A stretch of DNA of 64,000 nt from IMG/VR virus record IMGVR_UViG_3300023242_000006, positions 5,476 through 69,475 of that record. One strand, written 5' to 3'. The notes below the pieces were generated by a model. The model was not told the origin of the DNA. It saw only the letters and a program-made list of their open reading frames with translations, and did not search any database. The position numbers and the translations under genes are program-made. This stretch comes from a virus. Shown in pieces: positions 1 through 64,000 of this stretch. Numbering within the stretch: the first letter of the stretch is position 1; each line of letters opens with the position of its first letter.

Positions 1-152
1 ACTTACTGAACTCCATACTGAACGACTTACTGAATGGTTTACTGAATCCTTTACTGAATATTTTACTGAATTATATACTGAATTATACACTGAATACCTT
101 ACTGACTTACTTATTGAATCGCTTACTTTATCTTTTATTGATTTACTTAGTT

Positions 153-374
153 TCATAGTTTTATTTTTGGTATTAAATTCCTTACTGAACCACTTACTGA
201 ATCCCTTACTGAATTCCAGACTGAATTACTTAGTGAATTACTTACTGAATTATACACTGAATACCATACTGACTTACTTATTGAATCGCTTACTTTATCT
301 TTTATCGATTTACCTAGTATCATAGTTTTATATTTGGTATTGAATTCCTTACTGAACCACTTACTGAAACCCAT
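153..374 (-). CDS. Repeat-array mini-protein (M-x-x-GKSIKDKV N-terminus, then xSVx tetrapeptide repeats, ending IPKIKL)
   Basis: ORF track. The N-terminus is conserved across array members, and the ATG lies in the conserved junction. Confidence 0.5.
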   Translation of the reverse strand: MGFSKWFSKEFNTKYKTMILGKSIKDKVSDSISKSVWYSVYNSVSNSLSNSVWNSVRDSVSGSVRNLIPKIKL

Positions 375-514
375 ACTGAATTACTTACAGAATCATATAC
401 TGAATCATTTACTTTATTACTTACAGAATAAAGTACTTTATCCCTTACTTTATTACTTACTGAATAATATACTGAAGCTCTTACGTTATCTTTTATTGAT
501 TTACTTAGTTTCAT
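320..514 (-). CDS. Repeat-array mini-protein paralog
   Basis: Same MKLSKSIKDNV..SV-repeat architecture. The 5' extension in the ORF track probably overcalls the start. Confidence 0.45.
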   Translation of the reverse strand: MKLSKSIKDNVRASVYYSVSNKVRDKVLYSVSNKVNDSVYDSVSNSVWVSVSGSVRNSIPNIKL

Positions 515-704
515 AGTTTATTTTTGGCATTAAATCCGTTACTGAATTCCTTACTGAATCACTTACTGAATCATGTACTGATTTAAATACTGAATCCCTT
601 ACTGAACGACTTACTGAATCCCTTACTGAATTCCAGACTGAATACCTTACTGAATTATATAGTGAATCCCTTACTTTATTTTTTATCGATTTACCTAGAA
701 TCAT
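501..704 (-). CDS. Repeat-array mini-protein paralog
   Basis: Begins MILGKSIKNKVRDS and carries SVxx repeats. Confidence 0.5.
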   Translation of the reverse strand: MILGKSIKNKVRDSLYNSVRYSVWNSVRDSVSRSVRDSVFKSVHDSVSDSVRNSVTDLMPKINYETK

Positions 705-708
705 AGTT

Positions 709-891
709 TTATTCTTTTATATTTGGTATTGAATCACTTACTGAATCATATACTGAATCCCTTACTGAATACCTTACTGAAACCCATACTGAAGCCCTTA
801 CAGAACCATGTACTGAATTATTTACTGAATTACTTACTGAATACCTTACTGAATCCTTTACTTTATCTTTTATTGATTTACCTATTATCAT
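709..891 (-). CDS. Repeat-array mini-protein paralog
   Basis: Begins MIIGKSIKDKVKDSVRYSV and ends IPNIKE. Confidence 0.5.
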   Translation of the reverse strand: MIIGKSIKDKVKDSVRYSVSNSVNNSVHGSVRASVWVSVRYSVRDSVYDSVSDSIPNIKE

Positions 892-1227
892 AGTTTTATT
901 CTTTTATTTTTGGTACTGAATCACCTACTGAACCCCATACTGAATCACTTACTGAAACCCATACTGAATCCCATACTGAATTATATACTGAATTACTTAC
1001 TGAATTATATACTGAATTACTTATTGAACTGTTTACTTTATCTTTTATCGATTTACCTAGCTTCATTGTTTTATTATTTTATATTTGGTACTGAATTCCT
1101 TACTGATTTCAGTACTGCATCACTTACTGAATACCATACTAAATTCCTTACTAAATTCCTTACTGAATTCCAGACTGAATCCCTTACTGAATTATATAGT
1201 GAATCCCTTACTTTATTTTTTATCGAT

Positions 1228-1515
1228 TTACCTAGTTTCATTGTTTATTTTTGACATTAAATCCCTTACTGAATTATATACTGAATCCCATACTGAATTC
1301 CTTACTTTATCACTTACTGAATTACTTACTGATTTAATCACTGAATCCCTTAATGAATACCTTACTGAACCCCTTACTGAATACCTTACTGAATACCTTA
1401 CTGAATACCATACTGAATCACTTACAGAACCATGTACTGAATTATTTACTGAATTACTTACTGAATACCTTACTGAATCCTTTACTTTATCTTTTATTGA
1501 TTTACCTATTATCAT
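1228..1515 (-). CDS. Repeat-array mini-protein paralog
   Basis: Begins MIIGKSIKDKVKDSV. It is longer because it has more 12-nt repeats. Confidence 0.5.
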   Translation of the reverse strand: MIIGKSIKDKVKDSVRYSVSNSVNNSVHGSVSDSVWYSVRYSVRYSVRGSVRYSLRDSVIKSVSNSVSDKVRNSVWDSVYNSVRDLMSKINNETR

Positions 1516-1730
1516 AGTTTTATATTTGGCGTTGAATTCCTTACTGATTTCATTATTAAATGATTCACTAAATGGTTTACCGAATAGATTATTGAATTAC
1601 TTACTGAATCTCTTACTGAATTCCTTACTGAATTCCTTACTGAATCCCTTACTGAATTCCTTACTGAATTCCTTACTGAACCCCTTATTGAACCCCTTAC
1701 TTTATCTTTTATTGGTTTACCTAGTTTCAT
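1512..1730 (-). CDS. Repeat-array mini-protein paralog
   Basis: Begins MKLGKPIKDKVRGS, with (SVRN)n repeats. Confidence 0.5.
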   Translation of the reverse strand: MKLGKPIKDKVRGSIRGSVRNSVRNSVRDSVRNSVRNSVRDSVSNSIIYSVNHLVNHLIMKSVRNSTPNIKL

Positions 1731-1766
1731 TGTTTATTTTTGGCATTAAATCCGTTACTGAATCCC

Positions 1767-1979
1767 TTACTGAATCCCTTCTGAATTACTTACTGAACAC
1801 CATACTGAATTACTTACTGAACTCCATACTGAATCACTTACTAAATCACGTACTGAATCCCATACTGAATTACTTACAGAATCATATACTGAATCATTTA
1901 CTTTATTACTTACTGAATACCTTGCTGAACCAAATACTGAATCCCTTACTTTATCTTTTATTGATTTACCTACTATCAT
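1767..1979 (-). CDS. Repeat-array mini-protein paralog
   Basis: Begins MIVGKSIKDKVRDSV. Confidence 0.5.
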   Translation of the reverse strand: MIVGKSIKDKVRDSVFGSARYSVSNKVNDSVYDSVSNSVWDSVRDLVSDSVWSSVSNSVWCSVSNSEGIQ

Positions 1980-1983
1980 AGTT

Positions 1984-2178
1984 TTATTCTTTTATTTTTG
2001 GTATTGAATTACTTACTGAACGACTTACTGAATTACTTACTGGAGTCCATACTGAATTCCTTACTGAATTCCTTACTGGAGTCCATACTGAATTCCTTAC
2101 TGAATACCATACTGAATCACTTACTGAATCTCTTACTGAACCCCTTACTTTATCTTTTATTGATTTACCTAGTATCAT
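1984..2178 (-). CDS. Repeat-array mini-protein paralog
   Basis: Begins MILGKSIKDKVRGSV and ends IPKIKE. Confidence 0.5.
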   Translation of the reverse strand: MILGKSIKDKVRGSVRDSVSDSVWYSVRNSVWTPVRNSVRNSVWTPVSNSVSRSVSNSIPKIKE

Positions 2179-2187
2179 TGTTTTAAT

Positions 2188-2232
2188 AAAAAAGTGCAGA
2201 AGGTTATTATTTTTCCCTCTGCACCTAATTTA
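2188..2232 (-). terminator. Rho-independent terminator (stem GGTGCAGAGGG/CCTTCTGCAC followed by a T-run on the minus strand)
   Basis: The inverted repeat gtgcagaagg...ccctctgcac reads on the minus strand as a hairpin followed by TTTTTTATT. It lies directly downstream of gene 2234..2479. Confidence 0.6.
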
Positions 2233-2233
2233 A

Positions 2234-2479
2234 TTAATCTTTTGACTTTTCGTAAACTGCTTTCAAAGGATTGTAAACAACTTGTGTTGTGATTAAACAA
2301 CTTTTCTTTTGTTCTAAAGTTGTGTGATTTTCTGTTGTTAAAACAGACTCACCCTCAACTAAGAACGTTTCATTTACTGCATCAATATCTACTACTTTTT
2401 TAGCGTTTTTGATGAAGTGACCACTTGTACTACTTGGTGCTACATTTACACCCACATTTAATTTTTCCATACTACTCAT
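2234..2479 (-). CDS. Hypothetical protein (unique insert inside the repeat array)
   Basis: Non-repetitive 81-aa ORF between array units, with its own terminator. Confidence 0.5.
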   Translation of the reverse strand: MSSMEKLNVGVNVAPSSTSGHFIKNAKKVVDIDAVNETFLVEGESVLTTENHTTLEQKKSCLITTQVVYNPLKAVYEKSKD

Positions 2480-2762
2480 ATTTATTGTTTAAAATTTTAC
2501 TGAATTACTTATTTTATTTTTAGTATTGAATTACTTACTGAATCCCTTACTTTATCTTTTATTTGTTTACCTAGTTTCATTGTTTATTTACCTAGTATCA
2601 TTATTTTATTTTTGGTATTGAATCATGTACTGAATCATATACTAAATCCCTTACTGAATCACTTACTGAACCCCATACTGAATCATATACTGAATCACTT
2701 ACTGAATTATATACTGAATCCCATACTGAATTACTTACTTTATCTTTTATCGATTTACCGAT
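2480..2762. repeat. Degenerate distal units of the same CTTACTGAAT array
   Basis: Junction motifs recur near 2560, 2590 and 2745 without an intact mini-gene ORF. Confidence 0.7.
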
Positions 2763-2763
2763 A

Positions 2764-3915
2764 TTAAAATTCATAAGTCATTAATTTGAAGTAATCGTTA
2801 CCCGATAAACTAGAGTAACGTTGAAGTTCATCATTACTAAATTCACCATTTTCTAATTTATAGGTAATATCATCATCAAATATAGTTGAAAATTTCTCAC
2901 CTTGTCTACTAATACTAACAATATTATTTTTTAAAATAGTAGGTACTCTGTATAAACTAGCGATAGCATCTTTAGCGGAGTCATAACTTGGCTCAACACC
3001 TAAAAAAAACATTCTATCTGTTGATGGGCAATAACACCTTACATATGCAATATTTACGTCATTTATTTGACCCTTAAATAGTGTGTAAACACCAATTCTG
3101 TTAGACCTAGTTGTACCTTCCAAATATTCATTTTTAGTATCATTCACAAATGAATCAACCTGTTTTAGATTATCTCGCATGAAGTCAAAAACAGCTTCTG
3201 TGCCGTCTCTACTTTCAATGTAAAGTAAAATCATTGACTTGGTTTCTTCGTTCTCTTCCTTAATAAAATCACTAAATGTATACTTTCTATTTTTCAACTT
3301 TAAAAATAAATCAGCATCAACATTTAAACCATTGATAAAATAGCAACCAGTACCATCATTAAATTCAATCGCAAAATCTTCTGTGTTGTGAGGCAATAAA
3401 TTTTCAGAAAGAATGTATTTAGGTGGTTGTACAGCGAAAACAACATTTTCAAATTCAAACGTTTCAAAAACATTTGACTCAATTAATGATTGGTACATAT
3501 TGAACTTTTCATCATTTAACACACCAATCTGTGTGAAATAATCATAAAACGAAATCCAACCAAAATTTGACCACCCAATGTATGAACTTTTCAGCTCTTT
3601 GTTTTCATCCATTTTTTTTAAAAAATCGGATTTTAATTTACTATTTTTATATTTTTCAAAAATAGTTGGGTATTCTGATACATCCATATTAAAATCCTTA
3701 AACATAGTTATTTTAATAATAGCATCAATTATCGAATCACAATAGATAACTTGTGGATTAGGTAAACTAACAAGGTTATTATATAACCAACTTATACCTG
3801 TTTCAAATTTTGATTTGTCAATACCCATTGAGCAATCATTGTAGGCTTTATTTATCCATTTGTCTCTTACTACCAATGTTAACGCCTCTTCTTGTTTTGT
3901 TAATTCTTCTTTCAT
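2764..3915 (-). CDS. Hypothetical protein (383 aa)
   Basis: Long ORF with no recognisable motif. Confidence 0.55.
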   Translation of the reverse strand: MKEELTKQEEALTLVVRDKWINKAYNDCSMGIDKSKFETGISWLYNNLVSLPNPQVIYCDSIIDAIIKITMFKDFNMDVSEYPTIFEKYKNSKLKSDFLKKMDENKELKSSYIGWSNFGWISFYDYFTQIGVLNDEKFNMYQSLIESNVFETFEFENVVFAVQPPKYILSENLLPHNTEDFAIEFNDGTGCYFINGLNVDADLFLKLKNRKYTFSDFIKEENEETKSMILLYIESRDGTEAVFDFMRDNLKQVDSFVNDTKNEYLEGTTRSNRIGVYTLFKGQINDVNIAYVRCYCPSTDRMFFLGVEPSYDSAKDAIASLYRVPTILKNNIVSISRQGEKFSTIFDDDITYKLENGEFSNDELQRYSSLSGNDYFKLMTYEF

Positions 3916-3956
3916 TTTTTTTGTTTTTCTTTTTGTTAATTATTATTATTATTTGA

Positions 3957-4588
3957 TTAATCCCACCAACCTTCTATATTGTTTTCCAATATATTAAACA
4001 ACAACTTTTTTGCTCTTTCGTGATTGATGTGTCCTATATTCATTGCGATTTTTTGTTTTATTTCGCTTTGGTTTTCACCATCAAGTGTAAAGATACCTTT
4101 GCCAGTTAAAACTTGTTTATATATTCTAGGATATTTTTTAAAGTAGTCGTCAAAGTTTTCTTCTAATAACCTAGATTTCCAAGCTGAACAACCTCGTCCA
4201 TCATTAATTGGTTTAAACCAATTTTTTGTTTTATGGTAATCAGAATACTCACTTGAATAAAACTCATCTTGTACAAGTTTCATTAAACGAACACAAAGCC
4301 TCATTCTACTTGCATCTTGTTTTGCTCTGGTATGAATATCTCTATCCCCAATATATTTGGCTTGTGCTGATAGTTTATGTTTTAGTATTTCGAAGATATA
4401 GTGGCTATCCCAATCTCTATCTTTCCATATGATAGGAAACCAATAGATAAGTTTTTTAACGCCTTTAATAAACTCTTTACCAATGAATCTACCATCATTT
4501 TTCCACCACATGGCTATAAACCTTAATTTTCTAATTATCCAAGGTTTAGAATCTCTTTCATCTTTCCATTGGTCGAATATGTCTTTTT
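3957..4588 (-). CDS. Hypothetical protein (start trimmed to MEAEKD, downstream of the promoter motif at 4594)
   Basis: ORF 3957..4625. The TACAAAGGTA motif at 4594-4603 lies inside the longer call, so the internal ATG is more likely. Confidence 0.5.
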
Positions 4589-4648
4589 CTGCTTCCATGG
4601 TACAAAGGTACATATAATATTTCATATACGCAAATAAATTTTATATTT

Positions 4649-5056
4649 TTATTTTAAATATTTGTATTTTGTTTTAACTATCGCATATAGTTCTTTTAAT
4701 TTAGAACCATGTGGTTTTCCTTGTCCTAACCCTTGTAGTGTTTTAAATTCATTATCGAAAATTGATTGTAACGTTTCTTTTGTTTCTGCATTATGAATAA
4801 TAGCTTCAACTTCATCAGCATATTTCCAGAATTTATCTGATTTTCTACTCATCGAAATAGTAAGTGTTAACATAAAACCAAACGGAACCCCAACAAATAA
4901 CCCCATTTTAAGATTCACAAACTGATTTAGAGGTAATTCAGCACTATCACTAAAAAATTGGAAGAGTAAGAAGATAAAAATTACAGTAAATAACCACCAA
5001 AAAATAAAGATTTGAAATAAAGGTGCTGTGTCAAAAAAGTTACTTAATTTTTTCAT
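4649..5056 (-). CDS. Membrane protein (N-terminal TM helices)
   Basis: Hydrophobic N-terminus FFDTAPLFQIFIFWWLFTVIFIFLLF. Confidence 0.5.
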   Translation of the reverse strand: MKKLSNFFDTAPLFQIFIFWWLFTVIFIFLLFQFFSDSAELPLNQFVNLKMGLFVGVPFGFMLTLTISMSRKSDKFWKYADEVEAIIHNAETKETLQSIFDNEFKTLQGLGQGKPHGSKLKELYAIVKTKYKYLK

Positions 5057-5440
5057 ATTGTTTTTAATTTAGGTTCATTTGTCAATTTCTTTTTCGAAAT
5101 ACTTTTGCATGATGTATGCAAGTAATGTACTTTGTATAATAATTTCTGGATATGACCAGTGTTCAAGGATAAGCGTAAGCCCTATCGTGATGAATAGGAA
5201 CAATATTATAAATAAGCCAAATGTTTTCATAAGTTAGTTTTTCTTTCGTGTTCCAATACTTTTATATGTCTTTTTAGTGCGTTAATCTCGAAGTCTTTTG
5301 CATTATCAGTTGTTGCTTCATTAAATACGGCTCTGAACGTTGCGTACAGTCTTCTGTGTGATATTTTGAACCGTGCCAAGTCCCAATCAATCATACGGTT
5401 CTTGGCATGTTTGTTTAGTAATTCAGCCAGTTTGTCCATA

Positions 5441-5671
5441 TTATTTTGTGTTGCATTTACAGTGTCCCGCATGTGTCATTGAAATTCCATCTCTAACTTT
5501 GGAATAGATATAAGTATGACCTTTGTAGTCAAACTCTTGTATGTCTTCAGCATGTGAAAAAGCACCATTGCTAATTCTTACAGTACCTTTTGTTGGCGTT
5601 TTTTGTTCTACATGAGTTGTTGTTTCACCACACCCAGTTAACCCTAATAGAATGAACAGAACCCAAACCAA
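5441..5671 (-). CDS. Putative lipoprotein
   Basis: Signal peptide with lipobox LGLTGC. Confidence 0.45.
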   Translation of the reverse strand: MVWVLFILLGLTGCGETTTHVEQKTPTKGTVRISNGAFSHAEDIQEFDYKGHTYIYSKVRDGISMTHAGHCKCNTK

Positions 5672-5688
5672 TGATAATTTTTCTTTAA

Positions 5689-6129
5689 TTATAATAAAAT
5701 GTTTGTTGATGTTGTACTCTTTTCATTGTACTCACTTACCGTATAATTAAACATTACTTCGTGAACTTTTATCACCTTTGATGTATCTTGTTTGATTACG
5801 GTATGTTGGAAACGTTCGTAGAACTTCACGTCTTCTGCTTCAAACTCGTGGATGAACCAACCATGTTTTTGCAATATTATAATGTCGTCTTTGGTAAACC
5901 AAAAGAACAAGTTATCTAGTGTTTCTACTGCTGATAACCAACTTGCTATTTCTTCGTCAAAATCCATAGCTAAATTTGAGTTAGCACAAAAACTAAACTC
6001 ATTATGAATAAGTCCAGTGAATTCACCATTGAATGCGTACCAAAGACCTTGTAGTGTATCTTTGTGGCATACTCTGAAATATGTTTGTTTACAGCTCATT
6101 TTCTTTTTCGTATAGGTGCCTTCCAACAC
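5689..6129 (-). CDS. Hypothetical protein
   Basis: ORF of 146 aa. Confidence 0.5.
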   Translation of the reverse strand: MLEGTYTKKKMSCKQTYFRVCHKDTLQGLWYAFNGEFTGLIHNEFSFCANSNLAMDFDEEIASWLSAVETLDNLFFWFTKDDIIILQKHGWFIHEFEAEDVKFYERFQHTVIKQDTSKVIKVHEVMFNYTVSEYNEKSTTSTNILL

Positions 6130-6269
6130 ATTTAGTTTCTTCTTTACAATCCCAAAGCATACCTCTTTTTTCTGGTGGTATCATATGGCAATTGTGTGGT
6201 TTGTTATGGTTCTTAGAATGTTCAATGATTCTATCGTTAAAATGGTTTCTAATAACCCATGGACATTCT

Positions 6270-6617
6270 TTACAAGGTTTCGCCATGTTTTTCTCCTTCT
6301 ACTTGTTTTTTGTTCTTGTTGTGGTACGCATCGATTTCGTCTTGCGTTGCCAAACGGTATTCAACACCATACAAGTCCAATTCTTGGTGGTCACAATGCC
6401 AGTCACAAGCAACGTGTGTTGCACCATGCGAACGCATTTCTGTTAACTTGTTGATTAGGTTTTCTATGTTAACCAGACCCGCATCTGAAAATAAGGTTTC
6501 ACCCAATTCGGTGTAGTCTTCATGTGTATCATAGTCAAAACCTAGTTCTTCAAATGGACGAGAATCCAATGAAATTTCTTGAATGTTTTTCTGGTGTAAG
6601 AATAATACGTTTTCCAT
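6270..6617 (-). CDS. Hypothetical acidic protein
   Basis: ORF of 115 aa. The promoter motif lies 17 nt upstream at 6635-6644. Confidence 0.5.
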   Translation of the reverse strand: MENVLFLHQKNIQEISLDSRPFEELGFDYDTHEDYTELGETLFSDAGLVNIENLINKLTEMRSHGATHVACDWHCDHQELDLYGVEYRLATQDEIDAYHNKNKKQVEGEKHGETL

Positions 6618-6634
6618 GTTTTACTTATTTAGAA

Positions 6635-6690
6635 TACAAAGGTATGAAATAAAAATGACACTACCAAATGATAGTGTCACTTTTTTATTA
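6635..6690 (-). promoter_or_regulatory. Terminator-promoter cassette, copy 1: TACAAAGGTA promoter element next to the palindrome TGACACTAccaaatgaTAGTGTCA flanked by A/T runs
   Basis: Direct reading. Near-identical cassettes occur at 13732-13790 and 21155-21210. Confidence 0.6.
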
Positions 6691-6695
6691 AAAAA

Positions 6696-7289
6696 TTATT
6701 TTAATTTAGCTTTTTTACTCTCATCAATCATTTTATCCAACATATCTAACCCTTCACCTATGTTTTTCAACTTATCAACACGGAAATCTGATAACTCCAA
6801 TCGTTTAAATGGTAAAATGAACTCTTTAACCAAATCATTGTGCTTGTCGTGTCTTCCCCAATCTTTCACGTAGCCATCGTACTTACCAGTAGTTTCTACG
6901 TGGTCTAGTGTATCTTTGCAGAATGTGTTAGCTTCTTTGTATTTGTGGTCGTAACCACCAACAAAACGTTCAGCCAATTCAAGACTAGACATATTGCTTC
7001 TGATATCTAACCCACATGAAATATTTTCAATAGCATTCAAATGCAAACAAATAATCAATCGATAGTCATAAGGTAAACTATCTTTAACAAGGATTTCTTT
7101 GATTTCTCTTTCAATCTCGTTTACACGTTGGATAAAGGCAGTAGCATTTTTCTTACTCAAACACCATACGTATTTATGGTAATGTGATGGAACATAGTCC
7201 AACCCAGTAACATAATCAATTTGGAAATACTTTCCTTTTTTTGATGCTTTAAATGATGTTAGCATAGTTTTTTTTATTTGATGAAACAA
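6696..7289 (-). CDS. Hypothetical protein (possible HD-type phosphohydrolase, weak)
   Basis: His/Asp-rich segments (HYHKY, RHDKHND). Motif assignment is uncertain. Confidence 0.35.
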   Translation of the reverse strand: MFHQIKKTMLTSFKASKKGKYFQIDYVTGLDYVPSHYHKYVWCLSKKNATAFIQRVNEIEREIKEILVKDSLPYDYRLIICLHLNAIENISCGLDIRSNMSSLELAERFVGGYDHKYKEANTFCKDTLDHVETTGKYDGYVKDWGRHDKHNDLVKEFILPFKRLELSDFRVDKLKNIGEGLDMLDKMIDESKKAKLK

Positions 7290-7305
7290 AGGTAAGGATA
7301 ATAAT

Positions 7306-7512
7306 TTACCTATGCAAATATTTTCTAATAAATTTTCTTTCTTTTTTATTTAGCACGAGAACGTAGTGTCTTCCACTACGTGTTTTATAGACTTGAAGGC
7401 GTTCTTTACCCTCATAGTACCATTCATCGGTGTAGCTATGTTCTTTTATTAGTAATTCGGGATAGCAAGAGAATAATAAAAAAGCGAACACTAACAGTAA
7501 AATGTTTTTCAT
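7306..7512 (-). CDS. Small secreted protein or lipoprotein
   Basis: Signal peptide LLLVFAFLLFSC. Confidence 0.4.
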   Translation of the reverse strand: MKNILLLVFAFLLFSCYPELLIKEHSYTDEWYYEGKERLQVYKTRSGRHYVLVLNKKERKFIRKYLHR

Positions 7513-7718
7513 CGCTTTTTTATTAAATGTTTATATTTTTCACGTTGTTCTAAACGGTCTTCTTCCAAAGCATAGTTTAAATATTCAATAGCTTGGTCGC
7601 ACCATCTACCCTCACACATGTTACCTTTGGAATCACAGCGTGACCCACAGATAAAATCTTCACAAAGAAGACACATGCGTTCTTGTTGTTCTTCCGAAAG
7701 TTCATGTTGCTCCAACAT
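7509..7718 (-). CDS. Cys-rich small protein
   Basis: CLLCEDFICGSRCDSKGNMCEGRWC. Confidence 0.4.
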   Translation of the reverse strand: MLEQHELSEEQQERMCLLCEDFICGSRCDSKGNMCEGRWCDQAIEYLNYALEEDRLEQREKYKHLIKKR

Positions 7719-8491
7719 ATATTATTCTTTAAGTGTTTTTACTATGTCTTTAATCGCATTAACTGCTGACAGTAGTGTTGATGTATCGGATTTATAATCA
7801 ACTTTATCACGTGTAGTTAATGGGTAAGAACTTCTGCTTCTTTATCACCAATACGAACTTTGATTCGTAATAAACTTTCTTGTGCCATTATCTGTTTTCG
7901 TTTATGTATTGAATTGCTTCTGGTCTTAATCTCGCTCTCATTTTTGCTTGATTTTCGTAATCAAACATACGGTAAAACACCATAGCGTTGTCTTGGACAT
8001 TGGTTATTGAGTTTATTCTTTCCAATTTTTCTGTAACATACCCATATTGGTTATCGTATGTTTGCCACACAGCAATTGCTGATGCTTTCATTTCCTCAAA
8101 AATAAGGACGCTTGGTGTATTCATAATTAATGTTTTTATTAGTCTTCTTCTTCTTCTTCTGGATTGTTAGCGTCAATAATCTTTTCAGCTTTTAAATTGT
8201 ATAAAATATCTCCCATGCTATCCTGTGACAATATGTAGTTTCTAATTTCTTCAATGGTAAATGTGTTCTGCATAGCTATTATATTAATTTAATTATTTTC
8301 ATTTGTTATATCTTTAATTATTGTTGATTTAATTGGGTATGATGCTACAATATAATTCGTTTCACCGTATTCTCCTCCGTAAAATGTATAAGCATTCTCT
8401 GAGATTACGCATTCTCTACATTCGATTTTTACTCTACCTTCGTGTCCGTTGAAATAATATGATACACTAAATGTTTTTTTATTTTTCATGA

Positions 8492-8745
8492 TTAATTAAT
8501 TATATTTTCTATGTATTTATAAGTTCTTAGACCTTTTTCACCTTTTTCTATTGCTTGCACCATACCTTTTTTATATGAATACCTTACCCAGTGACCCTTT
8601 GAGTTTGAATATCGTCTTAATTTACCTCTACTATATTCCCATTGTTCAGCTAAATCACCTACAACACGATAAATTAAGTTGCCTTTTTTATCGTAGTTTT
8701 CAAAAGATTTGATTGACCCATTAGAGTATTCAGAAAAGTTTTAAT
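8492..8745 (-). pseudogene. MORN-repeat-like gene fragment with no ATG start
   Basis: The minus frame reads NFSEYSNGSIKSFENYDKKGNLIYRVVGDLAEQWEYSRGKLRRYSNSKGHWVRYSYKKG. It is open but has no in-frame ATG. Confidence 0.35.
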
Positions 8746-8783
8746 AGTGAAATCTTTATAATAGGTTATTTTGTGTGCTACCA

Positions 8784-9194
8784 TTAGAACTTGGGTTCAA
8801 TAACATTTATTGCCGAATATTCCACGTCATCTACTGTGTAATTTTCCACATACGCATAACATTTTCCATCTTTCAAGTTTGATTTGAAACCAAAGAAATC
8901 AAGGATTAAAAGTAAATCATAAGTTTCTGGGGTTTTATCATCTACCGAAACAGAAATATGTCTGCACTCACCGATAGGGTGTACTTCTATTGAATAGGCT
9001 ACACGATACCCCATGGGTAATTCTATTGAATGGTTTGGGTTATTCCCGATAGCATCATCGATTGCTTCTTCACTGTCTACTTTTTGTTGTAGTTCAACCA
9101 TTTTATCATAAGATACCACATGGTTATCTGCATACTCGATAAGAGTTTTGATTTTCTTTTGGACTTCATCGTCCAATAATAATAGCTCTAACAT
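8784..9194 (-). CDS. Hypothetical protein
   Basis: ORF of 136 aa. Confidence 0.5.
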   Translation of the reverse strand: MLELLLLDDEVQKKIKTLIEYADNHVVSYDKMVELQQKVDSEEAIDDAIGNNPNHSIELPMGYRVAYSIEVHPIGECRHISVSVDDKTPETYDLLLILDFFGFKSNLKDGKCYAYVENYTVDDVEYSAINVIEPKF

Positions 9195-9329
9195 ATTTTT
9201 GGTAATAAATTTTTAATAAATGGAAACCAACGTTTTAACCAACAAATTTTCTTTGCTCGTTTATAACCTTCAAGTCTAACTTTATCTTTCACTTCTTCTG
9301 ATGTTTCGGATAAAATACGTTGTGCTGTT

Positions 9330-9995
9330 TTACTTCTCATTATTTTTATTTTTAAGTTCAGATAAAAACCTTTCGATAACAGAACCTCTCGTATCTCCTT
9401 CTTGACGGTCAAACAACATAAAATCCAAAAGAATCTTTCCCAATTCATTTTCGTGATACATTTTAGAGTTGTTTTTAACATGTGGTAATACAACACCTCT
9501 TAAAGATTCTTCTGCTCTTTTTAACGCTTGTGGGAACATTGTTTTACCCTTAAACTTTTCCATTATCTCACTAATACTTTTAGCTTCACCAGTATCAATA
9601 ATAGCCATGTCTTCCAACTCACCACCATTATCTAAGTTAGGGCAACTTTGAATGCGGAACTCGACTTCTTTATCTATTTCAGCTTTGATTTGCCATTTAA
9701 CTTTCTTTGGACTAATATATCTGGATAGATTAGTTTTGGCTAATTCAGCAACGCATGCGTTAACTGATTCTGAAATCTCTGTGTGTAACACTTCAACTTC
9801 AACCAAGTCTTGATAAACTTCAATAACTATGACTTTGGTAAACACATTGTGTTTAACGGCATCACCAGTGTCGTTTTGGTTGAAGTAAGTTAAAACATCA
9901 TGGTAAACACCAATATCACCAACTTGAATATTTTTAATAGACTTTGTTTTTTTACCTAAAAAACTAAAAAACGGTTTTTGGTTATTACTTTGCAT
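9330..9995 (-). CDS. Hypothetical protein (221 aa)
   Basis: The promoter motif at 10016-10025 lies about 20 nt upstream. Confidence 0.55.
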   Translation of the reverse strand: MQSNNQKPFFSFLGKKTKSIKNIQVGDIGVYHDVLTYFNQNDTGDAVKHNVFTKVIVIEVYQDLVEVEVLHTEISESVNACVAELAKTNLSRYISPKKVKWQIKAEIDKEVEFRIQSCPNLDNGGELEDMAIIDTGEAKSISEIMEKFKGKTMFPQALKRAEESLRGVVLPHVKNNSKMYHENELGKILLDFMLFDRQEGDTRGSVIERFLSELKNKNNEK

Positions 9996-10205
9996 AGTTT
10001 GATTTTTTAATTATGACACAAAGGTAAATATAATAAATGATATATCCAAATTTTTACCAATTATTTTTAAATTATTTCACCTCTTTTAATTTCTTCTTCT
10101 CGACCCAAAAGTTCTAGGTCACTTTCAATCCAAGCTCTCACTTGTTTTTTGATGTAATCTTTACTCTCTAATTTCTTTGTTGTTGTAAGGTTTTTTTGTC
10201 ATAAT

Positions 10206-10484
10206 TTACATATAATAAGTTGCTTGTGTATAATAATATTCATTTGGTGTTGGTTGATACAAGTGACCGTCACCAAAATAATTGTTTTTCATGTGATGTT
10301 CGGCTTCAACATAAGACCCAAATGATAATATATTGTAATTACCATTATCACTAGACTTAACCATTCTCCAACCCCAAAAACCTTTGCGTTGTATGTGCCA
10401 AGTCATTTTGGTGAAGTCATGTCTTGATTGCGTTACTATTCTATACTTTTCCATTATTCTGTAAAATAGTTTAAGTTTTCCCAA
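10206..10484 (-). CDS. Hypothetical protein
   Basis: ORF of 92 aa. Confidence 0.45.
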   Translation of the reverse strand: MGKLKLFYRIMEKYRIVTQSRHDFTKMTWHIQRKGFWGWRMVKSSDNGNYNILSFGSYVEAEHHMKNNYFGDGHLYQPTPNEYYYTQATYYM

Positions 10485-10848
10485 AAAATAAGATTATACC
10501 TAATATAGTTAGTACCATAACCATTTGCCAGTAAAAGGTTTGTAGTAAGCTAAACCTAAAGCCAAGATGATACGCAAAGGTATATGTCCAGTAATACCAG
10601 TTAAAACCCATATAAATGCCATTACCAATGATAATAATACATAATAGATAACTGCGTTGATAAAGAATTTTTTCATATATTTGTTTTTACTTGTTAATAA
10701 TAATTCCGAAAGAAAGGCAGCCGATAACAACATATACCCAAAAAAGGGGCTTTAGTGCTATGTTCAAGTTCGGTGCTTCGATTATACATTTTGTTTAAAT
10801 TGAGAGTTTTGTGCTTCGATTTCCCCTTCTTCGGGTATATGCCAAGCG

Positions 10849-11232
10849 TTATCGGCAACTGCTACCGACACGTTCAAAATGAAACTTTCCATCCCATAAA
10901 GTGTGCTTAATTGACCCCATATTAATTGCTACTTGCATTTTCGTTTTGCTTTTAAATAAGTATTCAAGTTTTTCATTCAGCATTTTATTGAGCTGAATTC
11001 TATAACCTTCTAAATCTGTATGGCACTTGTAATTATTGCAATCTTTACAACTTGGGTTAAGGTTTTCCAACTCATTACTACCTCCAAAAACTTGTGGTTT
11101 AATATGGTCAACATTCCAGCCTTTGAGTAAATCAACTCCACAATAAGCACACTTACCATTGCACTTATCAAAGACTATTACTCTAATTTTGGCTTTTGAG
11201 TTCATTTTATTTTGATTTGTGAAGAAGGGCAT
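10849..11232 (-). CDS. HNH endonuclease
   Basis: CAYCGVDL...WNVDHIKPQVFGGSNELENLNPSCKDCNNYK is the classic HNH/McrA-type motif. Confidence 0.75.
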   Translation of the reverse strand: MPFFTNQNKMNSKAKIRVIVFDKCNGKCAYCGVDLLKGWNVDHIKPQVFGGSNELENLNPSCKDCNNYKCHTDLEGYRIQLNKMLNEKLEYLFKSKTKMQVAINMGSIKHTLWDGKFHFERVGSSCR

Positions 11233-11371
11233 CCGCTAACAAATGCTATACAATATGTCGGGTGACGTGCTTCGATTAAAAAATTGTGGTTAATTCAACT
11301 TTGGTGCTTCGTATTAACTTTTGCGGTAAAAACCGACACATCGTATAGCACCGATAAGGTTATATGCTATT

Positions 11372-11611
11372 TTAATAGACAGCACGTTTAACGAATCCGA
11401 AAATATCGACAGATGTTCTAACCATCATTTCTTTATCGTATTTTACACGAAACAAAATATTGTCTTTATATCTTTTTATTTTCATTGTTTTTGCGCATTT
11501 TTTAGAACATCTTGTTCTATTAATATTTGTTTCGTATTCAACGCCACAACATTCACATTTAGACTTTTTAAAGTCGATATTTCCTTTGTATTTATTTATT
11601 AAATATTTCAT
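11372..11611 (-). CDS. Zinc-ribbon small protein
   Basis: CECCGVEY...CSKKC. Confidence 0.4.
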   Translation of the reverse strand: MKYLINKYKGNIDFKKSKCECCGVEYETNINRTRCSKKCAKTMKIKRYKDNILFRVKYDKEMMVRTSVDIFGFVKRAVY

Positions 11612-11778
11612 TTTGTTTATAATTTAGGAAAGAAAAACAGCGTATAACAGCGTGTATAAAAAATGGCGGGTTCAGTGCTATTTAGAAACATTTGTGCTAT
11701 ATTCAACGCATTGCTTTCAAGTTAATTTTGTGCTTTAATTCCGCCACTTCTCATACACGCCACCCTTTAGTGGCAAAG

Positions 11779-12006
11779 CTAACCGATGTATTTCCTGACA
11801 AAGTATTGGTCACGATTACAAAACTCCGTTCTATGAGAATTTAGACCATCCCCATAAGCATCTGTTATTTGTTCAGCCTCTGTAAGTAAAAGGCTTTTAG
11901 CTTCATTAATCGCAATATTTATCACTCTATGATACAAAGGGTCATTATCCCATTTTTCTTTGGCTCCTTCGAGCCTTTTTATTAGTTGATTTAACGGAGT
12001 TTCCAT
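11779..12006 (-). CDS. Hypothetical small protein
   Basis: ORF of 75 aa. Confidence 0.4.
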   Translation of the reverse strand: METPLNQLIKRLEGAKEKWDNDPLYHRVINIAINEAKSLLLTEAEQITDAYGDGLNSHRTEFCNRDQYFVRKYIG

Positions 12007-12131
12007 TTCGTTTTTAAATTAAATTTAGTGCTGATAATCCGCCCAGCACATAACAGCGTGTATAAAAAATGGCGTTCGTAATTAATTTTTAAAAACGATA
12101 AACTTGCTATATATGGTATTTATATGATAGC

Positions 12132-12380
12132 TTAACGCCACTTGGTACTAAATTGAATACCTCCTTTTGTTTTTCTGCCATTTTTATATTCTTTTACAAT
12201 TATTGTAGGTCTTTCTAATGCTCTGCCACTAAATCCAGAAAGCCTATTTTTATAATTTAATTTTTGAACCCTAATTGCTTCTTTTTCAATTTCTTCTTTT
12301 GTTGCATCATCATGTATATCGAAGTATTCCCAGCCGTAAGAAGATTGTCCAAAATTTTGTGTGATTTGAAATTTTTTCAT
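12132..12380 (-). CDS. Hypothetical small protein
   Basis: ORF of 82 aa. Confidence 0.4.
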   Translation of the reverse strand: MKKFQITQNFGQSSYGWEYFDIHDDATKEEIEKEAIRVQKLNYKNRLSGFSGRALERPTIIVKEYKNGRKTKGGIQFSTKWR

Positions 12381-12448
12381 AATTTTGTTTTTTAATTTTT
12401 AAAAACTATAAACTTGCTATATCTGGTAGTTATAGTGCATTAATTTGC

Positions 12449-12688
12449 CTAACTATCTGTATGCCATTTGTGGCAAGGCTCACATAAATTGTCTCGGTAT
12501 TCTTTTGTAGGTTTGTCACAATCTCGGCAAACAAACGGCACAATAACAACGGGTATAGTTAATTGCTCTCTTTTGCCTTTTAAATAAGCCTCTTCCATTG
12601 CATCAAGTACATCGTCCCTTAATCTACTTTGTTCATTAAACCCATCTGTCTCTTCTTGTAATATACTTAGTAAGTTTGTTCTTGTCAT
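12449..12688 (-). CDS. Cys-rich small protein
   Basis: CRDCDKPTKEYRDNLCEPCHKW. Confidence 0.4.
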   Translation of the reverse strand: MTRTNLLSILQEETDGFNEQSRLRDDVLDAMEEAYLKGKREQLTIPVVIVPFVCRDCDKPTKEYRDNLCEPCHKWHTDS

Positions 12689-12744
12689 TTTAATTTAATT
12701 TAGTGTTATTAATCCGCAACTAACCATACCCAAAGCGTTAGCAA

Positions 12745-12951
12745 CTATTTAAAATTTGCTTTATAATCAGTTGTATCTATTTTAATCAAGTGGTAAGCCT
12801 CACTTGTTTTTCCATTGCCTTCGAGTCTATACATTACTCCATCTGTATCTTTTACTATTTTACCGTCTTTTTCGTAAGTGCATCCTACTAAAAACACAGT
12901 TGCTAACAATGTATAAAATGCATAGCTTAATTTCGTTCTTAAATTTTTCAT
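12745..12951 (-). CDS. Putative lipoprotein
   Basis: Lipobox LVGCTY. Confidence 0.4.
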   Translation of the reverse strand: MKNLRTKLSYAFYTLLATVFLVGCTYEKDGKIVKDTDGVMYRLEGNGKTSEAYHLIKIDTTDYKANFK

Positions 12952-13051
12952 TTGTTGTATTTTTAAAGTTTATTAATTAATTCAAAGTTTTGTGTTGTTT
13001 AGGTTGCTACGCACCTTATACAATCGTTATCACTCAGCTTAGAAGTAATAG

Positions 13052-13273
13052 CTAAAGAATTGCAATATATTTTTTAACTTCATTCCAATATTTAAAATTT
13101 AATCTATCACTATCATAAATATTTGGATTGTCGTTTATTATTTCTTCGACTGCAATTTGTGCATATTTTTTAGCCATTTCTAGTTCAACTATATGCTCAT
13201 CTTTGGTTTTTTCAAAAACATTTCCTCTATACATTTTGTTTGCTAATTCATTAGCTTTTTTAATTGGTGTCAT
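13052..13273 (-). CDS. Hypothetical small protein
   Basis: ORF of 73 aa. Confidence 0.4.
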   Translation of the reverse strand: MTPIKKANELANKMYRGNVFEKTKDEHIVELEMAKKYAQIAVEEIINDNPNIYDSDRLNFKYWNEVKKYIAIL

Positions 13274-13441
13274 AATATTTTTGTATTTAAAAGCCGAAGT
13301 GATAACATACGCTAACCGCTATTTAGGCTTTTGGTTTAATTTAATAATTGTTTTGTGTCTGTAAGTATTTGTAATAATCTGAAAATTTAGGCTTACTTTT
13401 CCCTAAACATCGTATAGCACCGATAAGGTTAGCGGTAATTT

Positions 13442-13729
13442 TTAGAACGCTTGAAGAATATAACCATTGTATAAGCGTTTTGTTTCAGCTAATTGACTAC
13501 GTTCGTCTTCTGTACATTCATTCCAATGTTCCGCTTCATTATCATTGTGTTTTTGGTCATATTTGTTGATAGGTACTTTGACAATAAGTGTTTTGTCTTT
13601 ATTAACAAACACACGTCTGGTCAATCCAGTGTTCTTGTAGGTAAAGGCTTCACCATTTACAAATATAACATCAGCTGTAGATTCTACGGTAGCCGTTTTA
13701 ATGTTAACTATGTGTTCTATTCTACTCAT
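13442..13729 (-). CDS. Hypothetical protein (start at MSRIEH, 2 nt downstream of the promoter motif)
   Basis: ORF 13442..13831 trimmed. The N-terminal extension in the track is a translation of the terminator-promoter cassette. Confidence 0.5.
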   Translation of the reverse strand: MSRIEHIVNIKTATVESTADVIFVNGEAFTYKNTGLTRRVFVNKDKTLIVKVPINKYDQKHNDNEAEHWNECTEDERSQLAETKRLYNGYILQAF

Positions 13730-13731
13730 GG

Positions 13732-13790
13732 TACAAAGGTATAAAATAAAAATGACACTACCAAAAGATAATGTCATTATTTTTAATTTA
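13732..13790 (-). promoter_or_regulatory. Terminator-promoter cassette, copy 2
   Basis: TACAAAGGTAtaaaataaaaaTGACACTAccaaaagaTAATGTCAttattttt. Confidence 0.6.
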
Positions 13791-13802
13791 TTTTCAGTAA
13801 TA

Positions 13803-14111
13803 TTAAAAAAACAAGTTAATAAACCACGCAAATAACAATACTAACCATGGTGTGAGTAATAAATTACCCCACATTTTGCCGTTGTCTTCATATTCACTCT
13901 TAATCGATACACCTAAACTAGGTTTTATTGCTGTTAAAAACAACGAAAAACCTACAAACTGCAACACTGTGAAATGTGGTGCATCAGCAAATGCCGATAA
14001 GATAAACCAACCATACAATGTGTGTGCGATAAAACCCCAGACAAATGCGTTGTAACATAAGATACCTAATGTTAAACCAATTACACCAATCAATACTAAT
14101 AAACTTTCCAT
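13803..14111 (-). CDS. Membrane protein
   Basis: Multiple TM segments. Confidence 0.45.
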   Translation of the reverse strand: MESLLVLIGVIGLTLGILCYNAFVWGFIAHTLYGWFILSAFADAPHFTVLQFVGFSLFLTAIKPSLGVSIKSEYEDNGKMWGNLLLTPWLVLLFAWFINLFF

Positions 14112-14154
14112 TTTATTTTTTTTTTTAATATTTATACTACAAAGGTAAATAAAA

Positions 14155-14427
14155 CTATTGTCTTTTCCAAATTTTTCGAGCAGAATTACTCTTTGGTGAT
14201 AAAATATTTCTTATCACACCCATATTGTTACCCCATAAAACTAGGAACAATCCTAAGCACACCCAACGGTTGGTATGGTAACCAATGATAAAAAAACCAA
14301 CAACTGATATGCAGAACTCAAACAGCAAATAAAAAAACTTTGCTTTTGAAATTTTCAAATCTAATTCAGCTTTTTTTCTCTTTTCTTCTTCCAACAAGTA
14401 TTCCTTGTATTTATCTAATGAACTCAT
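14155..14427 (-). CDS. Membrane protein
   Basis: TM helices. Confidence 0.4.
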   Translation of the reverse strand: MSSLDKYKEYLLEEEKRKKAELDLKISKAKFFYLLFEFCISVVGFFIIGYHTNRWVCLGLFLVLWGNNMGVIRNILSPKSNSARKIWKRQ

Positions 14428-14768
14428 ATCTCAAAGTTTTGGTTATTCACACTATCCTGTGTGGTTTCGTAAACCTGTGATTTAATTTTGTTGTAACCAT
14501 TGGTGTCAGTTTCTCGTTCGTAGTTAATCAACAAACGCATTGAATGTAGAATATCATAACCCATTTTGTTAATCTTGTTACTAAACTTAACACCGTTACC
14601 AGTAACAGTCATTTTCACGATAAACTCACCACGAGTATGACTAGTCCATTGCTCACCATTTGAATGAAACAATGATATTACTCTACCATTTTTGGTAGGT
14701 TTGTCAGTAATACTGTATTCGTGAAGTCCTTCATCAAATACGTGGAATGTTCTTTTTACCTTAGACAT
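14424..14768 (-). CDS. Hypothetical protein
   Basis: ORF of 114 aa. Confidence 0.45.
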   Translation of the reverse strand: MSKVKRTFHVFDEGLHEYSITDKPTKNGRVISLFHSNGEQWTSHTRGEFIVKMTVTGNGVKFSNKINKMGYDILHSMRLLINYERETDTNGYNKIKSQVYETTQDSVNNQNFEI

Positions 14769-15027
14769 TTTTTGAACTTAATAGTGTTTGTAATTCGTTA
14801 AAGTCAGAATCACGTAGCTTTTCATCCTCATAATACGTATAGCTACTAAAAGATTGTGGGGTTTTTTCTTCAAGTTCAATTGAAAAACCACTTACATCAC
14901 CTTTACTAATTTTACCAAATTTGGTAGGGTCTTTAAGGATTTTTTTTAAATCGTTTTTAAGGGCGATATTTAATATGTTTATTTTCATATAGCAAAGATA
15001 TTAAAATTATTTATAATAAACAAATTA

Positions 15028-15345
15028 TTACCATTTTATTTTTACTTCAAGGTCAAAAGTTATTGGTTCCGTGGTAATCAAGTAACCAATTCTATTTATA
15101 AAGTGATAACCACTACAATAGTACATACAAGCATTAACTTCCCCACTATCGTTTATTTCTTCTTCACAATCACTCTCTATGATTGTTATTACTCGGTTTT
15201 CTTTTGCCATTTGCAGAACAAAGTCAATTTCATCACCGTAGGTTTCAAACATAGACCCATTAAATGATGCGTTGGTGTCAATATGATTTTGAACTAATTC
15301 AAATTGTTCATCAAATTGTTCTTCTGTAAGTTGTAATGGTGTCAT
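15028..15345 (-). CDS. Hypothetical acidic protein
   Basis: ORF of 105 aa. Confidence 0.45.
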   Translation of the reverse strand: MTPLQLTEEQFDEQFELVQNHIDTNASFNGSMFETYGDEIDFVLQMAKENRVITIIESDCEEEINDSGEVNACMYYCSGYHFINRIGYLITTEPITFDLEVKIKW

Positions 15346-15574
15346 ACCAATTTTTTTTAGTTAATTTTTCATACTTGGTAATCATACTATTCATATTAAA
15401 ATATATGATACTAAAGATTACAGCACCAATAGGTATAATAATCCAATCATAACTAGCATTTGGGTTTTTACTTGGTATAAAAATAAATGGTAGTGTAGCT
15501 AACCAACACAAAATGGAACACCATTTCATTTGCATCCTAAAATTTTTCGCCTCTTTTAAGGTTTCTTCTGACAT
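15311..15574 (-). CDS. Membrane protein
   Basis: TM helices. Confidence 0.4.
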   Translation of the reverse strand: MSEETLKEAKNFRMQMKWCSILCWLATLPFIFIPSKNPNASYDWIIIPIGAVIFSIIYFNMNSMITKYEKLTKKNWYDTITTYRRTI

Positions 15575-15585
15575 ACTAATTTTTT

Positions 15586-15936
15586 TTAAATGAACCCTAA
15601 ATATCTACTTGGTTTATCGAAGCCATCCAATTCCATGTATTCTTTTGCTCTTTCTTCTGAAGTTCCCTCGGCAATGTATTGAGCCGTTTTAGCCACTTTA
15701 AAACCAGACATAAGCGTTTGTGCCACTTTCTTGCTATCTTCGTTTCTAGCGTCTGTATGGTACTCATCAGATGCCATGTGTTCGATAGTCTGCAACATCA
15801 AACCAAAGGCTGATTGTTGTAGTGTTCTATGTTGCCATGAAAATATTTCGACAAACTCTTTATTCTTCTCTTTGTTACTAGAGTTAACGAAATCAGTTAT
15901 TGCATCAGCTAATTCTTTTGGTGATAATCTTAACAT
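15586..15936 (-). CDS. Hypothetical protein
   Basis: ORF of 116 aa. Promoter motif at 15962. Confidence 0.5.
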   Translation of the reverse strand: MLRLSPKELADAITDFVNSSNKEKNKEFVEIFSWQHRTLQQSAFGLMLQTIEHMASDEYHTDARNEDSKKVAQTLMSGFKVAKTAQYIAEGTSEERAKEYMELDGFDKPSRYLGFI

Positions 15937-15995
15937 AATAATGTTTTTAATTGATTAGATAACAAAGGTAAGCAAAATATTTTAAAGCGCCAAAT

Positions 15996-16286
15996 TTAAA
16001 ATGGAGAATCTTCTATTATTTCTAAAATAAATTCTTCTTTTATAGCTATAGCATTAAGTTTTAACTTTTTAGCGTTAATTCTTTTAGAGTTTATAATATA
16101 AATAATTGAACCTAAATGATATTTTGGGGATAATTCTTTTAGATTAAAAGATTTTTCACCTATATTACAAGGTAATTGATAAATTTTAGAACCAGAACAA
16201 ACAATGTTAGGAAAACCATTAAATTTATATGAAATAACCATAATTTTGATTGTATGGTTATCTACTTGTTTTTCAATTAGTTTCAT
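15996..16286 (-). CDS. Hypothetical protein
   Basis: ORF of 96 aa. Confidence 0.4.
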   Translation of the reverse strand: MKLIEKQVDNHTIKIMVISYKFNGFPNIVCSGSKIYQLPCNIGEKSFNLKELSPKYHLGSIIYIINSKRINAKKLKLNAIAIKEEFILEIIEDSPF

Positions 16287-16327
16287 ATATTATACAATTA
16301 AAAGTTCGTATATCTAGTAGTTAGCGG

Positions 16328-16825
16328 TCAGGCTATGACAGACACCACGTTTTCAAAATTAACATAAGTATGACCTTTCCCTTTTTCACAACCTTGACCT
16401 TCGTGCCAAAAACCATACTGCATAGTTTCAGGGTATAGTTTGACAATTTCGCCTTCAAATTCACCTTTACGAACCAATTTTGCTATTACTTTTTGACCTT
16501 CAATCAAATCAAGTTTAAACTCATTTTCAGCAACCCATTTTTTAATAAATGTTTCTTGAACGTTGCTTCTATCGTAAGAAACGCTATCAAGAATTTCTAC
16601 TAATTCGCTATCAGGAGCAAAACCTTCGTCCTCAAACTCTTTTGCAAGTTCATAGCCATCATCGTTGCTGTGCCATTGAAGTATTTTTTCAGCAGTTTCA
16701 ATACAATCTTCTAATGGTGTTTCATCGTTACACCATTCGTTTACTTGCTTTCCTACAATTTTAGCAAGTTCTTTTACCATTTCATCGTTCCAAGTTGGAC
16801 GAGTTGTTGTTAATGTTTCTGACAT
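16328..16825 (-). CDS. Hypothetical protein (165 aa)
   Basis: ORF. Confidence 0.5.
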   Translation of the reverse strand: MSETLTTTRPTWNDEMVKELAKIVGKQVNEWCNDETPLEDCIETAEKILQWHSNDDGYELAKEFEDEGFAPDSELVEILDSVSYDRSNVQETFIKKWVAENEFKLDLIEGQKVIAKLVRKGEFEGEIVKLYPETMQYGFWHEGQGCEKGKGHTYVNFENVVSVIA

Positions 16826-17359
16826 TTTCTTGTTATTTATTTGTGGACTTCTAAAAGCGGAGAAGCCCGAACCGCTAACAGCACCTACAATAAATTGGGG
16901 GTTCTGTGGTAACTTGTATCTTTGTTCTTCGCATCAAGTGTAGTGGTTCAATGAATTTTTCTGCTCCGAAATCCCCAACTTCTTGTAGCTGCATTCCGTT
17001 ATGTGTAAGTGTTACATTCATACTTCTAATCAACAATTTTCGCATCTTTTAATATACTTTCTCTAAAATATAATTCGTTTCCATGACATAACTTCTCAGT
17101 TTTCCAATCAAAAAGTTCCCTTTGCCCTCCCAGTCTTTTTATCTCAGGAAATTCTTGATTCAAATCCTCTATTCTTTTTTTTAGAAAATCAATTCGTTCA
17201 TCAAATTGACATTTAATCTCTTTTGTAATTGTAATACCTTTCATCTTATTTAATATTTTAGTTTAATTAACCCCAGTAGTTATATGCAATGCTACGTTTG
17301 TGCTTCGTATTAAGTTTCGTGGTTATAATCTTTTTGTTTTATTTTTCTATCACACAAAA

Positions 17360-17929
17360 TTAAGAAATCATTTTAATTTGTTTTGAATTTAATACAACAT
17401 ACACATTAGATACGTTTGCATCTTTACCATACCCAACACCATCATGTACATTTTTAATAATAACCCCATCAAAACCATATTTAATTGCTATTTCAGGTGT
17501 TCTATTTGTTGTTATCCTATCAACCCCATGTTTTAACAAATACTTAATCGCATCTTCACTATTTTCTATACCTTCTACTGAAATATAATCCCAAGATTCA
17601 AAATTAGCATCCACTATTAATGGTTTAACTATTTTAAGATATACATCATATATTATTTTTTCACCATTTTCTTTTTTAGAACGATGTGTTGCATATTTAT
17701 CAGCTAGATTAATATCAGTAGTAAAATATGCATATTGATTTTCACTTGTTCTGAATGAATCAAATTTATTATTTGTGCCATGATAAACTATTAATGGATT
17801 CCCATTTTTATCAACAACTTTACTATTACCAAACCATTCTCGAAAATTATCATTCAAATTGTTATTAATTGTTTTCTGTTCATTTAAATATTCACGTATA
17901 GTCGTTGCTATAAATTTCCTTAGTTCCAT
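17360..17929 (-). CDS. Hypothetical protein (189 aa). I suspect an ADP-ribosyltransferase-like fold but cannot confirm it
   Basis: VYHGT..F...YFTTD..ESWDY..EGIENSE segments. This is a weak impression only. Confidence 0.3.
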   Translation of the reverse strand: MELRKFIATTIREYLNEQKTINNNLNDNFREWFGNSKVVDKNGNPLIVYHGTNNKFDSFRTSENQYAYFTTDINLADKYATHRSKKENGEKIIYDVYLKIVKPLIVDANFESWDYISVEGIENSEDAIKYLLKHGVDRITTNRTPEIAIKYGFDGVIIKNVHDGVGYGKDANVSNVYVVLNSKQIKMIS

Positions 17930-18066
17930 AATGATAAATAGTTTAATCTATATATAAATAGTCACTTTTTAATTTTCCACCCAGAAAAATAAAACAAAAG
18001 GGTTCAGTTCTCCGATTAAACATTCCACCTTAATAATCCACACCTACACATAATAAGGTGTATAAT

Positions 18067-18570
18067 TTAAAGTTTTCTTGTTGCACCATTGGAATCGGTT
18101 GCGACAATAACACATTGGTCATTTAATCGTAACAATCGATAACAAGCTTCATCACTTGCTTTGTTAGCACTCTTAGTTTTAAGGATAACAACACCTTTTG
18201 AATCAAATACCTCAAACTTTAAAGGTAAAGAAGAATCAAATCTATAACCAAATCTTACTTCTCTAAAATACTCATCACGAGTACCAATCTTTTTTACCTT
18301 GAAAGAAATGTCTTTATCCCATTGAGTTGAGTTTTCTGGAAACGTACCGTCTTCGTTTTGAAGAACTGGATAGATTGAAAGATATGGTTTTTCACCAGTA
18401 GTGTCTTCCCATGTGAAGTTAACATCCCAAACCTTACCATTATTATCAGTGAAAGCATTCCAGTTATCATGTAAGTCACCCTCTCTAAGGTCAATTACGT
18501 GTTTCTCATTTTGGAACATAAGAGTTAATACTTTGTTCTTGCAGTCAACGATTGAAGTTAAATTTTCCAT
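18067..18570 (-). CDS. Hypothetical protein (167 aa)
   Basis: Promoter motif at 18607. Confidence 0.5.
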   Translation of the reverse strand: MENLTSIVDCKNKVLTLMFQNEKHVIDLREGDLHDNWNAFTDNNGKVWDVNFTWEDTTGEKPYLSIYPVLQNEDGTFPENSTQWDKDISFKVKKIGTRDEYFREVRFGYRFDSSLPLKFEVFDSKGVVILKTKSANKASDEACYRLLRLNDQCVIVATDSNGATRKL

Positions 18571-18649
18571 ATTAAATTGGTTTTAGCGTTAATGACGGTA
18601 CAAAGGTAAGTATAATATTTTAAACTACCAAGTAATTCCTGGTTTATTT

Positions 18650-18958
18650 TTAATTTAACCAGATTTTTGTGTTTTCACCTAATATATTTATTACCTCATA
18701 TATTTCGGTTTCGTAACAGAATAAAGCCTCTTTAAAAATTTTAATGTTTTTGTTGATGTAAACCAATTGTAACTCAATACAGTCAACTAATTCTAATTTA
18801 GCATCACTATCAACAAAAAGGTAAGTAGTATATAATTCGCCTAGTAATTCAGCACGTATTTTTAATAACCCATTCAAGAAAGTAGTTGTACTATCATGGT
18901 TTAACTTTGAATATACTTCGTACACTGTGAATAATCTTTTGTCTATTTGAATACGCAT
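18650..18958 (-). CDS. Hypothetical protein (paralog of the disrupted gene at 20390..20630)
   Basis: Promoter motif at 18979. Sequence similarity to the frameshifted copy. Confidence 0.5.
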   Translation of the reverse strand: MRIQIDKRLFTVYEVYSKLNHDSTTTFLNGLLKIRAELLGELYTTYLFVDSDAKLELVDCIELQLVYINKNIKIFKEALFCYETEIYEVINILGENTKIWLN

Positions 18959-19201
18959 AATTTCTATTGTTTATTTATTATACTACAAAGGTATGTAATT
19001 AATTCCATGTATCCAAATTTACACATAAAAAAAATGGATGGCTTTCGCCACCCACTCTAAAACGTAAGAACCACCAAACGTTTTAATCACTAACACAAAC
19101 CTTTGTTACCATAGCAACAGCGATTTCGCATATTTATGTTAGTAGATAAGTTAACATGAAACAAAAATAAATCTATTTAAAACTTTTTTATAATTAATTG
19201 A

Positions 19202-19876
19202 TTACCGATAATTTGCGGGGTCTTTTCCTTCTTTCCTCAACTGGTTTTCATATCTTTTTTGTGCGTCATCTTCAATTTGTTGGTATGTCCTGTTTCCAAC
19301 TCTTTCATATTCAATCTCTGAAGGTGTCTTCTCATTAAATCCCAAGATTTCTCTAACCCAACCAACATCATTTTTTATATTGCTTTTACCGATGTTATAT
19401 CCAATAAAAAACATTACGCAAACAGCAACAATATAAAATAACCAACGAGAGCCAACCGTATTGTTAATATCAATTATCCATCTATATAATAAACCACCAA
19501 GCAGTATCATTACTATACAACTTACAAACACACCAGTATTGATAGCAAATAGAACATTCAAAGATGATTCCTCAAAAAAGAAGTCTAGCAACCTTAACAT
19601 CAACCAACCATGTGTAAAATCAAACAATACATAACCACTGATTAACATTACCACCCAAAACTTTATCTTTGAAAACCCATCAAAGGATAAAACAGATAAC
19701 ACAAATAATAATGGCGCTAAAAACACACCTATGATTGCACCGCTGAATAACATTAAAAACCCACTAGCAAAATCTAAATGAGCAATAGTTTCAAAATCGT
19801 ATTCTTTAACTGTAAATTTACTTCCATCAGCATTCTTGCCTCTGAAAATATTTTTTGGGAAAAAATTACTTACCAT
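19202..19876 (-). CDS. Polytopic membrane protein
   Basis: At least 5 TM helices. Confidence 0.5.
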   Translation of the reverse strand: MVSNFFPKNIFRGKNADGSKFTVKEYDFETIAHLDFASGFLMLFSGAIIGVFLAPLLFVLSVLSFDGFSKIKFWVVMLISGYVLFDFTHGWLMLRLLDFFFEESSLNVLFAINTGVFVSCIVMILLGGLLYRWIIDINNTVGSRWLFYIVAVCVMFFIGYNIGKSNIKNDVGWVREILGFNEKTPSEIEYERVGNRTYQQIEDDAQKRYENQLRKEGKDPANYR

Positions 19877-19893
19877 ACTTTTTATTTTTTAGT

Positions 19894-20286
19894 TTATAAT
19901 TCATCAATTGAATCCAGATAAATAACTGTATCATTGACCGTAATGTACTCTCTGTCTTCCATTTCTGCATCAAACCATACCTTGAACCAACCTAACTCAC
20001 TAGACCCTTCTTTCAAGTCGTCATGTAGGCAAACAACATCACCCTTGTGTTGGTAGAAAAGATTTTCATCACTTGAATAATCTGCGTACTCAATTACTTT
20101 GATTGTATTGGTGTTTTCTTGGTTGTACCCATCCAAATGGTTGTGTAATGCAATCATGCAACGTGTGTCACCAAAAAAGTTTCCTTTCTTGATATTGATT
20201 TTACCGTATGAACGTTTTTTATCTACGGTGTCGTAAGCTACAAAATAGTTACCTTCTTTCTTAATTTTAAATTCTTGTACTGACAT
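19894..20286 (-). CDS. Hypothetical protein
   Basis: Promoter motif at 20318. Confidence 0.5.
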   Translation of the reverse strand: MSVQEFKIKKEGNYFVAYDTVDKKRSYGKINIKKGNFFGDTRCMIALHNHLDGYNQENTNTIKVIEYADYSSDENLFYQHKGDVVCLHDDLKEGSSELGWFKVWFDAEMEDREYITVNDTVIYLDSIDEL

Positions 20287-20389
20287 GGCTTTTTGGTTTT
20301 AATTATTAATACGATACAAAGGTAGGGAAAAGAAATGAAATAACCAAATCTTTTCCCATATTTTTTAATTAATTTGCAACAGCAACTTC

Positions 20390-20630
20390 TTATAATGATA
20401 ATACATCATTAAATATGTTAATGTTTTTATTAACGATAACTAATTGAGTTTCGATATTATTTACTAAATCTAATTTCGCATCGTCATTTTTAGGGTTTGA
20501 GTCAACTAACTCTAAACTAGCTACTAATTCATTTCTAGCTTCAATTAATATTGATAAAAACTAATTGTTTGGTCTTTAGATAATGTTGAACAAACTTCAT
20601 TAACTGTAAATAATTTTTTGTTTATTTTCA
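20390..20630 (-). pseudogene. Frameshifted paralog of gene 18650..18958 (one base short in a T5 run)
   Basis: Reads MKINKKLFTVNEVCSTLSKDQTISFYQY* and then, in another frame, IEARNELVASLELVDSNPKNDDAKLDLVNNIETQLVIVNKNINIFNDVL. Both parts align to the 18650 protein. Own promoter motif at 20657. Confidence 0.55.
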
Positions 20631-20721
20631 TGTTTTTATATTTTAATTATTAATATGATACAAAGGTAAGTAATTTCCTGGACACTTGCAAATTTTTGAC
20701 CAGGTTTTTTCAAAATATTTT

Positions 20722-21126
20722 TTAGTCGATTACAACTTCATTGGAAACCAATGAAGTGAAGAATGGTACGATTCTCCAAAGGTCTTCTTTAGCAATACGG
20801 ATATTGACATTGTGGTCGTCAGTTTCTTCAATACGACAATCGTTGTCGTGGTAGTTAACCCCATCAACTGAAACTTTCATGATGTTCTTCTCATAAACTT
20901 TCCAAAGTTTATCAGAAATACTACCATATAGGTCTAGGTATTCTCCCTCATAAGGACACTCGGTATCATCAACGACTTCTTCCAAGTTCTCAAATGGTGC
21001 ATCCATGAGGTTTTCAGATAGTTTTGGTACGGCAAGTTCCATGATTTCTTGTTCTGTCGCATCTACATCAACAATTACTCTTGTTACTAAAGATACTCTT
21101 ACTAATTTTGCTACTTTTTTTGACAT
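20722..21126 (-). CDS. Hypothetical acidic protein (start at MSKKVAKL)
   Basis: Trimmed from ORF 20722..21198. The extension is the cassette translated. Confidence 0.5.
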   Translation of the reverse strand: MSKKVAKLVRVSLVTRVIVDVDATEQEIMELAVPKLSENLMDAPFENLEEVVDDTECPYEGEYLDLYGSISDKLWKVYEKNIMKVSVDGVNYHDNDCRIEETDDHNVNIRIAKEDLWRIVPFFTSLVSNEVVID

Positions 21127-21154
21127 GACTTTTGGTTTTTTAATTATTACATGA

Positions 21155-21210
21155 CAAAGGTAGAAATAAAAAATGACACTACCAAACGATAGTGCCATTA
21201 TTTTTAAATT
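21155..21210 (-). promoter_or_regulatory. Terminator-promoter cassette, copy 3
   Basis: GACAAAGGTAgaaataaaaaaTGACACTAccaaacgaTAGTGCCAttattttt. Confidence 0.6.
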
Positions 21211-21219
21211 ATTTTACAT

Positions 21220-22374
21220 TTATTCTTTTTCATTATTCGTTACACACCACCAAACCGTTGCTACAGATATGATTAGCGTTAATAAGTAAACAAATATCAA
21301 TTGACCACTAGTCGGTTCAAATGACAGATAATTAAAGTCTTCAAACGATTTATATTTCCAATGTGTTCTAATTGCATTATAGTATGTCTTGTGGAATAAT
21401 TTACTATCTGGGTTTTTAGCTGACATTAATTCTTCACGAATATCAATCAACACCCTTTTATTATCACACCATGAAAATGGTTTGACCCATTCAAACTTAC
21501 CATTCTTATCAACACCAATACAAACAACTATCTCGTTCTGGTTTCCACCATCCCAATATGCTTCTTGCAAGAATGCTGTGTTTATGTCTTTGCTCTTAAA
21601 GAATAACGTAAACACCTTAACTTTATACTGACTACCATAAGCACCATTTATATGGTCTAGTGTTTTGGCGAAACCCCATTTATTGTTTATTTTGGTGTTT
21701 TCTAACCCTAATACTGATGTTTGATAATTGTAATTTGCAATTTTTGGGTAATCATATAGACTAGCTTTTTTTGCTTCTTCTTCGGTAATTTCTGGATAGT
21801 TAAACGCAGAGTGATTACTTTTTAATATATTTGTAAACGGTTTCTCATATGTTGTTGTTTCAGATGTATGTACCTCTTTATCCCATGCGAAGAAATACAT
21901 ATCCCCATCTTTACCACAACTACCTCTATAATCTATATCTCGATTAAGGTCAACAAATTTAGGCTTACCACGCCATTGCTTCATCAATGATTTGTACTTG
22001 GACAGACTAATACCAATCTCGTTACCTTTTGTGTCAATAATTGTGTAATGTTCAGCGTTGTAATCACAATATGAACAGTCATAATACACTGTGTGTGTTG
22101 TCCTTGTTTTACCGCTACCAGTTGAGTAGGTTCTGCTACACGTTTTCTTGACCCAAGTTTCGTAAGGTTCGTAGTATCTAGCTTCTGTTACGATGAACCC
22201 ATTGTATTCGGTATCACTTAACGTATAGCTTTTTATTGAATAGTACGAAATCAATATGAAAAGGATTGAACCCGCAGTTGGTATGAATAACTCCCACCAA
22301 ACAATTTCTTTTTTAAATAATACCCATCCAACTATTACAGCTAAGATGGGTATTAATAGTGCGTACCAAATCAT
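21220..22374 (-). CDS. Membrane-anchored protein (N- and C-terminal TM helices)
   Basis: TM segments at both ends of a 384-aa ORF. It overlaps the stop of the upstream gene at 22374. Confidence 0.5.
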   Translation of the reverse strand: MIWYALLIPILAVIVGWVLFKKEIVWWELFIPTAGSILFILISYYSIKSYTLSDTEYNGFIVTEARYYEPYETWVKKTCSRTYSTGSGKTRTTHTVYYDCSYCDYNAEHYTIIDTKGNEIGISLSKYKSLMKQWRGKPKFVDLNRDIDYRGSCGKDGDMYFFAWDKEVHTSETTTYEKPFTNILKSNHSAFNYPEITEEEAKKASLYDYPKIANYNYQTSVLGLENTKINNKWGFAKTLDHINGAYGSQYKVKVFTLFFKSKDINTAFLQEAYWDGGNQNEIVVCIGVDKNGKFEWVKPFSWCDNKRVLIDIREELMSAKNPDSKLFHKTYYNAIRTHWKYKSFEDFNYLSFEPTSGQLIFVYLLTLIISVATVWWCVTNNEKE

Positions 22375-22958
22375 TATAGTTCTAAACTAATGTTATCGTC
22401 TTTGCCAGTTCTCATAACTTCATCTGTACGTGTAGATGTAATCGGTTTGTAAACCAACGCTTGTCTACCCATAAAAACATTATAGAAGCTATTAGGGAAT
22501 TTTTGTATATGGTTCTTGTGTTGTTTTACAACATCTTGAATAACCTTTTCTTCATTAAAGAAACCTTCACGCTGTGCTTCAACTGACCTAGATAAATCTT
22601 TATATAATGCACTAACTTCGCTATAATTTGAATTAGGGTTAGATTCTGTTATCCATTTCATAAACACTTGTGGTGCATCTTTACGACCTTCCATAATAAT
22701 GTTAATGTTTTGTCTGAATGATTCATCATTCTTGACTGCAATCTGTGTTTTCTGTGCAATTACTTTGTACATTTTATCATAGAATGAAGTTCTTTCCTCA
22801 ATCTTTTGGTCAAATGTGTTTCTCAAATCAATCTCCGTATTAGAGAACGATACAAAGTTAGAGAAGAATACTACGATAAAGATAATACCTAAACCAATCA
22901 GCCCTAATTTAATTAGGAATTGGTTGTCAAATTTGTTTTCACCATTAGTGTTTGTCAT
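22374..22958 (-). CDS. LemA-like membrane protein (weak)
   Basis: Single N-terminal TM plus a soluble domain of about 160 aa. Size and topology resemble the LemA family. Promoter motif at 22993. Confidence 0.35.
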   Translation of the reverse strand: MTNTNGENKFDNQFLIKLGLIGLGIIFIVVFFSNFVSFSNTEIDLRNTFDQKIEERTSFYDKMYKVIAQKTQIAVKNDESFRQNINIIMEGRKDAPQVFMKWITESNPNSNYSEVSALYKDLSRSVEAQREGFFNEEKVIQDVVKQHKNHIQKFPNSFYNVFMGRQALVYKPITSTRTDEVMRTGKDDNISLEL

Positions 22959-23188
22959 ACGTTTAAATTTTTAAGTTATTATTATTTAGATTACAAAGGT
23001 ATATAAAAATTTTGGTTTTACCAAATTAATTGCTATCTTTTTTATTTTTTTTTCTTTTGTGTGGTAATGTTTTGTAATATTGATAAGTATCTTTTGAAAG
23101 GTCTCTTTGGTCTACTAGTTGTGATTACATTACAATTGGGGTAACGCATAGGTAGCAAGTTTAAAAACAAGACCAAACATTATAAGTA

Positions 23189-23518
23189 ATTATAAATTTG
23201 CTTTGAGATATTTGGTTTTAACTCTAATAAACTCTTCTTCATAATACTTTTCAGCATCTTCTATTGAAAAAGAAGAATAATACGACCACGCCCATAAGTC
23301 ACCACAACCCGAACCATAACCATCATCTTTATTTGAGGTTTCGCCCTCAATATATCAACTTCATAAGGATAAATATCTTCTAATTTATATCTATCACTTG
23401 GTAGTCTTTCTTTACCACGAAATGATACGTTTTCTATTACTTCAACAACTTGTCTTTCAACAGGTTTTTCAACACATTCTGGCGATGATTTCACTAAATA
23501 CAATTTAGGTAATCCCAT
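23189..23518 (-). pseudogene. Gene with an apparent single-nt frameshift near 23328
   Basis: ORF 23261..23518 degenerates into MMVMVRVVV junk. Another frame continues sensibly as EGETSNKDDGYGSGCGDLWAWSYYSSFSIEDAEKYYEEEFIRVKTKYLKANL*. Confidence 0.45.
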
Positions 23519-23769
23519 ATTTTGTGTATTTCATATTATTTCTTTTTTGCTTTTGTTTTTACAATCTCAACCATTTGTCTTTCAAATGTTGTAATTGCCG
23601 ATACAATCTTACGACAATCTTCGTCTGACAAAGATTCAAACCCACCAATCATGTCTTTGATACCTTTAGTGGACAAATTGACATAGATATTCTTCAAATA
23701 TTTAATCAGTACAATATTAATCTGATTAAATACTTAATTAATACAAAGGTACATATATATCAATTAAAT

Positions 23770-23905
23770 AAGACATGGGATATTGACCATATAGTTCCAT
23801 TATCATCAGCTAAAACAGAAAATATGTTATATAAACTATTTCATTTTTCTAACACACAACCTATGTGTAGTTATCATAACAGATTAATTAAAAAAATAAA
23901 ATCAT
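23770..23905 (+). pseudogene. C-terminal remnant of an HNH homing endonuclease
   Basis: The plus-strand frame reads WDIDHIVPLSSAKTEN..LFHFSNTQPMCSYHNRLIKK. It matches the C-termini of the HNH proteins at 42116 and 43842, and there is no N-terminal part. Confidence 0.55.
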
Positions 23906-23908
23906 TTC

Positions 23909-24538
23909 TTAACTTTTTTTTATTATTGGGTTAATAACCTGTTCAATTATTTTGATTGCAGATGTTATTTTTCGATAGTCTTCGTTGTTTAAAGTATCAT
24001 TTTTTGTAAAATAATCTTTAATAAGACGATTATTAAGGTTAACATAGATATTCTTCAGGGTATTACCCTTTAACATAGCACGTTGAACTGGTGATGCAAC
24101 ACCACCTTGTGCTTCAATGTCCTTGGTAATCTTTTCTTTACCATATCTTCTAGGAATCAAAGCTTCTTTCTTCTCGGACACTTTGTCCTTGACAATGACC
24201 TTGATAGGTTCCACAACTTGCTCAACTACTTCTTCAACTTCAATCACCTCTGCGACCTCAATAGGTTCAGTTTGTGGTGTTGGTGGTGACTGCATTAAAC
24301 GTTGATACTTATTGATTAAATCTTTACTTGTAAGAATAAGGTTTTCAAACAACCCAACCAACAATTCTTTGGTTGAGTTATTTAACTTGCCCTCTTTTTG
24401 TAGAGAGTATAACATAGTAAACGGTATTTTAATTTCATCTGTAAAGATTTCTTTTAAATCGTTGTTCTGCTCAATAATTCCTAGAATAACTAATTCATTG
24501 TACTCTAAATCTGCTATTTTTTCAATTGTTTTTGTCAT
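23909..24538 (-). CDS. Hypothetical protein with acidic PEV-rich linker
   Basis: 209-aa ORF. Its C-terminal about 45 aa is duplicated as a fragment at 23560-23700. Confidence 0.5.
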   Translation of the reverse strand: MTKTIEKIADLEYNELVILGIIEQNNDLKEIFTDEIKIPFTMLYSLQKEGKLNNSTKELLVGLFENLILTSKDLINKYQRLMQSPPTPQTEPIEVAEVIEVEEVVEQVVEPIKVIVKDKVSEKKEALIPRRYGKEKITKDIEAQGGVASPVQRAMLKGNTLKNIYVNLNNRLIKDYFTKNDTLNNEDYRKITSAIKIIEQVINPIIKKS

Positions 24539-24550
24539 AACTTATATTAT

Positions 24551-24928
24551 TTATATGATTGCTCTTTCGTTAATTTCTTCAACAACTTCAGCGTTTTTTT
24601 TAATACATTTTTCTAAATTCAATCTTAAACTACCAATTTGGTTCTTCATCATATCGTGTGTTGCACGAATAATAATCATTTCTAACTTATTACTTCTACG
24701 TCTTTTTAAGATTTCTTTGCCTTGTTTAAGCAATCTATGGGATTCAGAAATATGTTTAACATCAGTACCTTCTACCAGATGATACCAACCAGATAACTCT
24801 CGGTCAATGTTACCTTGTTTTTCACTCACATCTTTATAGTTTGATTCAATTTTGTCAAATTGATTAATGAAATCAACTACTGATTGTAACATCTCATTGT
24901 CTTTGGCAACTAATTTTAATTTCTCCAT
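24551..24928 (-). CDS. Hypothetical protein
   Basis: 125-aa ORF. Its 5' end and promoter are duplicated at 28165-28320. Confidence 0.5.
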   Translation of the reverse strand: MEKLKLVAKDNEMLQSVVDFINQFDKIESNYKDVSEKQGNIDRELSGWYHLVEGTDVKHISESHRLLKQGKEILKRRRSNKLEMIIIRATHDMMKNQIGSLRLNLEKCIKKNAEVVEEINERAII

Positions 24929-25136
24929 TTTTGGTTTGTGTTAATTATTATAATGCAAAGGTATATATAATAATTTAACCCACCAAATATTTTTATGAAT
25001 TTCTTTAATTTTTGGTGCAAAAAGTGTTTTCCTAAAACTTCGTATGTTACCATGCCACTAATTTTATTTGACAAAAAAAAAAACGAAACTTCAAAGAGAA
25101 ATCTCGTTTTTTTTTTGAAAAAAGTTTAGTTTAATT

Positions 25137-28100
25137 CTAATCTTTAATTATTTTTATTGTCCTTGTTTTTAATTTAACAAAATATACACCCTTAGTTAAA
25201 TTACCAAAGTAAATAGTGTTACCATCTTGTTTTACCTTGATACTTCTACCCAAAACGTCATAAACTTTTACTCTTATATCGTTAGTTTCTAAGTAAAGAA
25301 CATCTCTAACGGGGTTAGGATAGGCGTAAAATAAGTCTTCTTTAACTTCCACCACTTTAAGAGGCTCTTGATAAACCAATTGAAATCTACCATTAAATTC
25401 GCCAACTTCTGATGTAAATGTATGGGGTAGTGAGTGTAATACTCCGTTATCTTTTACGTATACATTTTGTATTCCTTGAATTGAATCTAGTGATATTGTA
25501 AAGGTTTCGGCAACTGCTGTAAAATAACCTAACCCAACAACATCATTAACGTCAAACTCACCTCTCGACTGTATTTTATTTAAGTTATCAGAGTCATCTA
25601 AAGAGTAAAATTTAATAGCTTTTCTTGGAGATGAATCAATGTAGTCCCACCCCTTCTGATAGTTTTTAGTTGTTTCAGAGCTGTAACCTATAAGTTGTTG
25701 AGAAAATAACCCTAACTCTGTTGTTAAATTTAACCAAACCCTTTTAATTGAATCTTGAGATGTTCTAAAGAATACTACACTCGTCGTATTATCAATAACT
25801 TTATCCATAAAACTAGGTCTGAATATCAAATCATTTTCTGTCTGAGCCTCAACTAAGAAACCTTGCCCGCTACCAATCGCTGATGTTGGTATCTTACTAG
25901 TAAACGTTGCTGTAGTTCCTATTGTACCAGAAGTAGCCGTTCCACCTAATAAATTGTAATACGCATAATCCGAGGTAGAAAAATTATTAGCTTGTAGCCC
26001 TGGGTAAGTTGTTAAAAAACTCCCCGTATGTGTCCAATATGCTAATGTTCCGCTAATATTTGCTAAGTTTTCATTAATAAAATCGTTAGCTTTAATTGAC
26101 GATGAATAGGGGTTTCCCACTAAATTAAAATCATCAATATTACTAGAACTATTACCACTTAATTTTAATGGATATACAATCACCCCCGTATTCAAATCTC
26201 CCGTAAATGTCACTAGCTCGCCTCTTGGGTAGGGTGGTGAATTTGGTATTGATTTTATCATAGATGCATATCCCTTTCCCGCAACCATACTGTCTGTTTG
26301 GCTAGATAGAGTCCAAGCAAAGGGAGCTTCATCATCTTGACCATCGGGGTCATCAGATTGAAATACTCCGTTAAGATGCGTTTTAGTATCTAAAAAATTT
26401 TCCGTTATAAATTCAAATGTATAGTTATTTTGCCACGCCCCTAATGCTTGACTTATTGTTGTATTTACAGAGCTAGACAAATATGTATAGTCATATCTTT
26501 TCATTTGGGTAGTTCTTCTCTGAACAGAAATATTTCCATTTGAAGTTGATGAATCATTTATTGGTATTAATTTTCCACCCGATTCCACTATAAGACTTCC
26601 AAGATTCTCAATGTGGTTCTGAACAGTTACAAAATCACCCGATTTTACAACTAGACTCCCATTAACAGTTAAATTACAACAATCGAAGCTACCATTTATA
26701 GAAGTGTCATAATTACCATTTATTACAGCATTTCTAGTCTGAGAGGGGAAACCACCAACCCAAGAAGTTCCATTCCAAGTTGATGTTAAATTACAAGTAG
26801 CTAGTGTAATATTCTGATTTAATATATTATATCCATTAACATTATCCCACAAGCCAACATTAGCAAATTGAATTGAGTAACCAAGGTTATTTTCTAAATT
26901 ATTATCCGCTATATGTAATAACAACTCATAAGTGTCATTAGGCAAATCATTAGGTATTGTAATTGTAAATGAGTTCGTTCCCTTGTTAAGTTCTCTAATA
27001 TCAAAATTAATTAAGCGTTTAGTATAAACAGTTCCTCTTTTAAAGACTAAATATAATTTCTTTTCGTATAAAATATTAGCGTACCCAACATTATCTACGT
27101 TTAAGGTAAGTTGATTACCAATAATACTACTTGAGCGAAGTACAAGCCTATACCCAAGGTTTTTAATAATGGTTTCATAGTGGTTAGAAGCAATCCAATT
27201 ATTCCAAGTTGGAATATGGTAGTCTCTATTTAAAGTTGTAAAATTAAGATTATTCATCTCAGTAATAGCGTTAGAACCACTTGTTCTAGGAGGATTAGAC
27301 CCGTTAGTTTCACCCGTCATTGGTAAATAGCGAGAAGTATTAGATATGAACGTGTAGTCGGACGAACCCACAGGATTAGTAAATTGACCGCTAACACTAT
27401 AAGTCCCCATATCTGCATAATAATTTAAAAAAGCATCGTTATAGAAACCAATTCTATCCCCTCCAAAATTAGTAGGTACAGAATTACCATACATTATTCT
27501 CTTAGCATTAGCATATCTAAGTTGTAGTGGTATGTCAATATGAAAGTTTGCTAACATTGAATCGACAACTTCCTTTCTATTAGCCCATTGCACGTTTGAT
27601 ATAGTACCCGCATGCCCAAATTCGGTAGAGCTTGTATAATACCATTCACCCCAAGTTCCTATAAAACCCGCTTGAATTGACATTACAACATCTTTATTTA
27701 AATTTACAACATTTGACAATTGAGAGATGTGGCTTAGTATTTGAGACTTAGCGGGTTGTTGTAAATTAGTGCCACTATAACAATTTGAATCACAATCATT
27801 AGTATAAGCAAATCTTATAATAACCTTTAATCCAGCATTGCGAATTCTGTCAAAATCTGTTTGCATATTGGTAATATAAGTTGATGTCAAAGCACCACTT
27901 GGTAAAATAAAATATCTGTATACGACAGTGACTCTATCGGTGGATGTGCGCCAATTAGTCAAAGTACTTTGAGATAGTTGATTATAGGAGAAAGAGGTGG
28001 CGGGGGAAAGTAAAGAGCCTGATATATTGATAGAATATTTTTGTAACCCCCTTTCAGGGTTTTCTATTATTGCAGTACTTTCGGTGTAATTTATGGTTTG

Positions 28101-28295
28101 GGATACCGCTACAAAATTGATGAATAATAACACCAAATATATTAAGTTTTTGCGTTTAACATTGATACCTTCTACTACATGATACCAACCAGATAACTCT
28201 CGGTCAACGTTATCTTCCTTTTCAGTCACATCTTTATAGTGTGATTCAATTTTGTCAAATTGATTAATGAAATCAACTAATTTTAATTTTTTCAT
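25137..28295 (-). CDS. Large secreted protein with T9SS (Por) C-terminal sorting domain
   Basis: C-terminus FYAYPNPVRDVLYLE...VKVYDVLGRSIKV....GVYFVKLKT matches the Bacteroidetes T9SS CTD pattern. The N-terminal 45 aa duplicate the N-terminus of gene 24551..24928 and are followed by a signal-peptide-like LIYLVLLFINFVAVSQ. Confidence 0.7.
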   Translation of the reverse strand: MKKLKLVDFINQFDKIESHYKDVTEKEDNVDRELSGWYHVVEGINVKRKNLIYLVLLFINFVAVSQTINYTESTAIIENPERGLQKYSINISGSLLSPATSFSYNQLSQSTLTNWRTSTDRVTVVYRYFILPSGALTSTYITNMQTDFDRIRNAGLKVIIRFAYTNDCDSNCYSGTNLQQPAKSQILSHISQLSNVVNLNKDVVMSIQAGFIGTWGEWYYTSSTEFGHAGTISNVQWANRKEVVDSMLANFHIDIPLQLRYANAKRIMYGNSVPTNFGGDRIGFYNDAFLNYYADMGTYSVSGQFTNPVGSSDYTFISNTSRYLPMTGETNGSNPPRTSGSNAITEMNNLNFTTLNRDYHIPTWNNWIASNHYETIIKNLGYRLVLRSSSIIGNQLTLNVDNVGYANILYEKKLYLVFKRGTVYTKRLINFDIRELNKGTNSFTITIPNDLPNDTYELLLHIADNNLENNLGYSIQFANVGLWDNVNGYNILNQNITLATCNLTSTWNGTSWVGGFPSQTRNAVINGNYDTSINGSFDCCNLTVNGSLVVKSGDFVTVQNHIENLGSLIVESGGKLIPINDSSTSNGNISVQRRTTQMKRYDYTYLSSSVNTTISQALGAWQNNYTFEFITENFLDTKTHLNGVFQSDDPDGQDDEAPFAWTLSSQTDSMVAGKGYASMIKSIPNSPPYPRGELVTFTGDLNTGVIVYPLKLSGNSSSNIDDFNLVGNPYSSSIKANDFINENLANISGTLAYWTHTGSFLTTYPGLQANNFSTSDYAYYNLLGGTATSGTIGTTATFTSKIPTSAIGSGQGFLVEAQTENDLIFRPSFMDKVIDNTTSVVFFRTSQDSIKRVWLNLTTELGLFSQQLIGYSSETTKNYQKGWDYIDSSPRKAIKFYSLDDSDNLNKIQSRGEFDVNDVVGLGYFTAVAETFTISLDSIQGIQNVYVKDNGVLHSLPHTFTSEVGEFNGRFQLVYQEPLKVVEVKEDLFYAYPNPVRDVLYLETNDIRVKVYDVLGRSIKVKQDGNTIYFGNLTKGVYFVKLKTRTIKIIKD

Positions 28296-28449
28296 TTTTG
28301 GTTTGTGTTAATTATTTTTATTAATTCATTGGGATTATTAAATTATTTGTATTACCTTTGTGTAACTTTCATAAAACCTGTGGTCTTACAACCACATATA
28401 TAAAGTCATGCACACTATACTCAATATAGTCTTCGAGTTTAGGTCTATA

Positions 28450-28839
28450 TTATTTAAAAGCTACTGGGTTATCTACAACTTTACCCATGGCGTTCGCTTG
28501 TTTTACTGACAAGTGTCTGACCTTGCCATCTGCATCTGGATTACCAGACACTGCTTTACCAATTGCTGACCTGTCGGTTGCGTTGTCCGCACTACCTACA
28601 CCCGCAGCATCCATTACTTGAGATAACTTTAAAAGTTTACCATCGCCTTGCGTTGCGTTTTTAATCTTTTTTGTTAACGTTTGAACTTTTTTCTTTTCGT
28701 CTTGGTTCAACTCAGTGAATTTACCCTCAACATCTTCTTTTTCAGTGTCTTCTCCACCACCTTCTTTGTTCGCTTCTTTTATTTTACTAAGTAAAGATTC
28801 TCTAAGCATGTCTTTTATAAATGATTTTTTCATATCCAA
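28450..28839 (-). CDS. Hypothetical protein
   Basis: ORF of 129 aa. Confidence 0.45.
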   Translation of the reverse strand: MDMKKSFIKDMLRESLLSKIKEANKEGGGEDTEKEDVEGKFTELNQDEKKKVQTLTKKIKNATQGDGKLLKLSQVMDAAGVGSADNATDRSAIGKAVSGNPDADGKVRHLSVKQANAMGKVVDNPVAFK

Positions 28840-29210
28840 TTCTTTTATAATAAATATCTCTAAAACTAATAAAAATTAATAAAACACATATCTGCGTACA
28901 CATTTGTGTACATCAATATATTGTTTCTATGTTTAATATCATATTGATATTTTGACGTTATCACAAAATCAGTGCCGTTTAACTCGTATAGTCTATATCG
29001 TATATCGCTTATTCTATCCATTTACCCCAAATTCGTTCAAAATTTTCTTTTGATATAGCAAATATCTTTTCCATATCACGCCAAATTGATTTAAGCGAAA
29101 TGTCGGTTTTATTCATTTTATCATATAACGTATATGATGACAATGTTAATAAGCAAAACATGTAATTTTTATCTAGATAATTTATTATGATTTTTTCCAT
29201 CAGAAAAATT

Positions 29211-29504
29211 TTAGTTTAATTTTTTTTCAAAGTCTTTTTCTATTTGTACCATAACCACTTCTTTAAATGCTTGGTTTATTATTTTAGAATCAACACCAAA
29301 AATTTTACATAACTGTATTTCTACATCCCAAAGATAAGTATTTTTATCTGATTCTATTTCTTTGATACTAAAGTCATGGGCCAAAGGAAAACTTTTTCCT
29401 TTGGCCCTATCAGCATATATTCTGTAAACAACATAATGCTTGTCAATATATTTTTTGACAAGCATCACATTAAAAATATCTTCTTTACTATTAATCAAGT
29501 TCAT
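29211..29504 (-). CDS. Hypothetical protein
   Basis: ORF of 97 aa. Confidence 0.4.
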   Translation of the reverse strand: MNLINSKEDIFNVMLVKKYIDKHYVVYRIYADRAKGKSFPLAHDFSIKEIESDKNTYLWDVEIQLCKIFGVDSKIINQAFKEVVMVQIEKDFEKKLN

Positions 29505-30369
29505 TGTAAGCTAAAAGAACTCTAGGGTTTCTTCTCAATACGTTAAGTGATTTTTCACGTACTTGACGTACTCTTTCACGAGTTATCCCCATTCTATCAC
29601 CAACTTCATTAAGAGTCATAGGATTATTACCATTCAACCCAAATAAACATTCCATGATTTCCCTATCTCTTAAAGATAAAACACCAAGAATTGAGTTTAT
29701 TTCATCAATTAAATTTGAATCATTCAATATATGGTCAGTTGCTTTAAATGAATTATCAGCAATCAATTCACCTAACGCTGAACCACCATCATCGTTACCA
29801 ACTTGACGGTCCAATGAATCCATATTATATGTGCTTAATACATCTAAAAACAGGAAATCTTCATCGTTCATTTCGTTACCAAACTCTTCCATTACTTCTT
29901 GAACATCTACTTTACGACCTTTTATTTGTTCAAGTTCAGCAATCTTTTTATTTAACTTAGATAAGCTATTCAATTTATTTGCTGGAATACGAACCATCGT
30001 ACCATTCTTTGCGATGTGTTCTAGAATTATTTTTCTGACCCACCATACAGCATATGAAATAAATTTATAACCCATACTTGGTGTGAATTTCTCAGCAGCA
30101 ATAACTAATCCGATATTACCTTCATTTACTAAGTCTTCCAATGCTATACCATTACTAACATATTGTTTAGCAACTGACACAACAAAACGTAAATTTTTTT
30201 GAACTAATTCATTTATGGCTTTTTCATCACCTAAACTTGCTCTTTCACTAACAGCAAATTCTTCTTCTGGGGATGAGAACAAAGGAACACTCCCAATTTC
30301 TTTTAAATATTGTTTGAAAGATTCATTCTCTCTATTGGTAAGTTTGTACGAAATTTTTAATTGCTTCAT
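29491..30369 (-). CDS. RNA polymerase sigma-70 family factor (regions 2-4)
   Basis: Region 4 HTH LNEVGDRMGITRERVRQVREKSLNVLR. Region 2 FISYAVWWVRKII. About 290 aa. Confidence 0.8.
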   Translation of the reverse strand: MKQLKISYKLTNRENESFKQYLKEIGSVPLFSSPEEEFAVSERASLGDEKAINELVQKNLRFVVSVAKQYVSNGIALEDLVNEGNIGLVIAAEKFTPSMGYKFISYAVWWVRKIILEHIAKNGTMVRIPANKLNSLSKLNKKIAELEQIKGRKVDVQEVMEEFGNEMNDEDFLFLDVLSTYNMDSLDRQVGNDDGGSALGELIADNSFKATDHILNDSNLIDEINSILGVLSLRDREIMECLFGLNGNNPMTLNEVGDRMGITRERVRQVREKSLNVLRRNPRVLLAYNELD

Positions 30370-30433
30370 AAATAAATTATATTTTTAGTTAATGTTATGT
30401 AAAGGTAATGAATATATTTGGTTTTAAAAAGGC

Positions 30434-30877
30434 TTAATCAGTGTTTCTTTCTAAGTCTCTTTTTAAGTCTTTTTCTTTGATGGAGTGTTTTTTATCATAT
30501 AAGTGTTTACCTTTACCCAAACCAATGTTAACCTTGATAAACCCAGTGTTTGATACTATAATTTCAATAGGTACAATAGTCAACCCCTTTTGCGATAAAC
30601 TTTTATCTAACTTAAAGATTTCTTTTTTCTTCATAAGAAGCTTTCTATCTCTTAGCGGTAAATGATTGTTATGTTTACCACCTTCTTTGTGTTCAGCAAC
30701 GTGCATACCTTTAATAAACAACTCACCATTGGAGATGTAACAATAAGCCTCAACAATAGAAGCCTTACCATTCCTAATAGACTTAACCTCAGACCCAACC
30801 AAGACGATTCCCGATACAAAAGTTTCGATAATCTCATACTCAAATCTCGCTTTGCGATTAGTTAAAATAACTTTCAT
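30434..30877 (-). CDS. smpB: SsrA-binding protein SmpB
   Basis: MKVILTNRKARFEYEIIETFVSGIVLVGSEVKSIRNGKASIVEAYCYI is the canonical SmpB N-terminus. Start trimmed so that the promoter motif at 30886-30895 lies upstream. Confidence 0.8.
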   Translation of the reverse strand: MKVILTNRKARFEYEIIETFVSGIVLVGSEVKSIRNGKASIVEAYCYISNGELFIKGMHVAEHKEGGKHNNHLPLRDRKLLMKKKEIFKLDKSLSQKGLTIVPIEIIVSNTGFIKVNIGLGKGKHLYDKKHSIKEKDLKRDLERNTD

Positions 30878-30954
30878 AATATACAAAGGTACTAAATAAT
30901 TTCTAATTATACAATTTATTTACTTATTTAATTTTTATAACTATATTTATATTT

Positions 30955-31083
30955 ATGAAAACAGATACAACTAAACTCAACATCACCCTTCCAACAGAGT
31001 TAATTAAAAAAGTAAAAGAAGGTAATTATAACCGTACTCAGTTATTAGTTAGTCTTTTAAAAAATTATATTAACAAAAAGTAA
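30955..31083 (+). CDS. Ribbon-helix-helix (CopG/Arc-like) small protein
   Basis: MKTDTTKLNITLPTELIKKVKEG... Short basic protein. Confidence 0.4.
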   Translation: MKTDTTKLNITLPTELIKKVKEGNYNRTQLLVSLLKNYINKK

Positions 31084-31159
31084 AATAATTAAATTATTTT
31101 ACGGTTTTTTCACCGTTTTCATTGTTTCATGATATTTATATGTATACAAACAAAATATT

Positions 31160-31318
31160 ATGAAAAAAGACAAATTATCACCAAAAGAGAGAAAACAAAC
31201 CATAAGTATCCAGATTCCTAATGAATTAATAATTCATTTAGATGTAATTAATAATAAGAGTAAATTCTTCGAATGGTTATTAATTGAACATTTTAACACT
31301 TTAAAAAATGGAAAATAA
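31160..31318 (+). CDS. Ribbon-helix-helix-like small protein; overlaps the start of the downstream endonuclease gene
   Basis: ..KQTISIQIPNELIIHLD.. Its stop overlaps the ATG at 31308. Confidence 0.4.
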   Translation: MKKDKLSPKERKQTISIQIPNELIIHLDVINNKSKFFEWLLIEHFNTLKNGK

Positions 31319-32258
31319 AACTGAAAATTTTATTTCAAAAGCTAAATTAATACATGGTGATAAATATGATTATTCAAAAGTTAACTATATTAATAAAAGA
31401 ACTAACGTTAAAATAATTTGTTCTGAACATGGTGTTTTTGAACAATTAGTACATAACCATTTAAAAGGTAATGGTTGTATTAAATGTTCTGGAAAAGGTT
31501 TAACTAATGAAGAATTTATTAATAAATGTAATATAGTTCATAAAAATAAATTTAATTATTCATTGGTAGATTATAAAAATTGTTATGAAAAAATTAAAAT
31601 AATTTGCCCAATACATGATAAATTTGAACAAACACCAAGTTCTCATATTAGTGGTGTTGGTTGTTGGAAGTGTTTTAATGAGGATAGAACCACATCAAAT
31701 AATGAGTTCATATTAAAAGCCGAAAAAGTTCATAGCGATAAATATAATTATTCTAAAATTATTTATTTAAATAGTAAAGTTAATATCACAATTATTTGTC
31801 CAATACATGGTGACTTTGAACAAACACCTAATATGCATTTAAAAGGTTGTGGTTGCCGTAAATGTGGTTATATAACGGTGTCTAAAAAAGCAATTAATAA
31901 TTCACATAGTTTTTCACTATCAAGTTGGAAAAATATTATATCTAAAAACATAAAGGCTAAACCAATGTTATATATTATTAAATGTTATAATGATACTGAA
32001 GAATTCATTAAAATAGGTATAACAATAAACAACTTAAAAGGAAGATACCCTAGTAATAAACATATGCCTTATAAATATGATATAATATTAACACATGAAG
32101 CTGAACCAGAATTAGTGTTTAACATAGAAAAAGCGTTACACAGGTATTTTAAAAAAATTAAATACACCCCGACTATAAAATTCCATGGTATGGGTGAGTG
32201 TTATTATATAAAAGATAAACCAGAAATTTTAAACTATTGTAATAAACAATTAAATTAA
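31308..32258 (+). CDS. Putative homing endonuclease: three zinc-ribbon repeats plus a C-terminal T5orf172 (GIY-YIG-like) domain
   Basis: The repeat [10 protein letters not shown]..IICxxHGxFEQxPxxHLKGxGCxKC occurs three times. C-terminus [18 protein letters not shown].......YDIIL.HEA....[11 protein letters not shown]. It sits on the plus strand, opposite to all its neighbours. Confidence 0.6.
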
Positions 32259-32397
32259 TTTTCTTTAACTTCTGAACCCTGTAATTGAATACCAGCAGTA
32301 TATTTTTCTAGAATGAAATATTCAAAATATGCTTTCTTGTTAGAACAAATTTTATTCATTTTTTATGTGTTTTTAAATATAAAAGGTATTTAAATAG

Positions 32398-32471
32398 TGT
32401 CCACAACAGGAGTCGAACCTGTGACCTATCCCACATTGGGGGAGTGCTCTAACCAACTGAGCTATGTGGAC
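32398..32471 (-). tRNA. tRNA (74 nt) with textbook acceptor, D and T arms, and an anticodon loop CCAATGT that lacks U33
   Basis: Minus strand GTCCACA-TA-GCTCAGTTGGTTAGAGC-A-CTCCC-CCAATGT-GGGAT-AGGTC-ACAGGTTCGACTCCTGT-TGTGGAC-A. The anticodon would formally be AAU, so the identity is unresolved. Confidence 0.7.
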
Positions 32472-32521
32472 TAATTGGAGGCGTTGCTTTTACGGTTCGT
32501 TTCTCCATTATAAAAACTATT

Positions 32522-33337
32522 TTACTCTAAGTTCTTCAAAAGCACTGGTGCACCTACACCAAAATAATTATTTTGACCATAAATAGACTTTCCATGTTTT
32601 TTAAAGCCTTCTGCAATAATCCTTTCATTCTCTACACGTTGTAGTTCCAACATTTTAGGTTGAGATAGAATATCTTTAGTTTTCGCATCGTAGAGAGCAG
32701 ATTCAAAATCTCCTTTTGATTTAGCAATTCTTGCTGCCGCTAAATTCTTTTGCTCTTCCTCTTTTTTTGAAGCCAACTCATTCTTCCCTATTTGTACTGC
32801 TGTTTCCGTAGCTAGTTTAGATACTTCTAGTGGAATGTCCACATCAGTAATTCTCACACGCTTAAACTCCACAAAAAATTCTGGCAACTCTTGTTGTAAT
32901 ATCTTACTTAGCGCTTTTTCGGCCACACCTCTTTGGTGTCTGTTCAAGTCTGTTGCTGAATATTGTGGCACAACTTCTTTGGCTGCGGAAGATAAAGAAC
33001 TCTCAATTTTTATATTTACATCGTTTATCTTTGTGTGTAAATGTTGTAATTGGTTCGGATTCAGATTATAGTCTAAAGATAATTGAACTTTAGTTACCAT
33101 GTCGTTTTTATCATTAAACTCAAAAACCTTCACAATAGTATGCTCCCTAACATCATACTCGACCATCTCATCCCAAACCCAATGGAAACCTCCATTCATC
33201 CCCTCTGGGTAAATTTTATTCATGTTGGTCTCTCCACCCCAACTAACCTCGACTCCTTTATGTCCCGAATCGACAGTTGTACAACCTATTAACAACAATA
33301 ATGTTAATACACCTAATAAACCTAAAAATTTCTTCAT
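32522..33337 (-). CDS. SPFH/band-7 (prohibitin/HflC-like) lipoprotein
   Basis: Lipobox LLLIGCTT, then GHKGVEVSWGG..YD.R and a long coiled C-terminal region typical of SPFH. Confidence 0.6.
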   Translation of the reverse strand: MKKFLGLLGVLTLLLLIGCTTVDSGHKGVEVSWGGETNMNKIYPEGMNGGFHWVWDEMVEYDVREHTIVKVFEFNDKNDMVTKVQLSLDYNLNPNQLQHLHTKINDVNIKIESSLSSAAKEVVPQYSATDLNRHQRGVAEKALSKILQQELPEFFVEFKRVRITDVDIPLEVSKLATETAVQIGKNELASKKEEEQKNLAAARIAKSKGDFESALYDAKTKDILSQPKMLELQRVENERIIAEGFKKHGKSIYGQNNYFGVGAPVLLKNLE

Positions 33338-34073
33338 TTTACTTTTGTTTTGTTAATTTGTAAAAAAAATAATCTAATAATTTCCACATTAACGCAAGTG
33401 GTACGAAAATTGGCCATGTAATTGTAATCCCTACAATCTTCCAGAACGCCTGTGTATAAACCAAATCATCATAGCTGTCTCTACTCTCCATCTCACGAGA
33501 ATACTTTTTGTAAGAGAAATAGAACGCTAAAAACGTTGCGAATAAATAAATAAAAATCATACTAATCTTTTTTTCTTGTTCTTTTAATAAATACGTATGT
33601 CAACCAAAAGACATATACAACGGCAACGATTGCCAATAACCCTAATGCTCCTTTCATAATTTTGTTTTTGAGTTTTATAAAGGTCGCTCAAACCTATCTA
33701 ATTTTATTTTATAAAGGTAATACTAATTTTATTGTCACCCTAATTTTTTAGCTAAAAAAGAATAAAAATAGAATTTTATCAAGACATTATATATTATGCT
33801 ACCACGTATAAGTTAGGTTCACTATATAAAACTCTGTTTATTCTTTTAATTAAAATATTTCAGGTAACGGCATCCAAGCTATGACTTCATCATTAATAAA
33901 GTAGCCATCATCTGAAGACCACTCTTCAAAATCACTTCCGTCCATAAAACCTATATAACATACACCTATTTTAATATCCTTACCTTTGGTTAATACTAAC
34001 AACCTATCTGTTTTTTTCCCATCCCAATTACCTGTTTCCCAAGCGTTTGGTTTACCTCTGTTCCATCCCATAA

Positions 34074-34370
34074 TTATTTTCTTTTAATTGTTTTTCCATC
34101 TTTATTGTTGTTTTGTTTTAATACTTTTTTGTTTTTCTTTGGCCACATACCTTCACAGTTACTTCGTTCATCCCAACACCATCTAAGTGTTCTAGCAACA
34201 ACCACATTGGTTGAATGTACATCACAACCCGATTCCAATAGCTTGGCAAACTCTCTTGTTGCTCGTCTATCCATCTTATGAGTAACTGCCACCATAACGG
34301 CACCATCACATTTAGAACATGTAGCTACTTGAACCTTGACTTTACTTAAGTATTCTTCTTGATTTTCCAT
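34074..34370 (-). CDS. Hypothetical Cys-containing protein
   Basis: ORF of 98 aa. The promoter motif lies 2 nt upstream (34373-34382). Confidence 0.45.
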   Translation of the reverse strand: MENQEEYLSKVKVQVATCSKCDGAVMVAVTHKMDRRATREFAKLLESGCDVHSTNVVVARTLRWCWDERSNCEGMWPKKNKKVLKQNNNKDGKTIKRK

Positions 34371-34412
34371 GATACAAAGGTAGATATAAATTACTTTATA
34401 TCCTAATAAAAA

Positions 34413-35108
34413 TTAAAGTTTTTTTGCCGTGGGTATTAAATCGTTGATTTCTAGGTATTCACCAGTAGTACCAATTGTGTCAATACCAATAATATTATTG
34501 TTAATGGTTAGTTTTTTTAATGTAGAATGACCTACAACACAGGTAACCCCATCAATCATATCTTTATATAGAGATGGTATTCTAACCCATATAGGTGTTT
34601 GAGTAATATCATTACCAGATTGGTCAAAATTGTCACCCATAGTGAATCTAAAAGCGGATTTATTGTTAACAAATAATTGATTAATAGAATTTTCTAAATC
34701 GTTTAAGTTAATATCATAGAAACCAGCCCATGTTTTTGTCACACCAGCATGTGTAAACACATATTTGTCATAGACAAAACACATTTGAACCAGTCCATAG
34801 GTAACTGCTGGCTCTAATATTTCATTGATATCTGTGAATTTAAAAGGGTTAAACCCAGAATATTTTTCTTGGACATCTTTTAAGTAATGAAAATCATGGT
34901 TTCCTAGTAGTAAAACTACTTGGTCCATGTTATTTTTCTTAAATTCTAATAATTCTTTGAAGTTTTCTATCTGTTGGTCGACAGTAATATCGTAATGGGT
35001 ATCAAAATAGTCACCGATGAATATAATTTTGTCAACATCTTTCTCTTTTGCTACTATTTCTTTCCATAATACTCTTCCATGAGTATCACCTAGTGCTATA
35101 ATTCTCAT
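34413..35108 (-). CDS. Ser/Thr phosphatase-like metallophosphoesterase (PP-lambda/ApaH family)
   Basis: GDTHG..., IFIGDYFD, GNHD motifs. Confidence 0.75.
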   Translation of the reverse strand: MRIIALGDTHGRVLWKEIVAKEKDVDKIIFIGDYFDTHYDITVDQQIENFKELLEFKKNNMDQVVLLLGNHDFHYLKDVQEKYSGFNPFKFTDINEILEPAVTYGLVQMCFVYDKYVFTHAGVTKTWAGFYDINLNDLENSINQLFVNNKSAFRFTMGDNFDQSGNDITQTPIWVRIPSLYKDMIDGVTCVVGHSTLKKLTINNNIIGIDTIGTTGEYLEINDLIPTAKKL

Positions 35109-35123
35109 AATTTTACTAATTAG

Positions 35124-35225
35124 TGGTACATCGTATAGGAATCGAACCTATGTTACCGCAAGCGATTGGTACTTAATCTTCCGATGTGCTCTCATTTCGG
35201 CATTCTACCATTAAACTAACGATAT
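35124..35225 (-). tRNA. tRNA-like element A (encodes CCA; good T-arm; about 98 nt if the distal 5' acceptor strand is used, or a 60-nt minimal form)
   Basis: 3' end ..ATAGGTTCGATTCCTAT-ACGATGT-ACCA. Complementary 5' strands are ACATCGG at 35181-35187 or ATATCGT at 35219-35225. Confidence 0.45.
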
Positions 35226-35336
35226 GTTTGGTTATATTATATGGTGGTCTATCACCACAATGTTTTCAATAGTACTGTTTTATGTGTGCCTCACGTGATT
35301 ACTCACATCAATGTCGCTTTAATAATATAACCTAGA

Positions 35337-35408
35337 AACTCATACTGGATTCGAACCAGCGTCTGCGGGCTCAACGCCCACCATAGTGTCCACTCTACCA
35401 ATGAATCA
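35337..35408 (-). tRNA. tRNA (72 nt) with anticodon loop CGTTGAG (formally UUG, Gln-like, but G at position 33)
   Basis: GATTCAT-TG-GTAGAGTGGACACTAT-G-GTGGG-CGTTGAG-CCCGC-AGAC-GCTGGTTCGAATCCAGT-ATGAGTT-T. Confidence 0.55.
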
Positions 35409-35505
35409 ACTATCACTATGTCGCTCGGCAAAGTTAAACGTGATAGAAAGGATTATAACCGTCTGAAAGTTTGCCGACCTTCATGTTGCTATTCCCCAAT
35501 TTTGT

Positions 35506-35603
35506 GCGAGAGGGTGGACTCGAACCACCGACACCCAGTCCCTAGTTGTTCCCTTGTACTTCGGGCTAAAGACCTTAGCGTTTACCACTTCGCCACTCTC
35601 GCA
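35506..35603 (-). tRNA. tRNA-like element C (98 nt): perfect 7-bp acceptor stem GCGAGAG/CTCTCGC, 3-bp D-stem, good T-arm, but no canonical anticodon stem
   Basis: GCGAGAG-TG-GCGAAGTGGTAAACGC-...48 nt...-GGTGGTTCGAGTCCACC-CTCTCGC-A. Confidence 0.45.
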
Positions 35604-35931
35604 AATTACTAGTCTTTCCTAGTTGTCAGAGGTTTTCCCTTCTACCATCGGTTCTGGCACACATCACCGAAAACAAGCTTTGCCTTTGTAAACTTCGTCA
35701 CCGTAAAACTCTCTGGCCCCTCTTATTTGATGTTCTTGGTCAGTTAAGTATCTCAAAGCGCTAAGCTTTTTAACTAACCAAAAACCCACAAGAGATGTTT
35801 CGTTCAAATCCAGACCATCATGTTTCTACTGACTAATAACCTCACACTGAAAGCGTACCCCGTGTTATTGGTTTTCGACAAGAGGAAATAAGATACAAAT
35901 CTCCCCACTCTGCTGTTGATTTGTGGTTGGG

Positions 35932-36020
35932 AAAGGACTCGAACCTCTCTGTAGGGTGCTACCCGTGCCAACACCTTCCATCGGAATCGAACCGACCTTC
36001 TCCAAGCCAACCAAATTGAC
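35932..36020 (-). tRNA. tRNA-like element D (about 89 nt) containing two T-arm-like hairpins (GGTCGGTTCGATTCCGA and AGAGGTTCGAGTCCTTT)
   Basis: Acceptor GGTTGGC/CCCAACC with one mismatch. Confidence 0.35.
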
Positions 36021-36344
36021 TTTACTTTACAAAGTCTAAGTAGGTTTAGTTGCAGACTTTCAAAACCTATACGTCTATAGGTCTCCTTCTTCTGAGTGCT
36101 TCTTTTCACAGAGTTTACCTCTATTGGTATGTTATCCCAGTTTTCAACACAAAACCAATGTGTTAGCAATCGTGGGGAGAACGGGATTCGGACCCGCAAT
36201 CTCTAGGTTATGCCCCCAGCGAATAATTTTCTTTCTAAATGTTAGTAACCACCTCTTCAAGTTGTACACCTATCCGATTTTAATCTAACACGTTAAACAA
36301 AAGAAACTCCAATCATTCTTCCTCCCTAACGGTTTTTGTAGACA

Positions 36345-36445
36345 AGACTGAATTTGAATCAGTACCGCCAAGCTAGCCACGCTCGGATTGGGTGTTTAAT
36401 GAGATTTGCCCACACCTCCAGCCATTATTGTGTCTACTGATTTAA
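36345..36445 (-). tRNA. tRNA-like element G (101 nt): perfect acceptor GTAGACA/TGTCTAC, T-arm ACTGATTCAAATTCAGT
   Basis: Direct reading. The internal domain does not fold as a standard anticodon arm. Confidence 0.4.
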
Positions 36446-36992
36446 GATTCTCCTAGAACCACCGCTCCTACGAAGCCAGCTCAGTTTTTCCACCACTTGT
36501 CTAATATTTGCCATCTTCACAACACGATGAGTAGCGTACATGCACGAGGATATTTCACCTCTTTAGGAACTCGTACTCCCTACTATTTTCGGTCTAGCCG
36601 ACCAGCGCTACCTCTAATCAACAAACGCCATTTGTGTTTGACTATAGTGTCTGAACATACCAAGTTCATAAGTTTTGATTACATCTAAGCCGCTAAGCCT
36701 AATATCACGCACCAGACCTTACTGGTATCAGTGTGGTTAACACTACTTGTTGACTTTGAACAAATATTTTAATAAATCACATATCACCAAGAATGTATAA
36801 GTTATATAAGCCCAAACCCTCATACACCGCCTAGCTTAACACCCTTATAAAACTTTGCTCAAATTACCTTATGAGACTTACATTCTTTCTACAGTTAAGT
36901 TTACAACTTATCTTACTTAACAAACATAACACCTCTTGTAGTATTGTAACTAACTTATTACTTGTTTGTCTTTCTATATGTGATTAATATGA
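36446..36992 (-). ncRNA. Roughly 550-nt noncoding leader between the promoter motif at 36993-37002 and tRNA-like element G; no ORF
   Basis: The promoter motif is followed by no minus-strand ORF. The track ORF 36497..36688 (+) looks spurious. GC content is moderately raised. Confidence 0.35.
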
Positions 36993-37055
36993 TACAAAGG
37001 TACTAACTCTTTTTTAAAAATGCAAGTATTTTGTATCATTTTTTTTGTTTTTTAT

Positions 37056-37283
37056 TTAACACCTTAAAACTGAACCATCACTGTCCCTCATAGGAAATTG
37101 TGGTTTATGAATTTCATTTAATTCAGCTTGATGTTCTGGACCACCCATGCTTGGGTCAATCTCATGCTTAAACACAAGGTTCAAGTGTTTTTTAATCATA
37201 TCGGTTTCTTTGCTACCGATAGTAATTGGGTTAGCTACTTCAAAGAAACCTTGAAGCCAAAATGCGAAGTCTCTACTAGTCAT
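37056..37283 (-). CDS. Hypothetical protein
   Basis: ORF of 75 aa. Confidence 0.4.
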   Translation of the reverse strand: MTSRDFAFWLQGFFEVANPITIGSKETDMIKKHLNLVFKHEIDPSMGGPEHQAELNEIHKPQFPMRDSDGSVLRC

Positions 37284-37293
37284 ATTTATTTAT

Positions 37294-37590
37294 TTATTTA
37301 TTTAAGTAATCTACTAATTCTTGTAATTTGTTCGCATCTTTTGGGTTAAAGATAAATTCATCAAATGCACCATAGTTGCATTTATACCCAAAAATATATT
37401 TGATTCCGTATTTAACTCTTTCCCAAAATGGTTTTTTGTTTAAATGAATATGGAAATAACACATTGGATATTTGCTACCATTATCTAATTCATCTTCACT
37501 ATAAAGAATTATAAGTTGATGGTCGGTTGAGTGACACTCACAGATTAATATTTCTTTTTCATCTGTTGTTTTTTTATTACTCATATTCAA
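37294..37590 (-). CDS. Hypothetical Cys/His-containing protein
   Basis: ORF of 98 aa. Confidence 0.4.
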   Translation of the reverse strand: MNMSNKKTTDEKEILICECHSTDHQLIILYSEDELDNGSKYPMCYFHIHLNKKPFWERVKYGIKYIFGYKCNYGAFDEFIFNPKDANKLQELVDYLNK

Positions 37591-37909
37591 CTTTGTTTTT
37601 TGTTGTCAATATAAACACTTGCGTTTGTTCCCAATCACCAGTATTTCCCATCACATAGGTGTAACCATCTTTATCACCCATGAAGAAATCTTCACCTTTG
37701 GCTCCCATAGATGAAATGTCATAACCATAATAGTTATCTTCTAAATCTTCATCATCAACTTGAAGATGGAGTTCATCATCATTTACCAACCATTTTTTGT
37801 CGATGAAATCCAAGTTAATTGGGCTATCATCACAATGACCCATAATAGTTTCTAATTCAACTATAATAGCATCTCGTTCAATAATGTGTTTTTTAATTCT
37901 ATCAATCAT
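37577..37909 (-). CDS. Hypothetical acidic protein
   Basis: ORF of 110 aa. Confidence 0.45.
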   Translation of the reverse strand: MIDRIKKHIIERDAIIVELETIMGHCDDSPINLDFIDKKWLVNDDELHLQVDDEDLEDNYYGYDISSMGAKGEDFFMGDKDGYTYVMGNTGDWEQTQVFILTTKNKVEYE

Positions 37910-37910
37910 A

Positions 37911-38561
37911 TTATTTTGTTATTTCAATTTCATGTGGTAAATTACTCATTACATATCTAGCATTCAAAACGCTAGCGTTCAAAAATACACCCCCATCTGG
38001 AAAATCAACTCTTCCATAAGCTTCGTGTATGTGTCCATGAACAAACAACTTTAAATTTGTTAGTTCAGATATCTTCTCCAATAAATAAGGACATCCAGTT
38101 ACGTCACCCTTTAGTGTCAAATCCAAATATCCTTTGGCTGCACCATGTGTGATTAGTATATCAGTATCTAATGGTATCAAATCCCAATGTGGGCATATTT
38201 CAGTTCCTTTTCGGTTGAAAGCCCATGAATAGAACCAAGGTTGTACTGGACTTCCCCAAATCTTTAACCCTTCAATCTCAACACCACTATCATTCAAGTA
38301 GGTAATGTTAGGGTATTTTGCTAACATAGCTTCTATCTCATACTCTGGTGCTTGCTCAAAAAAGAAATCGTGGTTACCAGCAATGAAAATCTTGTACTTA
38401 TAAGGTAAATCGTTATACCATGATAGGAAAACTTCTATCTCTTGTCTGGTACCCCTACTAGAAACATCACCCGCATGGATAACACAATCACCACCAGCCA
38501 AATATTTGCTAGGGATGTTATTGTGTTGATTGTGAGAATCAGATAGTGCCGTAATAGTCAT
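37911..38561 (-). CDS. Metallophosphoesterase (YfcE/MJ0936-like)
   Basis: SDSHN, GD, GNHD, GHIH motifs. Confidence 0.7.
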   Translation of the reverse strand: MTITALSDSHNQHNNIPSKYLAGGDCVIHAGDVSSRGTRQEIEVFLSWYNDLPYKYKIFIAGNHDFFFEQAPEYEIEAMLAKYPNITYLNDSGVEIEGLKIWGSPVQPWFYSWAFNRKGTEICPHWDLIPLDTDILITHGAAKGYLDLTLKGDVTGCPYLLEKISELTNLKLFVHGHIHEAYGRVDFPDGGVFLNASVLNARYVMSNLPHEIEITK

Positions 38562-38568
38562 GTTTCTT

Positions 38569-38928
38569 TTATTTTATAATTTCAATTTTAACAGTTATTA
38601 CACCAGTCTTATGGCTACCAATATTACCAAAAGTTTTATAACTTAAATCAATTATCATTGGTCTTTTATCCCCCATTCTATCGGTAATAGTTGTCACTGT
38701 TTGTTTATTGTTTTGAGTGTTGGTAATTAACAATTTAGTACCCATGGGTAAGGCGTTGTAAGCGCATGTGGCTGAATCTCGGTGCATCCTAACACCAGAA
38801 GCACTTATTCTTCCATGCATGTCATACCATGTCGCTTTGACAAAAGTATTTTTTGTAGTTTTTGTAAATGATGTTAATACGATAAAACCTAGGACTATTA
38901 ACATCAAAATTGTTTTCAAATTTTTCAT
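38569..38928 (-). CDS. Secreted RlpA-like / 3D-domain (double-psi beta-barrel) protein
   Basis: Signal peptide, then ATWYDMHGRISASG...DSATCAYNALPMGTKLLITN..N.K.V...ITDRMG......IDLSYKTFGNIG. Start trimmed to MKNLKT. Confidence 0.55.
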   Translation of the reverse strand: MKNLKTILMLIVLGFIVLTSFTKTTKNTFVKATWYDMHGRISASGVRMHRDSATCAYNALPMGTKLLITNTQNNKQTVTTITDRMGDKRPMIIDLSYKTFGNIGSHKTGVITVKIEIIK

Positions 38929-38992
38929 ATTTTTCGTATTTGTTATACAAAGGTACGAAATAAAATTCAATAAACCAAGCTTTTATGAAAAT

Positions 38993-39802
38993 TTAAAAAT
39001 TTGATGGAAGATTAACAGTCGGAAAACTGTTCCCATAATTGTTTCTCATTAGTGTTCTTTCAGATGCGTCAATCACAGCAGTTTCATACCACTCGTCATA
39101 CATCTTAACAATAAATTTATGGTGATATTCGTTCTCATTCTTGAACTGACTCAATAATTTTTCTCTACTCAAAGGTCCATGACCAATCCAAGTAACAACC
39201 CAATTTCTAGAACCTAAAGTGATAACTAATTGAGTTAAAAAGTCTTTCATCTTATCACCAATAACAGTATTGGCGTACCACTCGTTTAAATGGTCCAAAG
39301 CATATTGATAAATTTTTGGTGTTTCAAAAGTAAGTTTCTCAGAGATTGTTTCTACTAAAGCTTGACTACCAGCTTCAACATGAAAACTTTTTAATATTTT
39401 TTTCAATTGTGAGTCAATCACTGTTTCTTTGTAGTAATCATTGAAATAGTTCTCGATGAACTCACCATTATATAAATCTTTATCATTCCCATGACTAAAT
39501 CTATTAACAGCTTTAAAAAGTAGTTTAACACTACCCTCAGACATATCTAATGTCTCTAAATACTCTGTAAGTTTTTTTGTTAATATACGCTTATGAAAAC
39601 CAAACCATTTATGGAATAATTCAACACTAGTTTCGTTATCGATGGTTATAAAATAGCCAAAGATAGTCTTAAAAGTAACCAAAAATTCATTCGGTGTGGT
39701 ACTGGTATAATTATCTTTTTCAACCACTTTAAAATAAACGTAATCAGTAATTACTCTGTAGTTTTTTTCTAAGAAATCGGTTATTAATTTTTCATCAGTC
39801 AT
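38993..39802 (-). CDS. Hypothetical protein (269 aa)
   Basis: ORF. Confidence 0.5.
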   Translation of the reverse strand: MTDEKLITDFLEKNYRVITDYVYFKVVEKDNYTSTTPNEFLVTFKTIFGYFITIDNETSVELFHKWFGFHKRILTKKLTEYLETLDMSEGSVKLLFKAVNRFSHGNDKDLYNGEFIENYFNDYYKETVIDSQLKKILKSFHVEAGSQALVETISEKLTFETPKIYQYALDHLNEWYANTVIGDKMKDFLTQLVITLGSRNWVVTWIGHGPLSREKLLSQFKNENEYHHKFIVKMYDEWYETAVIDASERTLMRNNYGNSFPTVNLPSNF

Positions 39803-39849
39803 GTTATTAAATTTTTACCAATGTAATTTTTTTTGTATATAAATCAATA

Positions 39850-41877
39850 CTATAATCGAATTATTGTTAAATTAATATTCTTTTTATCGATATCTACACT
39901 AGAAACTACAACGTGAACCATATCACCCAAACGAATCTTATCACCTGTGTTATACCCTTTAACACAATAGTTACTCATATCAACTTGATATGTATCACCA
40001 GAAATTTCAGATAACTTAATAAGTCCTTCGGCTTTGGAATCAATTAATTCAACGTATATTCCGTATTCAGTTAATGATGTGATTATACCTTTATTTACAG
40101 TACCTACTTTATCGTTTAAATAAACACAATACATGTATTTGATTGAGTCACGTTCAGCTTTCTGTGCTTTCTTTTCTCTTTCAGATAAATGAATACATCT
40201 AGTTTCTAACTTCTCTAACTTAGGTGTTGTTTTCTTGTTCTCATCCAAATACAAAGCTAACAATCTATGAACGATTACATCACTGTAACGTCTGATTGGA
40301 CTAGTAAAGTGTGAATAGTTAGCAAAACCTAAACCATAGTGACCAATGTTTTTTGTTGTATAGTTTGCTTTTTGCATTGTTCTGACAACTAAGTTATTAA
40401 CCATATCTTCTTCAGCAGTACCACGTATATCTATTAACAATTTGTTAAGGGATTTTGTTGTTTCTTCTGGGGTATCGATTTTAATATCGTAACCAAACTG
40501 AACAATAAAGTCTTTTAACGCTGCTAACTTTTCTTCGTTAGGTTTATCGTGTGCTCTATTCACGTTGGGTAAACCTTTCGTGTTGATGAACTGAGCTACG
40601 TGTTTATTCGCTAACAACATGTATTCTTCAATAAGTTTGTTTGAGTCTTTGGCAACCTTGAATATAATCCCAGTTGGTTTACTATTCTCATCCAATTTGA
40701 ATTTGACCTCTTGTTTATCAAATGATAAAGAACCTTTTATCAAACGAACTTTACGCATCTTTTTAGCTATCTTGTTCAACGCCAATACAGCATCGGCTAG
40801 TTTTCTAGCTGGGTCCCAACCTAATAACCTTAAACCAGTGTCTTCCAATAGTATTTTGGTTCTACCCTCAACATCGTCTTTAGGTAACCTACCCAATTCA
40901 ATGATAGCTTGCGCTTCTTCGTAGCTAAATCTGTGGTCAGAGTTAATTACGGTTCTACCGAACCATTCTTCTAACACATGACCATTGTGGTCTAACTTAA
41001 AGACAGCAGAAAAACATAATTTATCTTCATTAGGTCTTAACGAACATAACCCATTAGATAGGTTCTCTGGAAGCATAGGGACACATCTATCAACTAAGTA
41101 AACACTTGTACCTCTGGCAAAAGCTTCTTTATCTAATTCGCTATCTGGACGTAAGTAATGTGATACATCGGCAATATGAACGCCAACATACAACTCACCA
41201 TCAAGCCATTCCACGCTCAACGCATCGTCAAAGTCTTTGGCATCAGCTGGGTCAATTGTGAAGGTAAGTACATCACGCATATCTCTACGTTTATCAATTT
41301 CTTCTTGTGTAATTTCTGTAGAAATCAAATTGGCCTCCATAATTACATCTGTTTCGAAATAGTAAGGTAAACCATATTCTTCTAAAATACTATGTATCTC
41401 AGTTTCGTGTTCACCAGCATTACCTAGAATTCTGATAACTTCACCGTTAGGGTTTTTAGCACCTTCTTTCCATTCAGTTATACTTGCAATTACTTTTTGG
41501 CCTTCTGTAGCACCCATTGTCTTGTTTAATGGAATAAAAAAGTCAATTGGTAGTTTGTTGCTATCTGGAACAAAGAAAGCAAATTTAGCGCTTATTTGGA
41601 TTACACCAACAAACTCTGTTCTAAAACGCTCAACTACCTCAATTACTTTACCTTCAAGTGCACGACCTTGACCAACCATTACCTCAATTTTTACCTTATC
41701 CAAATGCAACGCATGGTTAGTGTTGGTTTTATGAACATAAATGTCTTTTGGTAAATTCTCACTCACCAAATATGCGGACCCACTTTGAGTCATTGAGATT
41801 CGCCCTTCTAGTATGTCACCAACATTAATTCTATTTATTTTTTTTTCTATCATTATTATTTTTTTACAAATATACAT
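39850..41877 (-). CDS. RNase R / RNase II family 3'-5' exoribonuclease
   Basis: 675 aa with N-terminal OB/cold-shock-like region, central RNB-like region and C-terminal S1-like domain (..GIITSLTEYGIYVEL..). The size is that of VacB/RNase R. Confidence 0.65.
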   Translation of the reverse strand: MYICKKIIMIEKKINRINVGDILEGRISMTQSGSAYLVSENLPKDIYVHKTNTNHALHLDKVKIEVMVGQGRALEGKVIEVVERFRTEFVGVIQISAKFAFFVPDSNKLPIDFFIPLNKTMGATEGQKVIASITEWKEGAKNPNGEVIRILGNAGEHETEIHSILEEYGLPYYFETDVIMEANLISTEITQEEIDKRRDMRDVLTFTIDPADAKDFDDALSVEWLDGELYVGVHIADVSHYLRPDSELDKEAFARGTSVYLVDRCVPMLPENLSNGLCSLRPNEDKLCFSAVFKLDHNGHVLEEWFGRTVINSDHRFSYEEAQAIIELGRLPKDDVEGRTKILLEDTGLRLLGWDPARKLADAVLALNKIAKKMRKVRLIKGSLSFDKQEVKFKLDENSKPTGIIFKVAKDSNKLIEEYMLLANKHVAQFINTKGLPNVNRAHDKPNEEKLAALKDFIVQFGYDIKIDTPEETTKSLNKLLIDIRGTAEEDMVNNLVVRTMQKANYTTKNIGHYGLGFANYSHFTSPIRRYSDVIVHRLLALYLDENKKTTPKLEKLETRCIHLSEREKKAQKAERDSIKYMYCVYLNDKVGTVNKGIITSLTEYGIYVELIDSKAEGLIKLSEISGDTYQVDMSNYCVKGYNTGDKIRLGDMVHVVVSSVDIDKKNINLTIIRL

Positions 41878-41964
41878 ATTAATATTTCAATAAACAATTT
41901 TTTTTTCATATAAATTTGTTTTTTTTTAAAAATTACTTATATTTATATATAGAAACTATATATT

Positions 41965-42126
41965 ATGAAAAAACAAGACAAACGAATTCTTCTAAATATT
42001 GATGGGGAATTAAAAACAGAATTTACAAAAAAATGTGATGATAACCATATGAAAATATCAGCCAGAATAAAATATTTAATTAGATTAGATGTAGAAAATA
42101 AAATAATTATTAAAAATGGAAACTAA
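41965..42126 (+). CDS. Ribbon-helix-helix (CopG/Arc-like) protein; overlaps the downstream HNH gene start by 11 nt
   Basis: ILLNIDGELKTEFTKKCDDNHMKISARIKYLI. Confidence 0.5.
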   Translation: MKKQDKRILLNIDGELKTEFTKKCDDNHMKISARIKYLIRLDVENKIIIKNGN

Positions 42127-42877
42127 AGTATGTAAAAAATGTTCAATAGATAAACCAATATCTAATTTTAGTGTAGCTAAAGATAATAGAGACGGTTTAA
42201 ATAATATATGTAAAAAATGTAAATGTGAATATAGTAAAAATTACACATTAAATAATTTTAATGAAATTTCAATAAAAAGAAAAAAATTTTATAATATTAA
42301 TAAAGATAGATTATTAAATCCAGAAACCTATGTTTTAATACATAATAAAATTTGTAGTGTTTGTAATGATGATAAAGCTATTTGTGAATTTAATAAAAAT
42401 AAAAAAAGTAATGATGGGTATAGAGCAGATTGTAAAATTTGTCAAGCTAAAAAAGGTAAAATATATCGGCTAAATAATGTTGATAAATTAAAACAATATC
42501 GTTTAGATAATAAAAATAATATAAACCAATATAGAAAAAATAAAAAACAAACTGATATTAATTATAAAATAACCTGTAATTTAAGAACTAGACTTTGGTC
42601 AGCTATTAAAAACGAATATAAATCTGGTTCAGCAGTAAGTGATTTAGGTTGTAGTATTGAATATTTTAAAAACTATATTGAATTAAAATTTGAAGATAAA
42701 ATGTCTTGGGATACTTGGGGTCGTGATACTTGGCATTTAGACCATGTAAAACCATTATCATCGTTTAATTTATCTAATAGGGAAGAATTTTTAATAGCTG
42801 TTAATTATAAAAACATTAAACCAATGTGGTGTAAAGATAATTTAAGTAAAGGTGGGGTGAAAAATGTTCATGCTTAG
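42116..42877 (+). CDS. HNH homing endonuclease
   Basis: Cys-rich N-terminus with C-terminal WHLDHVKPLSS...N...PMWCKDNLSKG. It lies on the plus strand amid minus-strand genes. Confidence 0.7.
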   Translation: METKVCKKCSIDKPISNFSVAKDNRDGLNNICKKCKCEYSKNYTLNNFNEISIKRKKFYNINKDRLLNPETYVLIHNKICSVCNDDKAICEFNKNKKSNDGYRADCKICQAKKGKIYRLNNVDKLKQYRLDNKNNINQYRKNKKQTDINYKITCNLRTRLWSAIKNEYKSGSAVSDLGCSIEYFKNYIELKFEDKMSWDTWGRDTWHLDHVKPLSSFNLSNREEFLIAVNYKNIKPMWCKDNLSKGGVKNVHA

Positions 42878-42919
42878 TCTTCCTTCTAATATATCGTTTA
42901 TTTTAATCATTCTTTTTTA

Positions 42920-43435
42920 TTAATCGACAATGAAATCATTAATCATCTCATTGTACTTTTCTTCGTTATTTTGTATTTTCCCGTAATACATTCTAGCCAT
43001 TGGCCCATACTGTTCTTGTTTATATTTTAGGTTTAATTGTTGTGTTTCATACCATGGGTAGATTTCCTTGTTGAAGTGGTAAAACAATCTACATGCGTAT
43101 CTGTCTGCAAAAATTTCTTCTTCAAAGATATGTGCTGTGAATTCATTAAAGTCTTCTATTGATAAATTAGCTAACATCAAGTCTTTACCCATTCTACTAA
43201 TACGTTTCATGTGTGCAGTTTCGTGAAGCAATATGAAGTAAACCAACTTGTCATGGTATCTATTAATCACCGACATATCCAACAATACACCATTAAGTGT
43301 AGCAATGGCCAAAGGTCCTCTAAGTTTTCTATCTTTATAAACAAATTCAGAACCCACCATAAACTGAATCAATTTGATGAAATCGTATTTTCCATCACGT
43401 TCAATTAGTTTATCTATGATTTTTTTGTCTATCAT
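42920..43435 (-). CDS. Putative HExxH metallopeptidase-like protein
   Basis: LHETAHM motif. Otherwise unassigned. Confidence 0.35.
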   Translation of the reverse strand: MIDKKIIDKLIERDGKYDFIKLIQFMVGSEFVYKDRKLRGPLAIATLNGVLLDMSVINRYHDKLVYFILLHETAHMKRISRMGKDLMLANLSIEDFNEFTAHIFEEEIFADRYACRLFYHFNKEIYPWYETQQLNLKYKQEQYGPMARMYYGKIQNNEEKYNEMINDFIVD

Positions 43436-43743
43436 TAATATAAGTCTTCAGAGAACAACACTATTTTGTGTTGTGTTATTTGCCCAGCCTCAAAAGCGAT
43501 TTGTGCCGCTTCTTCACGTTCAACAAATCTATCAGTATTGGTTAAGAACCCTTGTCTTTCAGTTCGCTTCAAAGCATGTGCATTTTCATCATATGGAAAA
43601 CCAACCATCTTAGCAAACATGCTAATACAGTTGTGGTGTCTTCTACCACAAATTACAAATCCAGACTCAATGTTTTTTGGGCCATGAGTCATCTCTTTAC
43701 CATCATCATAATGGTTTGCCGCACATAAAATATATTCTTTCAT
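43435..43743 (-). CDS. Hypothetical protein
   Basis: 102 aa. Promoter motif 3 nt upstream. Confidence 0.45.
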   Translation of the reverse strand: MKEYILCAANHYDDGKEMTHGPKNIESGFVICGRRHHNCISMFAKMVGFPYDENAHALKRTERQGFLTNTDRFVEREEAAQIAFEAGQITQHKIVLFSEDLY

Positions 43744-43841
43744 ATTACAAAGGTACTATTAATTTTTTATATATCCAAATAATAATGTTCAATTCTATCG
43801 TCTTTTTAAAAATATGTGGATATTTATAATAAATATAAATT

Positions 43842-44486
43842 ATGACACTAGAAGAAAAAAAAGAAGCTAAAAGACTTTACGATATGGAATATCGTAAAAA
43901 AAATAAATTAAGAATATCAAAACAACAAAAAGCTAGATATAATGCTTTAAGTGACGAAGAACGTTTAATTATTAATAAAAATAAATACGAAAAATTAGAT
44001 AAAGAAAAAAAGAAAAAAAAAGATAAAGAATATGCTATTAAAAATAAAGAAAAATTAAATTTAAAAAAGAAATTATGGGGGTTAGAAAACCCAGAAAAAC
44101 ATAAAAAAGCTAAATATGATTATGTAAAGAAAATGATGAGTACTGATATTCTTTATAAACTAAAGAGATATGTTTCCGCATCAATAAATCAAAGTTTAAA
44201 GAAAAAAGGTTTTTATAAAAAATATAGGTCGTATGAAATACTTGGGTGTTCTTATGAAGAATTTAAAACCCATATCGAATCTAAGTTTGAACAATGGATG
44301 AATTGGGAAAATCGTGGTAATTGGAATGGGGTACCCAAAGAAATTAATACTGCTTGGGATATTGACCATATACTACCACTTAGTTCAGCAATGTGTGAAG
44401 AAGACGTTATTAAACTTAATCACTACACCAATCTACAACCACTTTGTAGTTATACTAATAGAAATATAAAAAGAGACCAATATTAA
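43842..44486 (+). CDS. HNH homing endonuclease
   Basis: C-terminus WDIDHILPLSSA....N.QPLCSYTNRNIK. Basic N-terminal region. Plus strand. Confidence 0.7.
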   Translation: MTLEEKKEAKRLYDMEYRKKNKLRISKQQKARYNALSDEERLIINKNKYEKLDKEKKKKKDKEYAIKNKEKLNLKKKLWGLENPEKHKKAKYDYVKKMMSTDILYKLKRYVSASINQSLKKKGFYKKYRSYEILGCSYEEFKTHIESKFEQWMNWENRGNWNGVPKEINTAWDIDHILPLSSAMCEEDVIKLNHYTNLQPLCSYTNRNIKRDQY

Positions 44487-44496
44487 TCTCTTTTTA

Positions 44497-45021
44497 TTAA
44501 TGTCTATGTGCTGGAACTAAATTAATTTTAAAACTCGTTAATCGACCAGCTTTAACCAACTTATCACCAAATTCTTGAAATATTGGGATATGCTCCTTAC
44601 GGTCATCCCAAGCTTCTAATTCATTTACGTTAGCATATTTTTCTAACAATGATTCCATTGTTTTTATTTTAGCAACATCAGTACTACCACCTCTGTTGAA
44701 ATGGTACTCATCGAATATTAACCCTTTTGCGTCTAAGATTTTCTTTACCAAGTCACCTAGCTTCACTATTCGACCAGTCAACATAACCATACATGTGTTT
44801 GCGTTAACTTTCTCTTTCTTATATGCTGAAGTAACCATTGGCACCGTTGGCATATCAAAGATATCCATATCTAAGCTGAAAGGTTGTCCCCACCATCCAG
44901 GGAAAGGCCAAACCTTTCCAGTTTTTTCTTGGTATTCTTTTTTACCAAATTCTGGAAGAGGTGTCATTAATAAAGTGCCGTCAAAATCGAAAACAGCTAG
45001 TCTAGTTATTTTTTTTTCCAT
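44497..45021 (-). CDS. HAD-superfamily hydrolase
   Basis: Motif I VFDFDGTL. Confidence 0.6.
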   Translation of the reverse strand: MEKKITRLAVFDFDGTLLMTPLPEFGKKEYQEKTGKVWPFPGWWGQPFSLDMDIFDMPTVPMVTSAYKKEKVNANTCMVMLTGRIVKLGDLVKKILDAKGLIFDEYHFNRGGSTDVAKIKTMESLLEKYANVNELEAWDDRKEHIPIFQEFGDKLVKAGRLTSFKINLVPAHRH

Positions 45022-45025
45022 AATA

Positions 45026-45712
45026 TTAGTTTTTATATTTCCAAATGTATTTATAAGCGTGTTTTGTTTTATTTCTTAAATTTGCACTAATGTTTTTTCT
45101 AGACAACCCAAGTTCATTCTCAACATCTTGTGCACTTTTCCATTCTTTAATAAAATTGTTATTTAAATCGTATTGTAAAATAGGTTTTTTAATACTTTCA
45201 GCATTATTTTTAACCCATTCTTCAGATTTAATTATTTTTTTACCTCTAAGGTTATCAATAGCTTTCTGGTGAGCTAAAGTTTTACCAGTTTTTTTTCTAT
45301 TTTCAGAAATTAATTTTTTTGTTTCTTCTGAATGTGGGTTATAAACTCTATTTTTATTCGCTTCTCTTATTTTTTGTTTACGTTCCTCTGAATAAATAAC
45401 ACCAAAACCACCATCACCACCTAATGTTAAATTCATTCCGTTTTCATTATTACCATGAAAAGAATTATATTCATTTATATAATTGATTTCAATTTCATTT
45501 ATTTCATTTAACGAATGTTCACCTTCGTATATAACATCAAAACTATGACCGCTAAAACCATATTTTAATAATGAGTAATATATTAATGGTTGTTTTTTAC
45601 ATTTTAAACGTCTATAATAATCAAGTCTTAATTTTAAATTACTCGTTTTACCGATATAAATTCTACCAGATGGCGAAACTATTTTATAAATTTGACAAAT
45701 CTTTTTTTCCAT
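45026..45712 (-). CDS. GIY-YIG homing endonuclease (Seg/I-TevI-like) with NUMOD-type DNA-binding modules
   Basis: IYKIVSPSGRIYIGKTSNLKLRLDYY (GIY..YIG), repeated ..H.EETKKLISE.. and ..HQKAIDNLRG.., and a C-terminal HTH. Confidence 0.75.
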   Translation of the reverse strand: MEKKICQIYKIVSPSGRIYIGKTSNLKLRLDYYRRLKCKKQPLIYYSLLKYGFSGHSFDVIYEGEHSLNEINEIEINYINEYNSFHGNNENGMNLTLGGDGGFGVIYSEERKQKIREANKNRVYNPHSEETKKLISENRKKTGKTLAHQKAIDNLRGKKIIKSEEWVKNNAESIKKPILQYDLNNNFIKEWKSAQDVENELGLSRKNISANLRNKTKHAYKYIWKYKN

Positions 45713-45921
45713 AATATTGTTTTATTAATAAATATCACAATATTTCTCAAAATCAAATTTATTTTACAACCAACGTTCCATCAAAATCAAATACCGATAA
45801 TTTATTTATATTTTCCATAATTCTAATTTTCTGTTTCTAAACGTTTAATTACGTCTTTAATGTTAATAAATGATATTATTATACGTGATAGTATCGATAG
45901 CTGTTAATTTTGTCATGTGAT

Positions 45922-46308
45922 TTAAAGCTTTTTAATTAACACAACAAACACACTTAAAATAATCAAAACCATTGTCACTAACATCAACGTTGCTTTGTAA
46001 ACCCTTAGATAACGATTATATTTTAAACCATTATTTAAAAGAGCACCATATATCCTTTTTGTTGCTGAACCAATCAATACTTTTGTTATATTTGAATGTG
46101 CGTTTATTGTTTGTTTAAGTGCACCACTTATTCTTTTTGTTTCACATAACTTTTCCTTCTTTAATTTATCTATAGTTTCCAAGTTATTTTTTTCATAATC
46201 ATCTATGATTCTTAAAACATTTTCAATGTTTGGTTTGGGTTTTTGAATCTCATTATTTAGTTTTTCTGAAAGTTTCCCCCGTCTTGTTTTTAATATATCA
46301 AATTTCAT
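45922..46308 (-). CDS. Hypothetical protein with C-terminal TM
   Basis: 128 aa. Promoter motif at 46323. Confidence 0.45.
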   Translation of the reverse strand: MKFDILKTRRGKLSEKLNNEIQKPKPNIENVLRIIDDYEKNNLETIDKLKKEKLCETKRISGALKQTINAHSNITKVLIGSATKRIYGALLNNGLKYNRYLRVYKATLMLVTMVLIILSVFVVLIKKL

Positions 46309-46335
46309 TCTTTTTTTTCTTTTACAAAGGTAATC

Positions 46336-46800
46336 TTAATTTTTGAATATTCCAAATATTCGTTTATAAATATTTTGTAAAAATTTAATAACCTTTTCAA
46401 ATATATTTTCGTTTGAGTAAAAATAATCTATGTAATCCAACTGTGCCGTTGATGGTGACGTTGGTTGGATGCTAATTAAATCTTGTGAAACTGTAGACGC
46501 AGCAACGTTTTGAATTACTGGAAAAACAAAGTTATGAAATTCTTCACCCATTTTCCAGTAAAAATCTAAATCAATGTTGGCTTCGAAAATTCGTGCCCAT
46601 CCATATATGTAACCTTTGGCCTCAACTTTAGTAAGACCAAAAACGGTGATAATATCTTTTACCAGCTTATCACCATTGAATGGAATTGAGATTCTTAGGT
46701 CACTATACCTTTGATAGATACCTTGATTTCCAACATCACTAGTTTTTATATAATAATTTTCTGATAAGTAAACATATATAAGTTTTTTCATATACAACAT
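46336..46800 (-). CDS. Hypothetical protein
   Basis: ORF of 154 aa. Confidence 0.45.
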   Translation of the reverse strand: MLYMKKLIYVYLSENYYIKTSDVGNQGIYQRYSDLRISIPFNGDKLVKDIITVFGLTKVEAKGYIYGWARIFEANIDLDFYWKMGEEFHNFVFPVIQNVAASTVSQDLISIQPTSPSTAQLDYIDYFYSNENIFEKVIKFLQNIYKRIFGIFKN

Positions 46801-46827
46801 TACTTATAATGATAACACTAGTAAAGG

Positions 46828-47322
46828 TTATTTAGATGGTTTTGGTTTAATCGTGGCGAACATTTTTTTACCTTCTAACTTAGGCATAGCCTCTGGGCTA
46901 CCATATTCTTCAACTGCAAGTATCGTCTTAAGAATTTGTTCTTGACCAATGTCAATATGTTGCATTTGTCGACCTCTAAATTGAAGACTAACTTTAATCC
47001 TATGGCCTTTTTGTAAAAACTCAACCATGTGTTTGATTCTGTAGTTCAAATCATTCTCAGATGTGTTAGGTCCTAGTTTGATTTCTTTCATGTCAAGTGT
47101 TTTGTTCTTAGGTTTTTTACTTTGTTCGTATATAAACTTTTCATAATTCATTACACGACAAACAGGTGGTTGAGCTTTTTCGTTAATCATAACCAAATCA
47201 AGTTCTTTTGATTTGGCTAATTTAATGGCATCAGCTAATGCCATTATTCCCTCATCAATAATACGCAATTCACTTGCTGTTATCTCTGAATTAAGTTTAT
47301 GTTCTATTATTTTTTTACGCAT
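46828..47322 (-). CDS. infC: Translation initiation factor IF-3
   Basis: ELRIIDEGIMALADAIKLAKSKELDLVMINEKAQPPVCRVMNYEKFIYEQSKK...LQFRGRQMQH aligns along the full length with bacterial IF-3. Confidence 0.8.
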   Translation of the reverse strand: MRKKIIEHKLNSEITASELRIIDEGIMALADAIKLAKSKELDLVMINEKAQPPVCRVMNYEKFIYEQSKKPKNKTLDMKEIKLGPNTSENDLNYRIKHMVEFLQKGHRIKVSLQFRGRQMQHIDIGQEQILKTILAVEEYGSPEAMPKLEGKKMFATIKPKPSK

Positions 47323-47707
47323 TAATTGCTTTGATTAATTCTTCAAACGATTCAACCTGTTTAACATCGTACTTTTCACATACAATATCAACATTGCCTT
47401 TCCTCCAGAAACCTTCTGGACATAAAACGATTAGTTTACCACCTTTGGCGTGTAACCCCAATTCCAACAATGAGATTGGTGACTTCGTATTAGGGTCGAA
47501 GTACATCAAAATGATGTCTGCCATGTCTAACGCTTTCAATTCCCAAGATACTTGTTCATTGAATTGTTTATTCTCAATTTTTTGCTCCCATGAGCTGTCC
47601 CAATCATCTCTTCTTGGGTTTAAAAACGTGTAACCTTTATAAGATAACTCGTCTACTATTCTTTTTTGCCAATTCTCAGCTTTACCCATTTCGATTGACC
47701 CAGCCAA
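47315..47707 (-). CDS. Nucleoside 2-deoxyribosyltransferase-like protein
   Basis: About 130 aa with the conserved LELG.H..GK..I...PEG Rossmann-like core typical of the family. Confidence 0.5.
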   Translation of the reverse strand: MAGSIEMGKAENWQKRIVDELSYKGYTFLNPRRDDWDSSWEQKIENKQFNEQVSWELKALDMADIILMYFDPNTKSPISLLELGLHAKGGKLIVLCPEGFWRKGNVDIVCEKYDVKQVESFEELIKAINA

Positions 47708-48250
47708 AAAAAATACATTTATTGTTTTTAGCGAATGTCAAATCATTTGGTGCTTGTATTTCTTTTGATTTTTCCATGAAATATTTTAATTCAAGTTGAT
47801 AGTGTAATCGTTAAAACCTACATCATCATTATTATCTTCGTCATCACTAGAATCGTCTGTGTTAGTAATAGTAATAGATTCAATTACTCCTTCAAGTTCG
47901 TCTAATACGGTCACTTCAATTGCACCAGTTACATCATCGTATTCTATGTCGATGATATATTCCCCTAAATCTACCTTTTTTCTTATTAACATTTAACCAT
48001 TCATAGTATTTGGTGTTATTTTACCAGCAATAATATCTGGTATTACTTTTTCTTGGTAATCGTTCAACAATTTTTCTCGTGTAACTGACCAACCAATTGG
48101 TGGTAATGTATAATCTTCAAAGTATGTATAGCGAATCATACCAGCAATGTTGGGACCAACCGACTTAATTTCACCATCTGGCATTACTAACTCAAATTTT
48201 CCGTCAACTATGTGTCTTATTTCGATATACATACTTATTATATTTTTGTT

Positions 48251-49423
48251 TTACCCACCAGAGATACAATCATTTTCACCATCATCGTCATTTATTTTAT
48301 CATTGTAAGTTATTTTATCAATGATATTTTTAGTAAAGTTAGCAACACCTTTTTTAGGTTTATTAACCACAGCACTACCATAACCATCGTAAGCATAAGC
48401 ATAGTTAACTATGTCAGCATCTTCTATTTTAATGAATAGTGGTTCTTCAAAACCTAATTTTTCACCTTTTTTATCTTCAAAAGGTTCAATCTCAATTGTT
48501 GAGAAATTAATAACACGACTAATAGTACCTATTGATTGACCATCAATCTCAAACCTATAACCTTGGTTATTCTCACTGTACATAGGTCTAGGGTATACGT
48601 TAACACCGCTAGCTATTTCAACCATCTCACCATTTTTATCTCTCATTGTAACATTGTGTTTACCTTTAATTTTTTTAACATTAAAGATAGATTCAAATAC
48701 CGATGGAGTTTCTTCATGAATATTAACCTCGCTGATGATTGCTTTAACAATATCAACAGTAATCGTTTCCAAATTAGAAATGAAATTGACGCATTCTTTT
48801 TTAAATTGTGTGTGAATCAATAAATCATTTACTATTTCTTCGACAACTTCTGGCTTCAAATCCTCGAATTTTTTAAGGTAACGGATACGTCCTGGTCTTT
48901 GTATAAGATTTTTTTCTATATACAACTCATTTGTAGTCAATAAGAATACTCTTCTAAACTCAGAATTTAACGCACCATCCATGATTGTTAACATCGTAGA
49001 TGAATCACCAAATATCTTCTCATACTCATCTATAAATATAGTTATATTTTGAGAAATTGAGTTTAAGAATGTATGGATTCCTTGAATGTTTGATTCTACT
49101 AGGATAGTTGGTTGGTTTAATTGTGTTGCGATAACTTTCGAAGAAACAGTTTTACCAGTACCTTTTAAACCATTTAACAAAATACCCAAATTATTATTCG
49201 TCGCACTATATGTTTTGATGATTCGGTTAATCAAATCACTCTCCAAACCATATAATTTGTAGTCGAATGTGAAACCATCACTATGTTTAACCAAATAAAA
49301 ACGTCCATATTCGTCTACACCTACTGTATAGATAGCGTTTTCTAATTTTTCAAATTCTTGCGATGGATGAGTAAGGTAAAGTTTTTTACCATCAGCATTC
49401 CATACTTTTTTTACGTCTCCCAT
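48251..49423 (-). CDS. P-loop ATPase (Walker A GLKGTGKT, Walker B IFIDEYE)
   Basis: Motifs read directly. Confidence 0.6.
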   Translation of the reverse strand: MGDVKKVWNADGKKLYLTHPSQEFEKLENAIYTVGVDEYGRFYLVKHSDGFTFDYKLYGLESDLINRIIKTYSATNNNLGILLNGLKGTGKTVSSKVIATQLNQPTILVESNIQGIHTFLNSISQNITIFIDEYEKIFGDSSTMLTIMDGALNSEFRRVFLLTTNELYIEKNLIQRPGRIRYLKKFEDLKPEVVEEIVNDLLIHTQFKKECVNFISNLETITVDIVKAIISEVNIHEETPSVFESIFNVKKIKGKHNVTMRDKNGEMVEIASGVNVYPRPMYSENNQGYRFEIDGQSIGTISRVINFSTIEIEPFEDKKGEKLGFEEPLFIKIEDADIVNYAYAYDGYGSAVVNKPKKGVANFTKNIIDKITYNDKINDDDGENDCISGG

Positions 49424-49569
49424 TATATTTATTTTAAATGTTACTAATTAACTCTAACTTTTCTTTTCTAGTTAGTTGTTTTATTCTATATTCTTCTTTA
49501 CTGGCTAAACTTCTATTTTCAACCTCAAAGGAATATCGTAGAATAACGGGTAATCTTGTCATGGTATAT

Positions 49570-50457
49570 TTAGCACAATTTGTCACTAATTTTTTCATTA
49601 TATCTAATAATAATTAAATTAATATTTTTGCTTTTACAATAATCTTTTTTAATTTTATCGTTAATTTGTTGTTGTTTAAATTTTATTATTCCACCAAAAT
49701 AATTAACTGGTTTGTAATGTTGAATACCGTTGAATTCAATACATATATTATAATCTGGTAAATAAAAATCAAATGGTAATAAATTAATATTTTTACAATC
49801 AGGAAATTTATATTGTCGTAAATATTTTATTTTTTTATTTTCTAATATATCTTTAATTTCAATTTCACCTTTTGATTCATTACATAAAGGACAACCATGT
49901 TTTCTGTTGATATGATGGTCTGGAGATTGTTCAAACTCACCATGCTCTGGACATATTATTTTAACCTTAATTTTATTATTTCTATAATTAACTTTTGAAT
50001 AATCATATTTATTATTATGTATTTTATCACCCTCTTCTATAAATGTTTCAATATTTTTATTATTATAAGTACAGTAAGTACAACCATGACCCTTTAAATG
50101 ATTACTTGGTGTTTGCTTGAATTCACCGTGGATTGAACAAATTATCTTTATTTCATTATGTGAACTGATATAATTAATATTTTTATAATCGAATTTATTA
50201 CCATGTATTTTAATCGCATCAAAAATAAATTTCTCGTTATTTTTAGTTAATTTATTTTTCATCTCTTCTCTTCCACATAATAAACAGCCTTTACCTTGTA
50301 TATGTGATTTTGGAGTCTGTTTAAATTCTCCATGTATCGGACAAATTATAACAACTTTTTGTGTTTGATTAATATAATCGACTAAACTATATTCATATTT
50401 ATTTGAATGTTTATTATTAGCTTTAATTTTAAAATTCTCTGTATTTGATGTACTCAT
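49570..50457 (-). CDS. Putative homing endonuclease: three zinc-ribbon repeats plus a C-terminal PD-(D/E)XK (Vsr/DUF559-like) nuclease domain
   Basis: Same KYDYS..IICPIHGEF.Q.P..H..G.GC..C repeats as 31308..32258. C-terminus FDFYLPDYNICIEFNGIQHY. Confidence 0.6.
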   Translation of the reverse strand: MSTSNTENFKIKANNKHSNKYEYSLVDYINQTQKVVIICPIHGEFKQTPKSHIQGKGCLLCGREEMKNKLTKNNEKFIFDAIKIHGNKFDYKNINYISSHNEIKIICSIHGEFKQTPSNHLKGHGCTYCTYNNKNIETFIEEGDKIHNNKYDYSKVNYRNNKIKVKIICPEHGEFEQSPDHHINRKHGCPLCNESKGEIEIKDILENKKIKYLRQYKFPDCKNINLLPFDFYLPDYNICIEFNGIQHYKPVNYFGGIIKFKQQQINDKIKKDYCKSKNINLIIIRYNEKISDKLC

Positions 50458-50523
50458 AATTATTCTTTATTATAAATATATCAAAATATTATAAAATACT
50501 GTTTTGTTCTGAATTTACTAAAA

Positions 50524-50778
50524 CTAAACGTCCATTTCAAATTTATTTATTAATAATAATTTATCATTTCTTTTTAACTTTTTAATTTTAATTTCTAACT
50601 TACTGGCTTCTGACCTATTTTGAACTCCCCAGAATGCTTTTAAAATAACTGGTAAACGATTTTTACAATATTTTGCACCCTTGCCTTTATTATGTGTTGT
50701 GATTCGTTTATTTACATCAGTTGTTATACCAGTGTAAACAGTACCATCGTTGCATTCCACCAAATAAACATACCACAT
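50524..50778 (-). CDS. GIY-YIG nuclease (small YhbQ-like)
   Basis: MWYVYLVECNDGTVYTGITTDVNKRITTHNKGKGAKY. Confidence 0.7.
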   Translation of the reverse strand: MWYVYLVECNDGTVYTGITTDVNKRITTHNKGKGAKYCKNRLPVILKAFWGVQNRSEASKLEIKIKKLKRNDKLLLINKFEMDV

Positions 50779-50996
50779 TACAAATCAAAACTAAGACTAC
50801 CACCTGTGTCATTAAAAAAATTGTTCGGTATTAACCCATGTTCAGCTAGACAAGAAATAACTATTTGTTTCATCATATATGAATTACCCGTAATCAAGGT
50901 TGCGTTAGAAGTGTTATTTTGAATACATAACCAAATAAACTCATCAACTGTCTTAACAACATCTTCGTGTTTTACACCATGCAAATCTAAAGTCAT
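50778..50996 (-). CDS. Smr domain protein
   Basis: LDLHGVKHEDVVKTVDEFI.....ATLITGNS. Confidence 0.6.
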   Translation of the reverse strand: MTLDLHGVKHEDVVKTVDEFIWLCIQNNTSNATLITGNSYMMKQIVISCLAEHGLIPNNFFNDTGGSLSFDL

Positions 50997-51469
50997 TTAT
51001 TTATTGTTTCTAAAATTTTATCTATACAAGCAACTTGTGTTTCATGAAGTAAGTCTCTAGCTTCATCTAAAGTAACCCATTTATAACCATCCATTTCTGG
51101 AAAACCACCTCGTTCAGCTGGAACGTTAGAATTACATTTAAGTTCTTGCTCACCCCAATTAAATTTTGAGTCCCTTTTTTCTAAGTACAAAAAAGGATAA
51201 ACAATTTTTTTCTTATGTCCGTAATTAACACCTAGCATTGGAAAAATATCAAAATCAGTAGAACCAGATAAATCTAGGTTTGTTTCCTCATACGTTTCAC
51301 GCAAGGCTCCTTCTAAGAATGTTTCATTTTCTTCAACCTTACCCTTTGGAATACTCCAAAAATTAGGTTTATGGTTTGTCGGGTGTGCTATTAATAATTG
51401 TTTATTTTTTCTTACAATAAACAAACCAGCAGCTATCGTTTTCATCATTTTAAATGATTTTAGTACCAA
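50993..51469 (-). CDS. NUDIX hydrolase
   Basis: Nudix box GKVEENETFLEGALRETYEETNL. Confidence 0.75.
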   Translation of the reverse strand: MVLKSFKMMKTIAAGLFIVRKNKQLLIAHPTNHKPNFWSIPKGKVEENETFLEGALRETYEETNLDLSGSTDFDIFPMLGVNYGHKKKIVYPFLYLEKRDSKFNWGEQELKCNSNVPAERGGFPEMDGYKWVTLDEARDLLHETQVACIDKILETINK

Positions 51470-51782
51470 CTAACGCCTCATACCATTCTTCACCGCCAGA
51501 AATATTCTTTGGTGGCAAAATCATTGCTTGACTTAATACCCCTTTAATTTCAAAAGGCGCTAAATTCGTTACAAAATTTGTTGTAAAATTAATGAATTCT
51601 TCTGGTTTATGCGTTTTACCTAAATTAGTAAAAACACTTCTAATATCACCATCACCAAAATCTACAATCATTTTAATACCATAGCTTTTTGGTATTGATG
51701 TCGCTTCTGTTATTCGACCAACTTTAATTTCTAGTTTGCTCTCGATTTCTAAGAACTCGTCAAAACTAATTTCTTTTTTCAT
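51450..51782 (-). CDS. tRNA-binding domain protein (CsaA/EMAP-like)
   Basis: FLEIESKLEIKVGRITEA..IPKS.YGIKMIVDFGDG is the OB-fold tRNA-binding signature. Confidence 0.6.
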   Translation of the reverse strand: MKKEISFDEFLEIESKLEIKVGRITEATSIPKSYGIKMIVDFGDGDIRSVFTNLGKTHKPEEFINFTTNFVTNLAPFEIKGVLSQAMILPPKNISGGEEWYEALVGTKII

Positions 51783-51940
51783 CTATGTAGAATTGTTCAG
51801 TAATTATTTTAATTTGTTTCTCGTTAGATTCAATAGCTCTATTAATTAAATCATCATTGATAGAACCTAACATAATTTTAAGTAACCTATTTGATTCTTG
51901 TAATGCTTCTTTAAAAGCTTTTAAATGCGATATCGATACT

Positions 51941-52372
51941 TTATACATTTATTAAATTCATTTTAGTTAATATTTCTTCTACTTTAACCCAGTCAACAAA
52001 TGGTCTAGGTGAAATTGCAAGGTCTATCTTCAAAGGGCAACCTAAAGCACTATCATCAATCATTAATGGAGCGTAGCTTTTAGGTGATGTTGTCCAATTC
52101 AATTGAGTTGGATTCTTTTGAATTCCATATAGAGGAATGTCATTAGTTTTAAACCAATTAATTGCATCGGTTAAACCATGGTTATCTGTGGTACCATCTA
52201 ATCTATCAAAATTACTACCATCACTTCTCATCGTGAAAAGAATAAGTCTATGACCATTCTCAACTAATTTTTTTAAAACAGTAATTGCACCTATATCATA
52301 ACCAACTCTAGGGTAATCATGCGTAACAACAGTTCCGTCAAAATACAAGTTAATTTCAATTGTATTTTTCAT
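51941..52372 (-). CDS. HAD-like phosphatase (divergent motif I)
   Basis: NLYFDGTVVTHDYP. It shares a fold signature with 56821..57252 and 57254..57817. Confidence 0.4.
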   Translation of the reverse strand: MKNTIEINLYFDGTVVTHDYPRVGYDIGAITVLKKLVENGHRLILFTMRSDGSNFDRLDGTTDNHGLTDAINWFKTNDIPLYGIQKNPTQLNWTTSPKSYAPLMIDDSALGCPLKIDLAISPRPFVDWVKVEEILTKMNLINV

Positions 52373-52417
52373 ACTACAAAGGTACTAAGATTATTTTAAA
52401 TACGCAAGTAAAAATAA

Positions 52418-52648
52418 ATTAAAATTACCTTTTGATTTCTATTTACCAGATTTTAATATTTGTATTGAATTTAACGGGATTCAACATTATAAAGTAGTTG
52501 AACATTTTGGTGGGGTTCAAGGGTTTAATTCTAGGAAAATTAATGATAAAATAAAAAGGGAATATTGTTTACTAAACAATATTCCACTTATTATTATTAA
52601 ATATAATGACAATGTTGGTGATAAATTAACTTATTCAAAAGTAGTATA
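52418..52648 (+). pseudogene. C-terminal remnant of a PD-(D/E)XK homing endonuclease domain
   Basis: The plus frame reads LPFDFYLPDFNICIEFNGIQHYKVVEHFGGVQGF..IIIKYND. It matches the C-terminus of 49570..50457 and has no N-terminal part. Confidence 0.55.
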
Positions 52649-54244
52649 ACCCAACTTACCGTCTTTATCTAGCATAAAATTTATGTGTTGGGCTCGACCA
52701 TCTGTGTGGATAATAACATGTGATTGTAACCATGAGCTGGCACCTCTGTTATAACCCACCCTTAATTTTGTACTAGTACCAACAGCCAATGCTCCGTCCT
52801 TTCTACCAGGCGAGTGATAATGACCAACCACAATTTTAGTATTTAATTTTCTAAATTGTAATAACGAACCTCGACTACCATTTGAACCTATGTCACCATG
52901 TTGACCTAATTCCCAATCTTTAACCCGATAAGAAGCGCTTCGACCCAACGTAATAAACTTAGGAAACTTCTGGTTGATGATACTTGGAATTACTCCTTTG
53001 ACATTATAAGGGTCGTTAGAGTATTGCTCTAACAACATATCAGACATTTTCATGTAAAGTCTAGAATTTTTGTACGTTGGTTGTTTCTTCCAATCTTCAT
53101 TCTTAAGCCAACGGTCTAAGAAATCATCATGATTACTTCTGACAATAACCACGTTATCAAACTTTTCAAATGCTTTTAACGATTCTAACATAAAATCAAC
53201 CTCTTTACCTAAGTCATTAGTGCCAGATATTTCTTTACCATACTGAATGAAAGGGTCTTTAATCTCATGATGGGTAATTGAAGACCCATCAAATACGTCA
53301 TGTAATATAACGTGTTGTGGTTTTACTCTTTCAAATAAACTAAGTGTTGTATCTAAAACGTCTTGGTCATGATGTCCATAGTGAATATCACCTAATATAG
53401 CAGCAGCGAATTTAGTTACTTCACTTACCTCACCTTTTTCAACTCGATAATATAAATCAGTAAAATTACCTGTTTTATCATCAGCGGTTACTTGTCTAAC
53501 GAAAAATGTGTCATCATTTTTAATCTCAACAATAACGAATCCAAATGTATGGTGGAACTCGCCAGTTTTACCAGCTTTAGAATCAGTATAATTCTTTTTA
53601 GTTACAGCACCAGTAGTGGTCATCATTTTAGGTTTGTTACCTTCTAATACTGAAATCATTTCTAACTGAACCTTTGGGCTACCAAACACGCATGAATTAA
53701 TACCACTCAACGCTTGTAAACCAGTCATAGGGTTCACAGCCGTTGGTTGAATCTTAATATCTGACATAATCGATACGTACTTATGTATATCATGTCTGTT
53801 AGCATCTAGGTATGGTAATACCTCTGAAACCCAAAATTCTGATTCTTCTTGTTGATTTGTCCACATACTAGTAGGGTTTCTATACCTACCAGCTATGATA
53901 TGAATATCAGCAGCGATAAATTCAGCATAAGCTTCTAAGTTTTTCATCAAACCAGTATGAACAGGCGTATTGTTCTGAGCCCAACTTATAATAAAACGTT
54001 TTTTAGTCCCGTCATGGACTCTTGTTTTGGCTTTTACATACTGTTCTGGTTCAATTTCAACTTTTTCTTTGAAGTTTAATTTTTTAAACCATTTTCTAAC
54101 GGTTCTCTCTGATAACCCTAAGTCATTACCAATTTTAATTGCTAATTTCTCAACTGTTAAATTATTTTCTAACCTATTAACATATTCTAACCTAAATTTC
54201 TCAATTTCAATTTCAGTTAAATCTTTAAATTTAATTTTTACCAT
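52631..54244 (-). CDS. Calcineurin-like metallophosphoesterase with N-terminal HTH region
   Basis: GDIHYGHHD, HDVFDG, RSNHDD, GHYH motifs. N-terminus LSERTVRKWFKK. Confidence 0.65.
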   Translation of the reverse strand: MVKIKFKDLTEIEIEKFRLEYVNRLENNLTVEKLAIKIGNDLGLSERTVRKWFKKLNFKEKVEIEPEQYVKAKTRVHDGTKKRFIISWAQNNTPVHTGLMKNLEAYAEFIAADIHIIAGRYRNPTSMWTNQQEESEFWVSEVLPYLDANRHDIHKYVSIMSDIKIQPTAVNPMTGLQALSGINSCVFGSPKVQLEMISVLEGNKPKMMTTTGAVTKKNYTDSKAGKTGEFHHTFGFVIVEIKNDDTFFVRQVTADDKTGNFTDLYYRVEKGEVSEVTKFAAAILGDIHYGHHDQDVLDTTLSLFERVKPQHVILHDVFDGSSITHHEIKDPFIQYGKEISGTNDLGKEVDFMLESLKAFEKFDNVVIVRSNHDDFLDRWLKNEDWKKQPTYKNSRLYMKMSDMLLEQYSNDPYNVKGVIPSIINQKFPKFITLGRSASYRVKDWELGQHGDIGSNGSRGSLLQFRKLNTKIVVGHYHSPGRKDGALAVGTSTKLRVGYNRGASSWLQSHVIIHTDGRAQHINFMLDKDGKLGYTTFE

Positions 54245-54550
54245 TATTTTTTAAAATTTTATTTATTTTATTTATTTTAGTTAATAAATTATCTGTTTTT
54301 TCATTGTATTTTATTATTATTAACTTTATTTTATTATTGTCACAGTAATCTTTTTTTATTTTATCTTTCTTCTGTTGTTCTTTTAAACCACTTGTACCAC
54401 CAAATAACATAAAAAATACCAGCTATTACACTTGCGATGACAATATACTTAAAAACCACCACAAACATAAAGACTCCAAAAAAAACGCCTTGAATAACGA
54501 ATACCGTTAACAGACTAATCAATAGGTATAATGAAAATTTTGCCTTCATT

Positions 54551-54910
54551 TTAATTTATTTTTTTCCACATTCGGTCATGAAATTTTGTTTTGTACGTTC
54601 CCAACTCGAAACTATTGTTGTGTAATATGATATCTAAAGCCATCGGTAATTCAGAATATAATTTATCCCACTCGGCTTTTTGTTCGTCAGAATACTCCTT
54701 AATTTCTTCCACATTAAATGGGTCAAAATATGCTGGCATACCATTCAACATAAGGTCAATCTCTTCGTAAAGACTATCACCATTAAATGGTGGCATATAT
54801 TCTTCACCATCATGTTTAACACCAGAAATAATGTTATCTTTCATCGACCAACGTAATTTTGACAACAATGTTACGTGTTCTTTTTTTAATTCTAATTTTA
54901 GTACTGACAT
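54551..54910 (-). CDS. Hypothetical protein
   Basis: ORF of 119 aa. Confidence 0.45.
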   Translation of the reverse strand: MSVLKLELKKEHVTLLSKLRWSMKDNIISGVKHDGEEYMPPFNGDSLYEEIDLMLNGMPAYFDPFNVEEIKEYSDEQKAEWDKLYSELPMALDIILHNNSFELGTYKTKFHDRMWKKIN

Positions 54911-54914
54911 TCGG

Positions 54915-55298
54915 TTATTTTTTTACATAAGAATCCAATAATACTTGGACCCGTTTATTATCTTTTTTAGCTTTAGCTTGTTCTTTCTCAACCCTACTAT
55001 CTATATACTCACAAATAGCTATCGCCCTTAAATTGTTATAAAATTTACCATTATGTTCGTTTCCTTTAACCACAAAAGCAACTGTTACTACTTCATTAAG
55101 GCTAAATCTTTCTAATGTTTCAACGTTTTCATTAATAAATTCTAACTTAACAATCTCTGGGTATTGTTCTTCTGTTTTTACAACAAATTCTCTCTTTTTA
55201 AAGTTACCAAATTCCTGTATCTCTCCAATTTGTTTAATTGTACCATCTAAAAAATAATGCATATATTTAATTTTGTTCGTTAATAATTCTTTCCACAA
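54915..55298 (-). CDS. Hypothetical protein
   Basis: ORF of 127 aa. Confidence 0.45.
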   Translation of the reverse strand: MWKELLTNKIKYMHYFLDGTIKQIGEIQEFGNFKKREFVVKTEEQYPEIVKLEFINENVETLERFSLNEVVTVAFVVKGNEHNGKFYNNLRAIAICEYIDSRVEKEQAKAKKDNKRVQVLLDSYVKK

Positions 55299-55995
55299 TT
55301 TCTGTCACCCCTTCAACAGCACTTTTCTCTACGTACTCAATGTTTAAATCAAGTGTGTCTAAATCATGACTAGGGTTAGGGTCAACGTATATTACGTTAA
55401 AACCTTTCGGTAGGTTATCAAAAAAACTTAAGGTATAACCAATTTGTAAACTAGTTCCAACAATTATTACAATATCAGCTGTTAAAAAAGCATCATAAGC
55501 TTTATTTACATCAAAAGGATATTCACCAAACCATACAATGTGTGGTCTTAATTGTGCACCATACTTCTCGCATTTATCACCAATATTAATATCAGAATAA
55601 CCAATGTCAATAGAATCTAACTTAACTTTTAAAAGATTACCAGTTAAATAAGAACTCCTAGCTTTAGTTAACTCACCATGCAAGTGAATGATGTTAGTAG
55701 ACCCACCTCTTTCGTGCAAATCATCAACATTTTGTGTAACGATAGTTACATCAAAGTCTTCTTCTAACCTAGCCAATGCTTTATGTGCATTGTTAGGTTC
55801 AACACTTGGCATTTGTCTTCTGCGGTCATTGTAAAAGTTAAGTACTTTCTCACGGTCTTTTCTCCAACCATCAAGAGTACAAACTTCTTCAATCTTATGG
55901 TTTTCCCAAAGGCCATCTACCAAATCTCTGAATGTATCAACACCAGATTCTTTGCTTATTCCAGCACCTGTAAATATAACTACTTTCTTTTTCAT
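55267..55995 (-). CDS. Sir2-family NAD+-dependent deacylase or ADP-ribosyltransferase (no Zn-ribbon Cys4)
   Basis: GAGISKESGVDTFRD, TQNVDDLHERGG, catalytic LHGEL. Confidence 0.75.
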   Translation of the reverse strand: MKKKVVIFTGAGISKESGVDTFRDLVDGLWENHKIEEVCTLDGWRKDREKVLNFYNDRRRQMPSVEPNNAHKALARLEEDFDVTIVTQNVDDLHERGGSTNIIHLHGELTKARSSYLTGNLLKVKLDSIDIGYSDINIGDKCEKYGAQLRPHIVWFGEYPFDVNKAYDAFLTADIVIIVGTSLQIGYTLSFFDNLPKGFNVIYVDPNPSHDLDTLDLNIEYVEKSAVEGVTEIVERIINEQN

Positions 55996-56297
55996 TACTT
56001 CTGAACAGCCGATTTAACCCCAAGAATCATGTTTTTGATAACTTTAACCATTAAAAAAAACCCACCGATGAAACCGAAGTCATACCACCCACCGTTATTA
56101 TTAACAGCATAGATAGCTACATCATTCCAGATAAGACTACCAATAAATGATGGTAGCATAATCATACCATGCCAAGTACCACCCCAAAAGCCATATACAT
56201 GCTCACTAGGATTCATATATTGGATTTGTGAAACATCAGCACATCCAGTCATTAATAATAGCGTAAAAGCCGCTAAAACGTAAATTAAATTTTTCAT
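55995..56297 (-). CDS. Membrane lipoprotein
   Basis: Lipobox LLMTGCADV plus TM segments. Confidence 0.45.
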   Translation of the reverse strand: MKNLIYVLAAFTLLLMTGCADVSQIQYMNPSEHVYGFWGGTWHGMIMLPSFIGSLIWNDVAIYAVNNNGGWYDFGFIGGFFLMVKVIKNMILGVKSAVQK

Positions 56298-56474
56298 TTT
56301 GTAATATTAAAAGTTAAATTTTTATAAATTTTAATTTGGTTGCTAAGATAATGTCTAACATGACCACCATCACATAAAACCACACACCAGATATCGTTTT
56401 CAAATGTTCCACCATTTGAAACATAAATAGCATAACCCTCTTTGTCTTCTTCAACAATCACTGGTATTGGGTTT

Positions 56475-56828
56475 TTAAATTCTAGCATCGTGTTTCATTT
56501 CTAATTTTTTATTAATTCTTCGGTCAACTTCACCTTCAATGATTCTATTAGTACAATTTGAAATTATTTTCTCAGTAATACCGTTTATCTTATCATCAAT
56601 GTGTCTTGACATACCATTTTCGATTTGTTTTAGCTTAAAATCTAAACGGTCTTTTAATTTTATTTTATCTTGTTCAGTGATACCATCAACGAAAAAATCT
56701 ATTTCTGTCTTTAGGTAATCAACCATAATAGCTTTCAAATCATCTGCTGACATCAAAACAGTTTCACCATTAACCGTTTTTATTTTTATACAATCTTTTC
56801 GACTATCGTTGAAAGATAAATTAACCAT
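56475..56828 (-). CDS. Hypothetical protein
   Basis: ORF of 117 aa. Confidence 0.4.
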   Translation of the reverse strand: MVNLSFNDSRKDCIKIKTVNGETVLMSADDLKAIMVDYLKTEIDFFVDGITEQDKIKLKDRLDFKLKQIENGMSRHIDDKINGITEKIISNCTNRIIEGEVDRRINKKLEMKHDARI

Positions 56829-57252
56829 AATGTTTAGTTAATAAATTATAAACCTCTGACCAATCAGTGGTTGGGTCAAAACCAGCTTTATCTTCAAACA
56901 AAACATTCATATAAGGTTTTTTATCGTAATTCCCATAACCATCTGGTTGAGTAGGTACCTCTGGATTATCGTTGACATACTTGAATAGAATATCATTAGC
57001 TTTGAATAAAGCTAAATACTCATTGACTTCATGTGGGTGAGAACATGTATATAAAAACATAACAACATCTGGCAACTTGCTAATTAATTGCAAAGTTTCT
57101 TTCGCCATAGGGTAAAACTCATCTGTAGTGTTACGAACGTAGTTAGGTTTAAGTATGGTACCATGGATATCAAACGCCCAAAAAGTTCTATCCCAGTTTC
57201 TAGAAATCATATACCCGAAATGATTTACATTTATTGATTTTATTATACTCAC
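56821..57252 (-). CDS. HAD-like phosphatase family protein (divergent)
   Basis: WAFDIHGTIL motif I-like. Confidence 0.4.
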   Translation of the reverse strand: MSIIKSINVNHFGYMISRNWDRTFWAFDIHGTILKPNYVRNTTDEFYPMAKETLQLISKLPDVVMFLYTCSHPHEVNEYLALFKANDILFKYVNDNPEVPTQPDGYGNYDKKPYMNVLFEDKAGFDPTTDWSEVYNLLTKHYG

Positions 57253-57253
57253 A

Positions 57254-57817
57254 TTATTTATTTAAAAAACTAATTACTTTCTCTTTAATACCTATTTGTT
57301 TGATACCCTCATTAATTCTAGGTGTGATAACAAAATTTTTAACACCCCATGTTCCTCTCCAACTTATATCTAAGTCATCAACAGCAACCCAATTTGTTAT
57401 TTGTTCGTTATCTTTAACATATTGGTTAATCTCTAAAGAACGTTCTTGCTCATAACGAAAAGACATATCCCACTGAAAACCGTCTGGTTTATAAGTACCG
57501 ATAAAACTTTTTGTCGTGGCTATTGGTTTCTTAATTATCCCTTGTTCTATGTAGTATTCACTTAATTCTTCTAATGTCCCATGTTTCTTCCAATCGGAAG
57601 AAACAACTATCTCAGCACCAGTTTCTTCTAATATTTGATTTAAAACCTTAACAGCTTTTGCGTCAAAATCATCAAACCTAACCGAAGCTGGTGCATGACA
57701 AAGAAATTTAGATGATTCTGGATTAGTAGAACAATATTTTACCCACTTCTTATTACGACACCCCCAATTATTGGATAGACATATTACACCATCATTATCT
57801 AAGAATATTACTTTCAT
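57254..57817 (-). CDS. HAD-like phosphatase
   Basis: IFLDNDGVI, VSSDWK, AVDDLD, which correspond to motifs I-III. Confidence 0.5.
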   Translation of the reverse strand: MKVIFLDNDGVICLSNNWGCRNKKWVKYCSTNPESSKFLCHAPASVRFDDFDAKAVKVLNQILEETGAEIVVSSDWKKHGTLEELSEYYIEQGIIKKPIATTKSFIGTYKPDGFQWDMSFRYEQERSLEINQYVKDNEQITNWVAVDDLDISWRGTWGVKNFVITPRINEGIKQIGIKEKVISFLNK

Positions 57818-57960
57818 ACTACAAAGGTACTAAAAGATTTTGATAAATAAAATGTTTTGGTGGAATAATTTTTTTTGGTTCATTTATTCTGATAAAAACC
57901 AGTCTTTTTCAAAATATCTAGATATTTATAAAAGTAAGAATACCATTGGTTGGGAGGTAA

Positions 57961-58416
57961 TTACTCTGTAGGTTTATACCTTACAATAGTAACACATTCT
58001 CCTCTAAAAATTTCATCTATCATAGGTAAAATTATTTTTTCATCACCCCCAGCAAGCCCACAACCAATAAGTGGCATACCAAAAAGTAAACCAGTAAATT
58101 TATTTTTCATTTCTCTTAACGCAGAACGTAAAGCATCATAATCTAAATCCATTTGACCATTTCGTCTTCCAGTATAGTCATATTGACCATACAAATTAAC
58201 AATTATAGGTTTTGTGTTTTCGGTATAGGTAATTGTACCTAATTTATCTCTATCACCTTTTATTGTTTCACAATCAGCTTCATAAGCTTCTGGAAATTTA
58301 CTTTTAATTTGTGGGGCTATACCAGCACCCATAGTACAAAAACAGTTACAGCAATGAGCTATAACATCAAATAATTCGGCATCTCTTACTAAGTCACCAT
58401 CAATGTATTTTATCAT
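57961..58416 (-). CDS. Macro domain protein (ADP-ribose / O-acetyl-ADP-ribose binding or hydrolase)
   Basis: DVIAHCCNCFCTMGAGIAPQI and IGCGLAGGD. Confidence 0.7.
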   Translation of the reverse strand: MIKYIDGDLVRDAELFDVIAHCCNCFCTMGAGIAPQIKSKFPEAYEADCETIKGDRDKLGTITYTENTKPIIVNLYGQYDYTGRRNGQMDLDYDALRSALREMKNKFTGLLFGMPLIGCGLAGGDEKIILPMIDEIFRGECVTIVRYKPTE

Positions 58417-58421
58417 AATTT

Positions 58422-58955
58422 TTATTGTTTTAAAGTTTCTCTTACTCGCATAATAGCTTCACCTAACCAGTTTTTACCTTGCCATTTGCTCTTATCTTCA
58501 ATATTTCGGTGTTCAACACCCATTCCAATCCCCCAGATTTTATCGTAAGGGCTTGCTTCAACAATTTCTCTATCTTCAGTTGCTAACAATGATGTTTTGA
58601 AACTTATATTCTGTGTAAACTTGGCCAAGTTACCTTGATAAACAAATTCTCTACATACTCCATTCCATCTATTTGTATCGAAATTTTTAACACTACGACC
58701 CAAAGCTTTTTGTTCTTTTGGGTTTGTAGTATTCATAATAGTTTCATATACTTCCATATCTTTGAAATATAAAGCTTTTTGGGCCATCATGTATTGTTCA
58801 CAACTAGTGTAAGTGATTCCAGCAATGACAAACTTTGATGGATGCCATTGACTATAAATCCCATTCCAAAAGAATACAAACTCGTCTGTTATTGTAACGT
58901 CTTTTGTTCCCATAATTAAACTTTTGCTCGTTCTCTCACTTCTTCGAATGTCCAT
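58422..58955 (-). CDS. NADAR (YbiA/DUF1768) domain protein
   Basis: FFW...SQW.PS.F.I.G..YTSCEQYMMAQKALYF.D......I.....P.EQKALGR.V.NFD...W......V...GN.AKF.QN......LL.T....IVEASPYDKIWGIG. Confidence 0.7.
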   Translation of the reverse strand: MDIRRSERTSKSLIMGTKDVTITDEFVFFWNGIYSQWHPSKFVIAGITYTSCEQYMMAQKALYFKDMEVYETIMNTTNPKEQKALGRSVKNFDTNRWNGVCREFVYQGNLAKFTQNISFKTSLLATEDREIVEASPYDKIWGIGMGVEHRNIEDKSKWQGKNWLGEAIMRVRETLKQ

Positions 58956-59937
58956 TCTTTAGTGATTATACCGTTTCTGAACACTTCTACCAACTCATCT
59001 GTAACATCGTTGAACTCAGAATCCATTGAAGTAACTGTTCTAAACGTACCATCGTCATTCTTAACCAATTTAAGTAACCCTTGTTTTGATTTCTTGAATG
59101 ATTTTGTGATGTTACCATTAGCATCCATCTCAGTTGGAGATTTGATGATATTCTTTTCTTCACCATTGACAATAGCATAACATGCTTTGGTTGCAAAGTT
59201 TTGCGTATCACGGTTGATATCGGCTTGTAATAATTTGCCACCCATACCTAAAGCTAAGTTTTCTGGTGATATTTTTTGTTCCTCTAACAATGCATAGATT
59301 TCTTTGATTGAATCTAGATTAACACCATCACCTTGAATCACACGAACTTGTGGTGGTAACACTTTATAACCCTTATCGTTTACTGTGTAACCGAATTTGT
59401 CGAATAATATAGTGAAAATTTCTTTCAATGTCATTAACACGTCACCAGAATCTGGACGGATAACTAGTTGATTTCCTGGTTCTGATGGGCGAGATAGTAC
59501 TAAGTCTCTCAATTCAGTTCCCCAATACTCAGAACATGCACGAAAGATATTGTATGAATCAGATACACACGCAACTAACCCAGTAGGGAATGTTGTAAGT
59601 ACTCGTTTCATCATTTCCAATTCACCTTCTTCACCTTTAAGTGTCATGATAGAGTGTTCAGTTGCTGGGATAGATAACCCATAAACCGTTTCTGTATTGT
59701 AGTAATCTCTGATGTATTTAGATGCCATGATTGTGTCAGACCCTCTAAAGTTTACCAAGTGAGCAGAGCCACCGATACCAGCTGATTGTACAGACGATAC
59801 ACCACGGAAACCGAAGTCATTCAACACGTAATCAACCAGAAACTCTCTTAACCCAGTATCATATGATGTGTTTTTTTGAAAACTACTATCTACTATTTTA
59901 CGAACTTCTCTCGAAAGTGTAGCAACCGTAATCGGGT
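58916..59937 (-). CDS. nadV: Nicotinamide phosphoribosyltransferase NadV/NAMPT, exon 2
   Basis: ...YPITVATLSREVRKI...VLNDFGFRGVSSVQSAGIGGSAHLVNFRGSDT... The frame is open upstream of the track ATG and reads back to a splice-like boundary. Confidence 0.7.
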
Positions 59938-60856
59938 CGTGATGTTCGTATAGGTTCGTTAATCCCTATACCGTTCTCTTATGAACTGCTACATTTTTCA
60001 ATGTAGACCAGACTATATCAACATCTTATAAATAAGATGGTATCCATTTCCACTCACTTGAGTGTACGTCTTTCGACTAGTCGTTGAACTTTTTTAATCT
60101 TTATTTTGATAAGTATAAATTCTAGTTATGTGAGAAATAAACTCTTCTGTCGTCATGGTACTTTTTGAATTATTACAAAACTTACAACAACTAACACAAT
60201 TATCAACAGAATAACCAATAGAGTTATTTACTCTATCAACACCATTAACTCTAAATGGAGAAGTATCCATTTTTTTTCGTTTAGTGCCTTTCCATCCCAT
60301 ATGTGGTTCTAAACCACAATAATGACAATTACCATCTAGTAATTTATAACATTCCTCAGTAGTTAACTTAAAAAAGTAATTTCTTCTTGTTGCTGCTTTT
60401 AAATAATTTCTAAAAATTTCATGTTTAAGACCTTCAAAATTTGGTTTTGATTGCCTTTCAACTATTTTTTCTTTCATTAAACAACCACATGATGCGTGTC
60501 TACCGTTTTTTAAAAGATTACTTCTAGCTATTGTGGTATTACCACAATCACATTTACAAAGGTAACCTTTTTCTCTACTGTGATGCTCAATAACTGTTAA
60601 CCTATTGAACTTTTTACCTATCATTTTCTCTTTTGCTTTCATATGTTACAACATTAATTATAATAATAAATATATAACTATTTCACAAAAGACATTAAAA
60701 ATTAAACTTAGCTGCTGATTTTCCAATCTCTTACCTTTTCAAACATTCACGATTGATGTTACCATCTGCGTTGTAGTGTTAAGAGCTCTAAGGACGTTCC
60801 AGCAATTAGAATACTTTCGATATGGTGTCACCACCATAAAGGGCTATATTAATCTA
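59938..60856 (-). mobile_element. Group I-like intron (about 919 nt) interrupting nadV, carrying an HNH endonuclease ORF
   Basis: On the RNA strand exon 1 ends ..GUAUGGU and the intron ends ..CAUCACG (terminal G) before ACCCGAUU. Splicing restores VWY-PITV, which is conserved in NAMPT. Confidence 0.65.
60094..60642 (-). CDS. Intron-encoded HNH endonuclease
   Basis: C..C pairs and C-terminal GVDRVNNSIGYSVDNCVSCCKFCNNSK. Confidence 0.7.
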   Translation of the reverse strand: MKAKEKMIGKKFNRLTVIEHHSREKGYLCKCDCGNTTIARSNLLKNGRHASCGCLMKEKIVERQSKPNFEGLKHEIFRNYLKAATRRNYFFKLTTEECYKLLDGNCHYCGLEPHMGWKGTKRKKMDTSPFRVNGVDRVNNSIGYSVDNCVSCCKFCNNSKSTMTTEEFISHITRIYTYQNKD

Positions 60857-61394
60857 ACCATACTTGCAACAAGATAGTTTCTAAAAAGTTAGTTAACCAT
60901 GCACAGTTCTCATCTAAAGATTCGATAACGAACAAAACATTTTTGGTTCCAACTACATTTCCTTCTGGAACTGCTTTGATGCTGATAGGTAATTTACCAT
61001 CATACATCTCGATAATATAATCGAATTTTGTTCTATCGAATACATCGTCACGACCAAACACACCGTGCTTTGTACCTAAATATTCAAATGCTTCATCAAC
61101 CTCTTCTTTCGTAATGGCAACACCTTCTAAGTATTGTTTTAAAAAGATTTGTAACCCGTAGAATACTGTCTCAGAGAATTTACCACCTCTTGATTCCAAG
61201 TAAGATACCATCTTAGTCATTTCACTACCATAGAATCTGTGATGTGAATATTTGTAAGCATCTGAACACAAAATCAAGTTGTTTGGTTTTGTTAACGCTT
61301 TACTGAGATATTTTTGAATACCTTCAATAGATACCCAATCTTTGTTTTCTATCGCAGTTTTTAATTTTTCAGCTATTTTTTTTTGTAAACTCAT
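60857..61394 (-). CDS. nadV: Nicotinamide phosphoribosyltransferase NadV/NAMPT, exon 1
   Basis: ..LCSDAYKYSHHRFYG... is the NAMPT N-terminus. The track ORF ends LQVWLD* just inside the intron. Confidence 0.7.
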
Positions 61395-61415
61395 GTTTTT
61401 GTTCTTTATTTAATG

Positions 61416-62414
61416 TTATTCACCAGTGTAAGTTACATTATCAATTCTTTCAACTAATCTTTCACCAATATTTGGTATAAGTTTTTCATCGTAAACTTTG
61501 TTAACCAAAGCCAACATCATTTCACGGTGTTCTGGCATTACTTTGGTTCTAACCGTATCAAAGTTACTGAACTCTCTAATTGGAATCCATTTAACATCTG
61601 CGATATCATCACTAGCTTTTGCGTAACCCATATTTTTGCGACCCAAGAATAACGTAGTCATTATCCCAGATTCTTCTTTGGCATATCTCCAATCTTTTAC
61701 TCTATGACTTAAGATATATTTTAAGTCGCTGATAACACAATTACCACCAGTTTCTTCACGAAACTCTCTCAAAGCTGCTTTTTCATAGCTTTCATCTGTC
61801 GGGTCAACAAATCCACCAACGAATCTCCAATACTTCTCGTTAGGTTTTCTACCCATAAGAATCTCACCTTCATCGTTGTATGCACAGATATCAACTGTTG
61901 GATAAGAGACTGGTCTTTGATTAAATGCTGAGTAGATAACACCAGACCTAAAATCAGTAGAGTCAAGAGTTTCTTTAGCGACATCTGCTCTAATGTTTGT
62001 AGCGTTATGGTTAAAGCTAGCTTCTAATTCAATAACTTGAAATTTGCCTTTGTAATGAGGAATGAACGAATCACGGCTACCATAAATAACTGTTTTCTTT
62101 TCACCAAACGGCATAGAAATAGCTGAATCAATTTCTGAACTCCATTTTTCATCGTATCTTTGGTCCATTACTGGTAAAATCATTAAACTAGGAAACGATT
62201 TTTGAATCATAGCTTTACGACTAGCAAAATCCAAAGGGTTTTTCTTGGTGTTTTGTACTCTAGACACACCTAGGATAAGTACAGTTTTTTTATGATTTGA
62301 AAGGACGTGGTTAATCAAGTCAATATGTCCTTTATGTAATCGGTTTGTTTGAAATCGCCCTATAACAACCCCAACTTCAAAATCCGTTGGTTCTATGTTT
62401 TTTTTAATGTCCAT
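61416..62414 (-). CDS. Bifunctional NMN adenylyltransferase / Nudix hydrolase (NatV/NadM-Nudix-like)
   Basis: N-terminus GRFQ..HKGH (nucleotidyltransferase H-x-G-H). C-terminal Nudix box GGFVDPTDESYEKAALREFREETGG. Start trimmed to MDIKK, downstream of the promoter motif at 62438. Confidence 0.75.
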   Translation of the reverse strand: MDIKKNIEPTDFEVGVVIGRFQTNRLHKGHIDLINHVLSNHKKTVLILGVSRVQNTKKNPLDFASRKAMIQKSFPSLMILPVMDQRYDEKWSSEIDSAISMPFGEKKTVIYGSRDSFIPHYKGKFQVIELEASFNHNATNIRADVAKETLDSTDFRSGVIYSAFNQRPVSYPTVDICAYNDEGEILMGRKPNEKYWRFVGGFVDPTDESYEKAALREFREETGGNCVISDLKYILSHRVKDWRYAKEESGIMTTLFLGRKNMGYAKASDDIADVKWIPIREFSNFDTVRTKVMPEHREMMLALVNKVYDEKLIPNIGERLVERIDNVTYTGE

Positions 62415-62486
62415 ATTTGATTTTATTTTTATAGTACAAAGGTACAAAAAAAAATGCAGATAAAACAAATTATCTAAAAGTTTTTT

Positions 62487-63872
62487 TTATTTAACTTGAA
62501 AACCCATTGTTTGTTTCTCTTTTTCCACTTGGCTTGAATAAAACCCTTTGTAAGATTCATTAATTAAACTAACAGTATCATCAATACCCCATTCAGCATC
62601 ATCCTCAGACATCTCTTTAATGTTATCAGCTAAATTTGCTATGAAAGCACCTGTGATGTTAACTTTTTTACCGTTTATTTTACCAGAAAGCGCATTGTAC
62701 ACTTCTTGAACCTTCCATTGTTCTGGTAAATGAATCTTACATACTTTGATTATTTGTTCGTCATCTAAGAAACTATAATCTAACGTGAAGTTAAAACGTC
62801 CAGGTCTCTCAGCCGCTTTATCCACTAACCCTTTGTCATTGGTGGAAGCCAATAAACTTATTTTTCTTTTCTTAACTCCATCGAAGAACGATAAAAATTG
62901 ACCTAACAAACGAGTGTAGCTACCATTATCTCTTGAACCTAAGTACAAGTCAATATCATCCATTATAATTACAGCGTTTTCGAATATCTCACACCCTTCC
63001 ATGATTGACGTTAAGTCTTCAGAGTTACCGAAGTCTGGAATAATAAATGTTACATTAGGAATAAGCTTTCTAGCAATCTCACGAATTGATTCCGTTTTTC
63101 CAGTTCCTGGTTCACCATTAAGTAAGTATCTTGCATTACCACCTCTAGCCACACGTGTTACAAAGTGTTCTATAAATTTCATTTGAACATCATTAAGAAC
63201 AAGTTCGTTACTAGCAGCTTCGATATCAATGATTTCAATACCTTTAAAACGACCCTCTCTTAATTTAACTTTGATACATTTACCTTTGTATTCAGATTCA
63301 TTAAAAGCAAGAGTTTTAATTTTCTTAATCAATTTCGAAAAATCGTTATGGTCAATACCTTTTTTAGAAGTTAAATGAAATTGATTATTCAATTCATTTC
63401 GACCATCTAAAAACATTTTTGTTTGAAAGATATAATCGTTTTCATCATCTTCTAACTTACAAATAAACCAGTAAGAACCTGTAACTTCGAAATTACCTCC
63501 AAACTCTACTCTACCAATATTATCGCTAGTACCGTAACCATTTACAACCATACCACTTTGTTTACCTTTCATCACTGAATGTAAATAAGCGTTGATAATT
63601 GCAAATTCAATAAAACTAACTTCTTCAGTGTATGAATTAGTTAAGTACGGTTCATCATCATCATCATCATCATCATATGTTTTGTTCGAAAACGAATCAT
63701 TTGGTACCCCAAAAGTTTCAACCTCAGTTGATAATATAGCAACCTCTTCCAAAGTTTCTACATCTATTTTTGGTAAAAGACTAACTAAATCTTCTAGACT
63801 TTTAGTTAGTCTAATTTCACGCTTTTGATTTGAATTTGTCACTTCAACCTTCTTTTTTTTCTTTTCGTACAT
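62487..63872 (-). CDS. AAA+ ATPase with poly-Asp N-terminal region
   Basis: Walker A GEPGTGKT, Walker B IIMDDIDL, and a DDDDDDE run. Confidence 0.65.
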   Translation of the reverse strand: MYEKKKKKVEVTNSNQKREIRLTKSLEDLVSLLPKIDVETLEEVAILSTEVETFGVPNDSFSNKTYDDDDDDDEPYLTNSYTEEVSFIEFAIINAYLHSVMKGKQSGMVVNGYGTSDNIGRVEFGGNFEVTGSYWFICKLEDDENDYIFQTKMFLDGRNELNNQFHLTSKKGIDHNDFSKLIKKIKTLAFNESEYKGKCIKVKLREGRFKGIEIIDIEAASNELVLNDVQMKFIEHFVTRVARGGNARYLLNGEPGTGKTESIREIARKLIPNVTFIIPDFGNSEDLTSIMEGCEIFENAVIIMDDIDLYLGSRDNGSYTRLLGQFLSFFDGVKKRKISLLASTNDKGLVDKAAERPGRFNFTLDYSFLDDEQIIKVCKIHLPEQWKVQEVYNALSGKINGKKVNITGAFIANLADNIKEMSEDDAEWGIDDTVSLINESYKGFYSSQVEKEKQTMGFQVK

Positions 63873-64000
63873 GTTTTTTTTTTATTTTTAAATTTGATTA
63901 ATGATGGTCAATTCTTTCTATTTCTTTTATGTTCATTATTGTTTTTATTTCATCGTAACTAACTGGTCTATACTCCCATCCATTACAACCCATATCTAAA

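Follow-up and report, generated by a model that had tools for sequence, protein, structure and literature searches.

Two parts of what we describe here are already known: replacement of gene ends, from fungal mitochondria, and the pairing of a small gene with a homing nuclease, reported in 2025 for aquatic jumbo phages (PMC12619734). In fungal mitochondria, mobile endonuclease ORFs (mORFs) create hybrid genes, with examples in Allomyces (atp6) and Glomus (atp6, atp9, cox2 and nad3) (PMC3630166). Moraphages carry modules of a CcdA/HicB-like "antitoxin" and a PacI-like homing endonuclease, the putative nuclease being multi-copy, and the authors of that report suggested the same regulatory idea that we favour below, namely that the small gene restrains the nuclease (PMC12619734). 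T5orf172 nucleases of ICP1 and other phages use repeated CapR/DUF723/DUF4397 zinc-finger repeats as their DNA-binding part (PMC10448857). Restraint of homing nucleases is also known: I-TevI represses its own transcription, T4 homing nucleases are translationally coupled to an upstream ORF (PMC2988022), and Arc of IS605-family transposons, a ribbon-helix-helix (RHH) repressor of ~50 aa, binds the promoter of its mobile element and restrains the neighbouring genes, including a homing-type nuclease (bioRxiv 10.64898/2026.09.24.754181). Lastly, genes in pieces have arisen through a free-standing nuclease, as in the fractured nrdA/mobE gene of Aeh1 (PMC3045599), and occur as split inteins (PMC2677866). 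Our search of the literature found no report of gene-start replacement by a nuclease cassette in a phage.

The window, i.e. the whole 64,000-nt stretch of viral DNA that we analysed, probably comes from an uncultured jumbo phage with a Bacteroidota host. Deposited phages include no close relative of it; DNA-level matches are limited to nuclease repeats, and the best match to rnr, at 51% identity, is in uncultured huge phages. Two loci on its plus strand pair small RHH-like genes with an endonuclease gene. On balance, we think it likely that both are free-standing homing-endonuclease cassettes that entered coding sequence by gene-end replacement, and that their RHH genes act as a transcriptional brake. 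The plus strand, described as otherwise empty in an earlier, sequence-only reading of this DNA, is nearly so; the sole addition is an HNH gene without an RHH partner, at 43842..44486.

The first locus lies at smpB and has the following features:

30786..32278, no strand assigned: cassette 1, the mobile unit (1 mismatch in 1493 bp relative to relative L001)
30434..30877, minus strand: smpB, intact but chimeric, ATG at 30877 (Pfam SmpB 2.2e-52, split identities)
30782..30877, minus strand: cassette-borne replacement for smpB codons 1-32 (31-32 codons)
30882..30891, minus strand: TACCTTTGTA promoter-type motif for the replaced smpB, within the mobile block
30919..30952, plus strand: sigma-70-like TTTACT-N17-TATATT, including copy 1 of ATATTTATAT and ending 7 nt before the RHH1 ATG
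30955..31083, plus strand: RHH1, a mini RHH-like gene of 42 aa, under selection and with relatives in L064 and L066
31101..31116, plus strand: terminator-like hairpin and T-run separating RHH1 from RHH2 (conserved in L058, L059 and L062)
31132..31141, plus strand: copy 2 of ATATTTATAT, upstream of RHH2
31160..31318, plus strand: RHH2, an RHH-like gene of 52 aa that overlaps the HEG1 ATG by 11 nt (ATGGAAAATAA)
31308..32258, plus strand: HEG1, with three putative zinc-ribbon repeats and a T5orf172 (GIY-YIG superfamily) nuclease domain
32255..32359, minus strand: smpB 5ʹ stub ORF, 34 codons and a stop (Pfam SmpB 2.6e-10)

Comparison with L001 indicates that this block has moved between genomes, as expected of a T5orf172 homing nuclease: the flanks have diverged by ~7%, whereas a single base differs across the block. 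Both ends of the block coincide with GSEVK codons, one set in each smpB copy. Codons 1-32 of the gene in use are foreign and the remainder is resident, and the replacement GSEVK codons are recoded, differing from those of the stub at wobble positions. The stub retains the native N-terminus (homology across 32264..32359) and ends GSEVK/EN followed by a stop, which overlaps the HEG1 stop. At its N-terminus, the stub shares 81%, 75% and 72% identity with the cassette-free relatives L016, L025 and L002, whereas the N-terminus in use reaches just 59%, 53% and 53%. The latter shares 68% and 63% identity with the distant L003 and L004, for which identity across the gene body is only 48% and 39%. A tmRNA was looked for near smpB, and none was found.

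The TAnnTTTG core of the TACCTTTGTA motif stops 6 nt before the smpB ATG. On the other strand, the sigma-70-like element is kept as TTGAC(A/T)-N17-TATATT in L058, L059 and L064, such that modules of the cassette 1 type contain a conserved promoter-like element and a terminator. RHH1 is a separate unit, followed by the hairpin and T-run. Hence, the proposal that the small ORFs end in overlap with the endonuclease ATG holds for RHH2 and for RHH3 of the second locus but not for RHH1, which overlaps no gene. RHH1 might have been a remnant of an older cassette; we reject this, since L058, L059 and L062 keep the order RHH1-terminator-RHH2. Two tandem small RHH-like genes likewise precede the nuclease in L064 and L066.

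The second locus lies at rnr, the gene for RNase R:

41785..42865, no strand assigned: insertion of cassette 2; close relative L007 lacks it and reads "agc" at this point
41785..41853, minus strand: replacement rnr N-terminal codons (MIEKKINRINVGDILEGRISMTQ), ~23 codons, in frame with resident rnr
39850..41784, minus strand: resident rnr, joined in frame to the replacement codons
41867..41874, minus strand: TATATTTG box of the TAnnTTTG type upstream of the replaced rnr start, read from the sequence
41939..41962, plus strand: copy 3 of ATATTTATAT, then a palindrome
41965..42126, plus strand: RHH3, an Arc-like gene of 53 aa that overlaps the HNH2 ATG by 11 nt (ATGGAAACTAA)
42116..42877, plus strand: HNH2, with two Cys-rich N-terminal modules and an HNH nuclease domain
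42866..42910, minus strand: rnr 5ʹ stub, in which native codons 1-15 (MIKINDILEGRLSMN) give way to out-of-context sequence

A comparison of cassette-bearing and cassette-free alleles, as the sequence-only reading had recommended, is provided by L007, a relative that is 94–99% identical but precisely lacks cassette 2, and in which the rnr start is uninterrupted. Such a precisely bounded presence/absence difference within a conserved gene (L007 against 41785..42865) is the behaviour of an HNH homing endonuclease. The rnr stub is identical to the native N-terminus of L007, and the final codons of HNH2 are antisense to it. The idea of mobile cassettes that combine a small gene of DNA-binding type with a nuclease is thus borne out by the empty site, the near-identical block, the drop in GC content (~0.18–0.27 in the cassettes against ~0.29–0.38 in the flanks) and RHH-nuclease neighbours elsewhere. 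Their extent had been underestimated: the gene pair was right, but each cassette also holds a promoter and the first codons of smpB or rnr on the opposite strand, and sits inside its target gene. An intron- or intein-borne nuclease is ruled out, since the nuclease is opposite in strand to the interrupted gene and the window has no Rfam intron. A restriction-modification system with a controller (C) protein is likewise ruled out by the lack of a methyltransferase gene in or adjoining either cassette.

The nuclease types that had been assigned at 31308 (T5orf172) and 42116 (HNH) agree with domain and PHROG matches and with motif residues. Residues 221–287 of HEG1 match Pfam T5orf172 with 28.2 bits (cut-off 20), and the protein matches PHROG 681 "endonuclease" at 2.8e-57. 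Its three internal repeats, which carry CxxC pairs, score below the Pfam cut-offs for DUF4379 (19.3, cut-off 24.5) and DUF723 (11.6, cut-off 20.9); in other jumbo phages, endonuclease genes match this region at the DNA level. HNH2 has no match in the Pfam HNH families and matches PHROG "endonuclease VII" at 2.2e-21; the residues of the beta-beta-alpha-metal motif (DH...N...N), in the form W-x-(L/I)-D-H, N, N-(L/I)-(K/Q)-P...N, are invariant in HNH2, HNH3 and five relatives. Sequence searches detect no relative of HNH2 or HEG1 with a solved structure.

How do these loci compare with the described systems? As with mORFs, the endonuclease gene travels with a foreign end of the interrupted gene, in frame with the resident core, and the displaced native end, which stays nearby, resembles relatives more than the inserted end does. 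Unlike mORFs, the cassettes in the window replace the 5ʹ end and promoter rather than the 3ʹ end, and they occur in a phage, where small RHH genes precede a nuclease that has a promoter of its own and is encoded on the opposite strand; a replaced 3ʹ end with the nuclease on the same strand does not occur in the window. As with genes in pieces, a free-standing homing nuclease enters coding sequence without an intron and the function of the host gene is preserved, but there the protein is split into two functional pieces, whereas the cassettes exchange one piece and discard the other. HEG1 resembles T5orf172 nucleases of the ICP1 type in combining putative zinc-ribbon repeats with a C-terminal T5orf172 domain and also in where it sits, in or next to conserved genes and at the limits of exchanged sequence; neither a separate regulator gene nor gene-start replacement has been described for the ICP1 type. 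The moraphage modules share the aquatic jumbo phage setting, the predicted Bacteroidota hosts and the pairing of small gene and nuclease, a likeness that does not amount to a lineage assignment. Gene-end replacement, further nuclease families and RHH genes in tandem are not mentioned in the moraphage report, which also lacks the anatomy, a conservation test and evidence of mobility.

Gene-end replacement recurs in relatives. Replacements of 5ʹ ends are found at prs in L057, at smpB codon ~11 in L059 and at rnr in L054, and 3ʹ-end versions in L059 (metallophosphatase) and L023 (sigma factor). The RHH1-RHH2 pair precedes a T5orf172 nuclease in the window, a GIY-YIG nuclease in L058 and L059, and an HNH nuclease in L062, L064 and L066. 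Genes of the RHH1/2 type occur at smpB, at a metallophosphatase gene and beside RNA and DNA ligase genes, and genes of the RHH3 type precede two HNH variants, at rnr, prs and a third locus. In every context that we read, RHH genes are linked to nucleases alone; many nucleases of the same families have no RHH partner. The counts from an automated stub screen are not an estimate of frequency, because cassette starts were over-extended through spurious ORFs and known cases were missed.

All three small ORFs are real genes under purifying selection: dN/dS is 0.03–0.45 against homologs down to 56% identity, and full-length frames are kept. The sequence-only reading depended on conservation of the RHH ORFs in homologous cassettes, and they are indeed conserved. 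The profile of RHH2 is matched by 54 cluster representatives. Assignment to the RHH (MetJ/Arc/CopG) superfamily is plausible, at moderate strength: the best matches are to RHH proteins, but every one is below threshold, and no curated RHH family model scores above threshold for RHH1, RHH2 or RHH3. On Pfam, the best matches of RHH1 are weak (DUF6364, 0.016; CcdA, 0.15), and RHH2 and RHH3 have none; as single sequences, RHH1 and RHH2 of the window have no significant match in Pfam or PHROG. RHH3 matches PHROG "Arc-like repressor" at 3.3e-4 and 1.5e-4, both below threshold, and has no tblastn match among deposited phages. Against solved structures, the profiles of the three proteins found nothing significant before the RHH2 family was deepened; with 55 sequences, the top solved matches of the RHH2 family, all marginal, were CopG (E 0.04, full length), a TCP domain, NikR and CcdA. 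RHH proteins of relatives match RHH_1, RHH_3, Omega, ParG, RelB and CcdA on Pfam, all below cut-offs. RHH3 is linked to the L059 partner, which matches seven RHH Pfam families, with an hhalign probability of 85.6%. We make no claim that the three ORFs of the window are mutually homologous, because hhalign found no relationship of the RHH3 family to the RHH1 or RHH2 families. Of the strand-helix-helix topology that RHH proteins form in ~45 residues, AlphaFold monomers (pLDDT 74–77) have the two helices and no beta-strand. In the moderately confident RHH2 model (pLDDT 76.5), residues 11–20 are extended and helices span 21–29 and 33–49; the RHH3 model has helices at 14–26 and 31–43, with the N-terminus modelled as helix. 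Foldseek found no significant match to either model.

It had also been suggested that the cassettes have a promoter class of their own. This is right in that the AT-rich element differs from TACCTTTGTA, but the element is not specific to RHH genes. ATATTTATAT occurs exactly three times in the 64 kb, with both strands searched; all copies are on the plus strand, and they end 3, 19 and 17 nt before the ATGs of the three small ORFs. The count is within chance (19 of 100 shuffles reach three copies) but the placement is beyond it. The ATATTTAT element is also upstream of RHH-less nucleases at 43842 and 50457, and is therefore better regarded as the promoter class of nuclease units than as an RHH-specific site. 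We reject ATATTTATAT as an RHH operator, since this element is also found ahead of HNH3 and HEG4, which have no RHH partner, and ahead of many nucleases of relatives. A candidate operator for RHH3 is the palindrome TATATAG-AAA-CTATATA at 41946..41962, just after copy 3, although such palindromes are short and common in AT-rich DNA.

Each cassette has two divergent arms. In one, a predicted promoter is followed by one or two mini-RHH genes, the last of which runs into the start of the nuclease gene; the other, on the opposite strand, supplies a predicted promoter and foreign, nucleotide-recoded first codons of the interrupted gene. The target gene is thereby rebuilt as a hybrid and remains intact, and its native 5ʹ end is abandoned as a dead stub against the nuclease stop codon. 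Uninterrupted alleles would presumably be cut at the junction, i.e. around smpB codons ~31–33 (GSEVK/S) and rnr codons ~15–17, as judged from the junctions only. Repair would then copy the cassette, with the stub and the gene body as homology arms. Neither carrier junction recreates the target site; hence, the carrier should be immune. The anatomy is seen directly, and it is from this anatomy that we infer the mode of insertion and spread.

What is the function of the RHH genes? The sequence-only reading allowed that the RHH protein might control or target the endonuclease. Control is the better interpretation: most likely, the RHH genes are a portable transcriptional brake that holds down expression of the nuclease from the promoter within the cassette. 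On this view, RHH2 and RHH3 would each be an Arc-like autorepressor that shares a transcript and is translationally coupled with the nuclease, and RHH1 would be a second repressor, transcribed separately. The occurrence of RHH1-RHH2 with T5orf172, GIY-YIG and HNH nucleases favours this role over targeting or antitoxin roles. Phage P22 offers a precedent in arc-ant and mnt, two RHH repressors, one of which is the first gene of the operon that it controls. The nuclease types and elements differ from those of P22 and IS605, and repression by RHH proteins is here proposed from sequence. As in T4, repression at its promoter and an overlapping upstream ORF would keep nuclease expression low; unlike in T4, where the repressor is the nuclease's own DNA-binding domain, we propose a dedicated small protein.

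An alternative is a toxin-antitoxin-like pair, in which the RHH protein neutralises the nuclease and the cassette is stabilised by addiction or the carrier genome protected. The small gene does come first with overlapping reading frames, there are weak matches to CcdA, RelB and HicB-like RHH families, and comparable genes have been called CcdA/HicB-like antitoxins (PMC12619734). We nonetheless consider this unlikely. At 42–54 aa the proteins scarcely exceed the RHH core, leaving no space for a toxin-binding tail; association of the same RHH1-RHH2 pair with three unrelated nuclease folds is unexpected for a specific inhibitor; and numerous nucleases of the same families lack a partner. Hence, the toxin-binding extension and single cognate toxin family of type II systems are both missing here. 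It is similarly improbable that the RHH proteins mainly regulate the divergent, rebuilt smpB and rnr, offsetting the lost native transcriptional context. Back-to-back promoters in intergenic regions of 77 bp (smpB-RHH1, cassette 1) and ~110 bp (cassette 2) would suit such a role, but the 3ʹ-end cassette of L059 keeps RHH1 and RHH2 without a divergent host-gene promoter, and in cassette 1 the smpB box (30882..30891) is ~50 bp from the -10-like element.

Alternatively, the small genes could be cargo that benefits the phage and offsets the cost of the nuclease, with no part in regulation, e.g. as antitoxin mimics against host toxin-antitoxin defences. This was put forward as an alternative for the moraphage modules (PMC12619734), and purifying selection is compatible with any protein function. 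We regard it as very doubtful, since it does not account for the close overlap between the stop of the small gene and the start of the nuclease, for the two tiers of promoter and terminator that are conserved, or for the linkage to nucleases exclusively in the contexts that we read. There is still less to recommend targeting, in which the RHH proteins would be trans-acting DNA-recognition subunits that guide the nuclease to its homing site. RHH proteins bind DNA sequence-specifically and translational coupling would fix the stoichiometry, yet one RHH family accompanies unrelated nucleases in cassettes within different target genes, and the nucleases have putative DNA-binding modules of their own, such as the three zinc-ribbon repeats of HEG1 (cf. 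PMC10448857). That the small ORFs arose by chance in an AT-rich leader, with the nuclease alone functional, is conceivable given their very small size and the lack of a family match for some, but is effectively excluded by their dN/dS of 0.03–0.45, their conserved full-length frames and the 54 cluster representatives that match the RHH2 profile.

Returning to the RHH genes as a transcriptional brake, we tentatively suggest a wider possibility, that promoter-RHH1-terminator-promoter-RHH2-first nuclease codons (MENK, ATGGAAAATAA) might form, in these jumbo phages, a standard, exchangeable front end that fits any nuclease fold and that, with a divergent promoter and recoded start, could let free-standing nucleases settle within essential genes without introns or inteins, making the host gene dependent on the cassette. 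If so, the cassette would be the host gene's source of both start codon and promoter, and simple deletion of the cassette would therefore be costly to the phage. Should the mini-RHH pair be a portable repressor that works across three nuclease folds, site-specific nucleases could be given a compact off-switch that is transferable.

Gene-end replacement would give a free-standing nuclease a third way into phage coding sequence, besides introns or inteins and gene splitting, namely to bring its own copy of the gene end. It would also account for chimeric N-termini and short pseudogene stubs in jumbo-phage metagenomes, which gene callers can be expected to mis-annotate. Cassette anatomy marks the exact recombination joints, from which recognition sites can be predicted. 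For smpB, reconstruction from the stub and the resident gene body predicts GGTTCAGAAGTTAAA immediately followed by TCTATT; for rnr, the empty site in L007 predicts CTAAGCATGAAC immediately followed by GCTAGTGGGTCC.

All of the small ORFs and nuclease genes proposed by the sequence-only reading are present in the window. They form two cassettes, at the starts of smpB and the RNase R gene, rnr, and the window encodes further nuclease-like proteins:

30786..32278: cassette 1, in the start of smpB
30955..31083 (+): RHH1, small ribbon-helix-helix (RHH)-like gene
31160..31318 (+): RHH2, small RHH-like gene
31308..32258 (+): HEG1, nuclease gene
41785..42865: cassette 2, in the start of rnr
41965..42126 (+): RHH3, small RHH-like gene
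42116..42877 (+): HNH2, nuclease gene
43842..44486 (+): third plus-strand HNH nuclease, 214 aa, without an RHH gene; ATATTTATA lies 14 nt upstream of its ATG
49570..50457 (-, main strand): fourth nuclease-like gene, with the same Zn-ribbon repeats as HEG1 (Pfam DUF4379, 8.8e-11) and a different C-terminal domain
50524..50778 (-): stand-alone 84-aa GIY-YIG protein (Pfam, 3.7e-16)

The proposed fusion by overlap holds in both cassettes: RHH2 and HEG1 share 11 nt, as do RHH3 and HNH2. HEG1 is a T5orf172 nuclease bearing three Zn-ribbon repeats, an architecture of phage homing nucleases (PMC10448857). HNH2 matches a PHROG endonuclease VII family and keeps the invariant DH...N...N residues. The AT-rich element described ahead of the small ORFs, ATATTTATAT, has exactly three copies in the window, all of them on the correct strand and each just upstream of a small ORF. 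The RHH ORFs are conserved: their homologs keep the frame down to 56% identity and dN/dS is 0.03–0.45, which indicates that the small ORFs are real genes.

The suggestion that these units are mobile is borne out by one IMG/VR contig, represented by loci L001 and L007, that is 93–99% identical to the window. Cassette 2 is precisely missing from L007, where three bases stand in place of window 41785..42865 and the uninterrupted RNase R gene starts with MIKINDILEGRLSMNASGSAY. Cassette 1 is also present in L001, as a near-identical block (1 differing base in 1493 across window 30786..32278) within flanks that have ~7 mismatches per 100 bp. The GC content of both cassettes is markedly below that of their surroundings.

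The description of a cassette as RHH gene, nuclease and own promoter missed the replacement of the smpB and rnr starts. Directly after the HEG1 stop codon, a 34-codon minus-strand ORF encodes the N-terminus of SmpB (Pfam, 2.6e-10) and ends in GSEVK|EN*. The start of the complete smpB is on the opposite side of cassette 1, within the near-identical block, the ends of which coincide with the GSEVK codons in both smpB copies. In these codons the stub, the displaced native 5ʹ end, differs from the copy in use at wobble positions. The stub N-terminus is 72–81% identical to those of cassette-free relatives, versus 53–59% for the one in use; the latter is 63–68% identical to a distant lineage, versus 39–48% for the gene body. 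Together, the block ends and these opposing similarities indicate that the smpB in use is a hybrid, with its first 31–32 codons and TACCTTTGTA promoter brought by cassette 1.

The native region upstream of the smpB stub (window 32360..32396, minus strand) retains a TACCTTTTAT box; if active, this would drive antisense transcription through the whole cassette into the rebuilt smpB. Nearby, a tRNA-Ile, an SPFH/Band 7 gene and a metallophosphatase gene (window 32375..35104) are replaced in L001 by 508 bp (4003..4510), which hold a degenerate T5orf172 fragment (40% identity to HEG1 residues 243–299) adjoining the smpB stub.

Cassette 2 has the same design. Native rnr codons 1–15 persist in a stub that runs antisense to the final codons of HNH2. 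The resident gene is instead joined in frame to another N-terminus, which is recoded and has a TAnnTTTG box of its own. Among relatives, the rnr arrangement recurs in L054, an RHH3-type/HNH cassette with a stub lies in prs (L057), and an RHH/T5orf172 cassette with a stub lies at smpB codon ~11 (L059). A 3ʹ-end version is found in a metallophosphatase gene of L059 and, without RHH, in a sigma-factor gene of L023. We infer that the nuclease would cut uninterrupted alleles at the junction, and that stub and gene body would act as homology arms in repair, so that the element copies itself; the site would be restored at neither carrier junction. Endonuclease ORFs of fungal mitochondria are alike in replacing gene ends (PMC3630166). 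A literature search found no report of gene-end replacement in phages, which does not prove its absence.

RHH1 and RHH2 are a conserved tandem. A sigma-70-like element, TTGAC(A/T)-N17-TATATT, ends 7 nt before the RHH1 ATG; a conserved hairpin terminator follows RHH1, and a second ATATTTAT element lies between this terminator and RHH2, the end of which abuts or overlaps the nuclease gene start across relatives. This front end is found ahead of T5orf172, GIY-YIG and HNH nucleases. RHH3 has 14 close homologs, each of which immediately precedes an HNH gene; these pairs lie at rnr, prs and a third locus. The RHH fold is probable rather than proven, since no match exceeds a curated threshold and AlphaFold monomers are only suggestive: the RHH2-family profile, which finds 54 cluster representatives of ~50 aa each, has CopG, a TCP domain, NikR and CcdA as best solved matches, and RHH3 and its relatives match Arc-like PHROGs.

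The RHH/nuclease junction ...AATGGAAA(A/C)TAA (KNGK*/MENK; window 31304..31322 and 42112..42130, L018 ~7750..7765, L064 ~2645..2665) is common to cassettes that differ in RHH family and carry unrelated nucleases; it may mark a point at which modules are exchanged by recombination. In distant relatives (L029-L052, ~12000..12950, minus relative to rnr), an HNH nuclease of 225–248 aa without RHH follows a 45–49-aa helix-turn-helix gene of MerR/excisionase type (Pfam HTH_17 and MerR at 0.001). The RHH position is here taken by another predicted DNA-binding fold. Several mobile elements cluster on o2HU9zRi (80.8-kb ENA contig, sample ERZ1426827): the distance from an RHH3-type/HNH cassette to an IS605-type TnpA/TnpB pair is ~1.5 kb, and 1.8 kb further along there is a second small-ORF/220-aa pair.

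What is the function of the RHH proteins? We rejected ATATTTAT as their operator because the same element precedes RHH-less nucleases; it is best read as a promoter class. The cassette's own promoter class is distinct, as proposed, but not tied to RHH genes. Candidate operators are the short palindromes after ATATTTAT: most RHH3 cassettes have TATATAG-AAA-CTATATA, and the divergent L018 has TTGTATATACAA. The RHH protein was suggested to control or target the endonuclease. However, a single RHH module is shared by nucleases that are unrelated and sit at different target genes, which argues against a targeting subunit and against a specific antitoxin. We therefore infer regulation at the DNA level, which favours control over targeting. 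One of the closest functional models is arc-ant/mnt of phage P22. The others are I-TevI of T4, with autorepression and translational coupling (PMC2988022), and Arc in IS605 elements (bioRxiv 10.64898/2026.09.24.754181).

The RHH-less HNH gene at 43842..44486 has the same position in L007 (98% aa identity) and L011 (55%), and no stub was seen there. Upstream of the gene at 49570..50457 are a ATATTTATA element and the 84-aa GIY-YIG gene.

The pairing of small genes with nucleases is not new, since one paragraph of a 2025 paper describes CcdA/HicB-like antitoxin genes paired with PacI-like homing nucleases in aquatic Bacteroidota jumbo phages, and suggests regulation (PMC12619734). Added here are evidence of mobility, a conserved two-tier RHH module found with nucleases of three folds, and an architecture in which gene starts are replaced. 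The original observation is confirmed, and its interpretation partly supported.

The window, in which the minus strand carries nearly all transcription, encodes SmpB, a sigma-70-family factor, RNase R, several tRNAs and a protein with a type IX secretion sorting domain. TACCTTTGTA has 20 exact minus-strand copies (~10 are expected even with one mismatch allowed) and contains TAnnTTTG, the Bacteroidetes promoter box. Contigs of IMG/VR relatives reach 368 kb, and the closest deposited phages, which are uncultured and huge, share only 51% RNase R identity. Together, these features identify a jumbo phage that is uncultured and probably infects Bacteroidota. Other features of the window are as follows:

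25004..28307: 1052-aa protein (DUF4874, DUF4832, type IX secretion sorting domain), missing from the close relative L001
32397..32471 (-): tRNA-Ile with the unusual anticodon AAT
35127..35225 (-): tRNA match, 98–99 nt, no ARAGORN call
35505..35602 (-): tRNA match, 98–99 nt; ARAGORN gives 35504..35602, undetermined type, four-base anticodon 'gccc'

The 1052-aa protein supports a Bacteroidota host, and its absence from L001 marks its gene as accessory. At smpB, the TAnnTTTG core of TACCTTTGTA (30882..30891, minus strand) ends only 6 nt before the ATG, and the sigma-70-like element of RHH1 has the same short spacing; this geometry suggests leaderless transcripts for both genes. Introns or an odd anticodon loop could account for the two long tRNA matches. 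GC is ~0.43 over 35200..36800, where ORFs are few.

What the first reader, a model, noticed from the sequence alone, without database searches (positions are those of the whole stretch)
35110..36450. GC-rich cluster of tRNA-like genes with atypical architecture, next to a phage smpB
At least seven T-arm signatures (GGTTCGAATCC-type, reverse-complemented on the plus strand) with matching acceptor stems lie on the minus strand. One element (35337..35408) folds as a normal 72-nt tRNA but has G at position 33. Three others (A, C, G) have perfect or near-perfect 7-bp acceptor stems and good T-arms, are about 98-101 nt long, and have internal regions that do not form a canonical anticodon arm. Element D contains two T-arm-like hairpins. 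The separate tRNA at 32398..32471 also lacks U33. Either these carry short insertions or introns, or they are tRNA-derived decoys or other tRNA-like RNAs. The phage also encodes SmpB, IF-3 and a tRNA-binding protein, so a phage-encoded tmRNA or other tRNA-like regulatory RNA should be looked for here.
Basis: partly seen in the sequence, partly recalled or inferred. Interest (0 to 1): 0.7.

Follow-up and report, generated by a model that had tools for sequence, protein, structure and literature searches.

The report
Phage array of tRNA-shaped cargo RNAs
A large phage of Bacteroidota carries a 1.7-kb non-coding array of RNAs that keep the upper half of the tRNA fold but replace or enlarge the anticodon arm; one belongs to an RNA family, absent from Rfam 15, that sits in dozens of phage tRNA clusters, and their function is unknown.

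Summary
Window 35127..36790 (minus strand) is a GC-rich, ORF-poor block. It holds seven T-arm hairpins, against about 0.01 expected for the six that pass the strict rule.

Standard tools do not turn these into ordinary tRNAs:
- A (99 nt) and C (98 nt) match the Rfam tRNA model only with 39-42 nt in place of the anticodon loop.
- B (72 nt) has G33.
- D has two T-arm hairpins.
- F (155 nt) and G (164 nt) are acceptor-plus-T-arm brackets around large inner domains.

No tmRNA, RNase P RNA, group I intron or other Rfam family is present.

Six related phage loci show compensatory changes in the tRNA-like stems. The inserted "cargo" is more conserved than the tRNA body: A's 45-nt arm is 41-43/45 identical in a phage whose tRNA body is about 44% identical. 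B's anticodon differs between near-identical relatives (UUG, UUU, UGG).

D belongs to a covariation-supported family with no Rfam 15 match. A pattern built from D matched 55 IMG/VR stretches but only 1 of 185,579 species genomes. ARAGORN often mislabels members as a 93-nt tRNA-Pro.

Best reading: co-transcribed, non-decoding RNAs built on a tRNA scaffold, like T4 RNAC. Their function is unknown.

The parts
36503..36790 (-). U: structured 5' leader of the array, not tRNA-like. It contains the hairpin CCAG-UAAGGU-CUGG and the motifs GCUUAGCGGCU and UGUAAUCAAAAC. A Bacteroidota -7-like element (TAnnTTTG type) lies just upstream.
   Evidence: About 79% identical in L014, L063, L058/L059 and L064 over 36617..36770, while the neighbouring 75-aa protein is only 75% identical at the protein level. 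No Rfam match. The promoter reading is an inference from sequence.
36339..36502 (-). G: 164-nt tRNA-bracketed RNA. It has a 7-bp acceptor stem (AGACAAG/CUUGUCU), U8-G9, and a 3-bp D-stem-like helix enclosing a three-way insert. It then has an extra hairpin, an anticodon-arm-like hairpin with invariant loop GUGGCUA, a 4-nt variable region, a T arm and discriminator A.
   Evidence: RNAalifold on 5 sequences from 3 lineages gives 43 pairs, 100% paired, 13 with compensatory changes. Slid controls give 0-2. ARAGORN detects it only at a relaxed threshold, as a 'tRNA with a 77-nt intron'.
36173..36327 (-). F: 155-nt tRNA-bracketed RNA. The acceptor stem is xGGGAGG/UCUCCCx with a mismatch at 1-72. The T arm is GCGGG UCCGAAU CCCGU, followed by discriminator A. 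The inner domain is about 115 nt.
   Evidence: Acceptor pairs 3-70 and 4-69 change G-C,G-C to U-A,A-U in L014/L063. The T stem changes C-G to U-A. The 3' minihelix gives a sub-threshold Rfam tRNA hit of 20.7 bits.
36013..36172 (-). F-D spacer: a variable cassette. It is replaced by unrelated sequence in the 93-97% identical relative L013.
   Evidence: 53% mismatch plus 57 gap positions, against 0-10% elsewhere.
35924..36012 (-). D: 89-nt member of a widespread phage RNA family. Order of parts: acceptor stem, a 9-12-nt linker with a conserved GG, T-arm-like hairpin H1 (loop UUCGANU), GGAAG, small hairpin H2 (loop with GG), hairpin H3 (loop UAGCN), the true T arm, then discriminator A.
   Evidence: Model R1 scores it 77.9 bits (E about 1e-19) over the full length. 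In the family alignment of 33 distinct sequences, 96.7% of cells pair, 16 of 24 pairs have compensatory changes, and 0 of 500 shuffles reach this. The helix that ARAGORN's 'tRNA-Pro(tgg)' fold needs is only 61.8% paired.
35603..35923 (-). D-C spacer. It is moderately conserved within the closest pair (8% substitutions against L013) and not alignable in L014. It ends in a small conserved hairpin (ACUAGGAAAGACUAGU) just upstream of C.
35505..35602 (-). C: 98-nt tRNA-like RNA with canonical acceptor, D and T arms. The anticodon arm is replaced by a 38-nt irregular hairpin: a 9-bp stem GGUCUUUAG/CUAGGGACU, then CCC-GAAGUACAA-GGG, with an AACAA bulge.
   Evidence: Rfam tRNA 41.8 bits with 42 nt unaligned. 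Only 0-4 substitutions across 5 loci in 3 lineages. Folding z-score -2.3. Model R2 finds only this clade at >120 bits; the next hits are ordinary tRNAs at <=44 bits.
35408..35504 (-). S1: spacer between C and B, about 97-99% conserved in all lineages that have it. A pseudoknot is possible (UCGGCAAA/UUUGCCGA plus CUAUCAC/GUGAUAG). It also contains a 16-codon ORF.
   Evidence: 1 substitution in 97 nt in both close pairs. Inverted repeat I1. The structure is an inference; there are too few changes to test covariation.
35336..35407 (-). B: 72-nt cloverleaf with loop CGUUGAG (G33, 'anticodon' UUG), a G1:U72 pair and discriminator U.
   Evidence: ARAGORN calls it tRNA-Gln; Rfam gives 40.3 bits. The loop is AUUUUAG in L013, CGUGGAG in L014 and CGUUGAG in L063, on an otherwise conserved body.
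35226..35335 (-). S2: structured spacer between B and A, closed by an 11-bp stem GGUUAUAUUAU/AUAAUAUAACC.
   Evidence: Inverted repeat I8 is 100% complementary. In L014 there is a compensatory U-A to C-G change in that stem.
35127..35225 (-). A: 99-nt tRNA-like RNA with canonical acceptor, D and T arms. Its 45-nt anticodon-arm replacement is CCG AAAUGRGARCA CAUC-GNRA-GAUK NAGUACCAAUCGCUUG CGG.
   Evidence: Rfam tRNA 43.5 bits with 39 nt unaligned. The acceptor, D and T stems carry 6 compensatory pairs. The cargo is 40-43/45 identical across lineages, while the body is 43-67% identical. This includes L121, a different phage. The tetraloop is GGAA, GUGA or GAAA, always GNRA.
32398..32471 (-). 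Separate 74-nt tRNA with loop CCAAUGU (C33, anticodon AAU). It lies in a 2.7-kb segment absent from L013.
   Evidence: Rfam tRNA 60.7 bits; ARAGORN calls it tRNA-Ile(aat).

Best explanation
The block is a co-oriented array of stable, non-decoding RNAs built on the tRNA fold. It is probably transcribed as one precursor.

Each tRNA-like element keeps the acceptor stem and T arm, and A, B and C also keep the D arm. This 'top half' is the part of a tRNA that RNase P, 3'-end processing and CCA addition, and T-loop-modifying enzymes recognise (established knowledge). Host tRNA-processing enzymes could therefore cut the elements out of the precursor, along with the structured spacers U, S1 and S2 between them, and the products would be as stable as tRNAs.

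The anticodon arm is no longer used for decoding. In A, C, F and G it is replaced or expanded by lineage-conserved cargo domains. In D it is replaced by a second T-loop hairpin. In B it is free to vary.

The cargo is proposed to be the working part: a binding surface for a protein or RNA involved in translation or in RNA damage and repair. Candidates encoded in the same window are SmpB, a Trbp111-type tRNA_bind protein, RNase R and the HAD_SAK RNA-repair proteins.

Shown here: the folds, their conservation, and D's membership of a family. Inferred: co-transcription, processing and stability. Not known: the target and the biological effect.
For: 1. The elements are not ordinary tRNAs.
2. The stems of the tRNA top half are under structural selection:
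- G has 13 of 43 pairs with compensatory changes.
- D's family has 16 of 24.
- A has 6.
- F has 2 in the acceptor stem and 1 in the T stem.
3. The cargo is conserved beyond the body. A's cargo is 41/45 and 43/45 identical to L121, whose body is 23-24/54 identical. C, insert included, has 0-4 substitutions across three lineages whose neighbouring protein is 75% identical. A's tetraloop stays GNRA.
4. The anticodon positions are not held: B reads UUG, UUU or UGG, and A reads GAG or GGG, among near-identical loci.
5. No terminator-like site lies on the minus strand inside the block. All elements share one orientation and nearly all have an A-C-N-A 3' trailer.
6. The spacers S1 and S2 are themselves conserved or covarying.
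7. There is a precedent in T4. RNAC (139 nt) lies in the tRNA cluster, and its ends form a 7-bp stem (two U:U mismatches) stacked on a canonical T arm around an inner domain of about 100 nt. Its role is still unknown (PMC3014915, PMC9697503).
8. D-family members sit inside ordinary phage tRNA arrays. The family is essentially phage-only: 55 IMG/VR stretches against 1 of 185,579 species genomes.
Against: - There are no expression, end-mapping or processing data.
- Co-transcription rests only on the absence of terminator matches and on shared orientation.
- Most elements are known from only 3-4 lineages, so the covariation counts are small and phylogenetically correlated.
- Structures for G and F were derived from the same alignments used to count pairs.
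- The D-family sequences were collected with a pattern that fixes both T loops and GGAAGGU, so conservation there is not informative.
- No target or partner has been identified. Cargo conservation would also be expected for a functional intron.
- ARAGORN can model A with an insert exactly at the canonical 37/38 intron position.
Confidence: 0.5

Rival explanations
1. A and C, and perhaps F and G, are real tRNA genes interrupted by short introns. The introns are removed by a phage or host activity, giving decoding tRNAs, as proposed for the 'enigmatic introns' of Lak megaphage tRNAs.
For: ARAGORN intron mode yields cloverleafs: A with a 28-nt insert after position 37, and C with a 23-nt insert in the anticodon loop. 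Lak phages are reported to carry tRNA introns (PMC6784885). They also encode an SmpB 46-48% identical to this one. The window encodes HAD_SAK RNA-repair domains.
Against: - No bulge-helix-bulge motif surrounds either junction (by inspection). Bacteria lack the splicing endonuclease (established knowledge).
- 23-28 nt is far below the size of a self-splicing intron, and there is no intron hit in Rfam.
- The inserts are better conserved than the exons.
- C would become a UAA suppressor, although TAA ends 62 of 69 long minus-strand ORFs and the standard code fits.
- A's mature anticodon would be GAG here and GGG in relatives, on the same class-I body.
- None of the 10 IMG/VR matches to A's predicted spliced junction lies in a tRNA.
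- No RNA ligase or endonuclease was recognised in the 64-kb window.
Confidence: 0.13
2. The cloverleaf members (B, the tRNA at 32398, and possibly A and C) are decoys for, or nuclease-resistant substitutes against, host tRNA-targeting defence nucleases. Their anticodon loops evolve quickly in an arms race.
For: B and the 32398 tRNA lack U33. B's loop changes at 3 of 7 positions against L013, and at the middle anticodon base between L014 and L063, which differ at only 12 positions in about 890 nt there. B's anticodons include UUU and UUG, which are classic targets of anticodon nucleases (established knowledge). The window is rich in counter-defence genes: NAMPT, NMNAT-Nudix, Sir2, Macro, NADAR, ART and HAD_SAK.
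Against: - It does not explain D, F, G or the conserved cargo of A and C.
- B's acceptor stem (G1:U72, U73) stays constant while its anticodon changes between three amino-acid families, so it cannot be a correctly charged substitute for all of them.
- The counts are too small for a rate test.
- No defence nuclease or host is known.
Confidence: 0.17
3. One or more elements act as a tmRNA-like partner of the phage SmpB: a tRNA-like domain that enters stalled ribosomes.
For: smpB lies next to the array here and in relatives. The window also encodes RNase R. F, G and D lack a normal anticodon arm, like the tRNA-like domain of tmRNA. A distant relative (L049) has a true tmRNA in its tRNA array.
Against: - No tmRNA was found by ARAGORN or Rfam.
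- No G3:U70 pair occurs in any window element (sequence).
- No conserved tag reading frame exists. Candidate frames break in relatives.
- The permuted pairing GGGGAGA/UCUCCCC is not kept in L014.
Confidence: 0.07
4. The block is a decaying tRNA cluster: pseudogenes with random insertions and mutated loops.
For: It has non-canonical loops, variable cassettes between elements and nearby homing-endonuclease genes.
Against: The stems show compensatory changes, the inserts are nearly invariant across lineages, and D belongs to a family found at 55 IMG/VR loci.
Confidence: 0.04

Closest known systems
Phage T4 RNAC (species 1 RNA, 139 nt), in the T4 tRNA gene cluster
   Same: It lies inside a phage tRNA cluster next to a homing-endonuclease gene. 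Its 5' and 3' ends form a 7-bp acceptor-like stem stacked directly on a canonical T arm (CCGGG UUCGAAU CCCGG), and they enclose a structured inner domain of about 100 nt. This is the architecture of F and G. Its function is unknown (PMC3014915, PMC9697503).
   Different: No sequence similarity is apparent. The T4 stem has two U:U mismatches. T4 has one such RNA, while this locus has several kinds, including forms with full D arms (A, C) and the double T-loop form (D).
'Enigmatic' introns in tRNA genes of Lak megaphages (Devoto et al. 2019, PMC6784885)
   Same: These are over-long tRNA genes in large phages of Bacteroidota that bacterial tRNA finders cannot classify. Their inserts are conserved between genomes. 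Those phages also encode SmpB.
   Different: In Lak phages, alleles with and without the insert exist and were used to define the insert. No empty allele was found here. Here the insert is more conserved than the tRNA body, and the predicted spliced anticodons make no coding sense. Splicing has been shown in neither case.
YrlA / bacterial Y RNAs (Rfam RF02553; Chen et al. 2014, PMC4201824)
   Same: These are non-decoding RNAs that mimic the tRNA D arm, T arm and acceptor stem. They occur in bacteria and phages and are substrates of tRNA enzymes; M. smegmatis YrlA is cleaved by RNase P RNA in vitro and undergoes CCA addition. A YrlA-like hit (40 bits, E=3e-7) lies about 420 nt from a D-family member in L072.
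   Different: In YrlA the RNA ends lie in the Ro-binding stem at the 'anticodon' side, so the topology is permuted. Here the ends form the acceptor stem. No YrlA hit occurs in the window at E<=10, and no Ro60/TROVE protein was recognised among the window ORFs scanned.
tmRNA tRNA-like domain
   Same: It has an acceptor stem plus T arm without an anticodon arm, and it works with SmpB, which is encoded next to this array.
   Different: No G3:U70 pair, tag reading frame or pseudoknot series is present, and neither ARAGORN nor Rfam detects one.
Engineered 'tRNA scaffold' for expressing RNAs in bacteria, and the tRNA-linked small RNAs of murine gammaherpesvirus 68 (both from my own knowledge, not checked here)
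   Same: The principle matches the proposal here: the anticodon arm of a tRNA is replaced by, or the tRNA is fused to, a cargo RNA, so that host tRNA enzymes process and stabilise it.
   Different: One is artificial and the other is eukaryotic and viral, with the cargo fused 3' rather than inserted. Neither is homologous.

Membership tests
Canonical decoding tRNA (Rfam RF00005) | Match to the tRNA covariance model at or above the gathering score (29 bits) | tested here: met
   A 43.5, C 41.8, B 40.3 and the 32398 tRNA 60.7 bits. F's minihelix scores 20.7. D and G have no hit, so the criterion is not met for D, F or G.
Canonical decoding tRNA (Rfam RF00005) | 5-bp anticodon stem with a 7-nt loop carrying U33 and a purine at 37 | tested here: not met
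   A and C have 39 and 42 nt in place of the loop. B has G33 and the 32398 tRNA has C33. D, F and G have no such arm at the canonical place, although G has a hairpin with loop GUGGCUA (U33 but U37).
Canonical decoding tRNA (Rfam RF00005) | Anticodon and identity elements held constant among close relatives | tested here: not met
   B reads UUG, UUU or UGG on one body. A reads GAG or GGG.
Canonical decoding tRNA (Rfam RF00005) | Aminoacylation and use on the ribosome | not testable with these tools
   Needs acylation assays or tRNA sequencing of infected cells.
tmRNA | Detection by ARAGORN or the Rfam tmRNA models | tested here: not met
   (relaxed threshold).
tmRNA | G3:U70 alanine identity pair in the acceptor stem | tested here: not met
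   Pair 3-70 is A-U (G), G-C (F, C), U-A (D), U:G (B) and A-U (A) in the window (sequences).
tmRNA | Conserved tag reading frame ending in a stop codon | tested here: not met
   Six-frame translation shows no frame kept in L013 or L014. The 16-codon ORF in S1 has no tag-like end.
RNase P RNA | Match to the Rfam RNase P models | tested here: not met
   No hit at E<=10 in 34900..37000 or at E<=1 in the window.
Intron-containing tRNA (protein-spliced, archaeal/eukaryal type) | Bulge-helix-bulge motif around the splice sites | tested here: not met
   By inspection of A and C with ARAGORN's junctions and the folds. C's junctions lie inside a 9-bp helix. No dedicated BHB tool was available.
Intron-containing tRNA (group I, bacterial type) | Self-splicing intron of about 200 nt or more with a group I core | tested here: not met
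   The inserts are 23-28 nt in A and C and 62-77 nt in ARAGORN's relaxed-threshold intron models of F and G. No Intron_gpI hit.
Intron-containing tRNA (any type) | Existence of insert-free alleles or spliced products | tested here: inconclusive
   None of the 10 IMG/VR matches to A's predicted spliced junction lies in a tRNA. Only one exact junction was tested, and there are no RNA data.
YrlA / Y RNA | Match to RF02553 and a Ro60 gene nearby | tested here: not met
   No hit in the region at E<=10. No TROVE domain in the scanned window ORFs.
T4 RNAC-like tRNA-bracketed stable RNA (an architecture, not a curated family) | The 5' and 3' ends form an acceptor-like stem stacked on a T arm, around a large inner domain, inside a phage tRNA-type cluster | tested here: met
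   F and G, compared with T4 rnaC. Homology was not tested. Stability and processing are not testable here.
   Window 35924..36012 scores 77.9 bits, E about 1e-19, over model positions 1-93. Ordinary tRNAs score <=31 bits.
   Most members have tRNA genes within a few hundred bases. The window copy lies in the tRNA-like array.

The most novel reading that the evidence does not exclude
Phages use the tRNA fold as a natural delivery scaffold. The top half recruits the host's tRNA processing and stabilising machinery. The anticodon arm is swapped for cargo modules, or in the D family for a second tRNA 'elbow'. These modules bind or mislead components of translation or of tRNA-directed immunity, such as elbow readers (RNase P, a Trbp111-type protein), SmpB, translation factors or ribotoxins.

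The cargos of A and C both carry an AGUA...GA(A/G) signature beside a capped hairpin. In C the sequence AGUAC-AAG-GGAAC resembles the sarcin-ricin loop AGUAC-GAGA-GGA(A/C)C. They could therefore be S-turn protein-binding platforms.

The D family would then be a new, widespread, phage-specific class of tRNA mimic.
Probability: 0.25. Interest if true: 0.8.

Novelty: new variant of a known kind. Interest (0 to 1): 0.62.

Why it matters
Phage tRNA clusters are usually read as codon-usage aids or as spares against tRNA-cleaving defences. This locus shows that part of what tRNA finders report, or silently miss, in such clusters is something else: stable RNAs that borrow the tRNA fold.

Three consequences follow.

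1. **Annotation.** ARAGORN labels many D-family members as a 93-94-nt tRNA-Pro(UGG) using a fold that covariation does not support. Phage tRNA inventories and codon-usage arguments are contaminated by such calls.

2. **An old question becomes approachable.** What T4 RNAC does has been unknown for fifty years. There is now a set of related architectures with clear conserved cargo. One family has dozens of natural sequence variants and a testable five-helix model.

3. **A candidate functional module.** The array sits beside smpB. The same 64-kb window also encodes RNase R, IF-3, a tRNA-elbow-type binding protein and RNA-repair and NAD-salvage genes. That suggests a role in the contest over the host's translation apparatus.

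Tried and rejected
1. **Permuted (two-piece) tmRNA.** F's 3' strand UCUCCCC could pair with GGGGAGA at about 35905. The pairing is lost in L014.

2. **Tag-like reading frames.** LKSLAL* in the D-C spacer and ANFQ...* or MKVG...HV* in S1 were considered. The first is broken by indels in L013. The others have no tag-like end.

3. **RNase P, GOLLD, ROOL, 6S, ribozymes.** No Rfam hit.

4. **Stop-codon recoding, to justify a UUA 'suppressor'.** Reassigning TGA or TAG adds little ORF coverage, and TAA is the main stop.

5. **rRNA mimicry.** blastn-short of the array against an E. coli rrn operon found only T-arm matches and chance 10-12-mers. The sarcin-ricin resemblance is at motif level only.

6. 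**Homologues in GenBank phages.** None by blastn.

7. **Synteny through neighbouring proteins.** Through the downstream phosphoesterase, 6 loci were found and none has the array. Through the upstream 75-aa protein, 42 loci were found, of which only L013 (the same contig as L012) and L014 carry the array.

8. **Metagenome scan with a U-leader pattern.** It added only L063 and L064; three other hits were chance.

9. **Wider families for C and G.** The exact-pattern scans and model R2 found only the same clade.

10. **The short form of G and the minihelix form of F.** Both were rejected on compensatory changes.

11. **The SmpB neighbourhood in Lak-B5 and in a 636-kb phage.** Nothing comparable lies next to smpB.


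Full report
**What is there**

Window 35100..36790 is GC-rich (0.39-0.46, against 0.27-0.34 in the flanks). It has no supported ORF. Every tRNA-like signal in it is on the minus strand.

A strict T-arm scan finds six hairpins there, where shuffles give 0.01. A seventh, G's, has an A-U closing pair.

ARAGORN in default mode calls only three genes: tRNA-Ile(aat) at 32397..32471, tRNA-Gln(ttg) at 35335..35407, and a 99-nt 'tRNA-???' at 35504..35602.

Rfam gives tRNA hits for four elements:

| Element | Bits | Note |
|---|---|---|
| 32398 tRNA | 60.7 | |
| A | 43.5 | 39 nt where the model has 11 |
| C | 41.8 | 42 nt where the model has 17 |
| B | 40.3 | |

There is also a sub-threshold minihelix hit in F (20.7 bits). 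No other family matches in the region at E<=10 or in the window at E<=1. ARAGORN's tmRNA mode finds nothing even at a relaxed threshold.

**Relatives**

GenBank phages hold nothing similar at the DNA level. IMG/VR and JGI metagenomes hold six related loci in three lineages beside the window:
- L012/L013, 93-97% identical
- L014 (with L056, L060) and L063, 75-87% identical
- L058/L059 and L064
.

A fourth source, L121, shares only element A. The element order is kept, but single elements and spacers come and go. Some spacers are swapped for unrelated sequence even between 93-97% identical genomes.

**Anatomy, 5' to 3' on the minus strand**

- **U**, 36503..36790: a conserved, non-tRNA leader.
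- **G**, 36339..36502: 164 nt.
- **F**, 36173..36327: 155 nt.
- A variable cassette.
- **D**, 35924..36012: 89 nt.
- A 320-nt spacer.
- **C**, 35505..35602: 98 nt.
- **S1**, 35408..35504.
- **B**, 35336..35407: 72 nt.
- **S2**, 35226..35335.
- **A**, 35127..35225: 99 nt.

Nearly every tRNA-like element ends with discriminator A followed by C-N-A, mostly ACAA. B ends with U and CUA.

The scan finds no terminator-like site on the minus strand inside the block. A Bacteroidota-type -7 box (TAnnTTTG, from established knowledge of that phylum) lies just upstream of U in L058/L059, with near-matches in the window and in L014. This promoter reading is an inference.

**Evidence that the folds are real**

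- **G.** The consensus fold has 43 pairs and every cell is paired. Thirteen pairs show compensatory changes, and slid controls give 0-2. The acceptor pair C4-G69 becomes U-A in L014.
- **F.** Two acceptor pairs and one T-stem pair change on both sides.
- **A.** Six pairs in the acceptor, D and T stems do so.
- **S2.** It is closed by an 11-bp stem with one compensatory change.

These counts come from few, related sequences. For G and F the structure came from the same alignment. They are good evidence for structure, but they are not statistics.

**Element D belongs to a large family**

I built a pattern from D's invariant parts: GGTTCGANTCCNNNGGAAGGT, then 18-44 nt, then GGTTCGA. It matches 55 stretches of IMG/VR and only one of 185,579 species genomes, on a 4.6-kb MAG contig.

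The 33 distinct sequences fit a five-helix model:
- acceptor stem
- T-arm-like hairpin H1
- small hairpin H2 with GG in its loop
- hairpin H3
- the true T arm

In the family alignment 96.7% of cells pair and 16 of 24 pairs have compensatory changes. None of 500 shuffles reaches this, and slid controls give 1-6. The window copy scores 77.9 bits over the full model, while ordinary tRNAs score 31 or less.

Members lie inside normal phage tRNA arrays. ARAGORN labels many of them 'tRNA-Pro(tgg)', 93-94 nt. The anticodon stem of that fold is only 61.8% paired, and one of its pairs never forms. Rfam 15 has no family for them.

One caveat applies. The pattern fixes both T loops and GGAAGGU, so nothing can be concluded from their constancy, and the true family may be wider.

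**The anticodon region is not used as an anticodon**

- B's loop is CGUUGAG here and in L063, AUUUUAG in L013 and CGUGGAG in L014, on a nearly constant body with a G1:U72 pair and U73.
- L014 and L063 differ at only 12 positions in about 890 nt of this part. One of those is B's middle anticodon base and two are in A's tetraloop.
- A's would-be anticodon is GAG here and GGG elsewhere.
- C's would-be spliced anticodon is UUA, yet TAA ends 62 of 69 long minus-strand ORFs and the standard code fits the window.

**The inserts are the conserved part**

A's 45-nt arm is 40/45 to 43/45 identical between lineages. This includes L121, whose acceptor, D and T stems are only about 44% identical. Its tetraloop is GGAA, GUGA or GAAA, always of the GNRA class.

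C, insert included, has 0-4 substitutions across three lineages. The neighbouring 75-aa protein is 75% identical in the two more distant ones.

No insert-free version of A's arm occurs in a tRNA context in IMG/VR.

**Interpretation**

The simplest account of all this is an operon of non-decoding RNAs built on the tRNA fold. The top half (acceptor stem, T arm and often the D arm) is the part recognised by RNase P, the 3'-end and CCA enzymes and the T-loop modifiers (established knowledge). It would let the host cut the precursor into stable pieces. The anticodon arm has been given over to cargo.

Phage T4 offers a direct precedent. RNAC (species 1 RNA, 139 nt) sits in the tRNA cluster. Its ends form a 7-bp stem next to a canonical T arm, enclosing an inner domain of about 100 nt. 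Its role is still unknown (PMC3014915, PMC9697503).

Bacterial and phage YrlA RNAs show that tRNA mimicry by non-decoding RNAs is widespread (PMC4201824). One YrlA-like hit lies close to a D-family member in L072.

What the cargo binds is not known. The gene context suggests translation or RNA damage control. It includes smpB next to the array here and in relatives, RNase R, IF-3, a Trbp111-type tRNA_bind protein, HAD_SAK RNA-repair domains and an NAD-salvage and ADP-ribose set. It also includes a T9SS sorting domain, which points to a Bacteroidota host.

**Rivals**

- **Short introns** (the Lak phage idea, PMC6784885) remain possible for A and C. The conservation pattern, the coding nonsense of the spliced products and the lack of any recognisable splicing motif or enzyme all argue against them.
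- **A decoy or nuclease-evasion role** fits B and the 32398 tRNA (no U33, fast-changing loop) and may coexist with the main model.
- **A tmRNA-like role and simple decay** are both poorly supported.

**Verdict**

The feature is real and was correctly spotted, though partly mis-delimited. It is not a tmRNA, RNase P RNA or an ordinary tRNA set. It is a new variant of a known but barely understood kind, the tRNA-shaped stable RNAs of phage tRNA clusters. It includes one previously uncatalogued, widespread family.

Noticed in passing
window 30434..32359: A 34-codon copy of the SmpB N-terminus (32255..32359, minus) is followed by a 316-aa plus-strand ORF with a T5orf172 domain and four cysteine-rich repeats (31308..32258). 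The complete smpB gene then follows (30434..30886, minus). The layout looks like the footprint of a mobile endonuclease gene that duplicated its target. It is the same in L013.
   Followed up: partly
window 32361..35105: This 2.7-kb segment holds a metallophosphoesterase, small ORFs, an SPFH protein and the C33 tRNA. It is missing from L013, which is otherwise 93-97% identical; there the array is only about 500 bp from the smpB fragment.
   Followed up: partly
L014:10148-10221; L058 (minus) and L059 about 7510-7583; L063: Relatives carry an extra 74-nt element E, with acceptor GGGAGUA/UACUUCC. It has G3:U70 and A73, which is the alanine identity set, and a hairpin with a 4-nt loop in place of the anticodon arm. 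It is absent from the window.
   Followed up: no
L049:2089-2465: A distant relative, found through the 75-aa protein, carries a normal tmRNA (tag GESQDFSMKNAA) inside a tRNA array.
   Followed up: no
L010:2290-2680 (minus): An unrelated 175-kb phage contig has three adjacent tRNA-like genes with 43-56-nt inserts that ARAGORN misses. The inserts and nearby intergenic regions share an ACAGCAAT motif. A large ORF with a DGSGSM (MIDAS-like) motif lies next to them.
   Followed up: no
L072:1908-2095: A YrlA-like (Y RNA) match of 40 bits (E=3e-7, below the gathering score) is immediately followed by a tRNA with a 20-nt D-loop insert. Both lie about 420-520 nt from a D-family member.
   Followed up: no
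L121:480-575: Next to the A-type element lies a second tRNA-like gene whose anticodon arm is extended and capped by a GUAA tetraloop.
   Followed up: no
L001:5920-5975: A minihelix of about 60 nt (acceptor UAGCAUA/UAUGCUA plus a T arm, with no D or anticodon arm) sits just upstream of the phosphoesterase homologue. It follows a 300-nt GC-rich non-coding stretch with a CCAG...CUGG hairpin like the one in U.
   Followed up: no
window 35433..35483 (minus), inside S1: A 16-codon ORF, MKVGKLSDGYNPFYHV, is kept in all relatives. The only changes are His to Tyr and the stop UAA to UAG. The lack of synonymous changes suggests RNA-level rather than protein-level constraint.
   Followed up: partly
alignment A10 columns 32 and 46 (D family): The variable sixth base of the H1 loop covaries with the third base of H2 (GC 23, GU 3, AU 1, CG 1, UA 1, UG 1). 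This may be a tertiary contact or an alternative pairing.
   Followed up: no
window 50993..62468: A dense set of NAD-salvage and ADP-ribose genes (NAMPT in two ORFs, NMNAT-Nudix, Nudix, Sir2, Macro, NADAR), and further upstream an ART-PolyVal ORF at 17360..17929. There are also two HAD_SAK RNA-repair domains (44497..45021, 57254..57817). Together these look like a counter-defence island.
   Followed up: partly
many D-family loci (L069-L119): ARAGORN reports numerous over-long class-I tRNAs (Glu 94 nt, Met 85-92, Gln 93, Asn 85-89, Ile 87) and 'tRNA-???' calls in these phage arrays. Model R2 also picks up tRNA-like matches of 100-160 nt. Insert-bearing tRNA-like genes seem common in phage tRNA clusters.
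   Followed up: no

Follow-up and report, generated by a model that had tools for sequence, protein, structure and literature searches.

The window analysed here, a stretch of 64,000 nucleotides (31% GC), comes from an AT-rich Bacteroidota phage whose genome is large (>100 kb) and carries a T5-type A1 gene. We compared it with related phage contigs (L-numbers) and, in part, with a close relative, R, which shows 87-99% nucleotide identity to it; counts of homing endonuclease genes (HEGs) in relatives cover homologues of the window's HEGs only. A preliminary description had listed eight intact endonucleases, and all eight open reading frames (ORFs) are present where it placed them, each with a nuclease domain.

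10849..11232, minus strand: compact HNH protein, 127 aa (Pfam HNH 1.6e-9; PHROG 2118 at 7e-32)
31308..32258, plus strand: ZnT5_31308 (Pfam T5orf172 28.2 bits, cut-off 20; PHROG 681 at 3e-57)
42116..42877, plus strand: HNH_42116, homing endonuclease inside the RNase R coding sequence (PHROG 1035, PHROG 5558)
43842..44486, plus strand: HNH_43842, intergenic HEG (homology to HNH_42116; invariant residues; weak HNH profile)
45026..45712, minus strand: GIY_45026, I-TevI/Seg-like homing endonuclease (Pfam GIY-YIG, NUMOD3, NUMOD1)
49570..50457, minus strand: ZnPD_49570 (Pfam DUF723/DUF4379 zinc ribbons; C-terminal Vsr-like fold)
50524..50778, minus strand: hybrid UPF0213 (YhbQ-like) GIY-YIG gene, 84 aa (GIY-YIG E 1e-16; UPF0213 structures 1ZG2 and 1YWL at 2e-18)
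60094..60642, minus strand: HNH_60094, intron-encoded HNH endonuclease (PHROG 1035 at 1.6e-18; PHROG 374 at 8e-15)

With several HEG families, decayed copies included, the window is a homing-endonuclease hotspot, as first described, although that picture needs refinement at 50524 (a target gene and no HEG), at 60094, at the insertion sites, and with regard to domain swapping. The seven nuclease ORFs other than 50524 amount to about one per 9 kb and 7.6% of the DNA, and four ORFs occupy 35% of positions 41965-50457. Phage T4, with a genome of about 169 kb, has a HEG density close to this. Its 15 HEGs account for 11% of its coding potential (PMC2988022), so the density that had been called exceptional is genuinely high, but T4-like and not unprecedented. 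The GC content of the cassettes and of the imported half of the GIY-YIG gene is 22-25%, that of the backbone 31-37%; the HNH gene at 10849, which was not found in the compared part of R, is backbone-like at 33%.

The domain make-up of these proteins is varied. HNH_42116 has a ββα-Me/HNH nuclease placed after two CxxC zinc-finger units and matches PHROG 1035 (endonuclease VII/HNH) at E 2e-21, with no Pfam match; GIY_45026 scores 66.7 bits against TIGR01453, "group I intron endonuclease" (cut-off 56), and matches PHROG 314 at E 2e-25. In ZnPD_49570, three zinc-ribbon repeats precede a Vsr-like (EDxHD-type) PD-(D/E)XK nuclease, for which Foldseek gives a probability of 1.0 and an E-value of 0.03, the latter because the query was the whole multidomain model. 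ZnT5_31308 (GC 23%; 100% identical in R) has three such repeats ahead of a T5orf172 nuclease of the GIY-YIG superfamily. The two zinc-ribbon modules are homologous (40% identity over 240 aa, E 4e-44), which bears out the observation that one ribbon is common to proteins with different nuclease domains. The modular domain swapping proposed on that basis is, however, a published, family-wide property of zinc-finger/T5orf172 HEGs (PMC10448857), and since the modules are only 40-45% identical overall (single repeats reach 57-60%), nothing indicates a recent swap within this genome.

HNH_43842 consists of a lysine-rich helical domain at the N-terminus and, after it, an HNH motif; its full-length sequence fell into no Pfam or PHROG family. 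It shows homology to the C-terminal half of HNH_42116 (E 1e-11), its isolated C-terminus gives a weak Pfam HNH match (E 0.004), residues D175, H176, N197, and N206 are invariant among 40 homologues, and the nearest folds are those of colicin and pyocin HNH DNases, at an E-value of only about 1. The profile and fold evidence for an HNH nuclease is thus weak. The gene converges on the HAD 3' end and occupies the place of the terminator hairpin of L026. It is absent from L025 and L026; homologues with 55-67% identity lie in the same place in L079, L122, and L125, always at the HAD 3' end.

Three seemingly free-standing genes, ZnPD_49570, GIY_45026, and HNH_42116 (the last together with a small RHH gene), sit within coding sequence and are accompanied by replacement gene ends. 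At each, the contiguous allele of L026 maps to the window as two pieces, one on either side of the cassette. The features at the ZnPD_49570 site are:

49434..49577, minus strand: resident 3' half of the UPF0213 gene, 46 codons, downstream of ZnPD_49570 (blastn E 1e-36)
ZnPD_49570 insertion region around GGTGCTAAATA: empty-site allele of the UPF0213 gene (L026-type)

The UPF0213 gene is interrupted at codon 37 by ZnPD_49570: the 3' half upstream of the nuclease gene is the imported one, and the resident one lies downstream. The ZnPD_49570 ORF extends into the target sequence, which supplies the TAA stop codon. Within the hybrid, positions ~50668-50778 are resident (34% GC) and 50524 to ~50667 form the imported, diverged 3' half (24% GC); identity to L026 falls at ~50680. 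The displaced half has 87-90% nucleotide identity to L023, L024, and L026, as against 56-61% for the 3' half of the intact copy. Homologues of ZnPD_49570 (72% identity) are found beside or inside the same GIY-YIG gene in L064-L071, and three states can be distinguished: a gene that ZnPD just interrupts, without a second, intact copy (L067-71), a hybrid with remnant (the window), and a hybrid without remnant (L064-66), where the 84-aa allele is again linked to ZnPD.

At the HAD site, the arrangement concerns the 5' end:

44497-45021, minus strand: HAD_SAK_1 phosphatase gene, host of the GIY_45026 insertion
44965..45021, minus strand: diverged replacement 5' end of the HAD gene, 19 codons, linked to GIY_45026
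45759..45818, minus strand: resident 5' remnant of the HAD gene, MENINKLSVFDFDGTLVVK* (94% identity to L026 over 50 nt, E 8e-17)
GIY_45026 insertion region around AAATTATCGGTATTTGATTTTGATGG: empty-site allele of the HAD gene
45826..45903, minus strand: 3' remnant of an ABC-membrane-like gene, 26 codons (tblastn 85% over 26 aa, E 2e-7)

GIY_45026 is inserted after HAD codon 17, in the region encoding FDFDGTL. It is absent from L026. The contiguous HAD gene there aligns first with 45769-45818 and next with 44937-44964, and the window codons in between have no nucleotide match. L089 has a 60% homologue at the same site with the same remnant, and a Ser-to-Ala variant of the HAD 5' end goes with the HEG in both L089 and the window. 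The neighbouring ABC-membrane-like gene is intact in R and L025 and is not an HEG; ordinary deletions therefore leave 3' stubs too.

The RNase R site follows the same plan:

41785..41877, minus strand: diverged replacement 5' end of the RNase R gene, ~22-30 codons plus upstream region, which came with the RHH and HNH_42116 cassette
41965..42126, plus strand: small putative ribbon-helix-helix (RHH, Arc-like) gene, 53 aa (PHROG 582 "Arc-like repressor", E 3e-4)
42866..42910, minus strand: resident 5' remnant of the RNase R gene, MIKINDILEGRLSMN, left beside gene 42920

The cassette (21.9% GC, vs 35% for RNase R) is inserted after codon 15 and brought an imported 5' end, in which translation may start at either M1 (41877) or M9 (41853); nucleotide homology to R and L026 picks up only at 41784 (...SGSAYLV). 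By eye, the remnant is identical to R over 45 nt, and it has 87% identity to L026 (47 nt, E 7e-8). The RHH gene runs 11 nt into the start of HNH_42116, and copies of this small gene with 87% identity occupy the same site in L078 and L079. HNH_42116 is absent from R, L025, L026, and L027.

HNH_60094 is not free-standing either, being located between the two halves of an intron core:

59938..60856, minus strand: group I intron, 919 nt, splitting the NAMPT gene (RF00028)

Against RF00028, the 3' half of the intron scores 44.4 bits (E 1.3e-10) and the 5' half 13.5 bits; P/Q/R/S-like elements are present, and the last nucleotides of exon 1 and of the intron are U and G, respectively. Splicing would join exon 1 (60857-61394) to exon 2 (58916-59937), which span NAMPT residues 8-157 and 190-481, and the joined exons give LLQVW-Y-PITVATL, matching the uninterrupted gene of R. 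HNH_60094 itself had no Pfam match.

Remnants of nuclease genes were sought by tblastn against the window:

23761..23895, plus strand: HNH_43842-type remnant, last 45 codons (58% identity over 45 aa)
52425..52628, plus strand: ZnPD pseudogene remnant, last 68 codons (68% identity over 68 aa)
54282..54404, minus strand: further ZnPD remnant of 41 codons, shortly before the A1 start (59% over 41 aa)

The first aligns with HNH_43842 residues 167-211 (E 4.7e-13) and is conserved in R; it had been reported at 23770-23905. The second aligns with ZnPD_49570 residues 227-294 (E 1.7e-25), is convergent with the A1 gene, and loses homology after the same "DKL" as ZnPD_49570; R has a longer, frameshifted copy (L075 32-620), and the site is empty in L023. 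Both similarities proposed in the preliminary description are thus significant in alignments to the intact genes, although the start it gave for the second (52418-52648) is one base out of frame. It did not include the remnant at 54282, the three target-gene remnants, or the group I intron. Within the window, the 54282 match has an E-value of 0.04; in R, where this remnant also has a copy, the overlapping stretch shows 76% nucleotide identity to ZnPD_49570 (E 5e-18), and L081 has an intact ZnPD homologue at the site.

Presence and absence among relatives can now be set beside these structures. HNH_42116, HNH_43842, GIY_45026, ZnPD_49570, and the ZnPD remnant are missing where the relatives' flanking genes abut, with empty sites for four cassettes in L026, L025, L023, and L027/28. 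Other lineages carry the same cassette types at the same sites (L078/79/88, L079, L089, L081). R lacks the HNH_42116 cassette and ZnPD_49570, and retains GIY_45026, HNH_43842, and ZnT5 at 98-100% amino-acid identity. Empty and occupied sites across lineages are, at the level of sequence, the pattern expected of homing, and the recurrence of the same arrangements in independent assemblies argues against assembly artefacts.

The best explanation of the whole, and one that we regard as highly probable, is repeated HEG invasion by homing, with gene hybrids, an intron, and decay into stubs. HEGs of at least five families would have entered the early and auxiliary-metabolism region of the phage again and again. 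Each nuclease presumably cleaves the HEG-free allele in a co-infecting relative, and recombinational repair would then copy the HEG and flanking DNA into the break. The three cassettes within coding sequence would keep the host gene whole through a diverged copy of the displaced end, the duplications perhaps reflecting one-sided repair, and the imported end is presumably cleavage-resistant. Old copies may shrink by deletion to 3' stubs (23761, 52425, 54282). The element types have all been described before, and the mobile-ORF "gene hybrids" of fungal mitochondria share both the architecture and the identity pattern (PMC3630166); the window is a well-documented new case and adds no new mechanism.

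Other readings deserve to be weighed. It is quite unlikely that all eight nucleases, the 84-aa YhbQ-like protein included, are free-standing intergenic HEGs and the remnants their dead copies. Nuclease domains do occur in 8/8, and about half of the more distant relatives lack the UPF0213 gene, which might be taken as a sign of mobility; this absence also means that "backbone" is valid for this gene only within a subclade. However, 45026 and 42116 are inside coding sequence, 60094 is intron-encoded, and 50524, previously taken for a homing endonuclease, has only a catalytic domain, belongs to the bacterial UPF0213 family, matched no PHROG family, keeps its place behind the Smr gene in many relatives, with a divergence that tracks that of its neighbours, and is itself interrupted by ZnPD, whose target it is. 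Local tandem duplication in place followed by divergence, with no import from a diverged donor, seems just as improbable: the two copies are homologous and adjacent, and the same alternative was raised for some mitochondrial hybrids (PMC3630166), but decay would be expected in the unexpressed stub, which is the better conserved copy (87-90%), and not in the functional one (56-61%). The diverged part, moreover, has cassette-like GC, and both the 84-aa allele and the Ser-to-Ala variant are HEG-linked in other lineages (L064-66 and L089). As for chance matches in AT-rich, low-complexity DNA, the window's 31% GC and the E-value of 0.04 at 54282 taken alone speak for them, yet E-values of 4.7e-13, 1.7e-25, and 8e-11 with composition-based statistics, and the longer or intact counterparts that relatives carry at these sites, make this reading extremely improbable; for 23761, 52425, and 49434 it is refuted.

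A further possibility, which is compatible with homing and which we consider doubtful but worth keeping in mind, is that the nucleases are retained for phage benefit and are not purely selfish. The benefit might lie in keeping co-infecting relatives out, in spreading or amplifying linked auxiliary or anti-defence genes (such as those of NAD+ salvage), or in degrading host DNA. In the window and in R alike, HEGs are concentrated around the NAMPT and NMNAT-Nudix genes, and phage HEGs have been linked to marker exclusion (PMC2988022), to boundaries of genetic exchange (PMC10448857), and to amplification of anti-defence loci (PMC13096335). Against this, several copies are decayed, HEG content differs strongly among close relatives, and some lineages have the GIY-YIG gene split by ZnPD with no intact copy, all of which fits parasitic turnover.

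Two cassettes have small RHH-like genes upstream that overlap the cassette start codon. In addition to the gene before HNH_42116, these are:

30955-31083 and 31160-31318, plus strand: pair of small putative RHH genes immediately before ZnT5_31308

The downstream member of the pair overlaps the start of ZnT5_31308 by 11 nt. In R, a ZnPD gene has two small ORFs ahead of it, to which the pair shows 44% identity (E 3e-8 and 7e-7); matches to CcdA/DUF6364 are only weak, and the RHH fold of these small genes is a putative, below-threshold assignment. They probably repress cassette expression; IS605 elements are repressed at the transcriptional level by Arc-type RHH proteins, and such proteins have also been observed beside HEGs (bioRxiv 10.64898/2026.09.24.754181).

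All eight nuclease ORFs listed in the preliminary description are present in this phage genome, in which the GC content of the window is 31% and the minus strand holds nearly all genes. The window encodes a T5-type A1 "DNA transfer" protein whose counterparts in Cellulophaga phages phi4:1 and phi17:2, Maribacter phage Panino, and Flavobacterium phages share 43-45% identity with it. One further gene bears on the host:

25137-28295, minus strand: 1052-aa ORF carrying a type IX secretion sorting domain together with DUF4874 and DUF4832

Given this sorting domain, we take the host to be a member of the Bacteroidota. Relatives in the GenBank phage collection are found at the protein level only (Cellulophaga phi4:1 and phi17:2, Maribacter Panino), and a megablast search of 40000-55000 against that collection gave no nucleotide match. 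Identical proteins do occur on independent metagenome contigs (ENA, JGI, and Logan), and relatives were collected via the AAA-ATPase and RNase R genes. The close relative IMGVR_UViG_3300037294_000399, here called R (loci L073, L075, and L121), shares 87-99% nucleotide identity with the window; it is missing the 1052-aa ORF.

The relatives have a common gene order, with unnamed genes designated by ORF start: 51941, 51450, Nudix, Smr, UPF0213-GIY, AAA, ..., IF3, 46336, 45922, HAD (44497), 43435, 42920, RNase R. In the related contig L026, the genes that flank HNH_42116 in the window abut, as do those that flank the I-TevI/Seg-like GIY_45026, and the UPF0213 GIY gene abuts the AAA gene. In R, the flanks of the HNH_42116 site are 94-99% identical to the window, the cassette itself is missing, and the whole Smr-GIY-ZnPD-AAA block is absent. 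R retains GIY_45026 (100% amino acid identity), HNH_43842 (98%), and ZnT5_31308 (zinc ribbons plus T5orf172) with both of its leader ORFs (100%). The cassettes have a GC content of 22-25% versus 31-37% in neighbouring genes. Presence and absence, recurrence at the same sites, and low cassette GC are together the pattern expected of homing elements. For several of the homing endonuclease genes (HEGs) of the preliminary description and for a ZnPD remnant, empty sites are seen among L023, L025, L026, L027, and R, and related cassettes occupy the same sites in other lineages; HEG counts in relatives include homologues of window HEGs only.

The block missing from R corresponds to L075 2037-2472 against window 48406-50995, with Smr, UPF0213, any ZnPD, and nearly all of the AAA-ATPase lost; this last gene, widely conserved in other relatives, is reduced to a 33-codon 3' fragment within a new 110-aa ORF. 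Several independent assemblies end just upstream of GIY_45026 (~45700-45920) or at ZnPD (contigs L001-L004 and L020-L022), which suggests strain heterogeneity at these sites in the sampled populations. At the ~45700-45920 position, R has extra genes, namely an ABC-membrane gene and a GIY-YIG HEG.

One of the eight ORFs is not an HEG. GIY_50524, an 84-aa YhbQ-like gene at 50524-50778 (minus strand), consists of the UPF0213 catalytic domain only, without a DNA-binding domain, and holds the same position in relatives, in many of them after Smr. It matches UPF0213 structures 1ZG2 and 1YWL (E 2e-18) and no PHROG family. We read it as the target gene of ZnPD_49570, which combines zinc ribbons with a PD-(D/E)XK nuclease. 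The 80-aa UPF0213 gene of relatives maps to the window in two pieces, codons 1-37 at 50669-50748 and the 3' half at 49441-49576, downstream of ZnPD. The resident stub is 87-90% identical in nucleotides to L023, L024, and L026; the 3' half of the intact GIY_50524 is only 56-61% identical to the same loci, with the drop at about 50680. The ZnPD ORF stops at a TAA belonging to the target sequence GTGCTAAATA, the left junction is marked by a similar 11-nt motif, GGTGCAAAATAT, and the empty-site allele (L026 type) reads GGTAAAGGTGCTAAATACACC around the junction.

At 72% identity, the nearest homologues of ZnPD are found at this UPF0213 gene in other phages, in two arrangements. In L064-L066, an 84-aa allele is followed by ZnPD without a stub; in L067-L071, ZnPD splits the gene into 32 N-terminal codons and a 46-codon stub, with the same right junction as in the window. 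The window arrangement could have arisen by one-sided homologous repair that used an L064-type donor and closed the break through microhomology, or by recombination within ZnPD between the L064-type and L067-type states. We also considered whether ZnPD lies in an intron in the split-gene lineage (L068), and rejected this reading because its stop codon lies within the target sequence itself and core elements are absent; nor is an intron core visible around ZnPD in the window.

Two further genes appear as hybrids of the same kind. GIY_45026 carries GIY-YIG (Pfam 23.1 bits versus a cut-off of 22.6), NUMOD1 (23.0 versus 22.8), NUMOD3 just under its cut-off, and TIGR01453 (66.7 versus 56.05). Upstream of it, 45769-45818 matches the start of the L026 HAD gene at 94% identity, and from codon 19 on the L026 gene maps to 44937-44964; the functional HAD gene itself opens with 19 codons of a diverged copy. 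Insertion took place in the stretch that encodes FDFDGTL, which we take to be the catalytic DxDGT motif of HAD phosphatases, and the empty-site allele reads ATGGAAAAAATAATTAAATTATCGGTATTTGACTTTGATGG around it. L089 has a GIY_45026 homologue at the HAD 5' end with stub and leader sequence as in the window, and in both genomes the HEG-linked copy has AVFD versus SVFD in the stub. At RNase R, the first 15 resident codons (MIKINDILEGRLSMN) lie at 42866-42910 beside gene 42920 and, as printed, look identical to R. The functional gene has a diverged 5' end (41785-41877), which lies beyond the HNH_42116 cassette and its ribbon-helix-helix (RHH)-like leader; the empty-site allele has its 5' end around CTAAGCATGAACGCTAGTGGGTCC. 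Both the HAD and the RNase R stubs match L026 and R, and the functional ends have no nucleotide-level match.

R adds two hybrids of its own: a GIY-YIG HEG within the homologue of 45922, and, at the 3' end of NAMPT, an RHH-RHH-ZnPD cassette accompanied by ~100 codons of diverged replacement sequence, the native stub lying downstream. There are thus five healed in-gene insertions across two close relatives, three in the window and two in R. We tentatively propose, while regarding it as somewhat doubtful, that such "self-healing" insertion may be a regular homing strategy here, in which the cassette brings a recoded, cleavage-resistant end of the target gene (5' or 3'), often behind a start-overlapping RHH repressor gene. 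If so, HEGs of unrelated nuclease families (Vsr-like, GIY-YIG, and HNH) would be able to colonise the most conserved coding motifs without an intron or intein and without inactivating the gene.

A close precedent is found in fungal mitochondria, where the "gene hybrids" of Allomyces atp6 and of Glomus atp6, atp9, cox2, and nad3 likewise comprise a core, a foreign C-terminal part, an endonuclease ORF, and a native stub (PMC3630166). There, identity to relatives is 91-98% for the native stub and 64-81% for the inserted part, a pattern that the UPF0213 hybrid matches. Our cases differ in that they come from a bacteriophage, involve other nuclease families, and in two of three instances have the 5' end replaced, start codon and upstream region included. 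To judge from these alleles, the mitochondrial trick would also operate in phages. In the split nrdA/mobE genes of phage Aeh1 (PMC2988022) the situation is different, since the three coding insertions here are healed by the imported gene end.

Interrupted genes are also seen in more distant relatives (L006/L033 8561-10807 and 12429-18618; L122 1-2882). Their AAA-ATPase gene is interrupted by about 1.2 kb, and their RNase R is split between the RNB and S1 domains by an insertion with a zinc-ribbon HEG, which in L122 is preceded by an RHH-like ORF.

In ZnPD_49570, Pfam finds three DUF4379/DUF723 zinc ribbons; no Pfam model reaches threshold for the nuclease domain (DUF559, E 0.09), and phmmer against PDB sequences gave a spurious phosphomutase match only. 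With the structure model (pLDDT 88.5), Foldseek returned I-Bth0305I (3R3P) at probability 1.0, E 0.029, and target TM 0.59, and Vsr (1CW0/1VSR) at probability 0.96, with no match at E <0.001. Five residues (E198, D230, E241, H247, and D267) are invariant in 30 homologues; D196, N208, H213, and D222 of I-Bth0305I (PMC3239194) are their putative counterparts. The model, being closest in fold to I-Bth0305I and Vsr, and the invariant E198, D230, H247, and D267 point to a Vsr-like PD-(D/E)XK nuclease of the EDxHD type. ZnPD thus probably resembles the EDxHD HEGs I-Bth0305I and Hef (PMC3239194) in its nuclease domain, and it differs from them in having three zinc ribbons rather than NUMOD or HTH modules and in lying outside an intron or intein. 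It is predicted to work like that family with an architecture other than the described one. The ZnPD family is large (>7,700 homologues) and almost unannotated.

ZnT5_31308 (T5orf172 28.2 bits versus a cut-off of 20; PHROG 681 at 3e-57) has three repeats homologous to the DUF723/DUF4379 repeats of ZnPD. The shared zinc-ribbon array noticed in the preliminary description is real, with 40% identity over 240 aa (E 4e-44), and it is joined to different nucleases. The modular domain swapping read from it needs qualification: the arrays are 40-45% identical overall (single repeats up to 57-60%), about as similar to one another as to homologues in unrelated jumbo phages, and we rejected a recent swap of nuclease domains within this genome for this reason. 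The shared module therefore reflects an old, family-wide modularity. ZnT5_31308 has the architecture of the CapR/DUF723-T5orf172 "beads on a string" HEGs of ICP1, T5-like, and other phages, for which domain and repeat shuffling and placement at boundaries of genetic exchange have already been published (PMC10448857). Unlike in that group, the same zinc-ribbon array is here also joined to a Vsr-like nuclease, as is the RHH-RHH leader in R, and host and lineage differ. A tRNA-Ile gene lies 139 nt downstream of ZnT5_31308.

Small leader ORFs of 42-53 aa precede two of the nuclease genes:

41965: leader ORF before HNH_42116
30955: leader ORF before ZnT5_31308
31160: leader ORF before ZnT5_31308

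The last leader ORF of each cassette overlaps the nuclease start by 11 nt. Homologous ORFs stand ahead of three genes in R (ZnPD, a GIY-YIG HEG, and TnpB) and, in L122, ahead of a zinc-ribbon HEG. Leader 41965 matches PHROG 582 ("Arc-like", E 3e-4), the others show weak CcdA and DUF6364 matches (E 0.015-0.15), and the L122 homologue has a weak RepB-RCR_reg match; weak as they are, all point to RHH proteins, and we annotate the leaders as putative members of this fold. Arc proteins of IS605 elements repress the element's promoter, and Arc genes have been noted beside HEGs (bioRxiv 10.64898/2026.09.24.754181). With RHH-type matches and this precedent, repression of the cassette would be the likeliest role of the leader genes. 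R also has two TnpB-like genes of 388 and 391 aa that are absent from the window (L075 13290-14587; L121 17275-18450), one of which follows an RHH-like C-terminal extension homologous to HEG leader ORFs.

The HNH ORFs vary in how readily they are recognised. HNH_10849 (10849-11232, minus strand) reaches 38.2 bits with Pfam HNH against a cut-off of 21.4. At E 0.01 in Pfam, HNH_42116, HNH_43842, and HNH_60094 were unmatched, and HNH_42116 and HNH_60094 were recognised only through PHROG 1035 (endonuclease VII/HNH; 2e-21 and 1.6e-18, respectively). HNH_43842 has no Pfam or PHROG family match, a weak similarity to Pfam HNH (E 0.004) lying below the cut-off. It is homologous to the C-terminal half of HNH_42116 (E 1e-11) and belongs to a largely unannotated family of >2,000 proteins, a few of them with PF01844; D175, H176, N197, and N206 (DH...N...N) are invariant in 40 homologues. 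Its model has colicin and pyocin HNH DNases as nearest folds, at E about 1 only, and a profile of the family gave no match to PDB sequences. We therefore call it a putative HNH protein.

The HNH_42116 and HNH_43842 sites are both empty in L025, L026, and L027, and in L026 the latter is a 74-bp spacer only, at a HAD 3' end that has its own terminator. Homologues of HNH_43842 stand at the HAD 3' end in L079, L122, and L125; this HEG is truly intergenic, unlike the three in-gene cassettes. An RHH gene and an HNH gene lie upstream of RNase R in L078, L079, and L088. HNH_10849, a candidate HEG, is missing from the compared part of R and is backbone-like in GC, and a PHROG scan of its neighbours was uninformative. 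Its best NCBIfam match, at E 1.3e-12 and far short of the family cut-off, is to RNA-guided IscB (NF040563, HNH region), a similarity at the domain level only.

Decayed copies had also been proposed, and the alignments of both C-terminal remnants to intact genes are significant (23761-23895, E 4.7e-13; 52425-52628, E 1.7e-25). The ZnPD stub at 52425-52628 is a longer, frameshifted pseudogene in R; at this site A1 abuts 51941 in L023. A second ZnPD stub, at 54282-54404, is kept in R, where it is a few codons longer; the overlapping stretch is 76% identical in nucleotides to ZnPD_49570 (E 5e-18), and at this second site, directly upstream of A1, L081 has an intact ZnPD homologue. In both stubs, as in the intact gene, homology ends after "DKL", which marks the 3' end of the element. 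A non-HEG, ABC-membrane-like gene has likewise left a 26-codon 3' stub at 45826-45903; deletions that run up to the start region or the 3' end of a neighbouring gene therefore probably account for the preponderance of C-terminal stubs. Annotators should be aware that short "hypothetical" ORFs beside HEGs are often stubs of the neighbouring gene.

The nuclease ORF HNH_60094 is real as described, although it is not free-standing: it sits inside a probable group I intron. Genes 60849 and 58916 are two parts of nicotinamide phosphoribosyltransferase (NAMPT) and correspond to human residues 8-157 and 190-481. The first part closes with ...LLQVW-LD and a stop, the C-terminal frame resumes from ...PITVATL, and R reads straight through the junction as LLQVWYPITVATL. 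Joining the exons gives W-Y-P-I-T-V, identical to the uninterrupted R gene, and restores the reading frame exactly. The intron (59938-60856, 919 nt) begins after U and ends in G, with junctions ...GTATGGT/TAGATT... and ...CATCACG/ACCCGATT..., and a P1 helix of 5 bp, with U·G pairing at the splice site, can be drawn manually. Within it lie TAATTGCTGG, AATCAGCAGC, GTTCAACGACTAG, and GATATAGTC, which we take to be the P, Q, R, and S elements of the group I consensus. A P/Q/R/S core, U and G at the splice ends, and an internal HNH ORF are typical of phage introns of the T4 td and I-HmuI types; unlike in those, the host gene here is NAMPT.

Detection of this core required the halves flanking the HNH ORF to be scanned separately. 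RF00028 then matched the 3' half at 44.4 bits (E 1.3e-10, model positions 126-253) and the 5' half at 13.5 bits (model positions 60-138), in the correct order around the ORF, neither match alone reaching the gathering score of 50. A whole-window Rfam scan at the gathering threshold returned tRNAs only and missed the intron, and a 2.7-kb scan at E <=1 showed none. Searching the window with the R, S, and Q core elements gave no further introns. In R, a homologous intron lies 36 codons upstream; the HNH protein there is only 33% identical, and no self-consistent splice junction was found. Given the two positions, each genome would be the other's empty NAMPT intron site. The titles and abstract openings returned by a literature search describe no HNH group I intron in NAMPT. 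We recommend that NAMPT here be annotated as one intron-split gene (predicted splicing), not two genes. The gene is part of an NAD+/ADP-ribose island at 55267-62468 (SIR2, HAD, Macro, NADAR, intron-split NAMPT, and a bifunctional NMNAT-Nudix), which presumably resembles the NAD+ reconstitution (counter-defence) pathway. HEGs concentrate at this island in both the window and R.

The density of HEGs had been called exceptional. Seven nuclease ORFs in 64 kb (7.6% of the DNA) are indeed many, but the figure is comparable with T4, in which 15 HEGs make up 11% of coding potential and which has been called an oddity among T-even phages (PMC2988022). As with the seg, mob, and I-Tev elements of T4 (PMC2988022), there are many GIY-YIG and HNH HEGs, about one per 10 kb, with free-standing copies between conserved genes, intron-encoded copies, co-converted flanks, and content that varies strongly among relatives. 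Unlike T4, this is a Bacteroidota phage with a T5-type A1 gene and additional zinc-ribbon/T5orf172 and zinc-ribbon/Vsr-like families. Every element type found is already known. New here are the phage lineage, the intron in NAMPT, zinc ribbons joined to a Vsr-like nuclease in an evident HEG, and healed in-gene insertions that recur in a phage. Together with its relatives, the window forms an unusually complete natural HEG series in an uncultured Bacteroidota phage group, the same loci presenting empty and freshly occupied sites, hybrid and split genes, copies with frameshifts, and short stubs. Such a series makes homing sites and resistant alleles predictable and testable for three nuclease families, one of them the very large zinc-ribbon plus Vsr-like family.

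Some other features of the window deserve mention. An intergenic hairpin, GACACTA...TAGTGTC, is repeated, and GTACCTTTGTA follows it, on the strand of the gene, immediately ahead of start codons:

6640-6690: hairpin element
13733-13794: hairpin element
21154-21215: hairpin element
43737-43773: hairpin element
52367-52387: hairpin element
57811-57832: hairpin element

Within it, TACCTTTG presumably fits the Bacteroidota -7 promoter motif TAnnTTTG, and the element is probably a terminator-promoter unit; for a phage of the Bacteroidota, a sigma-70 promoter scan carries no meaning. On the minus strand, two tRNA-like genes (98-99 nt) lie at 35127-35225 and 35504-35602 (Rfam tRNA, 43.5 and 41.8 bits), the latter called "tRNA-???" with the 4-nt anticodon gccc by ARAGORN, and these may be intron-containing or unusual tRNAs. 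Finally, 1-2780 (minus strand) holds about 11-13 small paralogues in tandem (ORFs of 55-95 aa) that start M-(K/I)-(L/I)-GKSIKDKV, continue with 10-18 copies of the 4-aa unit x-S-V-x, and end ...SIPKIK; TRF finds a 12-nt period repeated about 180 times over 1-2140, and higher-order periods of 167 and 175 nt.
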